Assembly (NCBI RefSeq): GCF_030384885.1
Contig: NZ_CP128613.1
Direction: 5' to 3' (one strand)
DNA from: Escherichia coli
Lineage (GTDB): Bacteria; Pseudomonadota; Gammaproteobacteria; Enterobacterales; Enterobacteriaceae
DNA: 64,000 bases
The translations under genes and the position numbers were made by a program. The notes under the pieces are model-generated. The model ran no database searches. It was not told the origin of the DNA and saw nothing but the letters and a program-made list of their open reading frames with translations. Below are positions 1 to 64,000 of this stretch, piece by piece. Numbering within the stretch: the stretch's first letter is position 1; the number at the start of each line of letters is the position of its first letter.

Positions 1-848
1 ATTTCCCACTTACCTTCGCGCCGCTGTAAAATCAATTCTTGCTCTTCGTTGTTGCCATTGGTCAGCGTAAAACGAACATGAATGCGGGCGGAATCGGCGG
101 TTTTCTCCAGGACTCGAATTTCATCAACGCGTGAAAATAGCGACTCTTCGCCAAAACAGATCGGATTGTCGTAAATAAATTGCCGTTCTATTTGCATATC
201 CTCATCGGGATTGTTGGCAGTCTTGAAGGTGGTTTTATAGAAGGCATTGACCGCCTGGCGGTAAGAGTCGGAAACCACCCACGTCCACGGCCAGCTATAA
301 TCAGCAATATGTTCAAAGAGTTCGGCAACAAAGGCTTCCGGCTGTTCTTTTTGCAACGAAGCTATAGCGGCCAGCGTTTTTTCATTCTCGCTATTAACTG
401 CTTGTAAGACGCTGCCATGATTGCTGACAATATCGTCAATGACCCAACGACCATTTTCCGCCACCATTTTCAGTGTCTGCGTGGTCTTTTCTTTATCGTC
501 TTTAAAGATACGAAAGCGCACAACGGCATCGGCATGATCGGCGTCAGGTTGGGTTATCGCTACGCTTTCTAACACCAGATCGCCAAAATCCTGACAATCA
601 CAAACCGGATCATAATCCAGCCAGCCAATATTGCCCGGCAGCGTAAGATTGTCGTTCAGGGTAAGCGCCTGTTGAATACGCGCAGAAGTTATCGCTCGCT
701 CTCCGGTTTCACCAAAATAAGGCGTACTGGCATCTGATTTATAGTTCTGATAAATCTGCCGGACTGTTTGTTCTACGGTCTGTGAGGGAGGCTGTGCGTG
801 TACGGTAAAACTTGCCAGGGCTGCTAAAAACAGAAGTATTATTTTCAT
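1..848 (-). CDS. yqhG: YqhG (DUF3828 periplasmic protein), 3' end runs off window start
   Basis: Manual translation from ATG ~848 gives MKIILLFLAALASFTVHAQPPSQTVEQ... with signal peptide; position next to dkgA as in E. coli; not in ORF track because no stop within window. Confidence 0.8.
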   Translation of the reverse strand, partial: MKIILLFLAALASFTVHAQPPSQTVEQTVRQIYQNYKSDASTPYFGETGERAITSARIQQALTLNDNLTLPGNIGWLDYDPVCDCQDFGDLVLESVAITQPDADHADAVVRFRIFKDDKEKTTQTLKMVAENGRWVIDDIVSNHGSVLQAVNSENEKTLAAIASLQKEQPEAFVAELFEHIADYSWPWTWVVSDSYRQAVNAFYKTTFKTANNPDEDMQIERQFIYDNPICFGEESLFSRVDEIRVLEKTADSARIHVRFTLTNGNNEEQELILQRREGKWE

Positions 849-1047
849 CTGTTTTTCACCTCTCCGTTGCGTTCATCCCGGGTGTAGATGAATTGTTCCT
901 TTAAGAGCTTCCGGCTCTGCATGATGATGCCCTTATATTTGGCGTTCCTGAACAAGGAAGAGTAACAATGGGCGTGACGCGAGGGGAATAAATGATTTCT
1001 GAAAAGTCCGGTAGCGGAACATTACCGCCACCGGAAGAATTTGCGCG

Positions 1048-1875
1048 TTAGCCGCCGAACTGGTCGGGATCGGGGCCGAGGCGTTTGCCCTGGTCGAGTT
1101 TGGCAATTTCACCTAGCTCGTCTTTGTCGAGACGGAAATCCCAGACATCAAAGTTTTCGGCAATACGTGAAGGTGTGACCGATTTCGGGATCACCACCAG
1201 GCCGTTATCCAGATGCCAGCGGATAACAATCTGCGCCGGGGTTTTGCCGTATTTATCTGCCAGATCGCGAATGACTTTCTGATCGAAAACGCCTTTCCCA
1301 CCTTGCGCTAATGGGCTCCAGGATTCGGTCTGGATTTTGTGTGTCGCGTTCCAGGCGTGAAGCTGGCGTTGCTGCATCAGCGGGTGGAGTTCAATCTGGT
1401 TTATCACCGGCGTCACGCCAGTTTCATCAATCAGGCGTTGCAGGTGGTGGATCTGGAAGTTGCACACGCCGATGCTTTTGATTAAGCCCTCTTTTTGCAA
1501 TTCGATCATGCCCTTCCATGCTTCGACATAATGGTCGATAGCAGGAACGGGCCAGTGCATTAAGTAAAGGTCGACATAATCAAGCTGGAGTTTTTTCAGG
1601 CTGTCGAGCAGGGCTTCGCGGGGGCGCTTGTGGTCGTCGTTCCAAAGTTTAGTGGTGATGAACAGTTCTTCTCTGTTAACTGAGGCATTTTTCAGGGCTT
1701 TGCCGACACCTTCTTCGTTCTTATAGGCCGCGGCGGTATCAATCGAGCGATAACCCACGTCTAACGCTTTTTGAATGGCAGTGATTACTTCCTCATTACT
1801 TGCTTGCCAGACGCCCAGTCCCAACTGGGGCATGACATTGCCATCCTGTAGCTTAATAACGGTTGGATTAGCCAT
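1048..1875 (-). CDS. dkgA: 2,5-diketo-D-gluconate reductase A / methylglyoxal reductase (aldo-keto reductase)
   Basis: Track ORF 275 aa MANPTVIKLQDGNVMPQLGLGVWQ...; matches E. coli DkgA (YqhE) from memory; AKR fold. Confidence 0.95.
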   Translation of the reverse strand: MANPTVIKLQDGNVMPQLGLGVWQASNEEVITAIQKALDVGYRSIDTAAAYKNEEGVGKALKNASVNREELFITTKLWNDDHKRPREALLDSLKKLQLDYVDLYLMHWPVPAIDHYVEAWKGMIELQKEGLIKSIGVCNFQIHHLQRLIDETGVTPVINQIELHPLMQQRQLHAWNATHKIQTESWSPLAQGGKGVFDQKVIRDLADKYGKTPAQIVIRWHLDNGLVVIPKSVTPSRIAENFDVWDFRLDKDELGEIAKLDQGKRLGPDPDQFGG

Positions 1876-1979
1876 ACGTTCCTCCTTTATATGAACTCAC
1901 CGGAGCAGGCTCCGGTGAGGTGTTGTGAACTTAAGTCTGGACGAAATGCCCGAAAACGAAAGTTTGAGGCGTAAAAAGC

Positions 1980-3143
1980 TTAGCGGGCGGCTTCGTATAT
2001 GCGGCGGCTGACATCCAGCGTAATGTCATGATTTTCGCCCAGTTGGGTCATACCGTGCTCTTCCAGTTTTTTCAACAAAGCCGGGATGGAGCTGCCGTCC
2101 AGACCGTAGTCGGAGAGGTGGGTCGGCACGCCTAATTGCTCAAAGAAATTGCGGGTTGCGGCAATCGCGGCGTCAATACGCTCATCGTCAGAACCTTCTG
2201 TGATGTTCCAGACGCGTTCAGCATATTGCAGCAGTTTAGCGCGTTTAGTGTCGCGTTTCTCATTCCACAGTGCAGGCAGGACGATAGCCAGCGTTTGCGC
2301 GTGATCCAGACCGTGCATCGCAGTCAGTTCGTGGCCCAGCATATGCGTTGCCCAATCCTGGGGTACACCTGCGCCAATTAAACCGTTCAGCGCCTGAGTC
2401 GCCGCCCACATAACGTTGGCGCGTACATCGTAGTTTTCTGGCTCTTTCAGGGCTTTCGGACCATCTTCGATCAGCGTCAGCAAAATGCCTTCTGCGAAAC
2501 GGTCCTGAATTTTGGCATCAACCGGTTTGGTAACATACTGTTCCACGGTGTGCACAAAGGCATCCACTACACCGTTAGCCACCTGACGCGGCGGCAGAGT
2601 GTAGGTATAAACCGGATCGAGCACGGCAAATACCGGCTGAACATGGGCAGAATGGAACGCCTGCTTGTCGCCTGTAGTTTTACGGGAGATGACCGCACCT
2701 GCGTTGGATTCTGAACCGGTCGCTGGCAGCGTCAGCACACAGCCCATCGGGATAGCGCTTTTAATCTCTTTACCGCCCGTTTGCAGAATGTGCCACGGAT
2801 CGATATTTTCTGGATAGTTAGCCGCCGCAGCGATAAATTTGGTGCCGTCCAGTACAGAACCGCCGCCAACCGCCAGCAGGAAGGTTACTTTCTGTTCGCG
2901 AACCAGTTTCACGGCGTTCATCAGCGTTTCATAAGCCGGGTTTGGCTCAATACCGCCAAATTCCAGCACGTCCATGCCTTTCAGGGCATCCAGAACTTGA
3001 TCGAGAACGCCGGTTTTTTTCACGCTGCCGCCGCCGTAGGTAATCAATACGCGAGCATCGTGAGGAATTTGTTCGCGTAAACCAGCGATTGCGCCTTTAC
3101 CAAAAAGAATGCGGGTTGGGGTGTGCAGATTAAAGTTGTTCAT
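1980..3143 (-). CDS. yqhD: NADPH-dependent aldehyde reductase (Fe-type alcohol dehydrogenase)
   Basis: Track ORF 1980..3167; start trimmed to [17 protein letters not shown] (annotated YqhD N-terminus, 387 aa). Confidence 0.95.
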
Positions 3144-3279
3144 TACTTGCTCCCTTTGCTGGGTCAATATGAGGGCAGAGATCGGTCTGCCTGATGTTTT
3201 TCATTGTGGTCGCCAGCGCCGTACCTCTCAATGCTCATTTCTGCCAATGTCTTGCCTATTTCTCCAGAGTGCTGGAGAA
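3144..3279. promoter_or_regulatory. yqhC / yqhD-dkgA divergent promoter region (expected YqhC operator)
   Basis: Intergenic between divergent yqhD and yqhC; YqhC is the known activator of yqhD-dkgA; operator not resolved by eye. Confidence 0.45.
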
Positions 3280-4236
3280 ATGCGACAAAATTGCGCACAA
3301 TCAAATTGCCGCATTATTCCTAAGAAATTACGCGATATGAAACGTGAAGAGATTTGCCGCTTGCTGGCGGGTAAAGTTAATAAACTGAAAAATAAAGAAA
3401 ATAGTTTATCAGAGCTATTGCCCGATGTGCGTTTGTTGTATGGCGAGACGCCTTTCGCACGTACGCCGGTGATGTACGAGCCTGGCATCATAATTCTCTT
3501 TTCTGGGCATAAAATCGGTTATATCAATGAACGCGTGTTTCGTTATGATGCAAATGAATATCTGCTGCTGACGGTGCCGTTGCCGTTTGAGTGCGAAACT
3601 TATGCCACGTCAGAGGTACCGCTGGCAGGGTTGCGTCTCAATGTCGATGTTTTGCAGTTACAAGAGCTGTTGATGGACATTGGCGAAGATGAGCATTTTC
3701 GGCCGTCGATGGCAGCCAGCGGGATTAACTCTGCCACGTTATCAGAAGAGATTTTATGTGCGGCGGAGCGGTTACTCGATGTGATGGAGCGACCGCTGGA
3801 TGCGCGTATTCTCGGCAAACAGATCATCCGCGAAATTCTGTACTACGTGCTGACCGGACCTTGCGGTGGCGCGTTACTGGCGCTGGTCAGCCGTCAGACT
3901 CACTTCAGCCTGATTAGTCGTGTGCTGAAACGAATTGAGAATAAATACACCGAAAACCTGAGCGTCGAGCAACTGGCGGCAGAAGCCAACATGAGCGTAT
4001 CGGCGTTCCACCATAATTTTAAGTCTGTCACTAGCACCTCGCCGTTGCAGTATTTGAAGAATTACCGTCTGCATAAGGCGCGGATGATGATTATCCACGA
4101 CGGCATGAAGGCCAGTGCAGCAGCGATGCGCGTCGGCTACGAAAGCGCGTCGCAATTTAGCCGTGAGTTTAAACGTTACTTTGGTGTGACACCGGGGGAG
4201 GATGCGGCAAGAATGCGGGCGATGCAGGGGAGTTAA
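3280..4236 (+). CDS. yqhC: AraC-family transcriptional activator of yqhD-dkgA
   Basis: Track ORF 3109..4236; start chosen at in-frame MRQNCAQ (318 aa, matching remembered YqhC length); C-terminal AraC HTH. Confidence 0.85.
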
Positions 4237-4275
4237 ATGCGTTCCCGGTACCGCAACCGGGAACGGGGGAAATTG

Positions 4276-4935
4276 TCAGGCGTTACAGTATTTCTTTTTA
4301 ATCACCACAAACAGCGTGCCTAACAAGCCTGCAGTTAACAAGGCAATCGGCAGGATCATCAGGAATGTCATTACCTGATCTTCATGCCGTTTAACGAACG
4401 GAATCATGCTTAAGGCATAGCCGAAACTGGTTACTACGCTGACCCACAGCAATCCGCTTAGCCAGTTGAAAAACTGGAAGCGGCGGTTTGGCAGACCGGA
4501 AATACCCGCCATGGTTGGCAACAGCGTACGGACAAATGCGAGAAAACGTCCAGCCAGCAGCGCCAGCAGACCGTGACGGTCAAACATACAGGTAGCACGC
4601 TGGTGATATTTGGCAGGAAGCTGTGCCAGCCAGCCTTTCACCGTTTTAGTATTCCCTAACCAGCGCCCCTGAATATAACTTAACCAGCAGCCCAAACTTG
4701 CTGCGGCGGTCAGGATCGCAATCGTTGGCAGAAAATCCATAACCCCCTGGGCAATCAATGCGCCTGCCAGTATCAACAAGCTGTCGCCTGGCAAAAATGA
4801 GGCGGGCAGCAGGCCGTTTTCTAAAAACAGCGTGGCAAACATGACAAAGTAAACAACGCTAACAATATGAGGATCCGCCAGCGCGGCAAAGTCGTGTTGC
4901 CAGAGCGCAGCGATGATATCTTGAATAACAGCCAT
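4276..4935 (-). CDS. yghB: DedA-family inner membrane protein
   Basis: Track ORF 219 aa [25 protein letters not shown]...; matches YghB. Confidence 0.9.
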
Positions 4936-5073
4936 GGACTTTCCTGTGGAACAGCGTTTAAGCCTTTATCTGCCTATTGTACTCCTGAATCACCCGGGAC
5001 GCCTTGATCCCGGACGCAACAATTTAAGACTTTTCACAATTAAATGTCTGCAAATTTGTCCAAACTGGCAACA

Positions 5074-6261
5074 TTACACAATTCGCGCAAAACCGGCGTC
5101 CAGATCGGCAATCAAATCATCGACATCTTCCAGACCAATATGCAGGCGAATCAAGGTCCCGCTAAAATCGATCTCGCCTTGCGGGCGAATGGCGGCGATA
5201 TGTTCTGGTTGATTTGCCAGGATCAACGATTCATACCCGCCCCACGAGTAGGCCATGCTGAATAAACTGTAGTTATCCAGATAGTTCGCCAGCTCTTCAT
5301 CATTGAGTTTTTTCTTAAGCACAAAGGAAAATAGCCCGCTGCTACCTGTAAAGTCTCGTTGCCAGAATTCGTGACCTTTACTGCCAGGCAGAGCAGGGTG
5401 GTTAACTCGCGCTACTTGCGGATGTTCCGCCAGCCATTCAGCTACTTTCAGGCTACTTTCGTGATGTTGACGCAGGCGAACACCCAAAGTGCGCAGGCCA
5501 CGACTGGTTATATAGGCGGTATCGGCATCGACCATCTGCCCCATCAGATAGGCATTCTCCCGTAGCTGCTCCCAGCAACGGGCATTGCATACGGCAGTAC
5601 CAATCATCGCATCTGAATGCCCAACCAGATATTTAGTAGCGGCCTGAATGGAAACATCAATGCCAAAATCCAGCGCCTTAAACAGCACGCCGGCCGCCCA
5701 GGTGTTATCGATCATAATGATGGCATCTGGCACTACACTGCGCACGGCGGCAACAATCGCCGGAACGTCGTGGACTTCCATGGTGATGGAGCCCGGCGAT
5801 TCCAGAAATACAATTTTAGTGTTTGGCTGTAGATGTTTAACAATATTCGCGCCAATCAGCGGATCAAACCACGATGTCGTTACGCCCAGTTTGCTGAGGA
5901 TTTTGCTACAGAAATCCTGACTCGGTTCATAGGCGGTGTTGGTCATCAACACATGATCGCCCTGTTTGACAAAAGCAAGAATGGAATTAGCAACCGCTGC
6001 TGCTCCGCAGGGGAACAGCACGCAGCCTGCGCCACCTTCCAGTTCGCACATCGCTTCTTGTAAGGAGAAATGGGTTAACGTTCCACGCCGTCCATAAAAC
6101 AACTCGCCATTGGCGCGATTGCGTGTCGCGTGTTTTTTGGCTTCCACACTGTCAAAGACCAGCGAAGACGCGCGCTGAATCACGCTATTTACCGCGCCGA
6201 GAGTGTATTTTTTGCTGCGTCCTGCGTTGACCAGTTGAGTATCAAGCTTGTTTTCCGCCAT
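5074..6261 (-). CDS. metC: cystathionine beta-lyase
   Basis: Track ORF 5074..6396; start trimmed to [25 protein letters not shown] (395 aa); PLP enzyme. Confidence 0.95.
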
Positions 6262-6512
6262 GTCCGGATTCCTGTTTTTATACGTCTGGATGTCTAAACT
6301 AGCATGAATATTCGCGGGCGCATCCTGAAGAATTGGCATAAAGCAGAAAATTTTTGCAAATGGCGTGCTGGTGACTTTTTTACTGCGTAAACGCAAGGAA
6401 AAGAAAGCAAAGGTACGGCAGTATGCAAATAGTAATGAGAACGACTATCAATTCGACGTCGTTTTGATATTATTATGCGCAGATTTTGTGACTTGCGTCC
6501 TGGAGATACACA
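6262..6512. promoter_or_regulatory. metC / exbBD divergent promoter region; met-box-like tandem (acgtctggatgtct, ~6283-6300) and Fur-box-like AT-rich segment (~6425-6450)
   Basis: Sequence motif by eye; metC is MetJ-repressed and exbB is Fur-repressed in E. coli. Confidence 0.45.
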
Positions 6513-7247
6513 GTGGGTAATAATTTAATGCAGACGGACCTTTCCGTCTGGGGTATGTATCAGCACGCCGATATTGTCGTTAAGTGCGTGATGATTGGGC
6601 TTATTTTGGCCTCCGTAGTCACTTGGGCAATCTTCTTCAGTAAGAGCGTTGAGTTCTTCAATCAGAAGCGTCGTCTTAAGCGCGAGCAGCAACTGCTGGC
6701 TGAAGCGCGTTCCTTAAACCAGGCCAACGATATCGCTGCTGATTTTGGTAGCAAAAGCTTGAGCCTGCATTTGCTCAATGAAGCGCAGAATGAGCTGGAA
6801 CTGTCAGAAGGCAGCGACGATAACGAAGGTATTAAAGAACGTACCAGCTTCCGTCTGGAGCGTCGGGTCGCCGCCGTGGGGCGTCAAATGGGCCGCGGTA
6901 ACGGCTACCTTGCAACCATCGGCGCGATTTCGCCGTTTGTGGGCCTCTTTGGTACGGTCTGGGGCATCATGAACAGCTTTATCGGTATTGCGCAAACGCA
7001 GACCACTAATCTGGCTGTCGTTGCGCCGGGTATCGCAGAAGCTCTGTTAGCAACGGCAATCGGCCTCGTGGCAGCGATTCCTGCGGTCGTTATCTATAAC
7101 GTATTTGCACGCCAGATTGGCGGCTTTAAAGCGATGCTGGGTGATGTCGCAGCGCAGGTATTATTGCTGCAAAGTCGTGACCTGGATCTGGAAGCCAGCG
7201 CCGCTGCGCATCCGGTTCGTGTCGCCCAAAAATTACGCGCAGGATAA
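6513..7247 (+). CDS. exbB: TonB-system energizer ExbB (GTG start)
   Basis: Track ORF 244 aa MGNNLMQTDLSVWGMYQHADIVVKCVMIG... Confidence 0.96.
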   Translation: MGNNLMQTDLSVWGMYQHADIVVKCVMIGLILASVVTWAIFFSKSVEFFNQKRRLKREQQLLAEARSLNQANDIAADFGSKSLSLHLLNEAQNELELSEGSDDNEGIKERTSFRLERRVAAVGRQMGRGNGYLATIGAISPFVGLFGTVWGIMNSFIGIAQTQTTNLAVVAPGIAEALLATAIGLVAAIPAVVIYNVFARQIGGFKAMLGDVAAQVLLLQSRDLDLEASAAAHPVRVAQKLRAG

Positions 7248-7253
7248 TGTTCG

Positions 7254-7679
7254 ATGGCAATGCATCTTAACGAAAACCTCGACGATAACGGCGAAATGCA
7301 TGATATCAACGTGACGCCATTTATCGACGTGATGTTGGTTCTGCTGATTATCTTTATGGTGGCAGCGCCGTTAGCGACGGTAGATGTGAAGGTGAACTTG
7401 CCTGCTTCTACCAGCACGCCGCAGCCTCGTCCGGAAAAACCGGTTTATCTGTCGGTGAAGGCGGACAACTCGATGTTTATCGGTAACGATCCGGTCACCG
7501 ATGAAACAATGGTTACAGCGCTGAATGCGTTAACCGAAGGTAAGAAAGATACCACTATCTTCTTCCGTGCGGATAAAACTGTCGATTACGAGACGTTGAT
7601 GAAGGTAATGGATACGCTGCATCAGGCGGGTTATCTAAAGATAGGTCTGGTTGGCGAAGAAACTGCCAAAGCGAAGTAA
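7254..7679 (+). CDS. exbD: TonB-system energizer ExbD
   Basis: Track ORF 141 aa MAMHLNENLDDNGEMHDINVTPFIDVMLVLLIIFMV... Confidence 0.96.
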   Translation: MAMHLNENLDDNGEMHDINVTPFIDVMLVLLIIFMVAAPLATVDVKVNLPASTSTPQPRPEKPVYLSVKADNSMFIGNDPVTDETMVTALNALTEGKKDTTIFFRADKTVDYETLMKVMDTLHQAGYLKIGLVGEETAKAK

Positions 7680-7688
7680 AGACAATTG

Positions 7689-7776
7689 CCTGATGCGCTA
7701 CGCTTATCAGGCCTACAAAATCTATCGCAACATATTGAATTTGCATGACATGTAGGCCGGATAAGGCGTTTAGACC
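7689..7776. repeat. REP/BIME element (two inverted REP units)
   Basis: gcctgatgcgctacgcttatcaggcctac ... gtaggccggataaggcgtttagaccgcatccggca; canonical E. coli REP sequence. Confidence 0.75.
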
Positions 7777-7805
7777 GCATCCGGCAAGAGTTAAATGCAT
7801 AATGA

Positions 7806-7840
7806 TGCCCGGTTGCTTTTCGCAACCGGGCATTTTTTTA
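7806..7840 (+). terminator. rho-independent terminator of exbBD
   Basis: Hairpin cccggttgc/gcaaccggg followed by T-run (cattttttt). Confidence 0.7.
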
Positions 7841-8722
7841 GCCTAAATGTTCGCCGCCGCACACGCCGTGTACTTCTGCGGTGACATAGCTCGACTCCTG
7901 ACTTGCCAGATAAACATACACTGGGGCCAGCTCCGCCGGTTGTCCTGCACGTTTCATTGGTGTTTGCTGACCAAACTGCGGGATCTTATCCTGCGTCTGT
8001 CCACCGGAAATTTGCAGTGCCGTCCAGATCGGGCCTGGTGCAACAATATTCACCCGAATACCTTTCTCCGCGACCTGCTTCGCCAGGCCACGGCTGTAGT
8101 TCAGAATCGCCGCCTTCGTAGCCGCATAGTCCAGCAAATGTGGGCTTGGCTGGTACGCCTGGATTGACGAAGTGGTGATGATACTGGCACCTTTCGGTAG
8201 CAGGGGGATCGCTTCCTGGGTTAGCCAGAACAGTGCGAAAACGTTAATGGCAAACGTCTTTTGAAACTGTTCGCTGGCGAGGTCTGCAATATCAGGAATG
8301 GCAACCTGTTTCCCGGCGACCAGCGCCATAATATCCAGCCCGCCTAGCGCCTTATGCGCTTCGTGAACCAGCGAACGGGCGAATTTCTCATCGCTTAAAT
8401 CGCCAGGCAGCAGGACGGCTTTGCGTCCGCATTCTTCAATGATCTTTTTCACATCCTGAGCGTCTTCTTCTTCCACAGGAAGATAACTGATCGCCACGTC
8501 AGCGCCTTCACGCGCGTAAGCAATGGCGGCAGCGCGACCGATTCCGGAATCGCCCCCTGTCACCAGTGCTTTACGATCTTTCAGGCGACCGCTACCAACA
8601 TAGGTTTTCTCGCCGCAATCCGGCACCGGTGTCATTTTCGCCTGGATGCCTGGCGTCGGTTGTTTCTGTTTGGGATATTCACCAGTGTAATACTGCGTGG
8701 TCGGGTCTTTTAAATGAGACAT
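7838..8722 (-). CDS. yghA: NADP-dependent short-chain dehydrogenase/reductase
   Basis: Track ORF 294 aa; SDR glycine-rich motif [12 protein letters not shown]; matches YghA. Confidence 0.9.
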
Positions 8723-8843
8723 TGTTTTTCTCCCTTCAGGTTCAACGTCCTTTAAGGGTAGACGCTCTCGATGCGTTGATAAGGGAACCAGGAAGATCCC
8801 TAAACCTCGGATTTATGCGATAAAGGTTTAACGGATATGTTGA

Positions 8844-9407
<564 letters not shown>

Positions 9408-9446
9408 TCTGATTCGGGCGCGGTTCTCGCGCCCGTTATTAACAGG

Positions 9447-10487
9447 TCATTTATCGGAAGACGCCTGCCACAGATTCAGCTCGCCATCGGCGATATGCTG
9501 ATCAATCTGCGCCAGCTCCTCGGTGCTAAATGTCAGATTATTCAGCGCCTGCACGTTCTCCTCAAGTTGCTCCGCGCGGCTGGCACCAATCAATACCGAC
9601 GTCACTCGCTCATCTTTCAGCAACCAGCTTAACGCCATTTGTGCCATTGATTGTCCACGCTGCTGTGCCATTTCATTCAATAACCGCAGGCTGTTGAGGT
9701 TGGCTTCGGTGAGCATTTTCGGCGTCAGGCCACGAACTTTATTCCCTTCACGATGCATCCGTGAATCTTGCGGAATACCGTTGAGATATTTTCCGGTCAG
9801 CAATCCCTGAGCCAGAGGAGTAAAGGCAATGCAGCCCACGCCGTTATGTTGCAGGGTATCCAGCAGGCCGCTTTTATCCACCCAGCGGTTCAGTAAATTG
9901 TATGAAGGTTGATGAATTAACAGCGGAATTTTCCATTCGTGCAGCAACTCGACCATTTTTTGCGTCCGCTCTGGCGAGTAAGAGGAGATCCCGACATAAA
10001 GCGCCTTACCGCTTTGTACCGCATGAGCCAGCGCAGAGGCGGTTTCTTCCATCGGCGTATTTTCATCGACGCGATGAGAGTAAAAGATATCGACATACTC
10101 CAGCCCCATACGCTTCAGGCTTTGGTCGAGGCTGGCGAGCATGTATTTACGTGAGCCGCCAGAGCCGTACGGGCCGGGCCACATATCGTAGCCAGCTTTG
10201 GTAGAGATAATCAGTTCATCGCGATAAGCGGCAAAATCCTCCCGCAGCAGGCGACCAAAGTTCTCTTCTGCGCTTCCTGGAGGCGGCCCGTAATTGTTGG
10301 CTAAATCAAAGTGCGTAATGCCCAAATCAAACGCTTTGCGCAGGATCGCACGCTGTGATTCCAGTGCGTTAACGTGACCGAAATTGTGCCATAAACCGAG
10401 CGATAACGCGGGCAGGCGTAAACCGCTTTTTCCGCAATAGCGGTATTGCATCTGCCCGTAACGTTCGGGATTCGCTAACCAGACCAT
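9447..10487 (-). CDS. gpr: L-glyceraldehyde 3-phosphate reductase (aldo-keto reductase)
   Basis: Track ORF 9447..10598; start trimmed to MVWLANPERYGQMQYRYCGKSG (346 aa); YghZ/Gpr. Confidence 0.9.
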   Translation of the reverse strand: MVWLANPERYGQMQYRYCGKSGLRLPALSLGLWHNFGHVNALESQRAILRKAFDLGITHFDLANNYGPPPGSAEENFGRLLREDFAAYRDELIISTKAGYDMWPGPYGSGGSRKYMLASLDQSLKRMGLEYVDIFYSHRVDENTPMEETASALAHAVQSGKALYVGISSYSPERTQKMVELLHEWKIPLLIHQPSYNLLNRWVDKSGLLDTLQHNGVGCIAFTPLAQGLLTGKYLNGIPQDSRMHREGNKVRGLTPKMLTEANLNSLRLLNEMAQQRGQSMAQMALSWLLKDERVTSVLIGASRAEQLEENVQALNNLTFSTEELAQIDQHIADGELNLWQASSDK

Positions 10488-10640
10488 GACCTCTCCTTTC
10501 CACCATTCAATTTCGAAACAATGTTTCCAGTTTAGCGATTTACCAGGGGGGATCCCGTAGCATCGCTCACAGTGTGACGAAAAACTGGGCAAAAACACGT
10601 GCTTATGCTTTGCTTAAAAAAACACCAATTGAGGAGTACA

Positions 10641-11531
10641 ATGATGCCGCGTCTGACCGCTAAAGATTTCCCACAAGAGTTGCTGGATTACTACGACTAT
10701 TACGCTCACGGGAAAATTTCGAAACGTGAGTTCCTCAACCTTGCGGCGAAGTATGCGGTGGGCGGGATGACGGCATTAGCGTTGTTTGATTTGCTCAAGC
10801 CAAATTATGCGCTGGCGACTCAGGTAGAGTTTACCGACCCGGAAATTGTTGCTGAGTACATCACGTATTCTTCGCCAAATGGTCACGGCGAGGTACGGGG
10901 TTATCTGGTGAAGCCCGCAAAGATGAGCGGCAAAACGCCAGCTGTGGTGGTGGTGCATGAGAATCGTGGACTGAATCCGTATATCGAAGATGTGGCACGG
11001 CGAGTAGCGAAGGCGGGGTATATCGCCCTGGCACCTGACGGCTTAAGTTCCGTTGGAGGTTATCCGGGTAATGATGATAAAGGTCGTGAGCTGCAACAGC
11101 AGGTTGATCCAACCAAACTGATGAATGATTTCTTTGCCGCAATTGAGTTTATGCAACGCTATCCGCAAGCGACAGGCAAAGTGGGTATTACCGGATTTTG
11201 CTATGGCGGTGGTGTATCGAACGCGGCGGCTGTCGCGTATCCGGAACTGGCCTGCGCGGTGCCGTTTTATGGTCGTCAGGCACCCACTGCCGATGTGGCG
11301 AAGATTGAAGCGCCTTTACTGCTCCACTACGCGGAACTGGATACCCGAATCAACGAGGGCTGGCCCGCTTACGAGGCGGCGTTGAAAGCCAATAATAAGG
11401 TCTATGAGGCGTATATCTATCCGGGGGTTAATCACGGATTCCATAATGATTCCACGCCCCGTTATGACAAATCTGCCGCCGATCTTGCCTGGCAAAGGAC
11501 GCTGAAATGGTTCGATAAATATCTCTCCTGA
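10641..11531 (+). CDS. yghX: dienelactone hydrolase family protein, uninterrupted reading frame
   Basis: Track ORF 10599..11531; ATG at 10641 preceded by gaggag RBS; MMPRLTAKDFPQELLDYYDYYAHG...; 296 aa with no frameshift. Confidence 0.8.
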   Translation: MMPRLTAKDFPQELLDYYDYYAHGKISKREFLNLAAKYAVGGMTALALFDLLKPNYALATQVEFTDPEIVAEYITYSSPNGHGEVRGYLVKPAKMSGKTPAVVVVHENRGLNPYIEDVARRVAKAGYIALAPDGLSSVGGYPGNDDKGRELQQQVDPTKLMNDFFAAIEFMQRYPQATGKVGITGFCYGGGVSNAAAVAYPELACAVPFYGRQAPTADVAKIEAPLLLHYAELDTRINEGWPAYEAALKANNKVYEAYIYPGVNHGFHNDSTPRYDKSAADLAWQRTLKWFDKYLS

Positions 11532-11649
11532 TAGGTTTATCTCTTACGGGATTACGTCTTAAACAAGCATGAAAAAATAGCGTGCGCAAAAGTCGTTCTT
11601 TGCCTAAAATATCGCTATATATGACAATATATAGCGAATGAGGTGAACG

Positions 11650-11937
11650 ATGAATAACCATTTTGGTAAAGGCTTAATGGCGGGATTAAAAGCAACGCAT
11701 GCCGACAGTGCGGTTAATGTGACAAAATACTGTGCCGATTATAAACGCGGTTTTGTATTAGGCTACTCACACCGGATGTACGAAAAGACCGGAGATCGCC
11801 AGCTTAGCGCCTGGGAAGCGGGGATTCTGACGCGCCGCTATGGACTGGATAAAGAGATGGTAATGGATTTCTTTCGTGAGAATAATTCCTGTTCTACGTT
11901 GCGCTTTTTTATGGCCGGTTATCGCCTCGAAAATTGA
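11650..11937 (+). CDS. yghW: DUF2623 protein
   Basis: Track ORF 95 aa [35 protein letters not shown]... Confidence 0.8.
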
Positions 11938-12125
11938 TCAAACATACGTATTATCTTGCTTTAATTAATTACACTAATGCTTATTCCCTTCGTTTTAGTG
12001 CCCCGCCGCAGTATCATGATATCGATAACCATAATAAATGTGTGGTAAATGGCGCATCGATCGCATTATTGATTTTGCGATTGAGGCAAAATATATGCCA
12101 GGTCTTCGCAACGGAATAACTATAA

Positions 12126-13244
12126 ATGACTGGAGATAACACCCTCATCCATTCTCACGGCATTAACCGTCGTGATTTCATGAAGCTTTGTGCAGCATTA
12201 GCCGCCACCATGGGGTTAAGTAGCAAAGCCGCTGCAGAAATGGCCGAATCGGTTACTAACCCGCAGCGTCCGCCAGTTATCTGGATTGGCGCGCAGGAGT
12301 GCACCGGTTGTACGGAATCTCTGCTTCGTGCAACGCATCCAACGGTAGAAAACCTCGTGCTGGAGACTATCTCTCTCGAGTATCACGAAGTGCTTTCCGC
12401 CGCCTTCGGTCATCAGGTCGAAGAGAACAAACATAACGCTCTCGAGAAGTACAAAGGGCAGTATGTGTTAGTGGTGGATGGTTCCATCCCATTAAAAGAT
12501 AATGGTATTTATTGCATGGTTGCCGGTGAGCCGATTGTGGATCACATCCGCAAAGCGGCGGAAGGCGCAGCAGCCATTATCGCTATCGGTTCCTGCTCTG
12601 CGTGGGGCGGTGTTGCCGCAGCTGGAGTTAACCCAACTGGCGCTGTCAGCCTGCAAGAAGTTCTGCCGGGCAAAACCGTTATCAACATTCCGGGCTGCCC
12701 ACCGAACCCGCACAACTTCCTCGCGACCGTTGCGCACATCATCACTTACGGCAAACCGCCGAAACTGGATGACAAAAACCGTCCGACTTTCGCCTATGGC
12801 CGTCTGATTCACGAACACTGCGAACGCCGCCCGCACTTCGATGCTGGTCGTTTTGCCAAAGAGTTCGGTGATGAAGGCCACCGCGAAGGCTGGTGCCTGT
12901 ACCACCTCGGCTGTAAAGGGCCAGAAACTTACGGCAACTGCTCAACGCTGCAATTCTGCGACGTTGGTGGCGTGTGGCCGGTGGCGATTGGTCACCCGTG
13001 CTATGGCTGTAACGAAGAAGGTATCGGCTTCCATAAAGGCATCCATCAGCTTGCCAACGTCGAAAACCAGACTCCGCGTTCGCAGAAACCGGATGTTAAC
13101 GCTAAAGAGGGCGGCAACGTCTCTGCGGGCGCTATCGGTTTGCTCGGCGGTGTGGTTGGGCTGGTTGCCGGTGTCAGCGTGATGGCGGTGCGTGAACTGG
13201 GTCGTCAGCAAAAGAAAGATAACGCTGACTCACGGGGAGAATAA
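12126..13244 (+). CDS. hybO: hydrogenase 2 small subunit (Tat signal RRDFMK)
   Basis: Track ORF 372 aa; twin-arginine motif and [NiFe] small-subunit Cys clusters. Confidence 0.97.
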
Positions 13245-13246
13245 CC

Positions 13247-14233
13247 GTGAACAGACGTAATTTTATTAAAGCAGCCTCCTGCGGGGCATTGCTGACGGGC
13301 GCGTTGCCGTCGGTCAGTCATGCGGCTGCTGAAAACCGCCCGCCAATTCCGGGATCGCTGAGTATGTTGTATGACTCGACGCTGTGCGTAGGCTGCCAGG
13401 CGTGCGTCACTAAGTGTCAGGATATCAACTTCCCTGAACGTAACCCACAAGGGGAACAGACCTGGTCGAACAACGACAAACTGTCGCCGTACACCAATAA
13501 CATCATTCAGGTGTGGACCAGCGGCACGGGAGTCAACAAAGACCAGGAAGAGAACGGCTATGCGTACATTAAGAAACAGTGTATGCACTGCGTCGATCCG
13601 AACTGTGTCTCCGTGTGCCCGGTCTCCGCGCTGAAAAAAGATCCGAAAACCGGCATTGTCCATTACGACAAAGATGTGTGCACCGGCTGCCGTTACTGCA
13701 TGGTCGCCTGCCCATACAACGTGCCGAAGTACGACTACAACAACCCGTTTGGTGCGCTGCATAAGTGCGAGCTGTGCAACCAGAAAGGTGTGGAACGTCT
13801 CGATAAAGGCGGTCTGCCTGGCTGCGTAGAAGTGTGCCCGGCGGGCGCGGTGATTTTTGGTACGCGTGAAGAGCTGATGGCGGAGGCGAAAAAACGTCTG
13901 GCGCTGAAGCCTGGCAGCGAATACCACTATCCACGTCAGACGCTGAAATCTGGCGACACTTACCTGCACACGGTGCCGAAATATTATCCGCATCTGTACG
14001 GCGAGAAAGAGGGCGGCGGTACTCAGGTTCTGGTACTGACGGGTGTGCCTTATGAAAATCTCGACCTGCCGAAACTGGACGATCTTTCTACTGGTGCGCG
14101 TTCCGAACATGTTCAACACACCCTGTATAAAGGCATGATGCTACCACTGGCTGTGCTGGCGGGCTTAACCGTGCTGGTTCGTCGCAACACCAAAAACGAC
14201 CATCACGACGGAGGAGACGATCATGAGTCATGA
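13247..14233 (+). CDS. hybA: hydrogenase 2 4Fe-4S ferredoxin-type component (GTG start, Tat signal)
   Basis: Track ORF 328 aa [19 protein letters not shown]...; multiple CxxCxxCxxxCP motifs. Confidence 0.96.
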
Positions 14234-15401
14234 TCCACAACCGCTGGGCGGCAAAATCATCAGTAAACCGGTCATGATTTTTGGACCGTTAATCGTCATC
14301 TGTATGCTCCTGATTGTGAAGCGTCTGGTGTTCGGTCTGGGCTCTGTCTCTGACCTGAACGGCGGCTTCCCGTGGGGCGTGTGGATCGCGTTTGACCTGT
14401 TGATCGGCACCGGCTTTGCCTGTGGCGGCTGGGCGCTGGCGTGGGCGGTATACGTCTTTAATCGTGGGCAATACCATCCGCTGGTGCGTCCGGCACTGTT
14501 GGCAAGTCTGTTTGGTTACTCACTGGGTGGCTTGTCGATCACTATCGACGTGGGGCGCTACTGGAACCTGCCGTACTTCTACATTCCGGGTCACTTCAAC
14601 GTGAACTCGGTACTGTTCGAGACGGCGGTCTGTATGACTATCTACATCGGCGTGATGGCACTCGAGTTTGCTCCGGCACTGTTTGAACGTCTGGGCTGGA
14701 AAGTATCGCTACAGCGTCTGAACAAGGTGATGTTCTTCATCATCGCGCTCGGCGCGCTGCTGCCAACCATGCACCAGTCTTCAATGGGGTCGCTGATGAT
14801 CTCGGCGGGCTACAAGGTGCATCCGCTGTGGCAAAGCTATGAAATGTTGCCGCTGTTCTCGCTGTTGACGGCGTTCATCATGGGCTTCTCGATTGTCATC
14901 TTTGAAGGTTCGCTGGTGCAGGCGGGTCTGCGTGGCAACGGTCCGGATGAAAAGAGCCTGTTCGTCAAACTGACCAACACCATCAGTGTGTTGCTGGCGA
15001 TTTTCATCGTGTTGCGCTTTGGCGAGCTGATCTATCGCGACAAGCTGTCGTTAGCGTTTGCCGGTGACTTCTACTCCGTGATGTTCTGGATTGAAGTCCT
15101 GCTGATGCTCTTCCCGCTGGTCGTTCTGCGTGTGGCGAAGCTGCGTAATGATTCCCGCATGCTGTTCCTGTCAGCACTGAGCGCACTGTTAGGTTGTGCA
15201 ACCTGGCGTCTGACCTATTCGCTGGTGGCATTCAACCCGGGCGGCGGTTACGCCTACTTCCCGACCTGGGAAGAACTGTTGATTTCTATTGGTTTTGTGG
15301 CTATTGAGATTTGCGCCTACATCGTACTCATTCGTCTACTGCCGATACTTCCTCCTTTAAAACAAAACGATCATAATCGTCATGAGGCGAGCAAAGCATG
15401 A
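14223..15401 (+). CDS. hybB: hydrogenase 2 membrane anchor (cytochrome b-like)
   Basis: Track ORF 392 aa polytopic; overlaps hybA stop. Confidence 0.95.
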
Positions 15402-17101
15402 GCCAGAGAATTACTATTGATCCGGTAACCCGTATTGAGGGGCATTTACGCATCGATTGCGAAATCGAAAATGGCGTCGTTTCGAAAGCATGGGCTTCCG
15501 GTACCATGTGGCGCGGCATGGAAGAGATCGTGAAAAACCGCGATCCGCGCGATGCATGGATGATTGTGCAACGTATCTGTGGCGTATGTACGACTACTCA
15601 CGCGCTGTCTTCCGTTCGTGCGGCAGAGAGCGCGCTGAATATCGACGTTCCGGTTAACGCGCAATACATCCGTAACATCATTCTGGCTGCGCACACCACG
15701 CATGACCATATCGTTCATTTCTATCAGCTTTCGGCGCTGGACTGGGTGGACATCACTTCTGCACTGCAAGCTGATCCAACCAAAGCCTCCGAAATGCTGA
15801 AAGGCGTTTCGACCTGGCATCTGAACAGCCCGGAAGAGTTCACCAAAGTTCAGAACAAGATCAAAGATCTGGTTGCCAGCGGTCAGTTGGGTATTTTCGC
15901 CAATGGCTACTGGGGTCACCCGGCGATGAAACTGCCGCCAGAAGTGAACCTGATTGCGGTAGCGCACTACCTGCAAGCGCTGGAGTGCCAGCGTGATGCT
16001 AACCGTGTAGTGGCGCTGCTGGGCGGTAAAACCCCGCACATTCAGAACCTGGCGGTAGGCGGTGTCGCGAACCCAATCAACCTCGACGGTCTGGGCGTGC
16101 TGAACCTTGAGCGCCTTATGTATATCAAGTCTTTCATCGACAAGCTGAGCGACTTTGTAGAGCAGGTTTACAAGGTTGATACCGCAGTTATCGCCGCGTT
16201 TTACCCGGAATGGCTGACGCGCGGTAAAGGTGCGGTGAACTATCTGAGCGTGCCGGAATTTCCGACCGACAGCAAAAACGGTAGCTTCCTGTTCCCGGGC
16301 GGCTACATCCAGAATGCCGATCTGTCGACTTACCGTCCGATCACTTCTCATTCCGATGAATATCTGATCAAAGGGATTCAGGAAAGCGCGAAGCACTCCT
16401 GGTATAAAGACGAAGCGCCGCAGGCACCGTGGGAAGGCACCACTATTCCGGCTTATGATGGTTGGTCTGACGACGGCAAATATTCCTGGGTGAAATCACC
16501 GACTTTCTACGGCAAAACGGTAGAAGTGGGGCCGCTGGCTAACATGCTGGTGAAACTGGCGGCAGGACGCGAGTCTACCCAGAACAAACTGAATGAAATC
16601 GTTGCGATTTATCAGAAACTGACTGGCAACACGCTGGAAGTGGCGCAGCTGCACTCCACGCTGGGCCGTATCATTGGTCGTACCGTTCACTGCTGCGAAT
16701 TGCAGGATATCCTGCAAAACCAATACAGTGCACTGATCACCAATATCGGCAAAGGCGATCACACCACCTTTGTGAAACCGAACATTCCGGCTACAGGTGA
16801 GTTCAAAGGTGTTGGCTTCCTTGAAGCACCGCGCGGTATGCTCTCTCACTGGATGGTGATCAAAGACGGAATTATCAGTAACTACCAGGCAGTTGTTCCA
16901 TCAACCTGGAACTCTGGCCCGCGTAACTTCAATGATGACGTCGGTCCTTACGAGCAGTCGCTGGTGGGTACGCCGGTTGCCGATCCGAATAAACCGCTGG
17001 AAGTGGTGCGTACCATTCACTCCTTCGACCCGTGCATGGCCTGTGCGGTACACGTAGTGGATGCCGACGGCAACGAAGTGGTTTCAGTGAAGGTCCTGTA
17101 A
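15398..17101 (+). CDS. hybC: hydrogenase 2 large subunit ([NiFe])
   Basis: Track ORF 567 aa; N-terminal RICGVCTTTH and C-terminal DPCMACAVH nickel-binding motifs. Confidence 0.97.
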   Translation: MSQRITIDPVTRIEGHLRIDCEIENGVVSKAWASGTMWRGMEEIVKNRDPRDAWMIVQRICGVCTTTHALSSVRAAESALNIDVPVNAQYIRNIILAAHTTHDHIVHFYQLSALDWVDITSALQADPTKASEMLKGVSTWHLNSPEEFTKVQNKIKDLVASGQLGIFANGYWGHPAMKLPPEVNLIAVAHYLQALECQRDANRVVALLGGKTPHIQNLAVGGVANPINLDGLGVLNLERLMYIKSFIDKLSDFVEQVYKVDTAVIAAFYPEWLTRGKGAVNYLSVPEFPTDSKNGSFLFPGGYIQNADLSTYRPITSHSDEYLIKGIQESAKHSWYKDEAPQAPWEGTTIPAYDGWSDDGKYSWVKSPTFYGKTVEVGPLANMLVKLAAGRESTQNKLNEIVAIYQKLTGNTLEVAQLHSTLGRIIGRTVHCCELQDILQNQYSALITNIGKGDHTTFVKPNIPATGEFKGVGFLEAPRGMLSHWMVIKDGIISNYQAVVPSTWNSGPRNFNDDVGPYEQSLVGTPVADPNKPLEVVRTIHSFDPCMACAVHVVDADGNEVVSVKVL

Positions 17102-17595
17102 TGCGTATTTTAGTCTTAGGGGTTGGCAATATTTTGCTGACCGATGAAGCCATCGGTGTGCGGATTGTCGAAGCGTTAGAGCAACGATACATTCTGCCGG
17201 ATTATGTTGAGATCCTCGATGGCGGCACGGCGGGAATGGAGCTGCTTGGCGACATGGCAAATCGCGATCATCTGATTATCGCCGATGCCATTGTGTCGAA
17301 AAAGAACGCGCCGGGAACGATGATGATCCTGCGGGATGAAGAAGTTCCGGCGTTGTTTACCAACAAAATCTCTCCGCATCAGCTTGGCCTGGCCGACGTA
17401 TTGTCGGCCCTGCGCTTCACCGGCGAGTTTCCGAAAAAGCTGACCCTGGTCGGCGTGATCCCGGAATCGCTGGAGCCGCACATCGGCTTGACGCCGACGG
17501 TCGAAGCGATGATTGAACCTGCGCTTGAGCAGGTTCTGGTTGCGCTGCGCGAATCAGGCGTGGAAGCCATCCCACGGGAGGCGACTCATGAATGA
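17101..17595 (+). CDS. hybD: hydrogenase 2 maturation endopeptidase
   Basis: Track ORF 17032..17595; start trimmed to MRILVLGVGNILLTDEAIG (164 aa); TAATG overlap with hybC. Confidence 0.93.
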   Translation: MRILVLGVGNILLTDEAIGVRIVEALEQRYILPDYVEILDGGTAGMELLGDMANRDHLIIADAIVSKKNAPGTMMILRDEEVPALFTNKISPHQLGLADVLSALRFTGEFPKKLTLVGVIPESLEPHIGLTPTVEAMIEPALEQVLVALRESGVEAIPREATHE

Positions 17596-18076
17596 AGAGA
17601 TAGCAGGTTTTCAGACCTCCCCGAAGGCGCAAGTACAGGCAGCGTTTGAAGAAATTGCCCGGCGTTCGATGCACGATCTCTCTTTTCTGCATCCTTCAAT
17701 GCCGGTGTACGTTTCCGACTTTACGTTGTTCGAAGGTCAGTGGACGGGGTGTGTAATCACCCCATGGATGCTGAGTGCAGTTATCTTCCCCGGCCCGGAT
17801 CAACTCTGGCCGCTGCGCAAAGTGAGTGAAAAAATCGGTCTGCAACTGCCGTATGGCACCATGACCTTTACTGTTGGTGAACTGGACGGTGTTTCGCAAT
17901 ACCTCTCCTGCTCGCTGATGTCGCCGCTTTCGCACAGCATGTCGATTGAAGAGGGCCAACGCCTGACGGATGACTGCGCACGAATGATCCTTTCGCTGCC
18001 AGTCACGAATCCGGATGTACCACACGCAGGGCGTCGTGCCCTGCTATTTGGCCGCAGGAGTGGCGAAAATGCATGA
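17588..18076 (+). CDS. hybE: hydrogenase 2-specific chaperone
   Basis: Track ORF 17513..18076; start trimmed to MNEEIAGFQTSPKAQ (162 aa). Confidence 0.9.
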   Translation: MNEEIAGFQTSPKAQVQAAFEEIARRSMHDLSFLHPSMPVYVSDFTLFEGQWTGCVITPWMLSAVIFPGPDQLWPLRKVSEKIGLQLPYGTMTFTVGELDGVSQYLSCSLMSPLSHSMSIEEGQRLTDDCARMILSLPVTNPDVPHAGRRALLFGRRSGENA

Positions 18077-18410
18077 GTTGTCGCTTTGCCAGAGCGCCGT
18101 TGAAATTATCCAACGGCAGGCGGAGCAGCATGATGTTAAGCGCGTCACCGCCGTGTGGCTGGAAATTGGCGCGCTCTCCTGCGTTGAGGAGAGCGCCGTC
18201 CGTTTTAGTTTTGAAATTGTCTGCCACGGAACGGTGGCGCAAGGGTGCGATTTACATATCGTCTATAAACCCGCCCAGGCCTGGTGCTGGGATTGCAGCC
18301 AGGTAGTGGAGATTCATCAGCACGATGCGCAATGCCCGCTCTGTCATGGCGAGCGGTTGCGTGTCGATACCGGCGATTCGCTGATCGTCAAAAGTATTGA
18401 AGTTGAATAA
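18069..18410 (+). CDS. hybF: hydrogenase nickel incorporation protein (HypA paralog)
   Basis: Track ORF 18015..18410; start trimmed to MHELSLCQSAVEIIQ (113 aa); CxxC...CxxC zinc site. Confidence 0.92.
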   Translation: MHELSLCQSAVEIIQRQAEQHDVKRVTAVWLEIGALSCVEESAVRFSFEIVCHGTVAQGCDLHIVYKPAQAWCWDCSQVVEIHQHDAQCPLCHGERLRVDTGDSLIVKSIEVE

Positions 18411-18422
18411 CCGGAGTTAACA

Positions 18423-18671
18423 ATGTGTATTGGCGTTCCAGGCCAGGTGCTGGCTGTCGGTGAAGATATTCACCAGCTTGCGCAGGTAGAAGTATGTGGT
18501 ATCAAGCGCGACGTGAATATCGCCCTGATTTGTGAAGGTAACCCTGCCGATTTGCTGGGCCAGTGGGTACTGGTACACGTCGGATTTGCCATGAGCATCA
18601 TCGACGAAGATGAAGCCAAAGCCACATTAGACGCGCTGCGCCAAATGGATTACGACATTACCAGCGCGTGA
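18423..18671 (+). CDS. hybG: hydrogenase maturation factor (HypC paralog)
   Basis: Track ORF 82 aa starting MCIGVPGQV (HypC-type N-terminal Cys). Confidence 0.93.
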
Positions 18672-18675
18672 TGAT

Positions 18676-18766
18676 TAGCTTTCGTAGGCCTGATAAGACG
18701 CGACAGCGTCGCATCAGGCATTGTGCACGATTGCCGGATGCGGCGTGAACGCCTTATCCGGCCTGG
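18676..18766. repeat. REP/BIME element
   Basis: gtaggcctgataagacgcgacagcgtcgcatcaggc ... gccggatgcggcgtgaacgccttatccggcctg. Confidence 0.75.
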
Positions 18767-18793
18767 ATGGCTTGCTGCGACGAACACCAACCC

Positions 18794-19660
18794 TTACCCC
18801 TGACGCTTATCTTCCGTATTCGTCTCAAAATCACTGGCGTCATGGCGCTCGTGCAACTGCTCGTTCAGCGGCCCGTTGGTGCGGTTAACAATACGCCCAC
18901 GCTTCACCGCCGGACGTTCGCCCACTTCTTTCGCCCAGCGTTGCACGTGTTTATAACTGCCCGCATCAAGAAACTCTGCGGCATCATACACACCACCTAA
19001 CACCACGTTGCCAAACCACGGCCAGATCGCCATATCCGCAATGGTGTACTCATCGCCCGCAACAAACTTATGCTGCGCCAGTTGCTTATCCAGCACGTCG
19101 AGCAGGCGCTTGGCTTCCATGGTAAACCGGTTGATGGCGTATTCAATTTTCACCGGCGCGTAATGGTAAAAGTGACCAAAACCACCGCCGAGGAACGGCG
19201 CGGCACCTTGTAACCAGAACAGCCAGTTCATTGCTTCAGTACGTTTCGCCAGATCCTGCGGCAGGAAGTAGCCAAATTTCTCCGCCAGATAAAGCAGAAT
19301 CGATCCAGACTCAAACACGCGGATCGGCGGAGTATGGGTATGATCGCGTAGCGCCGGGATCTTCGAGTTTGGGTTCACTTCGACAAAGCCGCTGGAGAAT
19401 TGATCGCCATCGCCAATACGAATCAGCCAGGCGTCGTACTCTGCACCAGTAACGCCCAGCGCCAGCAGCTCTTCAAGCATAATCGTTACTTTCTGACCGT
19501 TTGGCGTACCCAGTGAATAGAGTTGCAGCGGATGTTTGCCCACCGGCAGCGTTTTTTCATGCGTCGGACCAGAAACCGGGCGATTGATATTGGCGAACGC
19601 GCCGCCAGCGGATTTATCCCACGTCCAGACTTTCGCGGGCTGATAAGTATTGTCTGTCAT
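18794..19660 (-). CDS. yghU: glutathione transferase-like protein (disulfide-bond reductase)
   Basis: Track ORF 18794..19708; start trimmed to MTDNTYQPAKVWTWDKSAGG (288 aa). Confidence 0.92.
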   Translation of the reverse strand: MTDNTYQPAKVWTWDKSAGGAFANINRPVSGPTHEKTLPVGKHPLQLYSLGTPNGQKVTIMLEELLALGVTGAEYDAWLIRIGDGDQFSSGFVEVNPNSKIPALRDHTHTPPIRVFESGSILLYLAEKFGYFLPQDLAKRTEAMNWLFWLQGAAPFLGGGFGHFYHYAPVKIEYAINRFTMEAKRLLDVLDKQLAQHKFVAGDEYTIADMAIWPWFGNVVLGGVYDAAEFLDAGSYKHVQRWAKEVGERPAVKRGRIVNRTNGPLNEQLHERHDASDFETNTEDKRQG

Positions 19661-19864
19661 AGTGAGTTGCCTTCTGAGTGGTAGTGTTGAAGCAGTGTAG
19701 CAGGTCACTTGCTGTACAGAATGTGAATTTTTTAACCCTTTGCGCCAGCCGCTGCGATGAGGTGTATGATTAGTCTGACCTCTGTCCGGTTAATGTCGCT
19801 GAGCAGGTAATCAGAGCACAACAATTACGCCAACTGCTTAGGTTGTATTGTTAAAGGTAAAGTG

Positions 19865-21724
19865 ATGAGCAAAGGAACGACCAGCCAGGATGCCCCGTTC
19901 GGGACATTATTGGGCTACGCCCCAGGTGGGGTAGCAATCTACTCTTCAGATTACAGTTCTCTCGATCCGCAGGAATACGAAGATGACGCCGTATTCCGTA
20001 GCTATATCGACGACGAATATATGGGCCACAAATGGCAATGCGTTGAATTTGCTCGCCGTTTTCTCTTTCTGAATTACGGTGTGGTCTTCACTGACGTGGG
20101 TATGGCGTGGGAGATTTTCTCGCTGCGCTTCCTGCGTGAAGTGGTTAATGACAACATCCTGCCATTGCAGGCATTTCCTAACGGCTCGCCGCGTGCGCCG
20201 GTCGCGGGTGCGCTTCTTATCTGGGATAAAGGCGGTGAATTTAAAGACACTGGCCATGTCGCCATCATTACCCAATTGCATGGCAACAAAGTCCGTATTG
20301 CGGAACAGAACGTGATTCATTCCCCGTTACCGCAAGGGCAACAGTGGACACGCGAGCTGGAGATGGTGGTCGAAAACGGCTGCTATACCCTTAAAGACAC
20401 GTTTGATGACACCACCATTCTGGGCTGGATGATCCAGACGGAAGATACCGACTACAGCTTACCGCAGCCGGAAATTGCAGGCGAGCTGCTGAAAATCAGC
20501 GGAGCGCGTCTGGAAAACAAAGGTCAGTTTGACGGTAAATGGCTGGATGAAAAAGATCCGCTACAAAATGCCTACGTGCAGGCCAACGGTCAGGTGATCA
20601 ATCAGGATCCGTATCATTACTACACCATTACCGAGAGCGCAGAGCAGGAGCTGATTAAAGCCACCAACGAGCTGCACCTGATGTATCTTCACGCAACCGA
20701 CAAGGTGCTAAAAGATGACAACCTGCTGGCACTGTTCGACATTCCGAAAATCCTCTGGCCACGTTTGCGTCTCTCCTGGCAGCGTCGCCGTCACCATATG
20801 ATCACCGGTCGTATGGATTTCTGCATGGACGAACGTGGCCTGAAGGTCTACGAATACAACGCCGATTCCGCCTCCTGTCATACCGAAGCGGGCTTGATCC
20901 TCGAACGTTGGGCGGAGCAGGGCTATAAAGGCAATGGCTTCAATCCTGCGGAAGGGCTGATTAACGAACTGGCTGGTGCCTGGAAACACAGTCGTGCACG
21001 TCCGTTTGTCCATATCATGCAGGACAAAGATATCGAGGAAAACTATCACGCGCAGTTTATGGAGCAGGCGCTGCACCAGGCGGGCTTTGAAACGCGTATC
21101 TTGCGTGGGTTGGATGAACTGGGCTGGGATGCTGCCGGGCAACTGATTGATGGGGAAGGGCGACTGGTTAACTGCGTGTGGAAAACCTGGGCGTGGGAAA
21201 CCGCGTTTGATCAGATTCGTGAAGTTAGCGACCGTGAGTTTGCTGCGGTGCCGATCCGTACCGGTCATCCGCAAAATGAAGTGCGTTTAATTGACGTATT
21301 GCTGCGCCCGGAAGTGCTGGTCTTTGAGCCGCTGTGGACGGTGATCCCCGGCAACAAAGCGATTCTGCCGATCCTCTGGTCGCTGTTCCCGCACCATCGT
21401 TACCTACTGGATACCGATTTCACTGTTAATGATGAACTGGTAAAAACAGGTTACGCAGTGAAACCGATCGCCGGTCGCTGTGGCAGTAACATCGACCTCG
21501 TCAGCCATCATGAAGAGGTGCTGGATAAAACCAGCGGTAAATTTGCCGAGCAGAAAAACATCTATCAGCAACTGTGGTGTTTGCCGAAAGTGGACGGTAA
21601 ATACATCCAGGTATGTACTTTCACCGTTGGCGGCAACTACGGTGGGACGTGTTTGCGCGGTGATGAATCACTGGTCATCAAAAAAGAGAGTGATATTGAA
21701 CCGTTAATTGTCGTGAAAGAGTAA
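19865..21724 (+). CDS. gss: bifunctional glutathionylspermidine synthetase/amidase
   Basis: Track ORF 19862..21724; ATG at 19865, MSKGTTSQDAPFGTLLGYAPGG (619 aa). Confidence 0.96.
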   Translation: MSKGTTSQDAPFGTLLGYAPGGVAIYSSDYSSLDPQEYEDDAVFRSYIDDEYMGHKWQCVEFARRFLFLNYGVVFTDVGMAWEIFSLRFLREVVNDNILPLQAFPNGSPRAPVAGALLIWDKGGEFKDTGHVAIITQLHGNKVRIAEQNVIHSPLPQGQQWTRELEMVVENGCYTLKDTFDDTTILGWMIQTEDTDYSLPQPEIAGELLKISGARLENKGQFDGKWLDEKDPLQNAYVQANGQVINQDPYHYYTITESAEQELIKATNELHLMYLHATDKVLKDDNLLALFDIPKILWPRLRLSWQRRRHHMITGRMDFCMDERGLKVYEYNADSASCHTEAGLILERWAEQGYKGNGFNPAEGLINELAGAWKHSRARPFVHIMQDKDIEENYHAQFMEQALHQAGFETRILRGLDELGWDAAGQLIDGEGRLVNCVWKTWAWETAFDQIREVSDREFAAVPIRTGHPQNEVRLIDVLLRPEVLVFEPLWTVIPGNKAILPILWSLFPHHRYLLDTDFTVNDELVKTGYAVKPIAGRCGSNIDLVSHHEEVLDKTSGKFAEQKNIYQQLWCLPKVDGKYIQVCTFTVGGNYGGTCLRGDESLVIKKESDIEPLIVVKE

Positions 21725-21730
21725 TAGATG

Positions 21731-21768
21731 TTGTAGCAACCCCGTACTGATTATGAAGAATAATCAGT
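21731..21768 (+). terminator. hairpin downstream of gss (terminator candidate)
   Basis: ccccgtactgattat ... ataatcagtgcgggg inverted repeat immediately after gss stop; weak U-tract. Confidence 0.5.
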
Positions 21769-22015
21769 GCGGGGATTAATCAAAATATTCAATATTTATA
21801 TATTTCAATGTCTATTCATTTTATATGTGAATATATTAACCAGCAGAATACCTGTGTTCTAATTATTTTTAAATATTTTGAATGAATGCTTATTGTCTGA
21901 TACACAAGAAATAACACTCTTTTTATCGTTAAAAGATGATATTTCACTTTGCCCACGCCGTGAAAGTCACTGATAATGCGTCCGTTCGTAAATTCAAAAT
22001 GGCGTAATCTAATAT

Positions 22016-23515
22016 ATGCTAAATTTATTTGTTGGCCTTGATATATACACAGGGCTTTTGTTATTACTTGCTCTGGCATTTGTGTTGTTCTACGAAGCAA
22101 TCAATGGTTTTCATGACACGGCGAATGCGGTGGCAACCGTTATTTATACTCGTGCCATGCAGCCACAGCTTGCCGTGGTGATGGCGGCATTTTTTAACTT
22201 TTTTGGCGTATTGCTAGGCGGACTTAGCGTTGCCTATGCCATTGTCCATATGTTGCCAACCGATTTGTTGCTGAATATGGGGTCAACTCACGGCCTGGCG
22301 ATGGTCTTTTCCATGCTGCTGGCGGCGATTATCTGGAACCTGGGAACGTGGTTCTTTGGTTTACCGGCCTCCAGTTCGCATACCTTGATTGGTGCGATTA
22401 TCGGCATCGGTTTAACCAACGCGCTGTTAACCGGCTCATCGGTGATGGATGCGTTAAACCTGCGTGAAGTGACCAAAATTTTCTCCTCGCTGATTGTTTC
22501 CCCTATCGTCGGCCTGGTCATTGCGGGAGGCCTGATATTCCTGCTGCGCCGCTACTGGAGCGGGACGAAAAAGCGTGACCGTATTCACCGCATTCCGGAA
22601 GATCGCAAAAAGAAAAAAGGCAAACGTAAGCCACCATTCTGGACGCGTATTGCGCTGATTGTTTCCGCTGCGGGCGTGGCGTTTTCGCACGGCGCGAACG
22701 ACGGGCAGAAAGGGATCGGACTGGTGATGCTGGTACTGGTGGGGATTGCTCCTGCTGGTTTCGTCGTCAATATGAATGCGTCCGGCTATGAAATTACCCG
22801 TACCCGCGATGCCGTCACCAACTTTGAACACTATCTGCAACAGCATCCTGAACTGCCGCAGAAGTTGATTGCGATGGAACCTCCATTGCCTGCGGCATCG
22901 ACTGATGGCACGCAAGTAACGGAGTTTCATTGTCATCCGGCAAATACCTTTGATGCGATTGCGCGCGTTAAAACGATGTTGCCAGGTAATATGGAAAGCT
23001 ACGAGCCGTTAAGCGTGAGTCAGCGCAGCCAGCTGCGCCGCATTATGCTGTGCATCTCTGATACCTCTGCGAAGCTGGCGAAACTGCCAGGCGTCAGTAA
23101 AGAAGATCAGAACCTGCTGAAAAAACTGCGCAGCGATATGTTAAGCACCATTGAGTACGCTCCGGTGTGGATCATCATGGCGGTAGCACTGGCGCTCGGC
23201 ATTGGCACCATGATTGGCTGGCGTCGTGTAGCGATGACCATCGGTGAGAAGATTGGTAAGCGCGGCATGACGTATGCGCAAGGCATGGCGGCACAAATGA
23301 CGGCGGCAGTGTCTATCGGCCTTGCCAGTTATATTGGGATGCCCGTCTCCACAACGCACGTCCTCTCGTCTGCGGTAGCAGGGACGATGGTGGTGGACGG
23401 CGGTGGGTTACAGCGTAAAACGGTAACCAGCATCCTGATGGCGTGGGTGTTTACTTTACCGGCGGCGATTTTTCTGTCTGGTGGGTTGTACTGGATAGCA
23501 TTGCAGTTGATTTAA
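22016..23515 (+). CDS. pitB: low-affinity inorganic phosphate transporter
   Basis: Track ORF 499 aa [39 protein letters not shown]... Confidence 0.95.
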
Positions 23516-23563
23516 CCTTCCTGAAAATGCCCGGTCCTGGCGATCGGGCATTTCCATTTTTGA

Positions 23564-24256
23564 CTAGTGATAACCACACGCGGTCATAAAATCCGTAATC
23601 GCTTTTTCTGCATCAACCAGCACCTTTTCCAGTGGCTGATTGGCGTCGATATCAACCAGTTGTGCACCACCAAAGGTTAACTGTGGCGTTATGGCAATCT
23701 TTCTCGCCAGCGATTCCCGTTTATGGTCGGGTTTACGCGCGCAGGCAACTTCAAGGTCAACATTGAGTTTGATAACCAGATCAGGCTTATGGCTCGCCAT
23801 CCAGTGAAATGCTTTACGTTCCTGGCTTGCCAGCCATGAGACAAACCGGCCGCCTTCAACGTTAGGTGGGAACACCGTACCATCGTAAGCGCCAGGAATT
23901 TGGTCCTGAGGATAACGATCGGTTAAGACAATCAGCCCGCGACGACGACAGGCGAGCATATGACGAAAGCGTAACAGTCGGCGGGCGACGAAAGCGGTGA
24001 TCACCAGGGCCGGAACCGGACCCGGCAATTTTTTTGCCGTTTTCACTTCATTTTTTTCAATAGTCTTGTGCAGAGACTTTCCCATCAACGGTAATTTTGT
24101 CACTGCACGACCGACATTTCCGGCCTGTTTTCCTAAATGAACTCTTTCGGCAGCACCATATTTTTCGACAACGGTAATAAGATGTTCACACACCGTTGAC
24201 TTGCCTGAACCATCGCTACCAATAACGGCAATTAATGGAGGTGTTATTGACTGCAT
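23564..24256 (-). CDS. yghT: P-loop NTPase (Walker [11 protein letters not shown]), YghR/S/T paralog family
   Basis: Track ORF 230 aa; shares Walker A, DRYPQ and ARKPDH motifs with the two downstream paralogs. Confidence 0.88.
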
Positions 24257-24429
24257 GAATATATCCTTAAATTTAAATATCCATCAAAAATATTTATTTG
24301 GTTAATATGTTTTTATGAAAGCGTAATTCAGGTCAATGTCACAATTAACCATTGTCACAATAAGGTTGAACGGATATTCTGAGCACGGACCACGTAATAT
24401 TCAATACATTATTTTCTGCCGGGTTTTTC

Positions 24430-25143
24430 GTGAATCAACGTAATATGTCAATAATTAATTCCACGCCAGTGCGTGTTATTGCCATTGTAGGATGTGATGG
24501 TTCAGGTAAATCGACCCTCACGGCAAGCCTAGTAAATGAACTGGCAGCAACAATGCCAACAGAACACATTTATCTCGGGCAATCGTCCGGGCGAATTGGC
24601 GAATGGATTTCACAGCTCCCTGTTATTGGCGCACCTTTTGGGCGTTATCTGCGAAGTAAAGCGGCACATGTGCACGAAAAGCCCTCCACACCGCCTGGCA
24701 ATATTACTGCGCTGGTTATTTATCTGCTTTCCTGCTGGCGGGCGTATAAGTTTCGCAAAATGTTGTGTAAAAGCCAGCAAGGCTATCTGCTCATCACCGA
24801 CCGCTACCCGCAGGTTGAAGTGCCGGGTTTTCGCTTTGATGGCCCGCAACTGGCAAAAAACACGGGCGGTAACGGCTGGATAAAAATGTTAAGACAGCGC
24901 GAGCTCAAACTTTACCAATGGATGGCGTCTTATTTGCCCGTATTGTTGATTCGTCTTGGCATTGATGAACAAACCGCGTTTGCGCGTAAACCTGACCACC
25001 AACTGGCGGCGTTACAGGAAAAAATCGCTGTTACGCCGCAACTGACATTCAATGGCGCAAAGATCCTTGAACTGGATGGTCGGCAACCAGCCGATGAAAT
25101 TCTGCAAGCGTCACTACGCGCAATTCACGCCGCGCTTTCCTGA
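24430..25143 (+). CDS. yghS: P-loop NTPase (Walker A VGCDGSGKST), YghR/S/T paralog family
   Basis: Track ORF 237 aa, GTG start. Confidence 0.88.
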   Translation: MNQRNMSIINSTPVRVIAIVGCDGSGKSTLTASLVNELAATMPTEHIYLGQSSGRIGEWISQLPVIGAPFGRYLRSKAAHVHEKPSTPPGNITALVIYLLSCWRAYKFRKMLCKSQQGYLLITDRYPQVEVPGFRFDGPQLAKNTGGNGWIKMLRQRELKLYQWMASYLPVLLIRLGIDEQTAFARKPDHQLAALQEKIAVTPQLTFNGAKILELDGRQPADEILQASLRAIHAALS

Positions 25144-25173
25144 TCACCAAATGGATAGGGGATGATTTAACGA

Positions 25174-25932
25174 ATGGATGCACTACAAACACAAACTGTT
25201 AATAGTACAACCGCGCCGCAGCCCAACTACATTCCGGGGCTGATTGCGGTGGTCGGGTGTGATGGCACCGGTAAATCCACACTGACCACTGACCTGGTGA
25301 AATCGCTGCAACAACACTGGCAAACCGAGCGCCGCTATCTGGGGCTGCTCTCCGGCGAAGACGGCGACAAAATCAAACGGTTGCCGCTCGTTGGCGTCTG
25401 GCTGGAACGGCGACTGGCGGCCAAATCCTCGAAAACCCAAAGCATGAAAACCAAATCTCCGGCGCTATGGGCGGCGGTGATTATGTACTGCTTCTCGCTG
25501 CGAAGAATGGTGAATCTACGCAAGGTTCAGCGACTGGCGCAAAGTGGCGTTCTGGTGGTCAGCGATCGCTTCCCGCAGGCTGAAATTTCGGGCTTTTATT
25601 ATGACGGACCGGGGATTGGCGTCGAGCGTGCGACCGGGAAAATCAGCATGTTTCTGGCACAGCGCGAACGGCGTTTATACCAAAAAATGGCGCAATACCG
25701 TCCTGAATTAATTATTCGTTTGGGGATTGATATTGATACTGCCATCTCCCGCAAGCCTGACCATGACTATGCCGAGCTGCAGGACAAAATCGGTGTCATG
25801 TCGACGATTGGCTATAACGGCACAAAAATTCTTGAGATTGATTCCAGAGCGCCCTACAGCGAAGTGCTGGAACAGGCACAGAAGGCGGTTTCTCTGGTTG
25901 CAATCGTTTCTGACCGCCGAAGTTTAACTTAA
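25174..25932 (+). CDS. yghR: P-loop NTPase (Walker A VGCDGTGKST), YghR/S/T paralog family
   Basis: Track ORF 252 aa MDALQTQTVNSTTAPQPNYIPGLIAVVGCDGTGKST... Confidence 0.88.
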   Translation: MDALQTQTVNSTTAPQPNYIPGLIAVVGCDGTGKSTLTTDLVKSLQQHWQTERRYLGLLSGEDGDKIKRLPLVGVWLERRLAAKSSKTQSMKTKSPALWAAVIMYCFSLRRMVNLRKVQRLAQSGVLVVSDRFPQAEISGFYYDGPGIGVERATGKISMFLAQRERRLYQKMAQYRPELIIRLGIDIDTAISRKPDHDYAELQDKIGVMSTIGYNGTKILEIDSRAPYSEVLEQAQKAVSLVAIVSDRRSLT

Positions 25933-25977
25933 GGTTGGCGGGATACTTTTTACTATCAACGATAAGGTCAGGCTGAA

Positions 25978-27327
25978 TTGGCGGGGTTTAACATCAAACA
26001 TTGGTTTGCAGATGGCGCGTTTCGCACCATTATTCGCAATAGCGCCTGGTTAGGCTCCAGTAATGTCGTGAGCGCTTTGCTGGGTCTGTTGGCGCTCTCG
26101 TGTGCCGGTAAAGGGATGACGCCCGCCATGTTTGGCGTACTGGTGATTGTGCAATCGTACGCCAAGTCGATCAGCGATTTTATTAAGTTTCAGACATGGC
26201 AGCTGGTGGTTCAGTACGGAACGCCAGCCTTGACCAATAATAATCCGCAGCAATTTCGCAATGTCGTCTCATTTTCCTTCTCGTTGGATATCGTCAGCGG
26301 CGCGGTGGCGATTGTCGGCGGCATTGCCTTACTCCCTTTTCTTTCCCATTCATTAGGTCTGGATGACCAAAGCTTTTGGCTGGCAGCGCTGTATTGCACG
26401 CTCATTCCTTCAATGGCTTCCTCCACACCGACCGGCATTCTGCGTGCGGTAGATCGCTTCGATTTGATTGCTGTACAGCAGGCGACGAAACCTTTTCTGC
26501 GCGCAGCGGGGAGCGTCGTAGCCTGGTATTTTGATTTTGGTTTTGCGGGTTTTGTTATTGCCTGGTACGCATCGAATCTGGTTGGCGGCACCATGTACTG
26601 GTGGTTTGCCGCGCGCGAATTACGCCGCAGAAATATCCATAACGCCTTCAAATTGAATCTGTTTGAGTCTGCCCGACACATTAAAGGCGCGTGGAGTTTT
26701 GTCTGGTCAACCAACATTGCCCACTCCATCTGGTCGGCACGTAACTCGTGCAGCACAGTGTTGGTGGGGATCGTGTTAGGACCCGCTGCCGCCGGGTTAT
26801 TTAAAATCGCCATGACATTCTTCGATGCCGCCGGAACGCCAGCGGGTTTACTGGGCAAAAGTTTTTACCCAGAGGTAATGCGTTTAGATCCGCGTACCAC
26901 CAGACCGTGGTTGTTAGGCGTGAAGTCCGGTTTACTGGCGGGCGGAATCGGTATTCTGGTGGCGCTCGCGGTGTTGATCGTCGGCAAGCCGCTCATTTCG
27001 CTGGTGTTTGGCGTTAAGTATCTCGAAGCGTATGACCTGATTCAGGTAATGCTTGGCGCAATTGTGATTTCGATGCTGGGCTTCCCACAGGAGTCATTGC
27101 TATTGATGGCGGGAAAACAGCGCGCTTTTCTCGTGGCGCAAACCATCGCCTCAATCGGCTACATCGTATTGCTGTTCATGTTCTGTCATCTGTTTGGCGT
27201 GCTGGGGGCTGCATTTGCTTACTTCGGTGGGCAATGTCTGGATGTGGTGCTCTCGTTAATTCCAACCTTAAAGGCATTTTTTCAGCGCCATTCCTTGCTT
27301 TATAACGCAGCCGGAGAGAAATCCTGA
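25978..27327 (+). CDS. yghQ: polytopic inner membrane protein, MOP/Wzx-type flippase-like; start codon uncertain (first ATG in frame at 26116)
   Basis: Track ORF 449 aa (non-ATG start at 25978); many hydrophobic helices; stop overlaps next gene start (TGATG). Confidence 0.8.
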   Translation: MAGFNIKHWFADGAFRTIIRNSAWLGSSNVVSALLGLLALSCAGKGMTPAMFGVLVIVQSYAKSISDFIKFQTWQLVVQYGTPALTNNNPQQFRNVVSFSFSLDIVSGAVAIVGGIALLPFLSHSLGLDDQSFWLAALYCTLIPSMASSTPTGILRAVDRFDLIAVQQATKPFLRAAGSVVAWYFDFGFAGFVIAWYASNLVGGTMYWWFAARELRRRNIHNAFKLNLFESARHIKGAWSFVWSTNIAHSIWSARNSCSTVLVGIVLGPAAAGLFKIAMTFFDAAGTPAGLLGKSFYPEVMRLDPRTTRPWLLGVKSGLLAGGIGILVALAVLIVGKPLISLVFGVKYLEAYDLIQVMLGAIVISMLGFPQESLLLMAGKQRAFLVAQTIASIGYIVLLFMFCHLFGVLGAAFAYFGGQCLDVVLSLIPTLKAFFQRHSLLYNAAGEKS

Positions 27328-28151
27328 TGATGAGAAAATATTTCCCGCTTGAGGCGAGCGAGCGTCTATTTATTGCAGTTGAAGAAGATGATGTCGTTGA
27401 TGCGCAGGTCAGTTTACCGCCGACTATCGCAACAGGTTGTACCACCGAAATCATTCATGATAATTACGCGTTATGCCTGCAATTCTGGCTGAATGGCGTT
27501 GATCGTCAGGAATTACTGCGTTTAATCCACAAACAAGCCAAAGGCGAGGGGCTTACGGCTGACGAGCGTAAACAGTTTAAATATATGCGGGCGCGTTATA
27601 AGCATCTGCGTTTCGCTCAGCGACTGTATCTGAAAAAACACAAGGCAGGATTTTTATTCGGCAAAACGACGGTATGTCTGGGCCATTTTCAGGATGGTTT
27701 CCGTAACGGTAAAAAAAATATTGTGTCGTATTACGGCAACCTGTTACGGATTTATTTAAGCTCTCCGGTCTGGTCGTTGGTGAACTATTCATTACGCCAT
27801 AGCCAGTTAGAAAGCGTAAGCGGTTTTATTGCCTATCGGCAAAAGCAAATGCATACCCTGAAAGAGATAATTGCCAAACCGCGACTAACCGGCAGGGAAT
27901 TTCATGATGTGCGAAAAATCATCAGCCAGCAGGTTTCTTATTACGACACCCTAAGATCGCTTGATCCTGAAAAAAAAGAAGCGTTACAGATTTCCCGCTT
28001 CCTCGCCGCCATTAATGGCCTGATGGGGGATAAACACGACGACATGGTGGCGGATGATATGGAAAACCGCCAGTCGTATGATGCACCGATGGCGCTGGAT
28101 AGCGATATTCGTCAGCGCTTAGAACTGCTGATTTCGCGTTTTCCGCTATAA
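27327..28151 (+). CDS. hypothetical soluble protein, no recognisable motif
   Basis: Track ORF 274 aa MMRKYFPLEASERLFIAVEEDD...; start overlaps yghQ stop; codon usage protein-like. Confidence 0.6.
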   Translation: MMRKYFPLEASERLFIAVEEDDVVDAQVSLPPTIATGCTTEIIHDNYALCLQFWLNGVDRQELLRLIHKQAKGEGLTADERKQFKYMRARYKHLRFAQRLYLKKHKAGFLFGKTTVCLGHFQDGFRNGKKNIVSYYGNLLRIYLSSPVWSLVNYSLRHSQLESVSGFIAYRQKQMHTLKEIIAKPRLTGREFHDVRKIISQQVSYYDTLRSLDPEKKEALQISRFLAAINGLMGDKHDDMVADDMENRQSYDAPMALDSDIRQRLELLISRFPL

Positions 28152-28159
28152 CCGGAGCA

Positions 28160-28723
28160 ATGATGTCATCTCGTTTGATTATTGCGCTGATTATCATGCT
28201 CTTAGCCCCGGGTGTGCAGGCACACAATTTCGTCACGGGTAAAACGGTTACCCCTGTTTATATCCAGGAAGGCGGCGAGCTGCTTCTGAATAGCGACGAC
28301 GAAATTCACTACCAAAAGTGGAACAGCACACAGCTGGCGGGAAAAGTCCGCATTATTCAGTATATCGCCGGGCGTAAGTCGGCGAAGAAAAAGAACTCAC
28401 TGTTAATTAAAGCGGTTGAAGCGGCAAACTTTCCGCAGGATCGTTTTCAGCCCACCACCATTGTGAACACCGATGATGCCATCTTTGGTACTGGCTATTT
28501 TGTCGTTGGCAAAATCGAAAAAAATAAACGCCGCTATCCGTGGGCGCAATTCGTTATTGACGGCAATGGACAGGGACGCGTTGCCTGGCGGTTGCCGGAG
28601 CAGAGTTCAACCATTCTGGTGCTGAATAAAGCCGGGCAAATTCAGTGGGCAAAGGACGGCAGCCTGACGCCGGAAGAGGTAGATCATGTCATTGCGCTGG
28701 CGCAGAAGCTGATCAATGAATAA
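28160..28723 (+). CDS. YtfJ-family periplasmic protein (paralog of core ytfJ), signal peptide MMSSRLIIALIIMLLAPGVQA
   Basis: Track ORF 187 aa; collinear similarity to remembered E. coli YtfJ (shared stretches VVQYIAGR.., TTIVNTDDAI, YPW.QFV.D, WAKDG.LTPEEV). Confidence 0.75.
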   Translation: MMSSRLIIALIIMLLAPGVQAHNFVTGKTVTPVYIQEGGELLLNSDDEIHYQKWNSTQLAGKVRIIQYIAGRKSAKKKNSLLIKAVEAANFPQDRFQPTTIVNTDDAIFGTGYFVVGKIEKNKRRYPWAQFVIDGNGQGRVAWRLPEQSSTILVLNKAGQIQWAKDGSLTPEEVDHVIALAQKLINE

Positions 28724-28752
28724 AAATTCAAAGGATTGAGGGCGTTAGTGAG

Positions 28753-29823
28753 ATGAAGCTGGTTGAACACTACATCATGCGTGGTACTCGCCGTCTGGTG
28801 CTGATTATCGTCGGTTTTCTGATCTTTATTTTCGCCAGCTACTCCGCACAGCGTTATCTGACCGAAGCGGCAAATGGGACATTAGCTCTTGATGTTGTGC
28901 TGGATATTGTTTTCTACAAGGTGCTGATTGCACTGGAGATGTTGTTACCTGTTGGACTGTATGTGTCAGTTGGCGTGACGCTAGGGCAGATGTATACCGA
29001 CTCGGAAATTACCGCTATTTCTGCGGCGGGGGGGAGTCCGGGACGCTTGTACAAAGCCGTTCTTTATCTGGCGATACCGCTAAGTATTTTTGTCACCCTT
29101 CTGTCGATGTATGGTCGTCCGTGGGCTTATGCGCAGATTTATCAACTGGAGCAACAGTCGCAGTCGGAGCTGGATGTTCGCCAGTTGCGGGCAAAGAAAT
29201 TTAACACTAACGATAACGGACGAATGATCCTTTCGCAGACGGTTGATCAGGATAATAATCGCCTGACTGACGTGCTGATTTATACTTCTACTGCCAATCG
29301 AACCCGTATTTTCCGCGCCCGTTCGGTTGATGTAGTTGACCCATCACCCGAGAAACCGACCGTTATGTTGCATAACGGGACCGCCTATCTTCTCGATCAT
29401 CAGGGACGTGACGACAACGAACAGATCTACCGTAATCTGCAATTGCATCTGAATCCGCTGGATCAAAGCCCTAACGTCAAACGCAAAGCAAAATCGGTCA
29501 CGGAGCTGGCGCGCTCCGCCTTTCCTGCCGATCATGCCGAACTGCAATGGCGACAAAGCCGTGGCCTGACAGCATTGTTGATGGCGCTGCTGGCCATTTC
29601 ATTAAGTCGGGTAAAACCGCGGCAAGGGCGATTTTCAACGTTATTGCCACTGACGTTGCTGTTTGTTGCCATTTTTTATGGCGGCGACGTCTGCCGTACG
29701 CTGGTGGCTAACGGCGCGATTCCCCTCATTCCTGGTTTGTGGTTAGTACCCGGACTCATGCTAATGGGCCTGCTGATGCTGGTCGCACGCGACTTCTCTT
29801 TGCTGCAGAAATTTTCCCGATGA
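28753..29823 (+). CDS. LptF-like permease (YjgP/YjgQ family), paralog of core lptF
   Basis: Track ORF 356 aa; N-terminal TM bundle, conserved YTDSEITAISAAG segment resembling LptF LYTESEITVMHACG, large periplasmic insert, C-terminal TMs. Confidence 0.8.
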   Translation: MKLVEHYIMRGTRRLVLIIVGFLIFIFASYSAQRYLTEAANGTLALDVVLDIVFYKVLIALEMLLPVGLYVSVGVTLGQMYTDSEITAISAAGGSPGRLYKAVLYLAIPLSIFVTLLSMYGRPWAYAQIYQLEQQSQSELDVRQLRAKKFNTNDNGRMILSQTVDQDNNRLTDVLIYTSTANRTRIFRARSVDVVDPSPEKPTVMLHNGTAYLLDHQGRDDNEQIYRNLQLHLNPLDQSPNVKRKAKSVTELARSAFPADHAELQWRQSRGLTALLMALLAISLSRVKPRQGRFSTLLPLTLLFVAIFYGGDVCRTLVANGAIPLIPGLWLVPGLMLMGLLMLVARDFSLLQKFSR

Positions 29824-30899
29824 ATGTTTTCAGTCGCTATTTAATCCGTCATCTCTTTCTCGGTTTTGCCGCCGCCGCAGGGCTATTGCTGCCGCTTTTT
29901 ACTACCTTCAACCTGATTAACGAACTGGATGATGTCAGCCCGGGTGGTTATCGCTGGACTCAGGCGGTGCTGGTGGTGCTGATGACCTTACCGCGCACAC
30001 TGGTCGAACTTTCGCCGTTTATCGCCTTATTGGGGGGGATTGTCGGCTTGGGGCAGTTATCGAAAAACAGTGAGCTTACCGCCATTCGCAGCACGGGGTT
30101 TTCTATCTTCCGTATTGCACTGGTGGCGCTGGTTGCCGGGATATTGTGGACTGTTTCATTAGGCGCGATAGATGAGTGGGTGGCGTCGCCATTGCAGCAA
30201 CAGGCGCTGCAAATCAAATCGACTGCCACTGCGTTGGGGGAGGACGATGACATTACCGGCAATATGCTGTGGGCCAGGCGTGGTAATGAATTTGTGACGG
30301 TGAAATCGCTGAACGAGCAGGGCCAGCCGGTGGGCGTGGAGATATTTCATTACCGCGACGATCTCTCGCTCGAATCCTACATTTATGCACGCAGTGCCAC
30401 CATTGAAGACGACAAAACGTGGATCCTGCATGGTGTGAATCATAAAAAATGGCTGAATGGCAAAGAAACGCTGGAAACATCTGATAATCTTGCCTGGCAA
30501 TCGGCCTTCACCAGTATGAATCTTGAAGAGTTATCGATGCCGGGAAATACTTTTTCTGTCCGTCAACTTAATCATTACATCCATTATTTGCAGGAAACCG
30601 GGCAACCCAGCAGCGAATACCGCCTTGCACTGTGGGAAAAACTGGGACAACCCATCTTGACCCTGGCGATGATTTTGCTGGCTGTGCCGTTTACCTTTAG
30701 TGCCCCGCGTTCGCCTGGGATGGGTAGCCGTCTCGCTGTAGGCGTCATCGTGGGCTTACTCACCTGGATCAGCTATCAAATCATGGTCAATCTGGGATTG
30801 CTATTTGCGTTGAGCGCACCTGTTACCGCGCTCGGTTTACCGATAGCGTTTATGCTGGTGGCGTTGAGCCTGGTGTATTGGTATGACAGTCAACATTAA
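29820..30899 (+). CDS. LptG-like permease (YjgP/YjgQ family), paralog of core lptG
   Basis: Track ORF 29739..30899; start trimmed to MNVFSRYLIRHLFLGF (359 aa), ATGA overlap with upstream permease; segment NSELTAIRSTGFS resembles LptG. Confidence 0.8.
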   Translation: MNVFSRYLIRHLFLGFAAAAGLLLPLFTTFNLINELDDVSPGGYRWTQAVLVVLMTLPRTLVELSPFIALLGGIVGLGQLSKNSELTAIRSTGFSIFRIALVALVAGILWTVSLGAIDEWVASPLQQQALQIKSTATALGEDDDITGNMLWARRGNEFVTVKSLNEQGQPVGVEIFHYRDDLSLESYIYARSATIEDDKTWILHGVNHKKWLNGKETLETSDNLAWQSAFTSMNLEELSMPGNTFSVRQLNHYIHYLQETGQPSSEYRLALWEKLGQPILTLAMILLAVPFTFSAPRSPGMGSRLAVGVIVGLLTWISYQIMVNLGLLFALSAPVTALGLPIAFMLVALSLVYWYDSQH

Positions 30900-30933
30900 A
30901 CCCGCCGTGGCGCAGCACCACAGCGGGCTCACA

Positions 30934-32106
30934 TTACTGCTTCAGAGTAGCAAATGCCTGAATGATGGCATCGATTTGCTCACGAGTGTGGGCAGCGTTT
31001 ACGCTACAGCGCAGCAGCGTGATGCCTGCAGGCGCGGCAGGTGGCAGGATAAGATTCACATAAACGCCCAGCGAAATAAGCTCGCGCCAGATGCGTAAAC
31101 CTTCCTCTTTCGAACCGATTATCACTGGCACTACCGGGCTAATATGTGAACTTAACTCGTAACCCAGTTTTTGCAGACCGTCATACAGATGGTTGGCGTT
31201 ATCCATCAGCTTTTGCCGCAACTCTGGTTGTGAGGCAATGGTTCTTAACGACGAGCGCACGGTCGCAATGCAGGACGGAGAAGGAGAGGCGGTAAAAATA
31301 TACGGGCGGCTGCCGTAGCGCAGCACTTCCATCGCTTCCGAACCGACAGCAAAACCGCCAATCGAGGCCAGACTTTTACTGAAAGTACCAACGATAATAT
31401 CCACATCATCTTCAACGCCAACGGCTTCAGCCAGTCCGCGCCCCGTTGCGCCTAACACGCCAAACGAATGCGCTTCATCGACAATCAAATAACCACCGAG
31501 ACGACGTTTGATATCAACAATTTCCGCCAGCGGCGCAATGTCACCGAGCATACTGTAGATGCCTTCAACGATGATAATCGCCTCTTTTGCCCGTTCACCG
31601 AGGCGAACCATGCGCCGTTCCAGATCTTTAGCATCGTTATGGCGGAAACGAATAATTTCCGCTCCACCGAGAGAACAGGCGTCATAAATACTGGCGTGGC
31701 TGTCGGCATCCAGTAACACTACGGCGTTATGGTCGGCAAGTGCGCTGATGACACCTAAATTAGCGGTATAACCGGTTGAAAAAACGATAGCGGTAGGGCG
31801 ATTGAAAAACTCGGCAATTTCTTTCTCTAACGCCAGATGTGGCGCATAGCTGCCATTAGCCATACGAGAACCGGTAGTGCCGGTGCCTTGGGCCGCTAAC
31901 GCTGCCTGACCTTCGGCGATGGCATCATGATTGAAGGTTAAACCGAGATAATTATTGGTCCCGGCCAGGATCACGTTTTTATCGCCGATCCGGCCTTCGG
32001 TGGCGGAATACACTTCATCAATACAGGTACCAAACGGCGTTAACCCGTTGTCACTAAATTGCAGTCGCTCGCCAGCAAGGCGCGCATATTTATCGTATAG
32101 CCCCAT
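30934..32106 (-). CDS. PLP-dependent alpha-oxoamine synthase, serine palmitoyltransferase-like (third AOS paralog besides bioF and kbl)
   Basis: Track ORF 390 aa; PLP-lysine motif IVGTFSKSLASIGG, DEAHSFG motif, glycine-rich GTGTTGSR segment; TAATG overlap with upstream ACP. Confidence 0.85.
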   Translation of the reverse strand: MGLYDKYARLAGERLQFSDNGLTPFGTCIDEVYSATEGRIGDKNVILAGTNNYLGLTFNHDAIAEGQAALAAQGTGTTGSRMANGSYAPHLALEKEIAEFFNRPTAIVFSTGYTANLGVISALADHNAVVLLDADSHASIYDACSLGGAEIIRFRHNDAKDLERRMVRLGERAKEAIIIVEGIYSMLGDIAPLAEIVDIKRRLGGYLIVDEAHSFGVLGATGRGLAEAVGVEDDVDIIVGTFSKSLASIGGFAVGSEAMEVLRYGSRPYIFTASPSPSCIATVRSSLRTIASQPELRQKLMDNANHLYDGLQKLGYELSSHISPVVPVIIGSKEEGLRIWRELISLGVYVNLILPPAAPAGITLLRCSVNAAHTREQIDAIIQAFATLKQ

Positions 32107-32354
32107 TATTTATTCTCCAGCCATGGAAGTAGAGTTTCCATTAATTGCGCAGGGGTTTTGACATCCAGCAGAATATTAATAGGAATGGAAATATCGAATC
32201 TGTCTTCCAGCATCATTAAGAGATCCATCACTTTGATCGACTCCAGGCCAAGATCGTTGACGAGATCGCTGTCGGGCTTAATTTCCACACCGTTTTCGAC
32301 CAAATCCTGTAAACAGGAAAGGATGTAATCCATTACTATTTCACGATTTACCAT
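32106..32354 (-). CDS. acyl carrier protein (dedicated), candidate phosphopantetheine site in DLGLESIKVMDL
   Basis: Track ORF 82 aa; acidic four-helix ACP-like sequence; position between reductase and AOS. Confidence 0.7.
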   Translation of the reverse strand: MVNREIVMDYILSCLQDLVENGVEIKPDSDLVNDLGLESIKVMDLLMMLEDRFDISIPINILLDVKTPAQLMETLLPWLENK

Positions 32355-32385
32355 AGAAACGTTAACACACCTTTAAACAAGACAA

Positions 32386-33300
32386 TCAAAATAGCCCGTT
32401 GCGTAATGCGTGTTCCAGGCTAATCCCGGGAAACCAATTAATATCTTCAGAAATACGGTTATTACTTGCTGACCAGTCGGTGTGGGTTAATTCACGGATT
32501 TTCGAGCGGGTCAGCATAGGTTCTTTACCTGCCAGGCGACTCAACGCGGTACTGATATCCGCAAGGCAGGTGAGTACCGACAGAGGAATACCAACCATTC
32601 GAACGGAACCGCAACGGGCGTCGGCGGCAAGTTGCTGTACGCGTTGCCAGTCATAGCCGCCGGCGACGCCATCGCATAATTCATAGGTTTGCGTCTGTAC
32701 AGTTTCGGCGCTTAACCACTGCCCCACGGCTTGCGCGAAATCGGTGACGTGCAGGAAAGAGAGCTGTGTATCTGGCGCACCAAGTCGTGGCAGCAGGCCG
32801 CGCAGCATCCAGTCAAACAGCGGTTTTAACTCTTTATCGCCGGGACCATACACGGCTGTCGGGCGAAAAATGCCCAGCGTAATTTCGTCAGCCATTGCGG
32901 TCAGTCGTTGTTCGGCGACGTGTTTGGAATTTGCGTACCAGGAGAGTTCGGGATGGCGCGCCGCCAGCGAAGAGATAAACAGAAAACGTTGGCAAAAGCC
33001 GCTCTCTTTTGCCGCTTGCATCAGGCGCAGGCTGCCGTCAACGTTACAGCGGGTAAAAATCTCTTCTTTGTGTCCGCGCACTTGCCCGGCGCAATGGACC
33101 ACCGCGCTGGCTCCGGCAACCAGTTCGCTAAGCGAATGTGTATCTTCCAGCGAACCGCGCACCCAGATGAGATTATCATTGACGTGAGCGCGGGCAGTAC
33201 GCGTCAATGCGCGAACGTGAAAGCCGCGGGCGAGCAGGTTATCGATAATATATTTACCGATAAACCCGGTAGCGCCCGTCACCGCGACAGTTTGATTCAT
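32386..33300 (-). CDS. NAD(P)-dependent reductase of the epimerase/dehydratase SDR type (candidate 3-keto-sphinganine/ceramide reductase)
   Basis: Track ORF 304 aa; N-terminal VAVTGATGFIGKY Rossmann motif, YANSK (YxxxK); ATGA overlap with upstream FAAL. Confidence 0.8.
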   Translation of the reverse strand: MNQTVAVTGATGFIGKYIIDNLLARGFHVRALTRTARAHVNDNLIWVRGSLEDTHSLSELVAGASAVVHCAGQVRGHKEEIFTRCNVDGSLRLMQAAKESGFCQRFLFISSLAARHPELSWYANSKHVAEQRLTAMADEITLGIFRPTAVYGPGDKELKPLFDWMLRGLLPRLGAPDTQLSFLHVTDFAQAVGQWLSAETVQTQTYELCDGVAGGYDWQRVQQLAADARCGSVRMVGIPLSVLTCLADISTALSRLAGKEPMLTRSKIRELTHTDWSASNNRISEDINWFPGISLEHALRNGLF

Positions 33301-35015
33301 GCCATTGATTCCTGCACATGAAGGCTTGCAGCATAACGTTTTTTCGCTTCCGCACGGGCAGGCTTGCCGGAGGACGTTCGGGGAATACTGTGGGGCGGCA
33401 ACAGATCGATAGCCGCTGTTACGCCAAATTCGCTTTGGATCCGTGCTGCCAGTGCGTGGATAAGCTGCCCACGACGTTCTTCGTCGCTGATCCTACACTG
33501 GATCTGCAAAATGATTTTTTCCTGGGCGGTAACAAAAGCAATCGCATCGCCAGAATGAATTTCCGGTTCCTGTTCCGCAATATATTCAATATCCTGCGGC
33601 CAGATATTACGGCCACGAATAATAATCAGATCTTTAATGCGCCCGGTGACATACAGATAACCGTCCAGCAGATAACCGAGGTCGCCGGTATCTAACCAGC
33701 CCGTCGCGGCAATCTCGTCTTGCGAAACCTGGTCGCCAAAGTAACCGCTCATCAGGCTGGGGCCGGAGATGCAAATATGGCCTACCACACGTTCCGCGAC
33801 TGGCATACCTGCTTCATTGCGGATTTCAATGCCATGTTCCGGCAACGCTTTACCGCAGTTGACGAAAGTCGATACGGCGCGTGTTTCAGCACCCGGCGTG
33901 ACGGCTTTGCCCTGATATTCAAGAATGTCGCGATCCACTTCGTTAACCACAACCCCGGAGGCTTCATCAGAGAAGCTGACAGCCAGCGCATTTTCTGCCA
34001 GTCCGTAGCACGGCATGAAAGTTTTATCGTCAAAGTTAACCTGACGGAAACATTCAGCGAATTGATGGAGTTGTTCTGCGGAGATCGGCTCAGCACCAAT
34101 ACCAGCAACGCGCCAGCAGGAAAGATCCAGTTCAGCGAGATCTTTTTCATTCACGCGGCGCTGGCACAATTCATAGCCAAACGGCGGCGCAACGGAAACG
34201 GTGCCGCGATTTTTACTGATCAATTTAAGCCATTGCAGAGGACGCATGGCAAAATCCTGAGTGCGCAAATAATCTACTGAGAGCTGCGTGGCGACGGGGG
34301 TCAGGAGAAAGCCGACCAGTCCCATATCATGGTAGAAAGGCAGCCAGGAGACGCAGCGGTCGCCAGGGCGTAATTTAATGCCATCGTGGCTTATAGCACG
34401 TAGATTAGCCATCACTTCGCGATGGGTGATAATGACGCCACGGGGAAAACGGGTGCTGCCGGAGGTGTACTGGAGGTAGGCGATATCGTTCGGAACTGGA
34501 CGCTGGAGTACAACATCGGCTTCCGGTAATGCCTTAAACCAGGCGTGGCTTAAAACATGTAATTCGGGGTTGTTATGCGTAGCAGCATTGACCAGTGGCA
34601 ACCACTCATCACCAGTGATAATGGCTGCGGGCTGGCAACTTGCCAGTAGACCCTGCAGTTTGGCGCTCCAGGAATCCCGCTGACCGACGCCCATTGGAAT
34701 TGCCAACGGGACGGCGACTAAGCCGGCATACTGGCAGGCAAAAAAAGCCTCTACAAACCCGCTACTCGTTTCGGCAATCAGCGCCACGCGATCGCCTTTT
34801 TTCAGATTCAGTGATAACAACCGCTTCGCACCAGCTTCGGCACGCGCTTTTAACGTCTGATATTCCAGTTGATCTTCAAGTTGGCAACGTCTGTCATAAA
34901 AATTCATTCCGGCGCTACTCAGAGCGGCGTAGTCCAAAGCATCAACCAGCGTTGGAAAATCGGCATAGCGCATAGGTAGGGAATGCGTAAAGATGTTATT
35001 AGACATATACACCAC
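33297..35015 (-). CDS. fatty acyl-AMP ligase / acyl-ACP synthetase (adenylate-forming); start at GTG 35015 or ATG ~35006
   Basis: Track ORF 572 aa; AMP-binding signature YTSGSTRFPRGV, second motif TGDLGY; first gene of the minus-strand operon. Confidence 0.85.
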   Translation of the reverse strand: MVYMSNNIFTHSLPMRYADFPTLVDALDYAALSSAGMNFYDRRCQLEDQLEYQTLKARAEAGAKRLLSLNLKKGDRVALIAETSSGFVEAFFACQYAGLVAVPLAIPMGVGQRDSWSAKLQGLLASCQPAAIITGDEWLPLVNAATHNNPELHVLSHAWFKALPEADVVLQRPVPNDIAYLQYTSGSTRFPRGVIITHREVMANLRAISHDGIKLRPGDRCVSWLPFYHDMGLVGFLLTPVATQLSVDYLRTQDFAMRPLQWLKLISKNRGTVSVAPPFGYELCQRRVNEKDLAELDLSCWRVAGIGAEPISAEQLHQFAECFRQVNFDDKTFMPCYGLAENALAVSFSDEASGVVVNEVDRDILEYQGKAVTPGAETRAVSTFVNCGKALPEHGIEIRNEAGMPVAERVVGHICISGPSLMSGYFGDQVSQDEIAATGWLDTGDLGYLLDGYLYVTGRIKDLIIIRGRNIWPQDIEYIAEQEPEIHSGDAIAFVTAQEKIILQIQCRISDEERRGQLIHALAARIQSEFGVTAAIDLLPPHSIPRTSSGKPARAEAKKRYAASLHVQESMA

Positions 35016-35377
35016 GAAAAAAATTGGATATCAGAAATAAAATGACAATAATGCGGTGGATTATATAGGCATAAAAGATAAATGAGATAGTATTTTCATC
35101 GGTGCGATATTGAACATTGATTTAAATAATAGGTTTGGCTTTGTTGTTTTTATTGTGAATGATATTTAATTTATGAATATATTAAGAAGAAGCCTTGTTT
35201 GGTTGCCTTAAATCGACAAAAGGCATTGAGGCGCTTCTGTGTAGTCTCTGACCTTATCTTAATTATTAATAAATACTATTTATTCTTTGTTTGTATTCAT
35301 TGGGTTGATTATTAAGATGCCGTTCGTTGCTGTTGCAATCTGTTTGTCACCGTTAATTATTTGTTATCCACAGAGAT
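35016..35377. promoter_or_regulatory. AT-rich divergent promoter region between the FAAL operon (-) and yghO (+)
   Basis: ~360 bp strongly AT-rich with A/T tracts; flanked by divergent start codons; typical of H-NS-bound, horizontally acquired regulatory regions. Confidence 0.5.
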
Positions 35378-36520
35378 ATGGAATGCGATCTGCTGATGAT
35401 TAAAATTGAAAAAGTAATTAATAAAAATGACATTAAGGCATTTATCGCTTTTCCGTCATCACTTTATCCCGATGATCCAAACTGGATACCCCCTTTGTTC
35501 ATTGAACGCAGCGAGCATTTGTCGGCGAAGAATCCGGGGACGGACCATATTATCTGGCAGGCGTGGGTAGCAAAAAAAGCGGGGCAGATAGTCGGGCGGA
35601 TTACCGCGCAAATCGATACCTTGCACCGCGAGCGTTACGGTGACGATACCGGTCATTTTGGCATGATTGACGCCATTGATGATCCGCAGGTTTTTGCCGC
35701 TTTGTTTGGCGCAGCGGAAGCATGGTTGAAGTTACAAGGTGCCAGTATGATCAGCGGGCCTTTCAGCCTGAATATCAATCAGGAAAGCGGATTACTGATT
35801 GAAGGTTTCGACACTCCGCCCTGTGCGATGATGCCGCACGGTAAACCGTGGTATGCCGCGCATATTGAACAATTGGGTTATCACAAAGGTATTGATTTAC
35901 TGGCGTGGTGGATGCAACGAACCGATCTCACTTTCTCTCCGGCGCTAAAAAAACTGATGGATCAGGTACGCAAAAAGGTGACCATTCGTTGCATCAATCG
36001 TCAGCGGTTTGCTGAAGAGATGCAGATCCTGCGTGAGATTTTCAACTCTGGCTGGCAGCACAACTGGGGATTTGTGCCGTTTACCGAACATGAATTCGCT
36101 ACCATGGGCGATCAACTAAAGTATCTGGTACCGGACGATATGATCTACGTCGCTGAGATTGGTTCTGCACCCTGCGCGTTTATTGTCGGCTTGCCGAACA
36201 TCAACGAGGCGATTGCCGATCTGAACGGATCGCTCTTTCCCTTCGGCTGGGCAAAATTGCTGTGGCGCTTAAAAGTCAGCGGTGTGCGAACTGCGCGAGT
36301 GCCGCTGATGGGCGTGCGTGACGAGTATCAGTTCAGCCGCATCGGCCCGGTGATTGCGCTGTTATTGATTGAAGCCTTACGCGATCCGTTTGCTCGCCGG
36401 AAGATCGATGCGCTGGAAATGTCATGGATCCTCGAAACCAATACAGGCATGAATAACATGCTGGAACGCATTGGAGCGGAGCCGTACAAGCGTTACCGAT
36501 TGTATGAAAAGCAGATTTAA
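35378..36520 (+). CDS. yghO: YghO, full-length; candidate N-acyltransferase (GNAT/FemAB-like fold suspected, not verified)
   Basis: Track ORF 380 aa MECDLLMIKIEKVINKNDIKAF...; position between the lipid operon and glcC. Confidence 0.75.
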   Translation: MECDLLMIKIEKVINKNDIKAFIAFPSSLYPDDPNWIPPLFIERSEHLSAKNPGTDHIIWQAWVAKKAGQIVGRITAQIDTLHRERYGDDTGHFGMIDAIDDPQVFAALFGAAEAWLKLQGASMISGPFSLNINQESGLLIEGFDTPPCAMMPHGKPWYAAHIEQLGYHKGIDLLAWWMQRTDLTFSPALKKLMDQVRKKVTIRCINRQRFAEEMQILREIFNSGWQHNWGFVPFTEHEFATMGDQLKYLVPDDMIYVAEIGSAPCAFIVGLPNINEAIADLNGSLFPFGWAKLLWRLKVSGVRTARVPLMGVRDEYQFSRIGPVIALLLIEALRDPFARRKIDALEMSWILETNTGMNNMLERIGAEPYKRYRLYEKQI

Positions 36521-36658
36521 TACCAGATCCCATTAAGCGCACGGACGGTCATTCGGGAGAGTGTATAGATGAACAGATTTAACATCAGATCCTATTAAGC
36601 GCAGGGGCGGTCCCCTCGCCCCTCAGGGAGAGGGTTAGGGTGAGGGGGAAAACTCGGC

Positions 36659-37429
36659 TCACATTCCCCCCTTGTTCATCTCCAGTGGCACCGCCGAGCG
36701 AATCAAATGGTGGCCTTCCAGTTCGATATCGTGGAGATTCTTTTTCACGGTCCGCACATGATCACGTGCGGCGCGCTGGGCGACGTGCGGCAGTCGCTGC
36801 AACACCGCGTTGTAGATCCGCGCATGTTGGCGATCGATCTGCTTTTTTTGCTGTGGTCGATGGTAGAGATTATTTACGCTGGCAAACACTGAATTAAACA
36901 TCAGATCGGTCAATGATTGCAGCGTAAAAACTAGCACCTGATTGTGGGAAGCCTGACAAATGGCAAGATGGAAAGCATGATCCAGCTGCGCGTGTTCGAT
37001 CAGCGAAATTTCTTTGTTGTTTTCACTGGCGGCGAGCATTTTTTCATAACAGCGGGTTATCAAAACAAAATCCGCCTGGGTTCCCAGCGTAGCTGCCAAC
37101 CTTGCCGATTCGCCTTCCAGCAATGCGCGAACGTCGAGTAGATCGTATAGCGTTCGCGGCTGTGTACTGAACAGATGGATCAGCGGGCTGGTGTCCTGCA
37201 CGCGATTAAGGCGTGCGACACGAGAATCGCGCCCCTGTGCTGTTTCAATAATCCCGCGTCCGCGCAGCACGGTCAGCCCTTCACGCAGTGCGGAACGCGA
37301 GAAGCCGAGCTTTTCACACAGTCGACGCTCCGAAGGAAGCGGCTGACCGACCTTCAGCACGCCGTCGATAATTAACCGTTCGATACTCTCTGCAACCACT
37401 TCGCAAATAGGGCGACGTTCATCTTTCAT
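36659..37429 (-). CDS. glcC: GntR-family activator of the glycolate operon
   Basis: Track ORF 36659..37489; start trimmed to MKDERRPICEVVAESIERLIIDG. Confidence 0.93.
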   Translation of the reverse strand: MKDERRPICEVVAESIERLIIDGVLKVGQPLPSERRLCEKLGFSRSALREGLTVLRGRGIIETAQGRDSRVARLNRVQDTSPLIHLFSTQPRTLYDLLDVRALLEGESARLAATLGTQADFVLITRCYEKMLAASENNKEISLIEHAQLDHAFHLAICQASHNQVLVFTLQSLTDLMFNSVFASVNNLYHRPQQKKQIDRQHARIYNAVLQRLPHVAQRAARDHVRTVKKNLHDIELEGHHLIRSAVPLEMNKGGM

Positions 37430-37679
37430 TCCCGGACCTCGTGCACAGGTAGGACCAATTTTTCTGTTCTTGATTCGCAAAACACGCACATCACGTAAGT
37501 GATTATGTTACATCAATTTAACATTAAGTTAACCAAGGCAAGGTCACAGAGCTGGAAAAAAAATGGTCTGACCGGTAGCTAAAGAGATAGACGAAAACGA
37601 AAAGCCCGCTTAATAACTGTTCACAGAAGCAGCGCGCAAAAATCAGCTGCCACACAACACAACAAAGCGAACCCTACTC
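37430..37679. promoter_or_regulatory. glcC / glcDEFGBA divergent promoter region
   Basis: Intergenic between divergent glcC and glcD; known regulated promoter pair in E. coli. Confidence 0.5.
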
Positions 37680-39179
37680 ATGAGCATCTTGTACGAAGAG
37701 CGTCTTGATGGCGCTTTACCCGATGTCGACCGTACATCGGTACTGATGGCACTGCGTGAGCATGTCCCTGGACTGGAGATCCTGCATACCGATGAGGAGA
37801 TCATTCCTTACGAGTGTGACGGGTTGAGCGCGTATCGTACGCGTCCATTACTGGTTGTTCTGCCTAAGCAGATGGAACAGGTGACGGCGATTCTCGCTGT
37901 CTGCCACCGTTTGCATGTACCGGTAGTGACCCGTGGCGCAGGCACCGGACTTTCTGGCGGTGCGCTGCCGCTGGAAAAAGGTGTGTTGTTGGTGATGGCG
38001 CGCTTTAAAGAAATCCTCGACATTAACCCCGTTGGTCGCCGTGCGCGTGTGCAGCCGGGCGTGCGTAACCTGGCGATCTCCCAGGCTGTTGCGTCGCATA
38101 ATCTCTATTACGCGCCGGATCCTTCCTCACAAATCGCCTGTTCCATTGGCGGCAACGTGGCGGAAAACGCCGGGGGCGTCCACTGTCTGAAATATGGTCT
38201 GACCGTACATAATCTGCTGAAAATTGAAGTGCAAACGCTGGATGGCGAGACACTAACGCTGGGATCGGACGCGCTGGATTCGCCCGGTTTTGACCTGCTG
38301 GCGCTGTTCACCGGATCGGAAGGCATGCTCGGCGTGACCACCGAAGTGACGGTAAAACTGCTGCCGAAGCCCCCTGTGGCACGAGTTCTGTTAGCCAGCT
38401 TTGACTCAGTAGAAAAAGCCGGACTTGCGGTTGGCGACATCATCGCTAATGGCATTATCCCCGGCGGGCTGGAGATGATGGATAACCTGTCGATCCGCGC
38501 GGCGGAAGATTTTATTCATGCCGGTTATCCCGTCGATGCCGAAGCAATTTTATTATGTGAGTTGGACGGCGTGGAGTCTGATGTACAGGAAGACTGCGAG
38601 CGAGTTAACGACATCTTACTGAAAGCGGGCGCGACTGACGTCCGTCTGGCGCAGGATGAAGCGGAGCGCGTGCGTTTCTGGGCCGGTCGCAAAAATGCTT
38701 TTCCAGCGGTAGGACGTATTTCCCCGGATTACTACTGCATGGACGGCACCATCCCGCGCCGCGCGTTGCCTGGCGTACTGGAAGGCATTGCCCGTTTATC
38801 GCAGCAATATGATTTACGCGTTGCCAACGTCTTTCATGCCGGAGACGGCAATATGCACCCGTTAATCCTTTTCGATGCCAACGAACCCGGTGAATTCGCC
38901 CGTGCGGAAGAATTGGGTGGGAAGATCCTTGAACTCTGTGTTGAAGTAGGCGGCAGTATCAGTGGGGAACATGGCATCGGGCGCGAAAAAATCAATCAGA
39001 TGTGCGCCCAGTTCAACAGTGATGAAATTACTACCTTTCATGCAGTCAAGGTGGCGTTTGATCCTGATGGTTTGCTGAACCCTGGGAAAAACATCCCCAC
39101 ACTGCACCGCTGCGCTGAATTTGGTGCCATGCACGTGCATCACGGTCATTTACCTTTCCCTGAACTGGAGCGTTTCTGA
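37680..39179 (+). CDS. glcD: glycolate oxidase FAD-linked subunit
   Basis: Track ORF 499 aa MSILYEERLDGALPDVDRTSVLMALREHVPGLEILH... Confidence 0.96.
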   Translation: MSILYEERLDGALPDVDRTSVLMALREHVPGLEILHTDEEIIPYECDGLSAYRTRPLLVVLPKQMEQVTAILAVCHRLHVPVVTRGAGTGLSGGALPLEKGVLLVMARFKEILDINPVGRRARVQPGVRNLAISQAVASHNLYYAPDPSSQIACSIGGNVAENAGGVHCLKYGLTVHNLLKIEVQTLDGETLTLGSDALDSPGFDLLALFTGSEGMLGVTTEVTVKLLPKPPVARVLLASFDSVEKAGLAVGDIIANGIIPGGLEMMDNLSIRAAEDFIHAGYPVDAEAILLCELDGVESDVQEDCERVNDILLKAGATDVRLAQDEAERVRFWAGRKNAFPAVGRISPDYYCMDGTIPRRALPGVLEGIARLSQQYDLRVANVFHAGDGNMHPLILFDANEPGEFARAEELGGKILELCVEVGGSISGEHGIGREKINQMCAQFNSDEITTFHAVKVAFDPDGLLNPGKNIPTLHRCAEFGAMHVHHGHLPFPELERF

Positions 39180-40231
39180 TGCTACGCGAGTGTGATTACA
39201 GCCAGGCGCTGCTTGAGCAGGTGAATCAGGCGATTAGCGATAAAACGCCGCTGGTGATTCAGGGCAGCAATAGCAAAGCCTTTTTAGGTCGTCCTGTCAC
39301 CGGGCAAGCGCTGGATGTGCGTTGTCATCGAGGCATTGTTAATTACGACCCGACCGAGCTGGTGATAACCGCGCGTGCCGGAACGCCGCTGGTGGCGATT
39401 GAAGCGGCGCTGGAGAGCGCGGGGCAAATGCTCCCCTGCGAGCCACCGCATTATGGTGACGAAGCCACCTGGGGCGGTATGGTCGCCTGCGGGCTGGCAG
39501 GGCCGCGTCGCCCGTGGAGTGGTTCGGTACGCGATTTTGTCCTCGGTACGCGCATTATTACCGGTACTGGAAAACATCTGCGCTTTGGTGGCGAAGTGAT
39601 GAAAAACGTTGCCGGATACGATCTCTCGCGGTTAATGGCCGGAAGCTACGGCTGTCTTGGCGTGCTCACTGAAATCTCGATGAAAGTGTTGCCGCGACCG
39701 CGCGCCACACTGAGCTTGCGTCGGGAAATAAGCCTGCAAGAAGCCATGAGTGAAATCGCCCAGTGGCAACTCCAGCCATTACCCATTAGTGGCTTATGTT
39801 ACTTCGACAATGCGTTGTGGATCCGCCTTGAAGGCGGTGAAGGATCGGTAAAAGCAGCACGTGAACTGCTGGGTGGCGAAGAGGTTGCGGGTCAGTTCTG
39901 GCAGCAATTGCGTGAACAACAACTGCCGTTCTTCTCATTACCGGGCACTTTATGGCGTATTTCCTTACCCACCGATGCGCCGATGATGGATTTACCCGGC
40001 GAGCAACTGATCGACTGGGGCGGCGCGTTACGTTGGCTGAAATCGACAGCCGATGACAATCAAATCCATCGCATTGCCCGCAACGCAGGCGGTCATGCGA
40101 CCCGCTTTAGTGCCGGAGACGGTGGCTTTGCCCCGCTACCGGCTCCTTTATTCCGCTATCACCAGCAGCTTAAACAGCAGCTCGACCCTTGCGGCGTGTT
40201 TAACCCCGGTCGCATGTACGCGGAACTTTAA
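39179..40231 (+). CDS. glcE: glycolate oxidase FAD-binding subunit
   Basis: Track ORF 350 aa MLRECDYSQALLEQVNQAISDKTPLVIQG... Confidence 0.95.
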   Translation: MLRECDYSQALLEQVNQAISDKTPLVIQGSNSKAFLGRPVTGQALDVRCHRGIVNYDPTELVITARAGTPLVAIEAALESAGQMLPCEPPHYGDEATWGGMVACGLAGPRRPWSGSVRDFVLGTRIITGTGKHLRFGGEVMKNVAGYDLSRLMAGSYGCLGVLTEISMKVLPRPRATLSLRREISLQEAMSEIAQWQLQPLPISGLCYFDNALWIRLEGGEGSVKAARELLGGEEVAGQFWQQLREQQLPFFSLPGTLWRISLPTDAPMMDLPGEQLIDWGGALRWLKSTADDNQIHRIARNAGGHATRFSAGDGGFAPLPAPLFRYHQQLKQQLDPCGVFNPGRMYAEL

Positions 40232-40241
40232 GGAGCAGGCT

Positions 40242-41465
40242 ATGCAAACCCGGTTAACTGAAGAGATGCTTCAGAACGCGCGTGCGCTGGAAGCCGACAG
40301 CATCCTGCGCGCCTGTGTTCACTGTGGATTTTGTACCGCAACCTGCCCAACTTATCAGCTTTTAGGCGATGAACTGGACGGGCCGCGCGGGCGCATCTAT
40401 CTGATTAAACAGGTGCTGGAGGGCAACGAAGTCACGCTTAAAACGCAGGAGCATCTCGATCGCTGTCTCACTTGTCGCAATTGTGAAACCACCTGTCCTT
40501 CTGGTGTGCGCTATCACAATTTGCTGGATATCGGGCGTGATATTGTCGAGCAGAAAGTGAAACGCCCACTGCCAGAACGAATGCTGCGCGAAGGGTTGCG
40601 CCAGGTTGTGCCGCGTCCGGCGGTCTTCCGTGCGCTGACGCAGGTAGGGCTGGTGCTGCGACCATTGTTACCAGAGCAAGTCAGAGCAAAATTGCCCGCT
40701 GGAACCATGAAAGCCAAACCGCGTCCGCCGCTGCGCCATAAGCGCCGGGTTTTAATGCTGGAAGGCTGCGCCCAACCTACGCTTTCGCCCAATACCAACG
40801 CGGCAACTGCGCGAGTGCTGGATCGTCTGGGGATCAGCGTGACGCCAGCTAATGAAGCAGGCTGTTGTGGCGCGGTGGACTATCATCTTAATGCGCAAGA
40901 GAAAGGGCTGGCGCGGGCGCGCAATAATATTGATGCCTGGTGGCCCGCGATTGAAGCAGGTGCCGAGGCAATTTTACAAACCGCCAGCGGTTGCGGCGCG
41001 TTCGTGAAAGAGTATGGGCAGATGCTGAAAAGTGATGCGTTGTACGCCGATAAAGCGCGTCGGGTCAGTGAACTGGCGGTCGATTTAGTCGAACTTCTGC
41101 GCAAGGAACCGCTGGAAAAACTGGCAATTCGCGGCGATAAAAAACTGGCCTTCCACTGCCCGTGTACCCTACAACATGCGCAAAAGCTGAACGGCGAAGT
41201 GGAAAAAGTGTTACTTCGTCTTGGATTTACCTTAACGGACGTTCCCGACAGCCATCTGTGCTGCGGCTCTGCGGGAACATATGCGTTAACGCATCCCGAT
41301 CTGGCGCGCCAGCTGCGGGATAACAAAATGAATGCGCTGGAAAGCGGCAAACCGGAAATGATCGTCACCGCCAACATTGGTTGCCAGATGCATCTGGCGA
41401 GTGCCGGTCGTACCTCTGTGCGTCACTGGATTGAAATTGTAGAACAAGCCCTTGAAAAGGAATAA
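40242..41465 (+). CDS. glcF: glycolate oxidase iron-sulfur subunit
   Basis: Track ORF 40053..41465; start trimmed to MQTRLTEEMLQNARALEADSILRACVHCGFCTATCPTYQ (407 aa), preceded by aggag. Confidence 0.95.
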   Translation: MQTRLTEEMLQNARALEADSILRACVHCGFCTATCPTYQLLGDELDGPRGRIYLIKQVLEGNEVTLKTQEHLDRCLTCRNCETTCPSGVRYHNLLDIGRDIVEQKVKRPLPERMLREGLRQVVPRPAVFRALTQVGLVLRPLLPEQVRAKLPAGTMKAKPRPPLRHKRRVLMLEGCAQPTLSPNTNAATARVLDRLGISVTPANEAGCCGAVDYHLNAQEKGLARARNNIDAWWPAIEAGAEAILQTASGCGAFVKEYGQMLKSDALYADKARRVSELAVDLVELLRKEPLEKLAIRGDKKLAFHCPCTLQHAQKLNGEVEKVLLRLGFTLTDVPDSHLCCGSAGTYALTHPDLARQLRDNKMNALESGKPEMIVTANIGCQMHLASAGRTSVRHWIEIVEQALEKE

Positions 41466-41469
41466 CAAA

Positions 41470-41874
41470 ATGAAAACTAAAGTCATTCTTAGCCAGCAAA
41501 TGGCGAGTGCAATTATTGCCGCAGGTCAGGAAGAGGCGCAGAAAAATAACTGGTCTGTTTCCATTGCTGTTGCCGATGACGGCGGTCATCTGCTGGCGTT
41601 AAGTCGCATGGACGATTGCGCGCCGATTGCGGCTTACATCTCCCAGGAGAAAGCGCGTACCGCCGCGCTGGGGCGTCGTGAAACTAAGGGCTATGAAGAG
41701 ATGGTGAACAACGGACGTACCGCGTTCGTGACTGCGCCGTTACTGACGTCGCTGGAAGGTGGCGTACCGGTTATTGTGGATGGGCAAATTATTGGTGCCG
41801 TGGGCGTTTCTGGTTTAACCGGAGCACAGGATGCGCAGGTCGCGAAAGCGGCAGCAGCGGTGTTGGCGAAATAA
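41470..41874 (+). CDS. glcG: GlcG (heme-binding-like protein of glc operon)
   Basis: Track ORF 41452..41874; start trimmed to MKTKVILSQQMASAIIAAG (134 aa). Confidence 0.93.
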   Translation: MKTKVILSQQMASAIIAAGQEEAQKNNWSVSIAVADDGGHLLALSRMDDCAPIAAYISQEKARTAALGRRETKGYEEMVNNGRTAFVTAPLLTSLEGGVPVIVDGQIIGAVGVSGLTGAQDAQVAKAAAAVLAK

Positions 41875-41895
41875 GCGAAAACGAGGAGATAAACA

Positions 41896-44067
41896 ATGAG
41901 TCAAACCATAACCCAGGGCCGTTTACGCATTGACGCCGACTTTAAACGTTTTGTGGATGAAGAAGTTTTGCCTGGCGTGGAACTGGATGCTGCCGCGTTC
42001 TGGCGCAATGTTGATGAGATTGTTCACGATCTGGCGCCAGAAAATCGTCAGTTGCTGGCAGACCGCGATCGCATTCAGGCGGCGCTTGATGAGTGGCATC
42101 GCAGCAATCCGGGGCCGGTAAAAGATAAAGCGGCCTATAAATCTTTCCTGCGTGAACTGGGCTACCTGGTGCCACAGCCTGACCACGTTACGGTGGAAAC
42201 CACGGGCATCGACAGCGAAATCACCAGTCAGGCGGGGCCACAGCTGGTGGTTCCGGCAATGAATGCTCGCTACGCGCTGAACGCGGCGAACGCTCGCTGG
42301 GGATCGCTGTACGACGCGCTATACGGCAGTGACATCATCCCGCAGGAAGGGGCGATGGTCAGCGGCTACGATCCGCAGCGCGGTGCGCTGGTTATCGCCT
42401 GGGTTCGACGTTTCCTCGATGAATCACTGCCGCTGGAAAATGGCAGCTATCAGGATGTGGTGGCGTTTAGCGTGGTCGACAAACAATTACGTATCCAGTT
42501 GAAAAATAGTCAAGAAAGCACGTTACGTACACCGGCACAGTTTGTCGGTTACCGTGGCGATGCCGCTGCGCCAACCTGCATTTTGCTGAAAAATAACGGC
42601 CTGCATATCGAGCTACAAATCGATGCCAACGGGCGGATTGGCAAAGACGATCCGGCGCACATCAACGATGTTATCGTCGAAGCGGCCATCAGTACCATTC
42701 TCGACTGTGAAGATTCGGTCGCAGCGGTTGATGCGGAAGATAAAATCCTACTGTACCGCAACCTGCTGGGCCTGATGCAGGGGACTCTGCAAGAGAAAAT
42801 GGAGAAAAACGGTCGGCAAATCGTGCGTAAACTGAATGACGATCGTCAGTACACCGCCGCCGATGGCTCTGAAATTTCTCTGCACGGACGTTCGCTGCTG
42901 TTTATCCGCAACGTAGGTCATTTGATGACCATTCCTGTGATTTGGGACAGCGAAGGTAATGAAATTCCGGAAGGTATTCTTGATGGCGTCATGACTGGTG
43001 CGATTGCCCTCTACGACTTAAAAGTGCAGAAAAACTCGCGTACCGGCAGTGTTTATATTGTGAAACCGAAAATGCACGGTCCACAGGAAGTGGCTTTTGC
43101 CAACAAACTGTTTACCCGCATTGAGACAATGCTTGGTATGAAACCGAATACCCTGAAAATGGGCATTATGGATGAAGAACGCCGGACCTCGCTGAACTTG
43201 CGTAGCTGTATCGCTCAGGCGAGCAACCGCGTGGCGTTTATCAACACTGGCTTCCTCGACCGTACCGGCGATGAGATGCATTCGGTGATGGAAGCGGGCC
43301 CGATGCTGCGTAAAAACCAGATGAAATCGACGCCGTGGATCAAAGCCTACGAGCGCAATAACGTGCTTTCCGGCCTGTTCTGCGGGCTGCGCGGTAAAGC
43401 GCAAATCGGTAAAGGGATGTGGGCAATGCCGGACCTGATGGCAGACATGTACAGCCAGAAGGGCGATCAGTTACGCGCCGGGGCGAACACGGCCTGGGTT
43501 CCGTCGCCAACTGCCGCTACACTCCATGCGCTGCACTACCATCAAACCAACGTACAGAGTGTGCAAGCCAACATTGCCCAGACCGAGTTCAATGCTGAAT
43601 TTGAACCGCTGCTGGACGATCTGCTGACCATTCCGGTTGCTGAAAACGCTAACTGGTCGGCACAAGAGATCCAACAAGAGCTGGATAACAACGTACAGGG
43701 GATTCTGGGTTACGTGGTGCGCTGGGTGGAGCAGGGGATTGGTTGTTCAAAAGTGCCGGATATTCACAACGTGGCGCTGATGGAAGACCGTGCAACGTTG
43801 CGTATCTCCAGCCAGCATATCGCCAACTGGTTACGTCACGGTATTTTGACCAAAGATCAGGTGCATGCGTCGCTGGAGAACATGGCGAAAGTGGTGGATC
43901 AGCAAAATGCTGGCGATCCGGCATATCGTCCGATGGTCGGGAATTTCGCTAACTCGTGTGCCTTTAAAGCTGCCAGCGATTTGATCTTCCTCGGCGTGAA
44001 ACAGCCAAACGGTTATACCGAACCGTTATTACACGCCTGGCGTTTACGTGAAAAAGAAAGTCATTAA
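41896..44067 (+). CDS. glcB: malate synthase G
   Basis: Track ORF 723 aa [27 protein letters not shown]... Confidence 0.97.
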
Positions 44068-44422
44068 TAGCATCAAAAAAGCCCCGGCAAGTTTTATTGT
44101 CGGGGCTATGATAGTAACTGCGGTAGTATATTTATCCCGGAAATAACCGGGGCGATTATCAGGGTTTAACAATATTAAATACCCGTAGCGCATCACTAGC
44201 GGGACTAAAACAACATTATGGACATCTTTACGATACTCTGCGCCTGTGTGTGCGGAACAGAAACCCTTACCCGATATACTTGTTATGCCAGAGGTAGCAA
44301 TTGCGTTAGCGGCGTGCTGTTGCTGTAAAGTATAACGCCTATATTTTACAGTTCAGTCCTCTTTTGCTTATTACAAACCTTAAATATATCAAGTATATAA
44401 AGATAATAAGAGACTGAACAAT

Positions 44423-46105
44423 ATGGTTACCTGGACCCAAATGTATATGCCGATGGGAGGACTGGGGCTATCCGCTCTGGTCGCCCTGATCCCGATAATA
44501 TTCTTCTTCGTTGCACTCGCGGTATTACGTCTGAAAGGGCATGTTGCTGGAGCAATAACCCTTATATTATCTATCCTGATTGCGATATTCGCCTTTAAAA
44601 TGCCAATTGATATGGCATTTGCTGCTGCGGGCTATGGCTTTATTTATGGATTATGGCCTATTGCGTGGATTATTGTCGCGGCGGTATTCCTGTATAAATT
44701 AACCGTTGCCAGCGGGCAGTTTGATATTATCCGCAGTTCGGTTATCTCCATCACCGATGATCAGCGTTTGCAGGTGTTACTGATTGGTTTCTCCTTTGGC
44801 GCACTGCTGGAAGGAGCGGCTGGCTTTGGCGCGCCGGTGGCGATTACAGGCGCTCTGCTGGTGGGGCTGGGCTTCAAACCGTTATATGCGGCGGGGTTGT
44901 GTCTGATTGCCAACACTGCGCCGGTGGCGTTTGGTGCGTTGGGCGTGCCGATTCTGGTCGCTGGTCAGGTAACGGGAATCGATCCGTTTGATATTGGCGC
45001 AATGGCGGGACGTCAGTTACCGTTCCTGTCGGTTCTTGTGCCATTCTGGCTGGTGGCAATGATGGACGGTTGGAAAGGGGTGAAAGAGACCTGGCCAGCG
45101 GCGCTGGTTGCAGGGGGAAGCTTCGCTGTCACGCAGTTCTTTACCTCTAACTACATTGGTCCGGAACTGCCGGATATTACTTCGGCGCTGGTGAGTATTG
45201 TCTCACTCGCTTTATTCCTTAAAGTCTGGCGGCCGAAAAATACCGAAACGGCAATCAGCATGGGGCAATCCGCAGGTGCGATGGTGGTAAATAAGCCATC
45301 TTCTGGCGGTCCCGTGCCTTCAGAATATAGTCTGGGGCAAATCATTCGTGCATGGTCACCGTTTTTAATCTTAACGGTACTGGTTACCATCTGGACGATG
45401 AAACCATTTAAAGCGTTATTTGCTCCGGGCGGTGCGTTTTATTCGCTGGTGATTAATTTCCAGATCCCTCATTTGCATCAACAAGTGTTGAAAGCGGCAC
45501 CCATTGTCGCCCAGCCAACGCCAATGGATGCGGTGTTTAAATTCGACCCCCTCTCTGCTGGCGGCACCGCTATTTTTATTGCGGCGATTATCTCTATCTT
45601 CATCCTCGGCGTGGGGATCAAGAAAGGTATTGGCGTCTTTGCCGAAACGCTAATTAGCCTGAAGTGGCCGATACTGTCGATTGGCATGGTGCTGGCGTTC
45701 GCCTTCGTCACCAACTATTCCGGTATGTCCACCACGCTGGCGCTGGTACTGGCGGGCACAGGCGTGATGTTCCCGTTCTTCTCACCGTTCCTTGGCTGGT
45801 TGGGTGTATTTCTCACGGGTTCGGATACGTCTTCTAACGCCCTGTTTGGTTCACTGCAATCAACGACGGCGCAGCAAATCAACGTCTCTGACACCCTGCT
45901 GGTGGCAGCAAACACCAGCGGTGGCGTGACCGGCAAGATGATCTCCCCGCAATCTATCGCCGTGGCCTGTGCCGCGACAGGTATGGTGGGTCGAGAATCT
46001 GAACTGTTCCGCTACACCGTGAAGCACAGTCTGATTTTTGCCAGCGTTATCGGCATTATCACCCTGCTGCAGGCGTATGTGTTTACCGGAATGTTAGTCT
46101 CGTAA
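44423..46105 (+). CDS. glcA: glycolate/lactate permease
   Basis: Track ORF 560 aa [29 protein letters not shown]... Confidence 0.95.
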
Positions 46106-46107
46106 AT

Positions 46108-46140
46108 CAATAAAGCCGGATGATCGTTAATATCATCCGG
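46108..46140 (+). terminator. rho-independent terminator of glcA
   Basis: gccggatgat cgttaat atcatccggc followed by ttcattctttg. Confidence 0.7.
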
Positions 46141-46599
46141 CTTCATTCTTTGTTCATTACATTATTCTGTCTTATTAATTTAAAATCATTTCCTGCTTTA
46201 TTATCTATACAGTAATAATGTATTGCATTCAGATAACATACTAAATAATTAAGGGTGTGAGAATATCTGTTTTTTTATCACGCAAAACAAGTCTGTATTA
46301 ATTATGTTCGCTTGATGAGCAAACACCGTTCTATCTGTTGCTTTTGCAATCTAAATCGTTAAAACTATCAACGAATTTATATGGTTACGCTGTGAAAAGT
46401 TGTTGATTTTTTGTTTGTTGAAATTTCGTAAAAATAACCTGGCAGATATCGTATAGGGGATATTCTTATAGATTTCACCTGTTTTTCTATAAATGATGCC
46501 GTTTTCTTAAGAATGGAGGAAGTTATTAGAGAAAATAAAGCATAAAACTATTTTCCCAGTTACAAATTCTTTAATTTTATTTTGTCACTTGCGTTATTA

Positions 46600-47592
46600 A
46601 TGAATAAGAAATTTAAATATAAAAAATCGCTTTTAGCGGCTATTTTAAGCGCAACCTTATTAACCGGTTGTGATGGCGGTGGTTCAGGATCGTCCTCCGA
46701 TACGCCGTCTGTAGATTCTGGAGCAGGGACTTTGCCGGAAGTGAAACCCGATCCAATACCAACCCCGGAACCGACACCTGAGCCGACGCCGGACCCAGAA
46801 CCTACACCAGACCCGACACCCGATCCAGAGCCGACACCAGAACCGGAGCCAGAACCTGTTCCTACGAAAACGGGGTATCTGACCCTGGGCGGAAGCCAGC
46901 GGGTAACTGGTGCTACCTGTAATGGTGAATCCAGCGACGGCTTTACCTTTACGCCAGGCAATACCGTGAGTTGTGTGGTGGGCAGTACGACCATTGCAAC
47001 ATTCAACACCCAGTCAGAGACTGCGCGTAGCCTGCGTGCGGTTGACAAAGTGTCGTTTAGCCTTGAGGACGCGCAGGAGCTGGCGGATTCTGCAAATAAG
47101 AAAACCAACGCCATCTCTCTGGTGACGTCCAGCGACAGTTGCCCCGCAGATGCAGAACAGCTTTGTCTTACTTTCTCGTCAGTGGTTGATCGCGCGCGTT
47201 TTGAAAAACTGTATAAGCAAATTGATCTGGCAACAAACGATTTCAGCAAGCTGGTCAATGAAGAGGTGGAAAACAATGCTGCGACTGATAAAGCGCCGTC
47301 CACCCATACCTCAACGGTAGTGCCAGTCACGACAGAGGGAACAAAACCGGATCTGAACGCGTCCTTCGTGTCGGCTAACGCGGAACAGTTTTATCAGTAT
47401 CAACCAACTGAAATCATTCTTTCCGAAGGCCATCTGGTGGATAGCCTGGGGAACGGTGTTGCTGGCGTAGACTACTACACCAATTCAGGCCGTGGCGTAA
47501 CTGACGAAAACGGTAAATTCTCCTTTAGCTGGGGCGAAACCATCTCCTTTGGTATCGATACCTTTGAACTGGGCTCAGTACGCGGCAATAAG
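46600..47592 (+). pseudogene. yghJ: sslE/yghJ lipoprotein mucinase, 5' fragment only (~330 of ~1500 codons), then out-of-context tail to stop at 47664
   Basis: Track ORF 46582..47664; MNKKFKYKKSLLAAILSATLLTGCDGGG lipobox, PEPT-repeat linker, collinear with SslE N-terminus up to ...ISFGIDTFELGSVRGNK, after which similarity stops. Confidence 0.8.
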
Positions 47593-47603
47593 ATCCGCAG
47601 AAA

Positions 47604-47861
47604 ATTTTTAACTATATCCAGCTTACGCCTGTGCGTAAGGAGGGAATTGTCGGTTATGCAGTGAAGCCGGGGGCAGATCGTTCTCTGTTCGATGCCAGCG
47701 GTTTCAGGGAAGGCGATATCGCCATTGCGCTCAATCAGCAGGATTTCACTGATCCACGAGCAATGATTGCTCTGATGCGGCAGTTACCTTCAATGGATTC
47801 CATTCAACTTACGGTTTTACGCAAGGGTGCGCGCTACGACATTTCCATCGCGCTGCGCTAA
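47604..47861 (+). pseudogene. gspC: gspC (T2SS-beta) 3' fragment encoding only the C-terminal PDZ-like region
   Basis: Frame continuing into track ORF 47631..47861 reads ...NYIQLTPVRKEGIVGYAVKPGADRSLFDASGFREGDIAIALNQQDFTDPRAMIALMRQLPSMDSIQLTVLRKGARYDISIALR; no 5' part present. Confidence 0.7.
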
Positions 47862-47890
47862 CCGCATTTAATCCAGGAGAATCATTCATC

Positions 47891-48807
47891 GTGTTTTGGC
47901 GTGATATTACGTTGTCGGCCTGGCGTAAGAAGACAACTGGCCTCAAAACAAAAAAGCGTTTACTGCCGCTGGTGCTGGCAGCGGCATTATGCAGTTCACC
48001 GGTCTGGGCGGAAGAAGCCACTTTCACCGCTAATTTTAAAGATACCGACCTGAAATCGTTCATCGAAACCGTCGGCGCTAACCTTAATAAAACCATCATT
48101 ATGGGGCCGGGCGTACAGGGGAAAGTGAGTATTCGTACCATGACCCCACTCAATGAACGCCAGTATTACCAGCTATTCCTTAACCTGCTGGAAGCACAGG
48201 GGTATGCCGTCGTACCGATGGAAAACGACGTGCTGAAGGTGGTGAAATCCAGCGCCGCGAAAGTCGAGCCGCTGCCGCTGGTCGGTGAAGGCAGCGACAA
48301 CTACGCGGGCGATGAAATGGTCACCAAAGTAGTGCCGGTACGTAATGTGTCGGTCCGCGAACTGGCACCGATTTTGCGCCAGATGATCGACAGCGCAGGC
48401 TCAGGCAACGTTGTTAATTACGATCCCTCCAACGTAATTATGCTCACCGGACGCGCCTCCGTCGTAGAGCGCCTGGCGGTCTGATGGACGATCAGGCGGG
48501 AGAAAGCGTGGCGAAAGTGCCGCTGCTGGGCGATATCCCGTTGATTGGTAACCTGTTTAAATCGACGGCGGATAAAAAAGAAAAACGTAACCTGATGGTG
48601 TTTATCCGCCCGACCATTCTGCGTGATGGTATGGCGGCAGACGGCGTGTCGCAGCGCAAATATAACTATATGCGCGCCGAACAGATCTATCGCGATGAGC
48701 AAGGCTTAAGCCTGATGCCGCACACCGCGCAGCCGATATTGCCTGCGCAAAATCAGGCTCTACCGCCGGAAGTTCGTGCGTTCCTTAATGCCGGGAGAAC
48801 GCGTTAA
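47891..48807 (+). pseudogene. gspD: gspD secretin with large internal deletion/frameshift (N0-domain fragment 47891..48484 plus C-terminal fragment 48484..48807)
   Basis: Track ORFs of 197 aa (signal peptide + N0 domain, ends ...VNYDPSNVIMLTGRASVVERLAV) and 107 aa (secretin C-terminal motif VPLLGDIPLIGNLF) in different frames; intact GspD is ~650 aa. Confidence 0.8.
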
Positions 48808-50300
48808 TGGTGCCTGTAGCACAGGAAACCACTGCTAACACCGTGCGTCTGCCCTACAGTTTCAGCCGTCGGTTTAGCCTGGTGGCATGGTGCGAAGCGT
48901 CGCTGGAGATCCTCCATGTGCATCCGTTGTCGCTCTCTGTTTTGCAGGAGCTGCAACGGGGGCTGAACGCGCCCTTTACGCTGCGGCAAATCGACGAAGC
49001 CGAATTTGAACAGCGGCTGAATGCGGTCTGGCAACGGGACTCTTCCGAGGCCCGCCAGCTGATGGAAGATCTCGGTTCTGCTGAGGACTTTTTTACCCTC
49101 GCGGAAGAACTGCCGGAAACGGAAGATCTGCTGGAAAGTGACGATGATGCGCCGATCATCAAACTGATCAACGCCATGCTGGCAGAGGCGATTAAAGAAG
49201 GCGCTTCGGATATCCACATCGAGACGTTTGAAAAGAGTCTGGTGATCCGTTTTCGCGTTGACGGCACATTACATGAAATGCTGCGTCCGGGGCGCAAACT
49301 GGCCTCGCTGCTGGTATCGCGTATTAAGGTGATGGCACGGCTGGATATCGCCGAAAAACGCGTACCGCAGGATGGGCGCATTGCGCTGCTGCTGGGCGGT
49401 CGGGCGATTGACGTGCGTGTCTCCACCATGCCTTCCGCCTGGGGCGAGCGCGTGGTGCTGCGACTGCTGGACAAAAACCAGGCCCGCCTGACGCTGGAAC
49501 GTCTGGGGTTGAGCCATGAACTGACCGCGCAGTTGCGCCAGCTACTGCACAAACCGCACGGCATCTTTCTGGTGACGGGGCCGACAGGTTCCGGCAAAAG
49601 CACCACGCTGTACGCCGGATTGCAGGAGCTGAACAACCACTCGCGCAACATTCTCACGGTTGAAGACCCCATCGAATACATGATTGAAGGGATCGGTCAG
49701 ACACAGGTTAACACCCGCGTCGGCATGACCTTCGCCCGTGGCCTGCGCGCGATTTTGCGTCAGGACCCGGATGTGGTGATGGTCGGTGAAATCCGCGATA
49801 CCGAAACCGCAGAAATCGCCGTCCAGGCGTCATTGACCGGACACCTGGTACTTTCCACGCTGCATACCAACACGGCGGTGGGGGCGATCACGCGTTTGCA
49901 GGATATGGGCGTTGAGCCTTTCCTGCTCTCTTCCAGCCTGACGGGCGTGATGGCGCAGCGACTTGTTCGCACACTGTGCACCGACTGCCGCCAGCCCGCG
50001 CCTGCCACTGATGAAGAAAAACGCCTGCTGGGAATTACCGATGTGCGTACCGTCACGCTGTACCATCCGCAGGGCTGCCCCGCCTGTAATCACAAAGGTT
50101 TTCGCGGGCGTACTGCCATCCATGAGCTGATCGTGGTAGACGCCACATTGCGTGATTTGATTCACCGTCAGGCCGGGGAACTGGAGCTGGAACGTTATGT
50201 CCGGCAACACTCTGCGGGTATCCGCAGCAACGGCATTGAGAAAGTGCTTGCCGGAGAAACCTCTCTCGATGAAGTGCTGCGGGTAACGATGGAGGCGTAA
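48807..50300 (+). CDS. gspE: type II secretion ATPase GspE (reading frame intact)
   Basis: Track ORF 497 aa; Walker [10 protein letters not shown], tetracysteine CTDC...CPAC motif. Confidence 0.9.
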
Positions 50301-50995
50301 TGGCACTGTTTTACTATCAGGCGTTACAGCGTAATGGTCGCAAAACCAAAGGCATGATTGAGGCGGATTCCGCGCGTCATGCCCGCCAGTTGTTGCGCGG
50401 TAAAGAGCTTATCCCCGTACACATTGAAGCCCGGATGAATGCTTCGTCAGGGGGAATGTTGCAGCGTCGGCGACACGCACATCGTCGTGTGGCGGCGGCA
50501 GATCTGGCGCTGTTCACTCGCCAACTGGCAACGCTGGTGCAGGCAGCAATGCCGCTGGAAACCTGCTTACAGGCGGTCAGTGAGCAAAGTGAAAAACTGC
50601 ATGTAAAAAGCCTCGGAATGGCGCTACGCAGCCGGATTCAGGAAGGTTACACCCTGTCGGACAGCCTGCGCGAACATCCCCGCGTCTTTGACTCCCTGTT
50701 TTGTTCGATGGTGGCTGCCGGAGAAAAATCCGGGCATCTCGACGTGGTGCTCAATCGCCTGGCGGATTACACCGAACAGCGACAGCGCCTGAAATCACGC
50801 CTGCTGCAGGCCATGCTCTATCCGCTGGTACTGCTGGTGGTGGCAACGGGCGTGGTCACTATTTTGCTGACGGCGGTGGTGCCGAAAATTATCGAACAGT
50901 TTGATCATCTCGGACACGCGCTGCCTGCCTCCACCCGCGCTCTTATCGCTATGAGCGACGCGTTGCAGACCAGCGGCGTTTACTGGCTGACCGGT
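50300..50995 (+). pseudogene. gspF: gspF inner-membrane platform protein, 3'-truncated (~230 of ~400 codons); ORF continues into unrelated sequence to 51088
   Basis: Track ORF 50300..51088 262 aa; GspF-like N-terminal cytoplasmic domain and first TM; last ~30 residues non-GspF. Confidence 0.75.
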
Positions 50996-51239
50996 GCCAT
51001 GTATCACGGGCCTGTGCATCCATTAAGGAAAGCATCCCTGAACGTTGCATCAGGTCACGCCAGATTTCGCGATCGAGATTGCGTGTGATGGCTTTCATTG
51101 CGGTTTCCGGTTTCTCCATCAGCCAGCAGCCGCAGCGAAAATCCTGTTTCATGGCCCAGTCCGGGGCGGCTTTACCGCCAATACTTTCTGTCATTGCTGA
51201 TATTTCAGCCAGTTGCCGGATAAGTGTGTCGTGTAGTGG

Positions 51240-52539
<1,300 letters not shown>

Positions 52540-52620
52540 TGATGTGGGGGGAATCTGGTTGAGTTCGGTAGAATTGATTTGGAGGCAGAACGCTTAAATT
52601 GTGGCGTTCTGAAACGAAAA

Positions 52621-52644
52621 ACGGACCTCCGTGGAGGTCCGTTG
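52621..52644 (-). terminator. pheV terminator hairpin
   Basis: aacggacctccgtggaggtccgtt perfect inverted repeat just 3' of the tRNA, followed on the minus strand by ttttcgtttc. Confidence 0.6.
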
Positions 52645-52654
52645 ATATGAATTT

Positions 52655-52730
52655 TGGTGCCCGGACTCGGAATCGAACCAAGGACACGGGGATTTTCAAT
52701 CCCCTGCTCTACCGACTGAGCTATCCGGGC
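52655..52730 (-). tRNA. pheV: tRNA-Phe (GAA anticodon)
   Basis: Reverse complement reads GCCCGGATAGCTCAGTCGGTAGAGCAGGGGATTGAAAATCCCCGTGTCCTTGGTTCGATTCCGAGTCCGGGCACCA, the E. coli tRNA-Phe sequence. Confidence 0.97.
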
Positions 52731-52835
52731 AACGGGGCGCATTAAACCTGATTCGCCTCGTCTCGTCAATCAAATTTCTTCAATTTACTGCAGACTGCAC
52801 AATCTATCATCACTTTGTCGCTATTGCACGCACTG

Positions 52836-53543
52836 TCAGGCAAACCAGGCGGTCCAGGCTGCGGAAAGCGGCATTGCCAGAAGGAGTGCTGGAAGCATGT
52901 TGACCACCGGGAACATTTTAATGCCACAGATGCGTAAGCCGGTTGCCAGCAGCAATAAACCGCCCACGGCGCTGAAGTCTGCCATCATCGACGGTGTGGT
53001 CAGCGGTAATATCAGTGCGGCAGCCCACGCCAGCGTTAACTGGATGATCAGTAATGGAATGCTAATCACCGATACCGCGATGCCCAGTGAGCAGGCGAAG
53101 ATCATTGCCGTAAAAAAATCAAGAAATGACTTGGCGATTAAAATACTCGGATCGCCGGTCATACCTTCGTTCATCGCACCGAAGATCCCGGTGCCGCTGG
53201 CGCAAAACAGGACAATAATCGCGACAAAATTCTGAATAAAAGATTCATGCGCTGGCTTCTTACGTGAGTGACGAAACAGATTTTGTGCTTTGGCGACTGC
53301 TGTATTGACACCTTTCTCCAGCAAACAAATTTCGCCAATTAGAGCGCCAAGTAGCGTAGCTAAAACCATCGCTGGAAGGTTGGCGCATTTCACCACCAGT
53401 AAAATACCAATCCCCAGCGATGCCAGACCAAAAATAGATGTCATGGAGACGCGGATACGTTCCGGTAAACGTTGGCTGAGCAGAGCGCCGATAACGCCAC
53501 CCAGTAAGACTGCACTCGCGTTGATAAAAGGGCCGATGACCAC
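52836..53543 (-). CDS. yqgA: DUF554 inner membrane protein
   Basis: Track ORF 235 aa MVIGPFINASAVLLGGVIGALLSQRLPERIRVSMTS... Confidence 0.9.
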   Translation of the reverse strand: MVIGPFINASAVLLGGVIGALLSQRLPERIRVSMTSIFGLASLGIGILLVVKCANLPAMVLATLLGALIGEICLLEKGVNTAVAKAQNLFRHSRKKPAHESFIQNFVAIIVLFCASGTGIFGAMNEGMTGDPSILIAKSFLDFFTAMIFACSLGIAVSVISIPLLIIQLTLAWAAALILPLTTPSMMADFSAVGGLLLLATGLRICGIKMFPVVNMLPALLLAMPLSAAWTAWFA

Positions 53544-53935
53544 AAGAGTTCCTGTTAACTGTATTGTTTGATTTTCTTATTATGAACTTTTTGCCTTGTT
53601 GATGGCTTGTTTGGTCGCAAAGTCCTGGCTTGCACGCTTTAGCGAAAGGTGCCATGATTGCGCGAATTTTCTCCTCTCTGTACGGAGTTTGCCCGATGCA
53701 CGCCACCTCCTTACATTCTCTCGCTTATCGCCGTTTCGCGCGAAACTCCTCCCTTTTTCTGCTCATGCGGTGAAGTTAACGCACGCTCACTGCAGGACAA
53801 CAGTAAAATCAGAGCGTTTCTGCTTTTACTGATGTCTGGCGGTCGGAGCTGGTGACCAGTTTGACCCATATCTCGTGGGGCAGGGTTTTTCACCTTGTCC
53901 GGTATTCTTACTTCCCCGAAACGGGTTTTGCACTT

Positions 53936-56071
53936 ATGAAATCAATGAATATTGCCGCCAGTAGTGAACTGGTATCCCGACTTTCTACTCATCGCCGCGT
54001 GGTGGCGTTGGGAGATACTGATTTTACGGACGTCGCGGCAGTCGTCATTACCGCTGCGGATAGCCGCAGTGGCATTCTTGCGTTGCTTAAGCGCACCGGT
54101 TTTCATCTACCGGTGTTTTTGTATTCCGAACATGTTGTTGAATTACCCGCGGGCGTTACGGCGGTAATCAACGGCAACGAGCAGCAGTGGCTGGAGCTGG
54201 AATCCGCAGCCTGTCAGTATGAAGAGAATTTGCTGCCACCGTTTTATGACACGCTGACGCAGTACGTTGAGATGGGCAACAGCACCTTTGCTTGCCCTGG
54301 GCATCAACATGGTGCGTTCTTTAAAAAGCATCCTGCTGGTCGTCATTTTTATGATTTCTTTGGCGAGAACGTCTTTCGTGCCGATATGTGTAACGCCGAC
54401 GTGAAACTGGGCGATTTGCTTATTCATGAAGGTTCGGCGAAGGATGCACAGAAATTCGCAGCCAAAGTCTTTCATGCCGATAAAACCTATTTTGTGCTGA
54501 ACGGCACATCGGCAGCGAATAAAGTGGTGACGAATGCGCTATTAACGCGTGGCGATCTGGTGCTCTTCGACCGTAACAACCATAAGTCGAATCATCATGG
54601 TGCGTTGATTCAGGCGGGGGCGACGCCGGTCTATCTGGAAGCTTCACGTAACCCGTTTGGTTTCATTGGCGGTATTGATGCGCACTGTTTTAATGAAGAG
54701 TATCTGCGCCAGCAAATTCGCGACGTTGCGCCAGAAAAAGCAGACCTGCCGCGTCCGTTTCGCCTGGCGATTATTCAGCTGGGAACCTATGACGGCACTG
54801 TCTATAACGCCCGACAGGTGGTCGATACCGTTGGGCATCTGTGTGATTACATTCTGTTTGATTCCGCGTGGGTCGGTTACGAACAGTTTATCCCGATGAT
54901 GGCAGATAGCTCGCCGCTGCTGTTAGAGCTTAACGAAAACGATCCGGGGATCTTTGTGACGCAGTCGGTGCATAAACAGCAGGCGGGCTTCTCGCAGACA
55001 TCGCAGATCCATAAAAAAGATAACCATATTCGCGGGCAGGCGCGTTTTTGCCCGCATAAGCGGTTAAATAATGCCTTTATGCTCCATGCTTCTACCAGCC
55101 CGTTCTATCCGCTGTTTGCCGCGCTGGACGTTAACGCCAAAATTCATGAAGGGGAGAGTGGGCGTCGGCTGTGGGCGGAGTGCGTTGCGTTGGGGATTGA
55201 AGCGCGCAAGGCGATTCTTGCGCGCTGTAAGCTGTTCCGCCCGTTTATTCCACCCGTTGTTGATGGCAAATTGTGGCAGGATTATCCGACGTCAGTGTTA
55301 GCCAGCGACCGTCGTTTTTTCAGTTTTGAGCCGGGGGCGAAGTGGCACGGCTTTGAAGGATATGCCGCGGAGCAGTATTTTGTCGATCCGTGTAAGCTGT
55401 TACTGACCACACCAGGTATTGATGCTGAAACCGGTGAATATAGCGACTTTGGCGTTCCGGCGACGATTCTGGCGCATTATCTGCGTGAGAACGGTATTGT
55501 GCCGGAGAAGTGCGATCTCAACTCCATTCTGTTCTTATTAACGCCGGCGGAAAGCCACGAGAAGCTGGCACAACTGGTGGCGATGCTGGCGCAGTTTGAA
55601 CAGCATATTGAGGATGACTCACCGCTGGCGGAGGTGTTGCCGAGCGTTTATAACAAATATCCGGTGCGCTATCGCGACTACACTTTGCGCCAGTTGTGTC
55701 AGGAGATGCATGATCTGTATGTCAGTTTCGACGTCAAAGACCTACAAAAAGCGATGTTCCGCCAGCAGAGTTTCCCGTCAGTGGTGATGAATCCCCAGGA
55801 TGCGCATAGCGCTTATATTCGCGGTGAAGTGGAGTTGGTGCGGATTCGTGATGCCGAAGGGCGAATTGCGGCAGAAGGGGCTTTGCCTTATCCCCCTGGC
55901 GTGCTTTGCGTGGTGCCTGGGGAAGTCTGGGGCGGGGCTGTCCAGCGTTATTTCCTTGCGCTGGAAGAAGGGGTGAATTTGCTGCCAGGTTTTTCACCGG
56001 AGCTGCAAGGTGTCTATAGCGAAACCGATTCGGATGGTATGAAACGGTTGTACGGGTATGTGTTGAAGTAA
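53936..56071 (+). CDS. speC: ornithine decarboxylase, constitutive
   Basis: Track ORF 53852..56071; start trimmed to MKSMNIAASSELVSRLSTHRRVVALGDTDF (711 aa). Confidence 0.96.
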   Translation: MKSMNIAASSELVSRLSTHRRVVALGDTDFTDVAAVVITAADSRSGILALLKRTGFHLPVFLYSEHVVELPAGVTAVINGNEQQWLELESAACQYEENLLPPFYDTLTQYVEMGNSTFACPGHQHGAFFKKHPAGRHFYDFFGENVFRADMCNADVKLGDLLIHEGSAKDAQKFAAKVFHADKTYFVLNGTSAANKVVTNALLTRGDLVLFDRNNHKSNHHGALIQAGATPVYLEASRNPFGFIGGIDAHCFNEEYLRQQIRDVAPEKADLPRPFRLAIIQLGTYDGTVYNARQVVDTVGHLCDYILFDSAWVGYEQFIPMMADSSPLLLELNENDPGIFVTQSVHKQQAGFSQTSQIHKKDNHIRGQARFCPHKRLNNAFMLHASTSPFYPLFAALDVNAKIHEGESGRRLWAECVALGIEARKAILARCKLFRPFIPPVVDGKLWQDYPTSVLASDRRFFSFEPGAKWHGFEGYAAEQYFVDPCKLLLTTPGIDAETGEYSDFGVPATILAHYLRENGIVPEKCDLNSILFLLTPAESHEKLAQLVAMLAQFEQHIEDDSPLAEVLPSVYNKYPVRYRDYTLRQLCQEMHDLYVSFDVKDLQKAMFRQQSFPSVVMNPQDAHSAYIRGEVELVRIRDAEGRIAAEGALPYPPGVLCVVPGEVWGGAVQRYFLALEEGVNLLPGFSPELQGVYSETDSDGMKRLYGYVLK

Positions 56072-56077
56072 GAATAA

Positions 56078-56112
56078 AAAAACGGGTCACCTTCTGGCGA
56101 CCCGTTTTTCTT
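56078..56112. terminator. hairpin between convergent speC and nupG (bidirectional terminator candidate)
   Basis: aaaaaaacgggtcacc ttct ggcgacccgtttttctt : stem flanked by A-run and T-run. Confidence 0.6.
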
Positions 56113-56119
56113 TGCGTAA

Positions 56120-57376
56120 TTAGTGGCTAACCGTCTGTGTGCCTGTCGGGACACGAACGTGTTTATATTTGAACATCGCCATGAACGCGAAGGCCAGAAT
56201 CACGGAGTAACCTGCGAAAATCAGCCATACGGTCTGCCAGTCGGTAATGCCGTTTTGGGTGTACATCTCAACCACTTTACCGCTCACGATGCCGCCGAGG
56301 ATACAGCCGAAGCCGTTAGTCATCATCAGGAACATCCCCTGCGCACTGGCGCGAATTGCCGGGCTAACTTCTTTTTCGACAAACACCGAACCAGAGATGT
56401 TGAAGAAGTCGAATGCGCAACCGTAAACGATCATCGACAGTACCAGCAGCACGGTACCGAACGGAGTCGGGTCGCCGTAAGCAAACAGCGCAAAACGCAG
56501 GATCCACGCCACGATACTGATCATCATTACGTTCTTAATACCGTAGCGGCTTAAGAAGAACGGGATGGTCAGAATGAACAGGGTTTCAGAGATCTGCGAA
56601 ATCGACATGATGATTGACGCATGCTGCACGATGAAGCTGCTGGCAAACATCGGATCTTTGTCGAAGCTGTGCAGGAAGGTATTACCGAACATGTTGGTAA
56701 TCTGCAGTTCCGCGCCCAGCAGCATTGAGAAGATGAAGAAGATTGCCATACGCTTGTTTTTAAACAGCGCGAATGCGTCGAGGCCCAGCAGGGTTGTCCA
56801 GCTCTGATTCGCTTGCTGTTTAGCAACCGGAATATGCGGCAGAGTCAGGGTAAACAGAACCAGAATGGCGGAAAGGGCTGCGCCAATATATAGCTGCATG
56901 TGGCTTAATTCGAAGCCGGACAGGCTCACCACCCACATTGCCATGATAAAGCCGATGGTGCCCCAGATACGGATTGGCGGGAAGTCAGTAACGATATCCA
57001 TCCCGGCATTTTGCAGGCGATAGTAAGAGATGGTGTTGATTAACCCAAGCGTTGGCATATAAGCAAACGAGTTAATCAATATCACAAGGAACATCGCTTC
57101 CGGCGTCGTGACCTGTGCTGCCATGAACAGCGTGATAGCGCCAATGGTGTGGCAAATGGCATATACCCATTTCGCACTTAACCATTTGTCGGCCACAATC
57201 CCCAGCAGCGCAGGCATAAAGACCGCGGCGATACCCAGTGAGCTATAAACTGCGCCAATAGAAGCACCGTCAAACTTCAGGGTAACAAACATATAGGAAC
57301 CGAGGGTCGTCAGCCAACTTCCCCACAGACAGAACTGCAGAAAAGAGAGGATTTTCAGCTGCAGCTTAAGATTCAT
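56120..57376 (-). CDS. nupG: nucleoside:H+ symporter
   Basis: Track ORF 56120..57424; start trimmed to MNLKLQLKILSFLQFCLWGSWLTTLGSYMF (418 aa). Confidence 0.95.
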   Translation of the reverse strand: MNLKLQLKILSFLQFCLWGSWLTTLGSYMFVTLKFDGASIGAVYSSLGIAAVFMPALLGIVADKWLSAKWVYAICHTIGAITLFMAAQVTTPEAMFLVILINSFAYMPTLGLINTISYYRLQNAGMDIVTDFPPIRIWGTIGFIMAMWVVSLSGFELSHMQLYIGAALSAILVLFTLTLPHIPVAKQQANQSWTTLLGLDAFALFKNKRMAIFFIFSMLLGAELQITNMFGNTFLHSFDKDPMFASSFIVQHASIIMSISQISETLFILTIPFFLSRYGIKNVMMISIVAWILRFALFAYGDPTPFGTVLLVLSMIVYGCAFDFFNISGSVFVEKEVSPAIRASAQGMFLMMTNGFGCILGGIVSGKVVEMYTQNGITDWQTVWLIFAGYSVILAFAFMAMFKYKHVRVPTGTQTVSH

Positions 57377-57577
57377 GTTAATTTCCTCACATCGTGATGC
57401 GGATGAGTGTTTGAAAAAGCACATTTGACCGTGCGAGATGATGCGATTCTATCAACTTCGCAGACTGGTTTTTTGTTACCTGTGGCAAATAATTGCAAAC
57501 ATTCCCAATTTGCAAAACGAAATTGTGATGTGGATAGCATTTTTGCCCCTGAGCATCGTCAGGGGCGGTAAGTGGAA

Positions 57578-58684
<1,107 letters not shown>

Positions 58685-58721
58685 TTATGCAAGTTGCCGG
58701 AGACGTGCTCCGGCACTGTTT

Positions 58722-59000
<279 letters not shown>

Positions 59001-59024
59001 TCATCCTCTTTATCGACTCACGCG

Positions 59025-60077
59025 CTAAACCGGCGCGCCAGTGCGTAACTGCTGTAACAAACGCTCCACGGGAGCCGCCAGGCCAACTGACGGCGGTTGC
59101 GCTAAGTTATACCAGAGCGCATTGCCTTCATCCATGCAGCCGGTGAATGACGACACGGGAAGCCACATAGGCACAATATCTAAGTGGAAATGGCTGAAGG
59201 TATGGCGAAACGCGGTCAGCTGCGTCAGGTTATCGGCAGCAATCTGCCGTTGCGCCAGCCATTGCCGCAAACTTTCTTCATCGGCAAACTGCGGGAAACA
59301 GTATAAACCGCCCCACAATCCGCTCGGCGGACGCTGCGCCAGAAATACTTCATCTTTGTGCTGTAACAGCAGAAAGTAGCCGGTGCGCTCCGGTAGCGTC
59401 TGTTTCGGTTTTTTGCCCGGATAAAGCGACCAGCTATTGTTGGCGGCGGCAATACATCCGTTTTGTAGCGGACAGAGCGAACATTTCGGTTTCGAACGCG
59501 TACAAATCATCGCGCCCAAATCCATCATCGCCTGGTTAAACCGTTCCACGCCAACCGCGGGCGTCACCTGCTCGCTTAAACTCCATAGTTTGTTCTCGAC
59601 CTCTTTTTTCCCAGGCCAGCCGCTTACAGCATAGCAGCGCGCCAGCACCCGTTTGACGTTACCGTCGAGAATCGGAAAGTGCTTACCCAGAGAAAGCGAG
59701 AGAATCGCGCCTGCGGTGGAACGCCCGACGCCCGGCAGTGCTGCAACTTCCTCAAAGGTTTCCGGGAATTTACCGCCGTGTAAGGCCGCCACTTGTTGTG
59801 CCGCTTTATGTAGGTTGCGCGCGCGGGCGTAATAGCCAAGCCCGGTCCACAAGTGGAGAACTTCGTCCAGCGGCGCATTGGCGAGATCGGTCACCGTCGG
59901 GAAGCGCGCCATAAAGCGTTCAAAATAGGGGATAACGGTCGCAACCTGAGTTTGTTGCAACATCACTTCTGAGAGCCATACTTTGTAGGGCGTCTTGTCA
60001 ATTTGCCAGGGCAGAGATTTTCGCCCGTATTTATCGTACCAGTCCAGAACCTGGGCTGAAAATTGCGACGCTTGCAT
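59025..60077 (-). CDS. mutY: adenine DNA glycosylase
   Basis: Track ORF 59025..60107; start trimmed to [20 protein letters not shown] (350 aa); [4Fe-4S] Cys cluster [17 protein letters not shown]. Confidence 0.96.
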
Positions 60078-60237
60078 GGTCACCGAATTCACTGTTGTTG
60101 GGGGCAAGATTGCAGCACAGCGACGGCAGGGTGTAAACCGGAACTTTCCGCAGCCACGGCCTTATCATGCTTGCATCCGGCAACTAACTTTGGATAATGC
60201 CCGTTTTCAGAACACTTTCACAAGCGACTAAATCTTT

Positions 60238-60957
60238 ATGAAAAACGACGTCATCTCACCGGAATTTGATGAAAACGGCCGCCCACTGCGCCGTATCCGT
60301 AGTTTTGTGCGCCGCCAGGGGCGACTGACCAAAGGCCAGGAACATGCGCTGGAAAACTACTGGCCGGTGATGGGCGTTGAGTTCAGCGAAGATATGCTGG
60401 ATTTCCCTGCGCTTTTTGGCCGTGAAGCGCCGGTGACGCTTGAGATTGGTTTTGGCATGGGGGCGTCGCTGGTGGCAATGGCTAAAGATCGCCCTGAGCA
60501 GGACTTCCTCGGCATTGAAGTGCATTCACCAGGCGTTGGTGCGTGCCTGGCTTCTGCGCATGAAGAAGGCTTAAGCAACCTGCGCGTGATGTGTCATGAT
60601 GCGGTTGAAGTGCTACACAAAATGATTCCTGACAATTCATTGCGCATGGTGCAGCTCTTTTTCCCTGACCCGTGGCACAAAGCGCGCCATAATAAACGCC
60701 GTATCGTTCAGGTGCCGTTTGCCGAACTGGTAAAAAGCAAACTGCAACTGGGTGGCGTATTCCATATGGCGACCGACTGGGAACCTTATGCGGAACATAT
60801 GCTTGAAGTGATGTCTTCTATTGACGGTTATAAAAACCTGTCAGAGAGCAATGATTACGTACCGCGTCCGGCATCACGTCCGGTGACGAAATTTGAACAA
60901 CGTGGTCATCGTCTTGGTCACGGAGTATGGGACTTAATGTTCGAGAGGGTGAAATAA
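60238..60957 (+). CDS. trmB: tRNA (guanine-N7)-methyltransferase
   Basis: Track ORF 239 aa [43 protein letters not shown]... Confidence 0.95.
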
Positions 60958-61283
60958 TGGCAAAGAACCGTAGCCGTCGTCTGCGTAAAAAAATGCACAT
61001 CGACGAATTCCAGGAATTAGGATTTTCGGTGGCATGGCGATTCCCGGAAGGTACATCGGAAGAACAGATTGATAAAACCGTTGATGACTTTATTAACGAG
61101 GTTATCGAACCGAACAAACTGGCCTTTGACGGCAGCGGTTATCTGGCCTGGGAAGGTCTGATCTGCATGCAGGAAATCGGCAAATGCACCGAAGAACATC
61201 AGGCGATTGTGCGTAAGTGGCTGGAAGAGCGCAAACTGGATGAGGTACGCACCAGCGAACTTTTCGACGTTTGGTGGGACTAA
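60957..61283 (+). CDS. yggL: DUF469 protein YggL
   Basis: Track ORF 60927..61283; start trimmed to [23 protein letters not shown] (108 aa); TAATG overlap with trmB. Confidence 0.9.
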   Translation: MAKNRSRRLRKKMHIDEFQELGFSVAWRFPEGTSEEQIDKTVDDFINEVIEPNKLAFDGSGYLAWEGLICMQEIGKCTEEHQAIVRKWLEERKLDEVRTSELFDVWWD

Positions 61284-61296
61284 GAAAGCATACGGG

Positions 61297-61405
<109 letters not shown>

Positions 61406-61466
61406 GTACTTTGTTATCAATCTGGGGCCAGCAAATGCTGGCCTGATTTGTTCTTGAGGGAAGACT

Positions 61467-62186
61467 ATGATGCGCAAAATGCTGCTGGCGGCAGCACTTT
61501 CAGTGACGGCGATGACCGCTCACGCCGACTACCAGTGCAGCGTCACGCCGCGTGACGATGTGATTGTCAGCCCGCAAACCGTGCAGGTGAAGGGCGAAAA
61601 CGGCAATCTGGTGATCACGCCAGACGGCAACGTGATGTATAACGGTAAGCAATATGCCCTGAACGCCGCCCAGCGCGAGCAGGCGAAGGATTATCAGGCT
61701 GAACTGCGTAGCACGCTGCCGTGGATTGATGAAGGCGCGAAAAGCCGCGTCGAGAAAGCCCGTATTGCGCTGGATAAAATTATCGTTCAGGAGATGGGCG
61801 AAAGCAGCAAAATGCGCAGCCGTCTGACCAAACTTGATGCGCAGCTGAAAGAGCAGATGAACCGCATTATCGAAACGCGCAGCGATGGCCTGACGTTCCA
61901 CTATAAAGCCATTGATCAGGTTCGCGCCGAAGGCCAGCAATTAGTGAATCAGGCAATGGGCGGAATTTTACAGGACAGCATTAATGAAATGGGCGCGAAA
62001 GCGGTGCTGAAAAGCGGTGGTAACCCATTACAGAATGTGCTGGGAAGCCTGGGCGGTCTGCAATCCTCAATCCAGACCGAATGGAAAAAGCAGGAAAAAG
62101 ACTTCCAGCAGTTTGGCAAAGATGTCTGTAGCCGCGTTGTGACTCTGGAAGATAGCCGCAAAGCCCTGGTCGGGAATTTAAAATAA
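61467..62186 (+). CDS. yggN: DUF2884 periplasmic protein
   Basis: Track ORF 239 aa MMRKMLLAAALSVTAMTAHADYQCSVTPRDD... Confidence 0.9.
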   Translation: MMRKMLLAAALSVTAMTAHADYQCSVTPRDDVIVSPQTVQVKGENGNLVITPDGNVMYNGKQYALNAAQREQAKDYQAELRSTLPWIDEGAKSRVEKARIALDKIIVQEMGESSKMRSRLTKLDAQLKEQMNRIIETRSDGLTFHYKAIDQVRAEGQQLVNQAMGGILQDSINEMGAKAVLKSGGNPLQNVLGSLGGLQSSIQTEWKKQEKDFQQFGKDVCSRVVTLEDSRKALVGNLK

Positions 62187-62361
62187 TCCTCTATTTTAAG
62201 ACGGCATAATACTTTTTTATGCCGTTTAATTCTTCGTTTTGTTACCTGCCTCTAACTTTGTAGATCTCCAAAATATATTCACGTTGTAAATTGTTTAACG
62301 TCAAATTTCCCATACAAAGCTAAGGGATAATGCGTAGCGTTCACGTAACTGGAGGAATGAA

Positions 62362-63408
62362 ATGGAGTTTTTCAAAAAGACGGCACTTGCCGCACTGGTT
62401 ATGGGTTTTAGTGGTGCAGCATTGGCATTACCCAATATCACCATTTTAGCAACCGGCGGGACCATTGCCGGTGGTGGTGACTCCGCAACCAAATCTAACT
62501 ACACAGCGGGTAAAGTTGGCGTAGAAAATCTGGTTAATGCGGTGCCGCAACTGAAGGACATTGCGAACGTTAAAGGCGAGCAGGTAGTGAATATCGGCTC
62601 CCAGGACATGAACGATAATGTCTGGCTGACACTGGCGAAAAAAATTAACACCGACTGCGATAAAACCGACGGCTTCGTCATTACTCACGGTACCGACACG
62701 ATGGAAGAAACCGCTTACTTCCTCGACCTGACGGTGAAATGCGACAAACCGGTGGTGATGGTCGGCGCAATGCGCCCGTCCACGTCCATGAGCGCAGACG
62801 GTCCATTCAACCTGTATAACGCGGTAGTGACCGCAGCTGATAAAGCCTCCGCTAATCGTGGCGTGCTGGTGGTGATGAACGACACCGTACTGGACGGTCG
62901 CGATGTCACCAAAACCAACACCACCGACGTAGCGACCTTCAAGTCTGTTAACTACGGTCCTCTGGGTTACATTCACAACGGTAAGATTGACTACCAACGT
63001 ACCCCGGCACGTAAGCATACCAGCGACACGCCGTTCGATGTCTCTAAGCTGAATGAACTGCCGAAAGTCGGCATCGTTTATAACTACGCTAACGCATCCG
63101 ATCTTCCGGCTAAAGCACTGGTAGATGCGGGCTATGATGGCATCGTCAGCGCTGGTGTGGGTAACGGTAACCTGTATAAATCCGTGTTCGACACTCTGGC
63201 GACCGCCGCGAAAAACGGCACTGCAGTAGTGCGTTCTTCCCGCGTACCGACGGGCGCTACCACTCAGGATGCCGAAGTGGATGATGCGAAATATGGCTTC
63301 GTGGCCTCTGGCACGCTGAACCCGCAAAAAGCGCGCGTTCTGCTGCAACTGGCTCTGACGCAAACCAAAGATCCGCAGCAGATCCAGCAGCTCTTCAATC
63401 AGTACTAA
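62362..63408 (+). CDS. ansB: L-asparaginase 2 (periplasmic)
   Basis: Track ORF 348 aa MEFFKKTALAALVMGFSGAALALPNITILATGGTIAGGG... Confidence 0.97.
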   Translation: MEFFKKTALAALVMGFSGAALALPNITILATGGTIAGGGDSATKSNYTAGKVGVENLVNAVPQLKDIANVKGEQVVNIGSQDMNDNVWLTLAKKINTDCDKTDGFVITHGTDTMEETAYFLDLTVKCDKPVVMVGAMRPSTSMSADGPFNLYNAVVTAADKASANRGVLVVMNDTVLDGRDVTKTNTTDVATFKSVNYGPLGYIHNGKIDYQRTPARKHTSDTPFDVSKLNELPKVGIVYNYANASDLPAKALVDAGYDGIVSAGVGNGNLYKSVFDTLATAAKNGTAVVRSSRVPTGATTQDAEVDDAKYGFVASGTLNPQKARVLLQLALTQTKDPQQIQQLFNQY

Positions 63409-63416
63409 TCACCTCG

Positions 63417-63441
63417 CCCCGGTATCGTGCCGGGGTTTTTC
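63417..63441 (+). terminator. rho-independent terminator of ansB
   Basis: ccccggtatcgtgccgggg followed by ttttt. Confidence 0.75.
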
Positions 63442-63523
63442 ACTTCAGACTCACGTCCATTGCCAATTTTCATCACCCTAATGATAATCACCGGAATAAA
63501 TTATTCCGCGCGAGGGTTTTCGG

Positions 63524-64000
63524 GTGAAAAAGCAATGGATTGTTGGCACGGCGCTGCTTATGTTGATAACTGGTAATGCCTGGGCAGATGGCGAACCGCC
63601 AACTGAAAATATCTTAAAAGATCAATTCAAAAAGCAGTATCACGGCATTCTCAAGCTTGATGCCATCAGCTTAAAAAATCTTGATGCTAAGGGTAATCAG
63701 GCCACCTGGTCAGCGGAAGGCGATGTCTCTTCCAGTGACGATCTCTATACCTGGGTCGGTCAGTTGGCAGATTACGAACTGCTCGAACAGACCTGGACGA
63801 AAGATAAACCGGTAAAATTCTCGGCGATGTTAACCAGTAAAGGAACGCCCGCGTCTGGCTGGTCGGTGAACTTTTACTCTTTTCAGGCGGCAGCCAGCGA
63901 TCGTGGGCGGGTGGTCGACGATATCAAAACGAATAATAAATATCTGATCGTGAATAGCGAAGATTTCAATTATCGCTTTAGTCAGCTTGAATCAGCGTTG
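63524..64000 (+). CDS. yggM: DUF1202 protein, 5' part (GTG start), runs off window end
   Basis: Manual translation VKKQWIVGTALLMLITGNAWADGEPPTENILKDQFKKQYHGILKLDAISLKNLD...; no stop before 64000. Confidence 0.8.
   Translation, partial: MKKQWIVGTALLMLITGNAWADGEPPTENILKDQFKKQYHGILKLDAISLKNLDAKGNQATWSAEGDVSSSDDLYTWVGQLADYELLEQTWTKDKPVKFSAMLTSKGTPASGWSVNFYSFQAAASDRGRVVDDIKTNNKYLIVNSEDFNYRFSQLESAL

Follow-up and report, generated by a model that had tools for sequence, protein, structure and literature searches.

Stepwise decay of the pheV-adjacent T2SS-beta operon in an Escherichia clone and the probable origin of its internally deleted gspD-beta remnant

What remains of a secretin gene whose two ends lie side by side in different reading frames, and how did it reach this state? 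The question is raised by positions 47891-48807 of the window, the whole stretch of 64,000 nucleotides of Escherichia coli DNA that was analysed. A preliminary description of this DNA had noticed an ORF of 197 aa and, next to it, one of 107 aa in this interval and had read them as gspD with a large internal, out-of-frame deletion, representing a second and independent lesion in the same secretion system. The reading that is favoured here, with high confidence, is that the interval holds a dead gspD-beta, which suffered an in-situ 1,144-bp short-homology deletion as a secondary hit in the stepwise decay of its operon.

The neighbouring genes show that this is the chromosomal T2SS-beta operon, which lies between glcA and tRNA-Phe (pheV). 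The gene order is glcB, glcA, sslE', gspC', the gspD' pieces, gspE, gspF', a DUF4942 remnant, an IS3-family element, pheV, yqgA and speC. Two strains with an intact locus, R32_14_1F (L001) and 2013C-4282 (L007), served as references. Relative to these, the window shows three gaps between colinear blocks, which are termed J1, J2 and J3. A further genome, GCA_904842275.1 (hereafter L008), was found by looking up the 354-aa fusion product specific to J1. The locus comprises the following features:

46600-47592, plus strand: sslE', codons 1-331 of ~1520 of the gene for the SslE lipoprotein metalloprotease; 100% identical to 2013C-4282 up to 47592.
47590-47592, no strand: J1, a deletion of 5,849 bp, or 5,679 bp relative to R32_14_1F, with 3-bp microhomology (AAG) and no IS.
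47593-47861, plus strand: gspC' 3' remnant with a 76-aa ORF (47631-47861) covering the PDZ part, with a weak PDZ_2 match; it aligns to the end of gspC in both reference strains.
47891-48484, plus strand: gspD' N-terminal fragment of 197 aa with a GTG start, consisting of native residues 1-195, two frameshifted codons (A, V) and TGA.
48472-48479, no strand: J2 hybrid repeat CCTGGCGG, the one copy left after the 1,144-bp gspD deletion.
48480-48807, plus strand: DNA of the gspD' C-terminal fragment, native residues ~577-686, the end of the secretin core and the S-domain.
48807-50300, plus strand: gspE, T2SS ATPase, an intact 497-aa frame and the only complete gsp gene remaining.
50300-50989, plus strand: gspF', the first 230 of 407 codons; reading continues through unrelated antisense sequence as far as 51088, giving a 262-aa product.
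50988-50989, no strand: J3, gspF' codon 230 joined to the antisense strand of the DUF4942 remnant, with no IS.
50990-51230, minus strand: DUF4942-domain gene remnant, pheV-side island debris, already a pseudogene in 2013C-4282; 100% identical to that strain from its position 36985 on.
51240-52417, minus strand: IS3-family transposase, orfAB with programmed frameshift, present at the same site in 2013C-4282 with 100% identity, adjoining pheV.
52655-52730, minus strand: tRNA-Phe (pheV), beside the IS3-family element.

At J1, codon 331 of sslE, a gene that bears this name in the annotation of both reference strains as well, runs directly, in a shifted frame, into the ~90 terminal codons of gspC, and the ORF continues to 47664 to give the 354-aa product. 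This junction takes out the rest of sslE, pppA, gspS-beta (yghG) and ~70% of gspC. Its 3 perfect bp of microhomology have a probability of p~0.055 in a random-deletion simulation. The deletion at J3, where a TG microhomology lies inside a 6/8 imperfect repeat, measures 22,152 bp when compared with 2013C-4282, or 1,526 bp when compared with L008. In 2013C-4282, the intact sslE-gspM operon is followed by the kps capsule cluster, and relative to this strain the window has lost the stretch from the 3' end of gspF to gspM together with the complete group-2-like kps cluster. The locus is consequently without pppA, gspS and gspG-M and carries sslE, gspC, gspD and gspF as fragments; the set of core genes C to M plus a prepilin peptidase that makes up a functional T2SS-beta operon is not found there.

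The whole 64-kb window contains one IS, and inspection of all three junction sequences revealed no IS or foreign sequence at J1, J2 or J3. An IS-mediated deletion was rejected on this ground, and also because the intact strain 2013C-4282 carries an identical copy of the nearby IS3 element. This element and the DUF4942 remnant are considered bystanders, since both recur with 100% identity in this intact sister strain.

Inside gspD, 1,144 bp (1 mod 3) are missing in comparison with R32_14_1F, 2013C-4282 and L008, with colinear and near-identical sequence on either side. In megablast searches, complete intact loci likewise span 2,645 bp against the 1,501-bp window query. The alignment to full-length gspD-beta shows this single gap, and with 917 bp left of the 2,061-bp intact gene, a one-base correction cannot rebuild it. 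The large out-of-frame deletion seen in the preliminary description is thereby upheld, as are the two adjacent ORFs in different frames (ORF list, Pfam) and the statement that they amount to less than half of GspD, their sum being 304 aa compared with 686 aa for intact GspD-beta. The junction, which had been placed near 48480-48500, is real, but its true position is ~10 bp further left, at 48472-48479; in the alignments to the two reference strains the gap falls at ~48471-48479. The description of the domain content was correct in naming the signal peptide with N0 and the C-terminal end, and it left unmentioned that most of N1 and ~47 residues of the secretin core are retained as well.

A search for direct repeats at the junction was positive. 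Two imperfect 8-bp direct repeats, CCTGACGG on the left (L008 9873-9880) and CTTGGCGG on the right (L008 11017-11024), match at 6 of 8 positions, and one hybrid copy of them is kept in the window. Near J2, the window differs from L008 at 48473 and 48476 only, which are both positions where the repeat copies differ, and the crossover is therefore placed in the shared central TG at 48474-48475. When 200,000 random deletions were simulated in the intact locus, a 6/8 match at the junction had a probability of p~0.023. The perfect microhomology at J2 is 2 bp; at least 2 bp were found at random junctions with p~0.16, which is not unusual alone. Neither an IS, a mobile element, a site-specific recombination site nor long homology was found at J2, and gspD sequence is present on both sides. 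Repeats at both breakpoints with one hybrid copy kept are the pattern of a short-homology deletion. The imperfect 8-bp repeat and the absence of these alternatives point to short-homology illegitimate recombination or replication slippage as the probable origin of the junction.

Which parts of the protein are affected can be read from the domain architecture. In the intact GspD-beta of 686 aa, Pfam places N0 at residues 48-117, followed by three Secretin_N repeats, Secretin at 465-626 and then the C-terminal S-domain. The ancestral-type protein of L008 matches the cryo-EM PDB chain 5zdh over residues 41-686, the crystal chain 3oss (N0-N1) over 39-205 and 3ezj (N0-N1-N2) over 39-277, and it scores 1381 bits to 5zdh as opposed to 545 bits to GspD-alpha 5wq7. 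Both neighbouring ORFs within 47891-48807 derive from gspD according to Pfam and the alignment to intact GspD-beta. The 197-aa ORF, whose N-terminal sequence is identical to that of intact homologues, carries a Sec signal peptide and a complete N0 (PF21305) at residues 48-117 (E=1.7e-24). Its Secretin_N/N1 match at residues 145-195 covers profile positions 1-56 of 69, so that N1 is truncated, and of the three repeats N1, N2 and N3 this truncated N1 is the only one present in the window. The frameshift creates a TGA at 48482-48484, which overlaps the native Met580 (ATG, 48484-48486). At this methionine starts the 107-aa ORF (48484-48807, plus strand), which is without a signal peptide. Its match to Secretin (PF00263) spans profile positions 124-169 of 169 (E=3.7e-15), the last quarter, and in this piece the S-domain is preceded by ~47 residues of the secretin core.

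Lost from gspD are residues 196-576; these comprise the last part of N1, N2 and N3 in full, and ~70% of the secretin core, with the barrel and the gate among the missing parts. A complete secretin core in frame with the N-domains does not exist in the window, as the surviving part of the core lies in the other frame; the S-domain DNA (48484-48807) is unlinked, and the operon-encoded partner gspS-beta was removed by J1. Descent from gspD-beta is evident from sequence and synteny, with 97-99.98% DNA identity to annotated gspD and a position in the glcA-pheV locus. In terms of its sequence, the gspD of the window is a pseudogene of gspD-beta (Vibrio-type secretin) and a putatively non-functional member of this group. 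Since the 197-aa product is without barrel, gate and S-domain and the 107-aa product, if it is formed, without a signal peptide, the remnant would be unable to yield a pore, a loss of function predicted from the domain content; some of the N0-N1 fragment may still be produced.

The relative age of the lesions is indicated by L008, whose three blocks match the window at 99.98%, 99.96% and 100% identity. In this genome J1 is present, whereas gspD (686 aa), gspE and gspF are intact. L008 has its own downstream junction at 14279-14294, where gspG' (72 aa) is joined to sequence upstream of DUF4942. This junction spans a ~16-bp imperfect repeat (GGATAACGGGCGTTAT / GGATAACAGGGATGTTAT), and the deletion is ~20.6 kb in size. 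J1 is thus found without J2 in L008-type loci, and every contig with J2 that reaches upstream has J1 too. These observations support the view that J2 arose later than J1 and independently of it, in agreement with the preliminary description, which had counted the gspD deletion as a second lesion; J3 is a third. Contigs with J2 and without J3, or with J3 and without J2, were not found among the public contigs with enough sequence.

The J2 junction was recovered at 99.97-100% identity in four independent assemblies, namely GCA_036346665.1 and the Logan assemblies SRR16760859, SRR34489103 and SRR14995614. All four share the whole three-junction architecture, and their short-read contigs stop at the start of the IS3 element. 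The exact 197-aa product occurs on 9-11 public contigs, the J3 product on 11 and the 354-aa product of J1 on 14. Among 5,426 complete E. coli genomes, there is none that covers at least 80% of a 221-bp J2 junction probe in megablast, which argues for a lineage-specific allele that is apparently confined to one recent clone. With a gspC-D-E query, ~31% of the same 5,426 genomes gave no match, and a further ~10% gave partial matches only.

The clone itself can be placed through its flanks. Compared with 2013C-4282, which is listed as an stx1-positive Escherichia cryptic clade I strain with a complete genome sequence (PMC10100065), the left flank of the window shows 5 SNPs and one G7/G6 homopolymer indel in 43,149 bp, and the right flank shows 0 differences in 9,997 bp. 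The next-best genomes are ~99% identical over the flanks. The host is, as far as these flanks indicate, near-clonal with this cryptic clade I strain. Shigella, which the IS element and the pseudogenes had suggested as the host, was rejected in view of these flanks and of the single IS in 64 kb. The interval from J1 to J3 differs from 2013C-4282 by ~100 substitutions in a mosaic arrangement, at 96.6-98.3% identity. The patches lie at 48349-48476 and 48736-50804 of the window (9750-10590 and 11281-13999 in L008 coordinates, with 690 identical bases between them), are 4-10% divergent, and have substitutions spaced at multiples of three. They are common to the window and L008, and their boundaries match none of the three junctions. 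The patches may be read as ordinary homologous-recombination patches older than J2. Since L008 carries the same divergent gsp allele with an intact gspD, the recombination tract would predate J2 and be independent of it. The possibility that J1 and J3 are the edges of an imported foreign segment was rejected, because the patches miss all junctions and are present in L008.

From these data, a history of the locus can be proposed. With J1, the operon would first have lost its substrate gene sslE, the prepilin peptidase gene pppA, the pilotin gene gspS-beta and most of gspC. J2 would then have occurred in situ, by short-homology recombination of the RecA-independent type or by slippage between the 8-bp repeats, and would have taken residues 196-576 and shifted the frame of gspD. 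Within one cryptic clade I clone, the decay may thus have run from the intact state, represented by 2013C-4282, through J1 plus a downstream deletion (L008 type) to the combination of J1, J2 and J3 in the window.

Other explanations of the gspD remnant have to be weighed against this history. That it results from a sequencing or assembly artefact, or from a one-base frameshift in a full-length gspD, is hardly conceivable: such an error would account for two neighbouring ORFs in different frames and for nothing else, whereas 1,144 bp are missing in comparison with every intact reference and four independent assemblies, made from different runs, show the identical junction. It is very improbable that the deleted allele was imported ready-made from another E. 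coli by homologous recombination. Such an import would explain the ~100 mosaic substitutions between J1 and J3 in a region whose flanks of 50+ kb are essentially identical to 2013C-4282, and recombination did touch the region in the lineage of either the window or 2013C-4282. However, L008 has the same divergent gsp allele with gspD intact, the J2 junction is in no other genome among the 5,426, and the boundaries of the divergent patches do not match J1, J2 or J3. It is likewise very improbable that the 197-aa fragment, or gspE, is still functional, for instance by acting as a decoy in the periplasm or by pairing with another T2SS in the cell. In support of this, the signal peptide of the fragment is intact and its N0 complete, and gspE is still an intact 497-aa ORF. 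Against this stand the truncated N1, the frameshifted residues at the end of the fragment, the destruction of GspC as the partner of N0, and the confinement of the allele to one recent clone; an intact gspE is expected by chance soon after the death of an operon.

Pilotin-less PulD-type secretins induce the Psp response, and a secretin that has lost its pilotin might be a burden. It is possible, if unlikely, that J2 was positively selected because the deletion of the core relieved the envelope stress caused by an inner-membrane orphan secretin after the loss of the pilotin. This reading also supposes that gspD, brought nearer to the sslE promoter by J1, would still be driven by it. In favour of selection, GspD-beta without GspS forms multimers that are inserted in the inner membrane (PMC10329019), and L008, with an intact gspD and no pilotin, is the predicted intermediate. 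Moreover, 3-4 deletions have gathered at the locus compared with only ~5 SNPs in 53 kb of flanks. Yet L008-type genomes with an intact gspD and no pilotin persist in public data, and deletions are known to be frequent at this locus (PMC3707838). Independent gspD truncations also occur in pilotin-bearing lineages (L014-L019 and L002, described below), so that a driver of this kind is not needed. A general coupling of gspD loss to pilotin loss was rejected, as the pilotin is present in the sampled truncated alleles L014-L019. If J2 was nevertheless selected, the locus would illustrate, in nature, a compensatory pseudogenisation whose order is set by protein toxicity. On balance, the in-situ short-homology deletion is preferred, and J2 was probably neutral. 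It is a case of ordinary pseudogene decay, already known in kind, at the pheV-adjacent T2SS-beta locus.

Similar events have been described at this site. The T2SS-beta operon is a neighbour of the hypervariable pheV site, and several E. coli lineages have lost it independently of one another; in K-12, an internal deletion in T2SS-beta has removed gspD-K (PMC3707838). The K-12 remnant (yghJ/sslE-pppA-yghG-yghF-yghE-yghD) resembles the window in that the same operon at the same pheV site has undergone an internal, IS-free deletion (PMC3707838). Unlike the window, K-12 has one deletion, which fused gspC' to gspL', and it retains sslE, pppA and the pilotin. The window has three deletions with other endpoints; sslE (apart from its 5' fragment), pppA and gspS are gone, whereas gspE and pieces of gspD and gspF are left. 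In megablast, K-12-type genomes match the gspC part only of the gspC-D-E query. GspD-beta of ETEC H10407 (5ZDH, GspD-GspS; 3EZJ and 3OSS, N-domains) has the same order N0-N1-N2-N3-secretin-S as the L008 protein. Unlike this protein, the allele of the window is without residues 196-576 and is frameshifted, so that neither a 15-mer barrel nor a gate would be formed.

A homologous T2SS cluster is also decaying in Shigella flexneri serotype 6 and S. boydii, where gspC, gspD and gspE are pseudogenes (PMC11708030). There, too, gspD is split into two ORFs, in a host-restricted lineage (PMC11708030). The Shigella lesions are reported to be small frameshifts with all 13 genes present, unlike the kilobase deletions of the window (PMC11708030). 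Among E. coli, the lineage of L002 (GCA_025285195.1) has an 8-bp tandem duplication (GATCGTGC) at 5971-5986, which splits gspD into 581 + 107 aa in an otherwise complete operon. This duplication sits ~20 bp upstream of the right J2 breakpoint of the window, in a different E. coli lineage. The L002 allele is found on 20+ contigs, yet in 1-2 of the 5,426 complete genomes. In L014-L016, a gspD' of 231 aa lies directly before gspM, followed by yqgA and speC, and in L017-L019 a gspD' of 222 aa is followed by an EAL-domain gene; pppA, gspS and gspC are intact upstream in both groups. The truncations in L002 and L014-L019 differ from that of the window in their breakpoints and lineages, and in that the pilotin and gspC are kept.

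SslE is a vaccine candidate antigen, and the clone lacks it; it has also lost the kps capsule locus that is present in 2013C-4282. Export of SslE or of other T2SS-beta substrates through this locus is predicted to be impossible in the strain. For annotation, gspD, gspC, gspF and sslE at the locus should be treated as pseudogenes. The value of the case is modest, and it has little importance beyond annotation: it provides a fully resolved stepwise decay of an operon, with an intact sister, a public intermediate, a final state and base-exact breakpoints. The junction sequences of J1, J2 and J3 can be used as lineage markers.

Two minor observations concern the left part of the window. At 29028, within the ORF 28753-29823, an lptF paralogue has a G7 run and an open frame of 356 aa in the window, and G6 in 2013C-4282, where it is annotated as 'frameshifted'; slipped-strand variation may account for this, or one of the two genomes may contain a sequencing error. 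Between yghS and yghO, at ~25170-35020, lies an accessory cluster with a sphingolipid-like or lipid-export gene set. According to the annotation of the sister strain, it encodes an LPS-biosynthesis protein, a YtfJ family protein, lptF/lptG paralogues, serine palmitoyltransferase (spt), an acyl carrier protein, an epimerase/dehydratase and a fatty acyl-AMP ligase.

Follow-up and report, generated by a model that had tools for sequence, protein, structure and literature searches.

A probable two-step deletion scar between the T2SS-beta operon and a pheV-associated island in a near-clone of Escherichia coli 2013C-4282

The T2SS-beta system of E. coli K-12 occupies the same locus as the one described here, between glcA and pheV, and has been inactivated by an internal deletion that left gene fragments behind. 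K-12 keeps yghJ-pppA-yghG(gspS)-yghF(gspC')-yghE(gspL')-yghD beside pheV, while the middle of the operon, from gspC' to gspL', has been lost. The locus analysed here differs from that of K-12 in that gspE alone is intact, three separate deletions are present, gspM has been lost as well, and the remnant of the operon runs into island DNA. A second case of comparable decay is provided by the bovine strain E2863, in which the 3' end of the gsp operon is lost at the border of the pheV island and the neighbouring IS3-family element is 92% identical to the one reported below. However, in E2863 the end of gspE is directly followed by the IS and no DUF4942 remains, whereas in our sequence the gspF junction is free of IS and the element lies 242 bp further on. 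The sslE-gsp locus of many genomes shows IS1 insertions or shortened sslE or gspD genes. The IS-mediated collapse of tRNA-associated islands, including adjacent deletions caused by IS3-family elements, is an established general phenomenon, and in this respect the present locus, with unrelated IS flanks derived from two island ends, no duplication and a lost integrase, is nothing unusual.

Two strains supply the gene order with which the locus was compared. In E2855 the order is gspE-gspF-gspG-H-I-J-K-L-yghD(gspM), 281 bp, a DUF4942 gene on the opposite strand, DUF957, a DUF5983 remnant, an IS3-family element and LEE genes (ler); the stretch of E2855 examined ends before pheV, and the association of the island with pheV is taken from 2013C-4282 and from our own sequence. 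DUF4942 is the outermost gene of the island region on the gsp side (the distal end), with its 3' end toward gspM, and the same orientation is found here. The second strain, 2013C-4282 (NZ_CP027579.1), is a member of Escherichia cryptic clade I (PMC10100065). Its order is glcA-sslE-pppA-gspS2-gspC..gspL-yghD, a capsule cluster, an IS110 remnant, DUF4942, an IS3-family element and tRNA-Phe; the sslE-gsp cluster is intact. The capsule cluster is annotated with an ABC transporter permease, an ATP-binding protein, a HAD-family hydrolase, a hypothetical protein, a capsule biosynthesis protein, a capsular polysaccharide biosynthesis protein, kdsB, a polysaccharide biosynthesis/export family protein, KpsE and a KpsF/GutQ-family isomerase, and from the gene order we take it to be the kps group-2 locus.

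The 64-kb stretch of DNA analysed (hereafter the window) comes from a near-clone of 2013C-4282. Window positions 1-45149 differ from that chromosome by 5 mismatches and one gap, and identity is complete (100%) over positions 44149-47592 and over the 13 kb of the right-hand side, 50988-64000. The DUF4942::IS3-pheV junction is the same in both, and in both 2013C-4282 and E2855 the DUF4942 gene lies on the same strand relative to gsp and pheV as in the window. The three strains differ in how much of this gene is left. E2855 has the whole gene; 2013C-4282, which shares the IS insertion point with the window, has codon 39 to the stop (C6996_RS22300, already annotated as 'incomplete; missing N-terminus'); and the window retains codons 39-119 of 280, its copy being joined to gspF at nt 357. 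We read the region as a two-step deletion scar between the T2SS-beta (sslE-gsp) operon and the pheV-associated island, predicted to encode nothing functional, and put the probability of this reading at about 0.93. The features on which it is based are as follows, the junctions (J1-J3) having been mapped to the base against the 2013C-4282 architecture, with 2-9 bp shared at each.

46600-47592, plus strand: 5' remnant of sslE (yghJ), nt 1-993 of 4,560, 100% identical to 2013C-4282 sslE through nt 993
47590-47592: J1, sslE nt 993 joined to gspC nt 683, AAG microhomology, 5,849 bp lost
47593-47861, plus strand: 3' remnant of gspC, nt 683-954, numbered from the shared AAG at 47590
47891-48479, plus strand: 5' part of gspD, nt 1-589, from comparison with 2013C-4282
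48471-48479: J2, inside gspD, nt 589 joined to nt 1725, GGCGG-type microhomology, 1,144 bp lost, frameshifting
48480-48807, plus strand: 3' remnant of gspD, to nt 2061, with a Pfam Secretin match on the identical product in Logan contigs
48807-50300, plus strand: gspE, full length, 497 aa as in the reference gspE, an orphan ATPase gene
50300-50989, plus strand: 5' remnant of gspF, codons 1-230 of 407, from DNA match, BLASTP and NCBIfam
50988-50989: J3, gspF nt 690 joined to DUF4942 nt 357, TG shared with the 2013C-4282 gspF allele, 22,152 bp lost relative to 2013C-4282
50990-51088, plus strand: nonsense tail of the truncated gspF ORF, 32 codons and a stop, antisense through the DUF4942 fragment
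50988-51231, minus strand: DUF4942 gene fragment, nt 114-357 of 843, codons 39-119 of 280, from DNA and translation match
50949-51194, minus strand: 81-codon ORF, DUF4942 residues 51-119 from the internal Met51 plus 12 codons antisense to gspF
51232-52489, minus strand: complete IS3-family IS, 1,258 bp, orfA/orfB with frameshift, from NCBIfam and terminal repeats
52490-52654: tRNA-proximal end of a pheV-type island, 165 bp, equal to the pheV-to-integrase sequence of strain B2
52655-52730, minus strand: tRNA-Phe (pheV), anticodon GAA, from ARAGORN and Rfam

When the remnants are held against a complete T2SS-beta cluster (sslE-pppA-gspS-gspCDEFGHIJKLM), gspE proves to be the sole intact gene; sslE, gspC, gspD and gspF are cut short, and pppA, gspS and gspG-M are gone. 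The gspD ORF (47891-48484) is terminated by a stop created by the frameshift. The gspE gene carries T2SSE Pfam domains, and its TAA stop overlaps the gspF ATG by 1 base at 50300. The whole gspF ORF extends over 50300-51088, but true GspF sequence is confined to its first 230 codons. In the comparison with the intact 407-aa GspF of 2013C-4282, BLASTP gave 228 identities in 232 positions (98%) over residues 1-232 and no match beyond, and the last gspF nucleotide matched in the DNA alignment is nt 690, that is, window position 50989. The NCBIfam GspF model (TIGR02120) scored 270.9 bits, below its curated cut-off of 424, and was covered at positions 1-230 of 401; the second T2SSF repeat (residues ~271-406) is missing, and the product is not a full-length GspF. 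The original prediction, that gspE is intact with its stop overlapping the start of gspF, that gspF is 3'-truncated after ~230 residues and that gspG-gspM are missing, agrees with these data: the gspE coordinates and the 497-aa length bear it out, the DNA alignment, BLASTP and NCBIfam all place the end of GspF at codon 230 with no in-frame continuation past it, and neither gspF from nt 691 onward nor gspG-gspL nor yghD (gspM) of 2013C-4282 left a trace anywhere in the 64-kb window.

Between the end of gspF and the IS lies sequence of another kind. Positions 50990-51235 find matches in 3,724 of 5,426 complete E. coli genomes (megablast), and all the matches listed fall under genes annotated as 'DUF4942 domain-containing protein'. 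Aligned without gaps, 50988-51231 is 100% identical to 2013C-4282 and 99.6% identical to the E2855 gene for WP_001280498.1. The minus-strand frame read from the IS edge, DTLIRQLAEISAMTESIGG...ARDTWHRS, differs by one substitution from residues 39-119 of the 280-aa protein, and it then runs for 12 codons antisense through gspF (ASKRRWSATRRS, followed by a stop). From the original gene, the start and 38 N-terminal codons have been lost to the IS and 161 C-terminal codons (the 3' 486 nt) to J3. The Pfam DUF4942 domain (PF13708) comprises residues 87-275 of the intact protein, and ~33 of its 190 positions are retained. By identity the fragment belongs to the DUF4942 family (99.6%-100% in DNA, 68 of 69 aa to WP_001280498.1), but it stops at residue 119 and does not span the ~190-position domain, so that it is a gene remnant and not a DUF4942 member protein. 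A search for Rfam, promoter and terminator features in 50990-51231 returned nothing except one weak terminator-like hairpin at chance level, and a literature search on DUF4942 yielded incidental mentions and no functional study.

It had been proposed from the sequence of the window that ~230 bp of unassigned, non-IS DNA separate the truncated gspF from the IS and may be a remnant of a pheV-associated element. The stretch exists and is indeed neither gsp nor IS, although its size is 242-244 bp and not ~230 bp, and its origin turns out much as suggested, as it is an internal piece of DUF4942, a gene that in E2855 stands at the gsp-side end of the island. The minus-strand ORF at 50949-51194 is also present as described, with homologues in the same 3,724 of 5,426 complete genomes. 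A further possibility raised there, that of a gsp gene read on the wrong strand, was rejected, as the antisense overlap with gspF accounts for only 12 codons of the ORF.

All three junctions formed without involvement of an IS. The short runs of bases shared at each indicate that J1-J3 are probably illegitimate, microhomology-mediated deletions. J1 removed the 3' part of sslE, pppA, gspS2 and the 5' part of gspC; since both of its flanks are clonal sequence, 100% identical to 2013C-4282, it is likely to be recent and to have arisen in the window lineage once this had separated from 2013C-4282. For J3, the shared stretch extends up to TGACCGGT (50988-50995) with some other gspF alleles, and the 22,152 bp counted relative to 2013C-4282 take in gspG-M and all of kps. 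The gspF::DUF4942 junction is spanned by none of the 5,426 complete E. coli genomes. J1 and J2 (47590-47592 and 48471-48479) are two further deletions upstream at the same locus, which the original prediction did not mention. The clustering of three deletions in one operon of a near-clonal lineage, which elsewhere shows ~1 substitution per 10 kb against its sister strain, is a mildly notable point. It is conceivable, albeit rather unlikely, that three independent deletions reflect positive selection for the loss of SslE secretion, possibly also of the capsule, in a cryptic clade I sublineage and not neutral decay.

The near-identity with 2013C-4282 is interrupted in one place. Positions 48343-50987 of the window (gspD nt ~453 to gspF') differ from 2013C-4282 at ~96 sites, a divergence of 3%-4%, and are closer to R32_14_1F (98.7%). 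In the preceding 750 bp (gspC 3' and gspD 5'), only 2 sites differ from 2013C-4282, and both strains differ from R32_14_1F at 16. The left edge of the divergent tract is located inside gspD, ~750 bp to the right of J1 and not at that junction, while the right edge coincides with J3. Neither gsp allele recurs elsewhere in the collection; the nearest other sequences match the window allele at 98.5% and the allele of 2013C-4282 at 97.8%. A three-way comparison counted 73 unique sites in 2013C-4282, 25 in the window and 24 in R32_14_1F, numbers which do not decide the direction of the exchange. The tract is best read as the product of a homologous-recombination replacement in one of the two lineages, the right end of which would have been removed by J3. 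It might even have brought kps into 2013C-4282, in which case the ancestor of the window lineage was possibly E2855-like and without kps, and the J3 deletion would amount to ~6.0 kb instead of 22.2 kb. The identity of the DUF4942 fragment and the truncation of gspF are unaffected by the history of kps.

The same tract is the main argument for a different history, in which the degraded gsp segment (47.6-51.0 kb), with J2 and J3 already present, was imported by homologous recombination into a 2013C-4282-like chromosome. The affinity of the tract to R32_14_1F, its distance from an otherwise near-clonal sister and its extension right up to J3 are all compatible with such an import. However, the tract begins within gspD and not at a junction, and J1 is flanked by fully clonal sequence, which implies that at least this deletion arose in place. 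Moreover, the right crossover must then lie in the 244-bp DUF4942 fragment or in the IS, the donor must carry the same rare DUF4942 SNP, and a donor bearing J2 or J3 was found in 0 of 5,426 genomes. We regard the import as improbable, and the segment is a DUF4942 remnant under either history.

Far less probable still is a function for the 81-codon ORF as a small gene, be it a neo-ORF or a domesticated N-terminal module of DUF4942, expressed from the IS or by read-through. It does have an ATG start and 81 open codons, and the junction persists in several isolates, but these isolates are near-clonal (99.98%-100% identical), which explains the persistence. The start is an internal methionine of the 280-aa protein and the frame upstream of it is open as far as the IS edge; the match to DUF4942 residues 51-119 (BLASTP E-value 1e-50) preserves only residues 87-119 of the domain, and the final 12 residues come from gspF read in antisense. 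The ORF gave no match in NCBIfam, and no promoter-like site was found in 50800-51400. Judged by its composition, the ORF is a by-product of the deletion and not a gene.

The junctions recur in independent assemblies. At least 11 contigs encode the exact 262-aa chimeric GspF' product (GspF residues 1-230 and the 32-residue tail). Logan assemblies of SRR16760859 and SRR14995614 are colinear with window positions 44300-51261 and 46633-51261, respectively, and cross J1, J2 and J3, and that of SRR12517544 is colinear with 50087-51261 and crosses J3. Identity between the contigs of these three runs and the window is 99.98%-100%, and all three contigs break off after the first 30 bp of the IS, the usual behaviour of short-read assemblies at a repeat. 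The notion that J3 is an assembly or scaffolding artefact and that gspF-gspM are really intact, which could appeal to the lack of this junction in any complete RefSeq E. coli genome, is effectively refuted by these three separate short-read runs.

The other boundary of the fragment is formed by the IS. The element has a transpos_IS3 match of 264 bits against a cut-off of 160 (NCBIfam) and imperfect terminal inverted repeats of 26 bp (TGTAGTGG...TTGGCCAC), as expected of an IS3-family transposase and its ends; the annotation of the sister strain gives a programmed frameshift, and many full-length, 100% identical copies of 1,258 bp exist in E. coli. The annotations name it only as 'IS3 family transposase', and its OrfA presumably resembles that of IS911. 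The bases next to the IS are TCG at its left end and AAA at its right end. There is no target-site duplication, and the uninterrupted targets, ...GTGTGTCG/ATTTGCAG in the DUF4942 gene of E2855 and ...GAGGGTAC/AAATTCTG in strain B2 (the slash marks the IS position), share no triplet. On the right, the site is 33 bp upstream of the ATG of the strain B2 tyrosine integrase; the integrase that adjoins pheV is absent, and what survives is limited to 165 bp of the interval that separates pheV from the integrase start. With up to 5 mismatches allowed, the 24 nt at the 3' end of pheV were not found repeated (as an attR) in the window, in L004 or in E2855, and the exact boundary of the island is not fixed by a repeat. 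The IS bridges two extremities of the island, the interior and the integrase of which are gone. With no duplication present, the probable cause is either an adjacent deletion mediated by the IS or recombination between two copies of it. Among the 5,426 genomes, 2013C-4282 alone has the junction of DUF4942 (nt 113/114) with the IS; as the junction is common to that strain and the window, it is likely to predate their split.

We infer from these comparisons that two steps would have produced the scar. In the older one, common to 2013C-4282, an IS3-family element would have joined DUF4942 nt 113/114 to the point 33 bp upstream of the integrase start, with removal of the integrase and the whole interior of the island. 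In the second step, confined to the window lineage, illegitimate recombination at a short homology, from TG up to TGACCGGT, may have fused gspF nt 690 to DUF4942 nt 357. It would have eliminated the 3' 534 nt of gspF, gspG-gspL, yghD (gspM) and the 3' 486 nt of DUF4942 and, if the direct ancestor was like 2013C-4282, the entire kps group-2 cluster and the IS110 remnant, 22,152 bp in total; this co-loss of the capsule locus is probable. The microhomology deletions from sslE to gspC and within gspD would complete the inactivation of the secretion system. The scar is a case of ordinary gene decay of a known kind, by microhomology deletion and IS activity, and not a new gene.

What is left is a T2SS-beta in which the pilotin, the prepilin peptidase, every pseudopilin and GspL/M are missing altogether, while sslE lacks its 3' three-quarters, the secretin its middle, GspF its second half and GspC the greater part of its length, and no function is expected of the region from its gene content. 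In annotation, pseudogene status is appropriate for gspF and the DUF4942 fragment, and the 81-codon ORF does not merit a gene call. The lineage is predicted to be unable to assemble T2SS-beta or to secrete SslE, and, if its ancestor resembled 2013C-4282, it would have lost a group-2 capsule locus too. Lacking an integrase, the remnant of the pheV island has presumably lost the ability to excise. Otherwise of little import, these predicted losses bear on the virulence-gene typing of cryptic clade I isolates.

The original prediction, a truncated gspF and missing gspG-gspM, captured only part of the decay of the sslE-gsp operon, as it was silent on two more deletions:

47590-47592: microhomology deletion of 5,849 bp, joining sslE nt 993 to gspC nt 683
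48471-48479: microhomology deletion of 1,144 bp inside gspD, frameshifting

The sslE-gspC deletion also removed pppA and gspS2. The segment at 48343-50987 (gspD nt ~453 to gspF nt 690) differs by 3-4% (~96 sites) from that of 2013C-4282, a near-clonal sister strain of Escherichia cryptic clade I, and is surrounded by ~58 kb showing 99.99-100% identity to this strain. The alleles of the window and of 2013C-4282 are each unique among 5,426 complete E. coli genomes. Judged from sequence comparison, this segment looks like a homologous-recombination tract, in the lineage of either the window or 2013C-4282.

Sister-strain annotation also assigned products to genes at some distance from the operon:

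~25170-35000 (28027-37858 in the coordinates used with that annotation): putative lipid gene cluster between yghS and yghO

Its annotated products include LptF and LptG paralogues (with lptF frameshifted) and a protein of lipopolysaccharide biosynthesis, alongside the spt product serine palmitoyltransferase, an acyl carrier protein, a fatty acyl-AMP ligase and an epimerase/dehydratase. On this annotation, the genes would form a sphingolipid-like lipid set, which is unusual for E. coli.

A strong Rfam match was found within the IS3-family element:

52299-52421, minus strand: isrC 'Hfq binding RNA' (RF01387), 145 bits against a gathering score of 39

Because the match lies wholly within orfA, RF01387 appears to model part of this IS3-family element.

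Related loci were noted in two other E. coli strains:

R32_14_1F, 30143-44544: different island downstream of yghD (gspM)
E2863 (NZ_AP018802.1), 6855-8092: gspE, then an IS3-family element

Besides hypothetical proteins of very large size, the R32_14_1F island encodes an AbiEii/AbiGii toxin, a TerB-N protein and a DEAD/DEAH helicase; its gene content resembles that of a defence island in the same pheV-side position. In E2863, a related element (92% identity to that of the window) directly follows gspE, and gspF-gspM, together with the island gene DUF4942, are deleted at the edge of a LEE-carrying pheV island. The gsp loss in E2863 is an independent parallel to that in the window.
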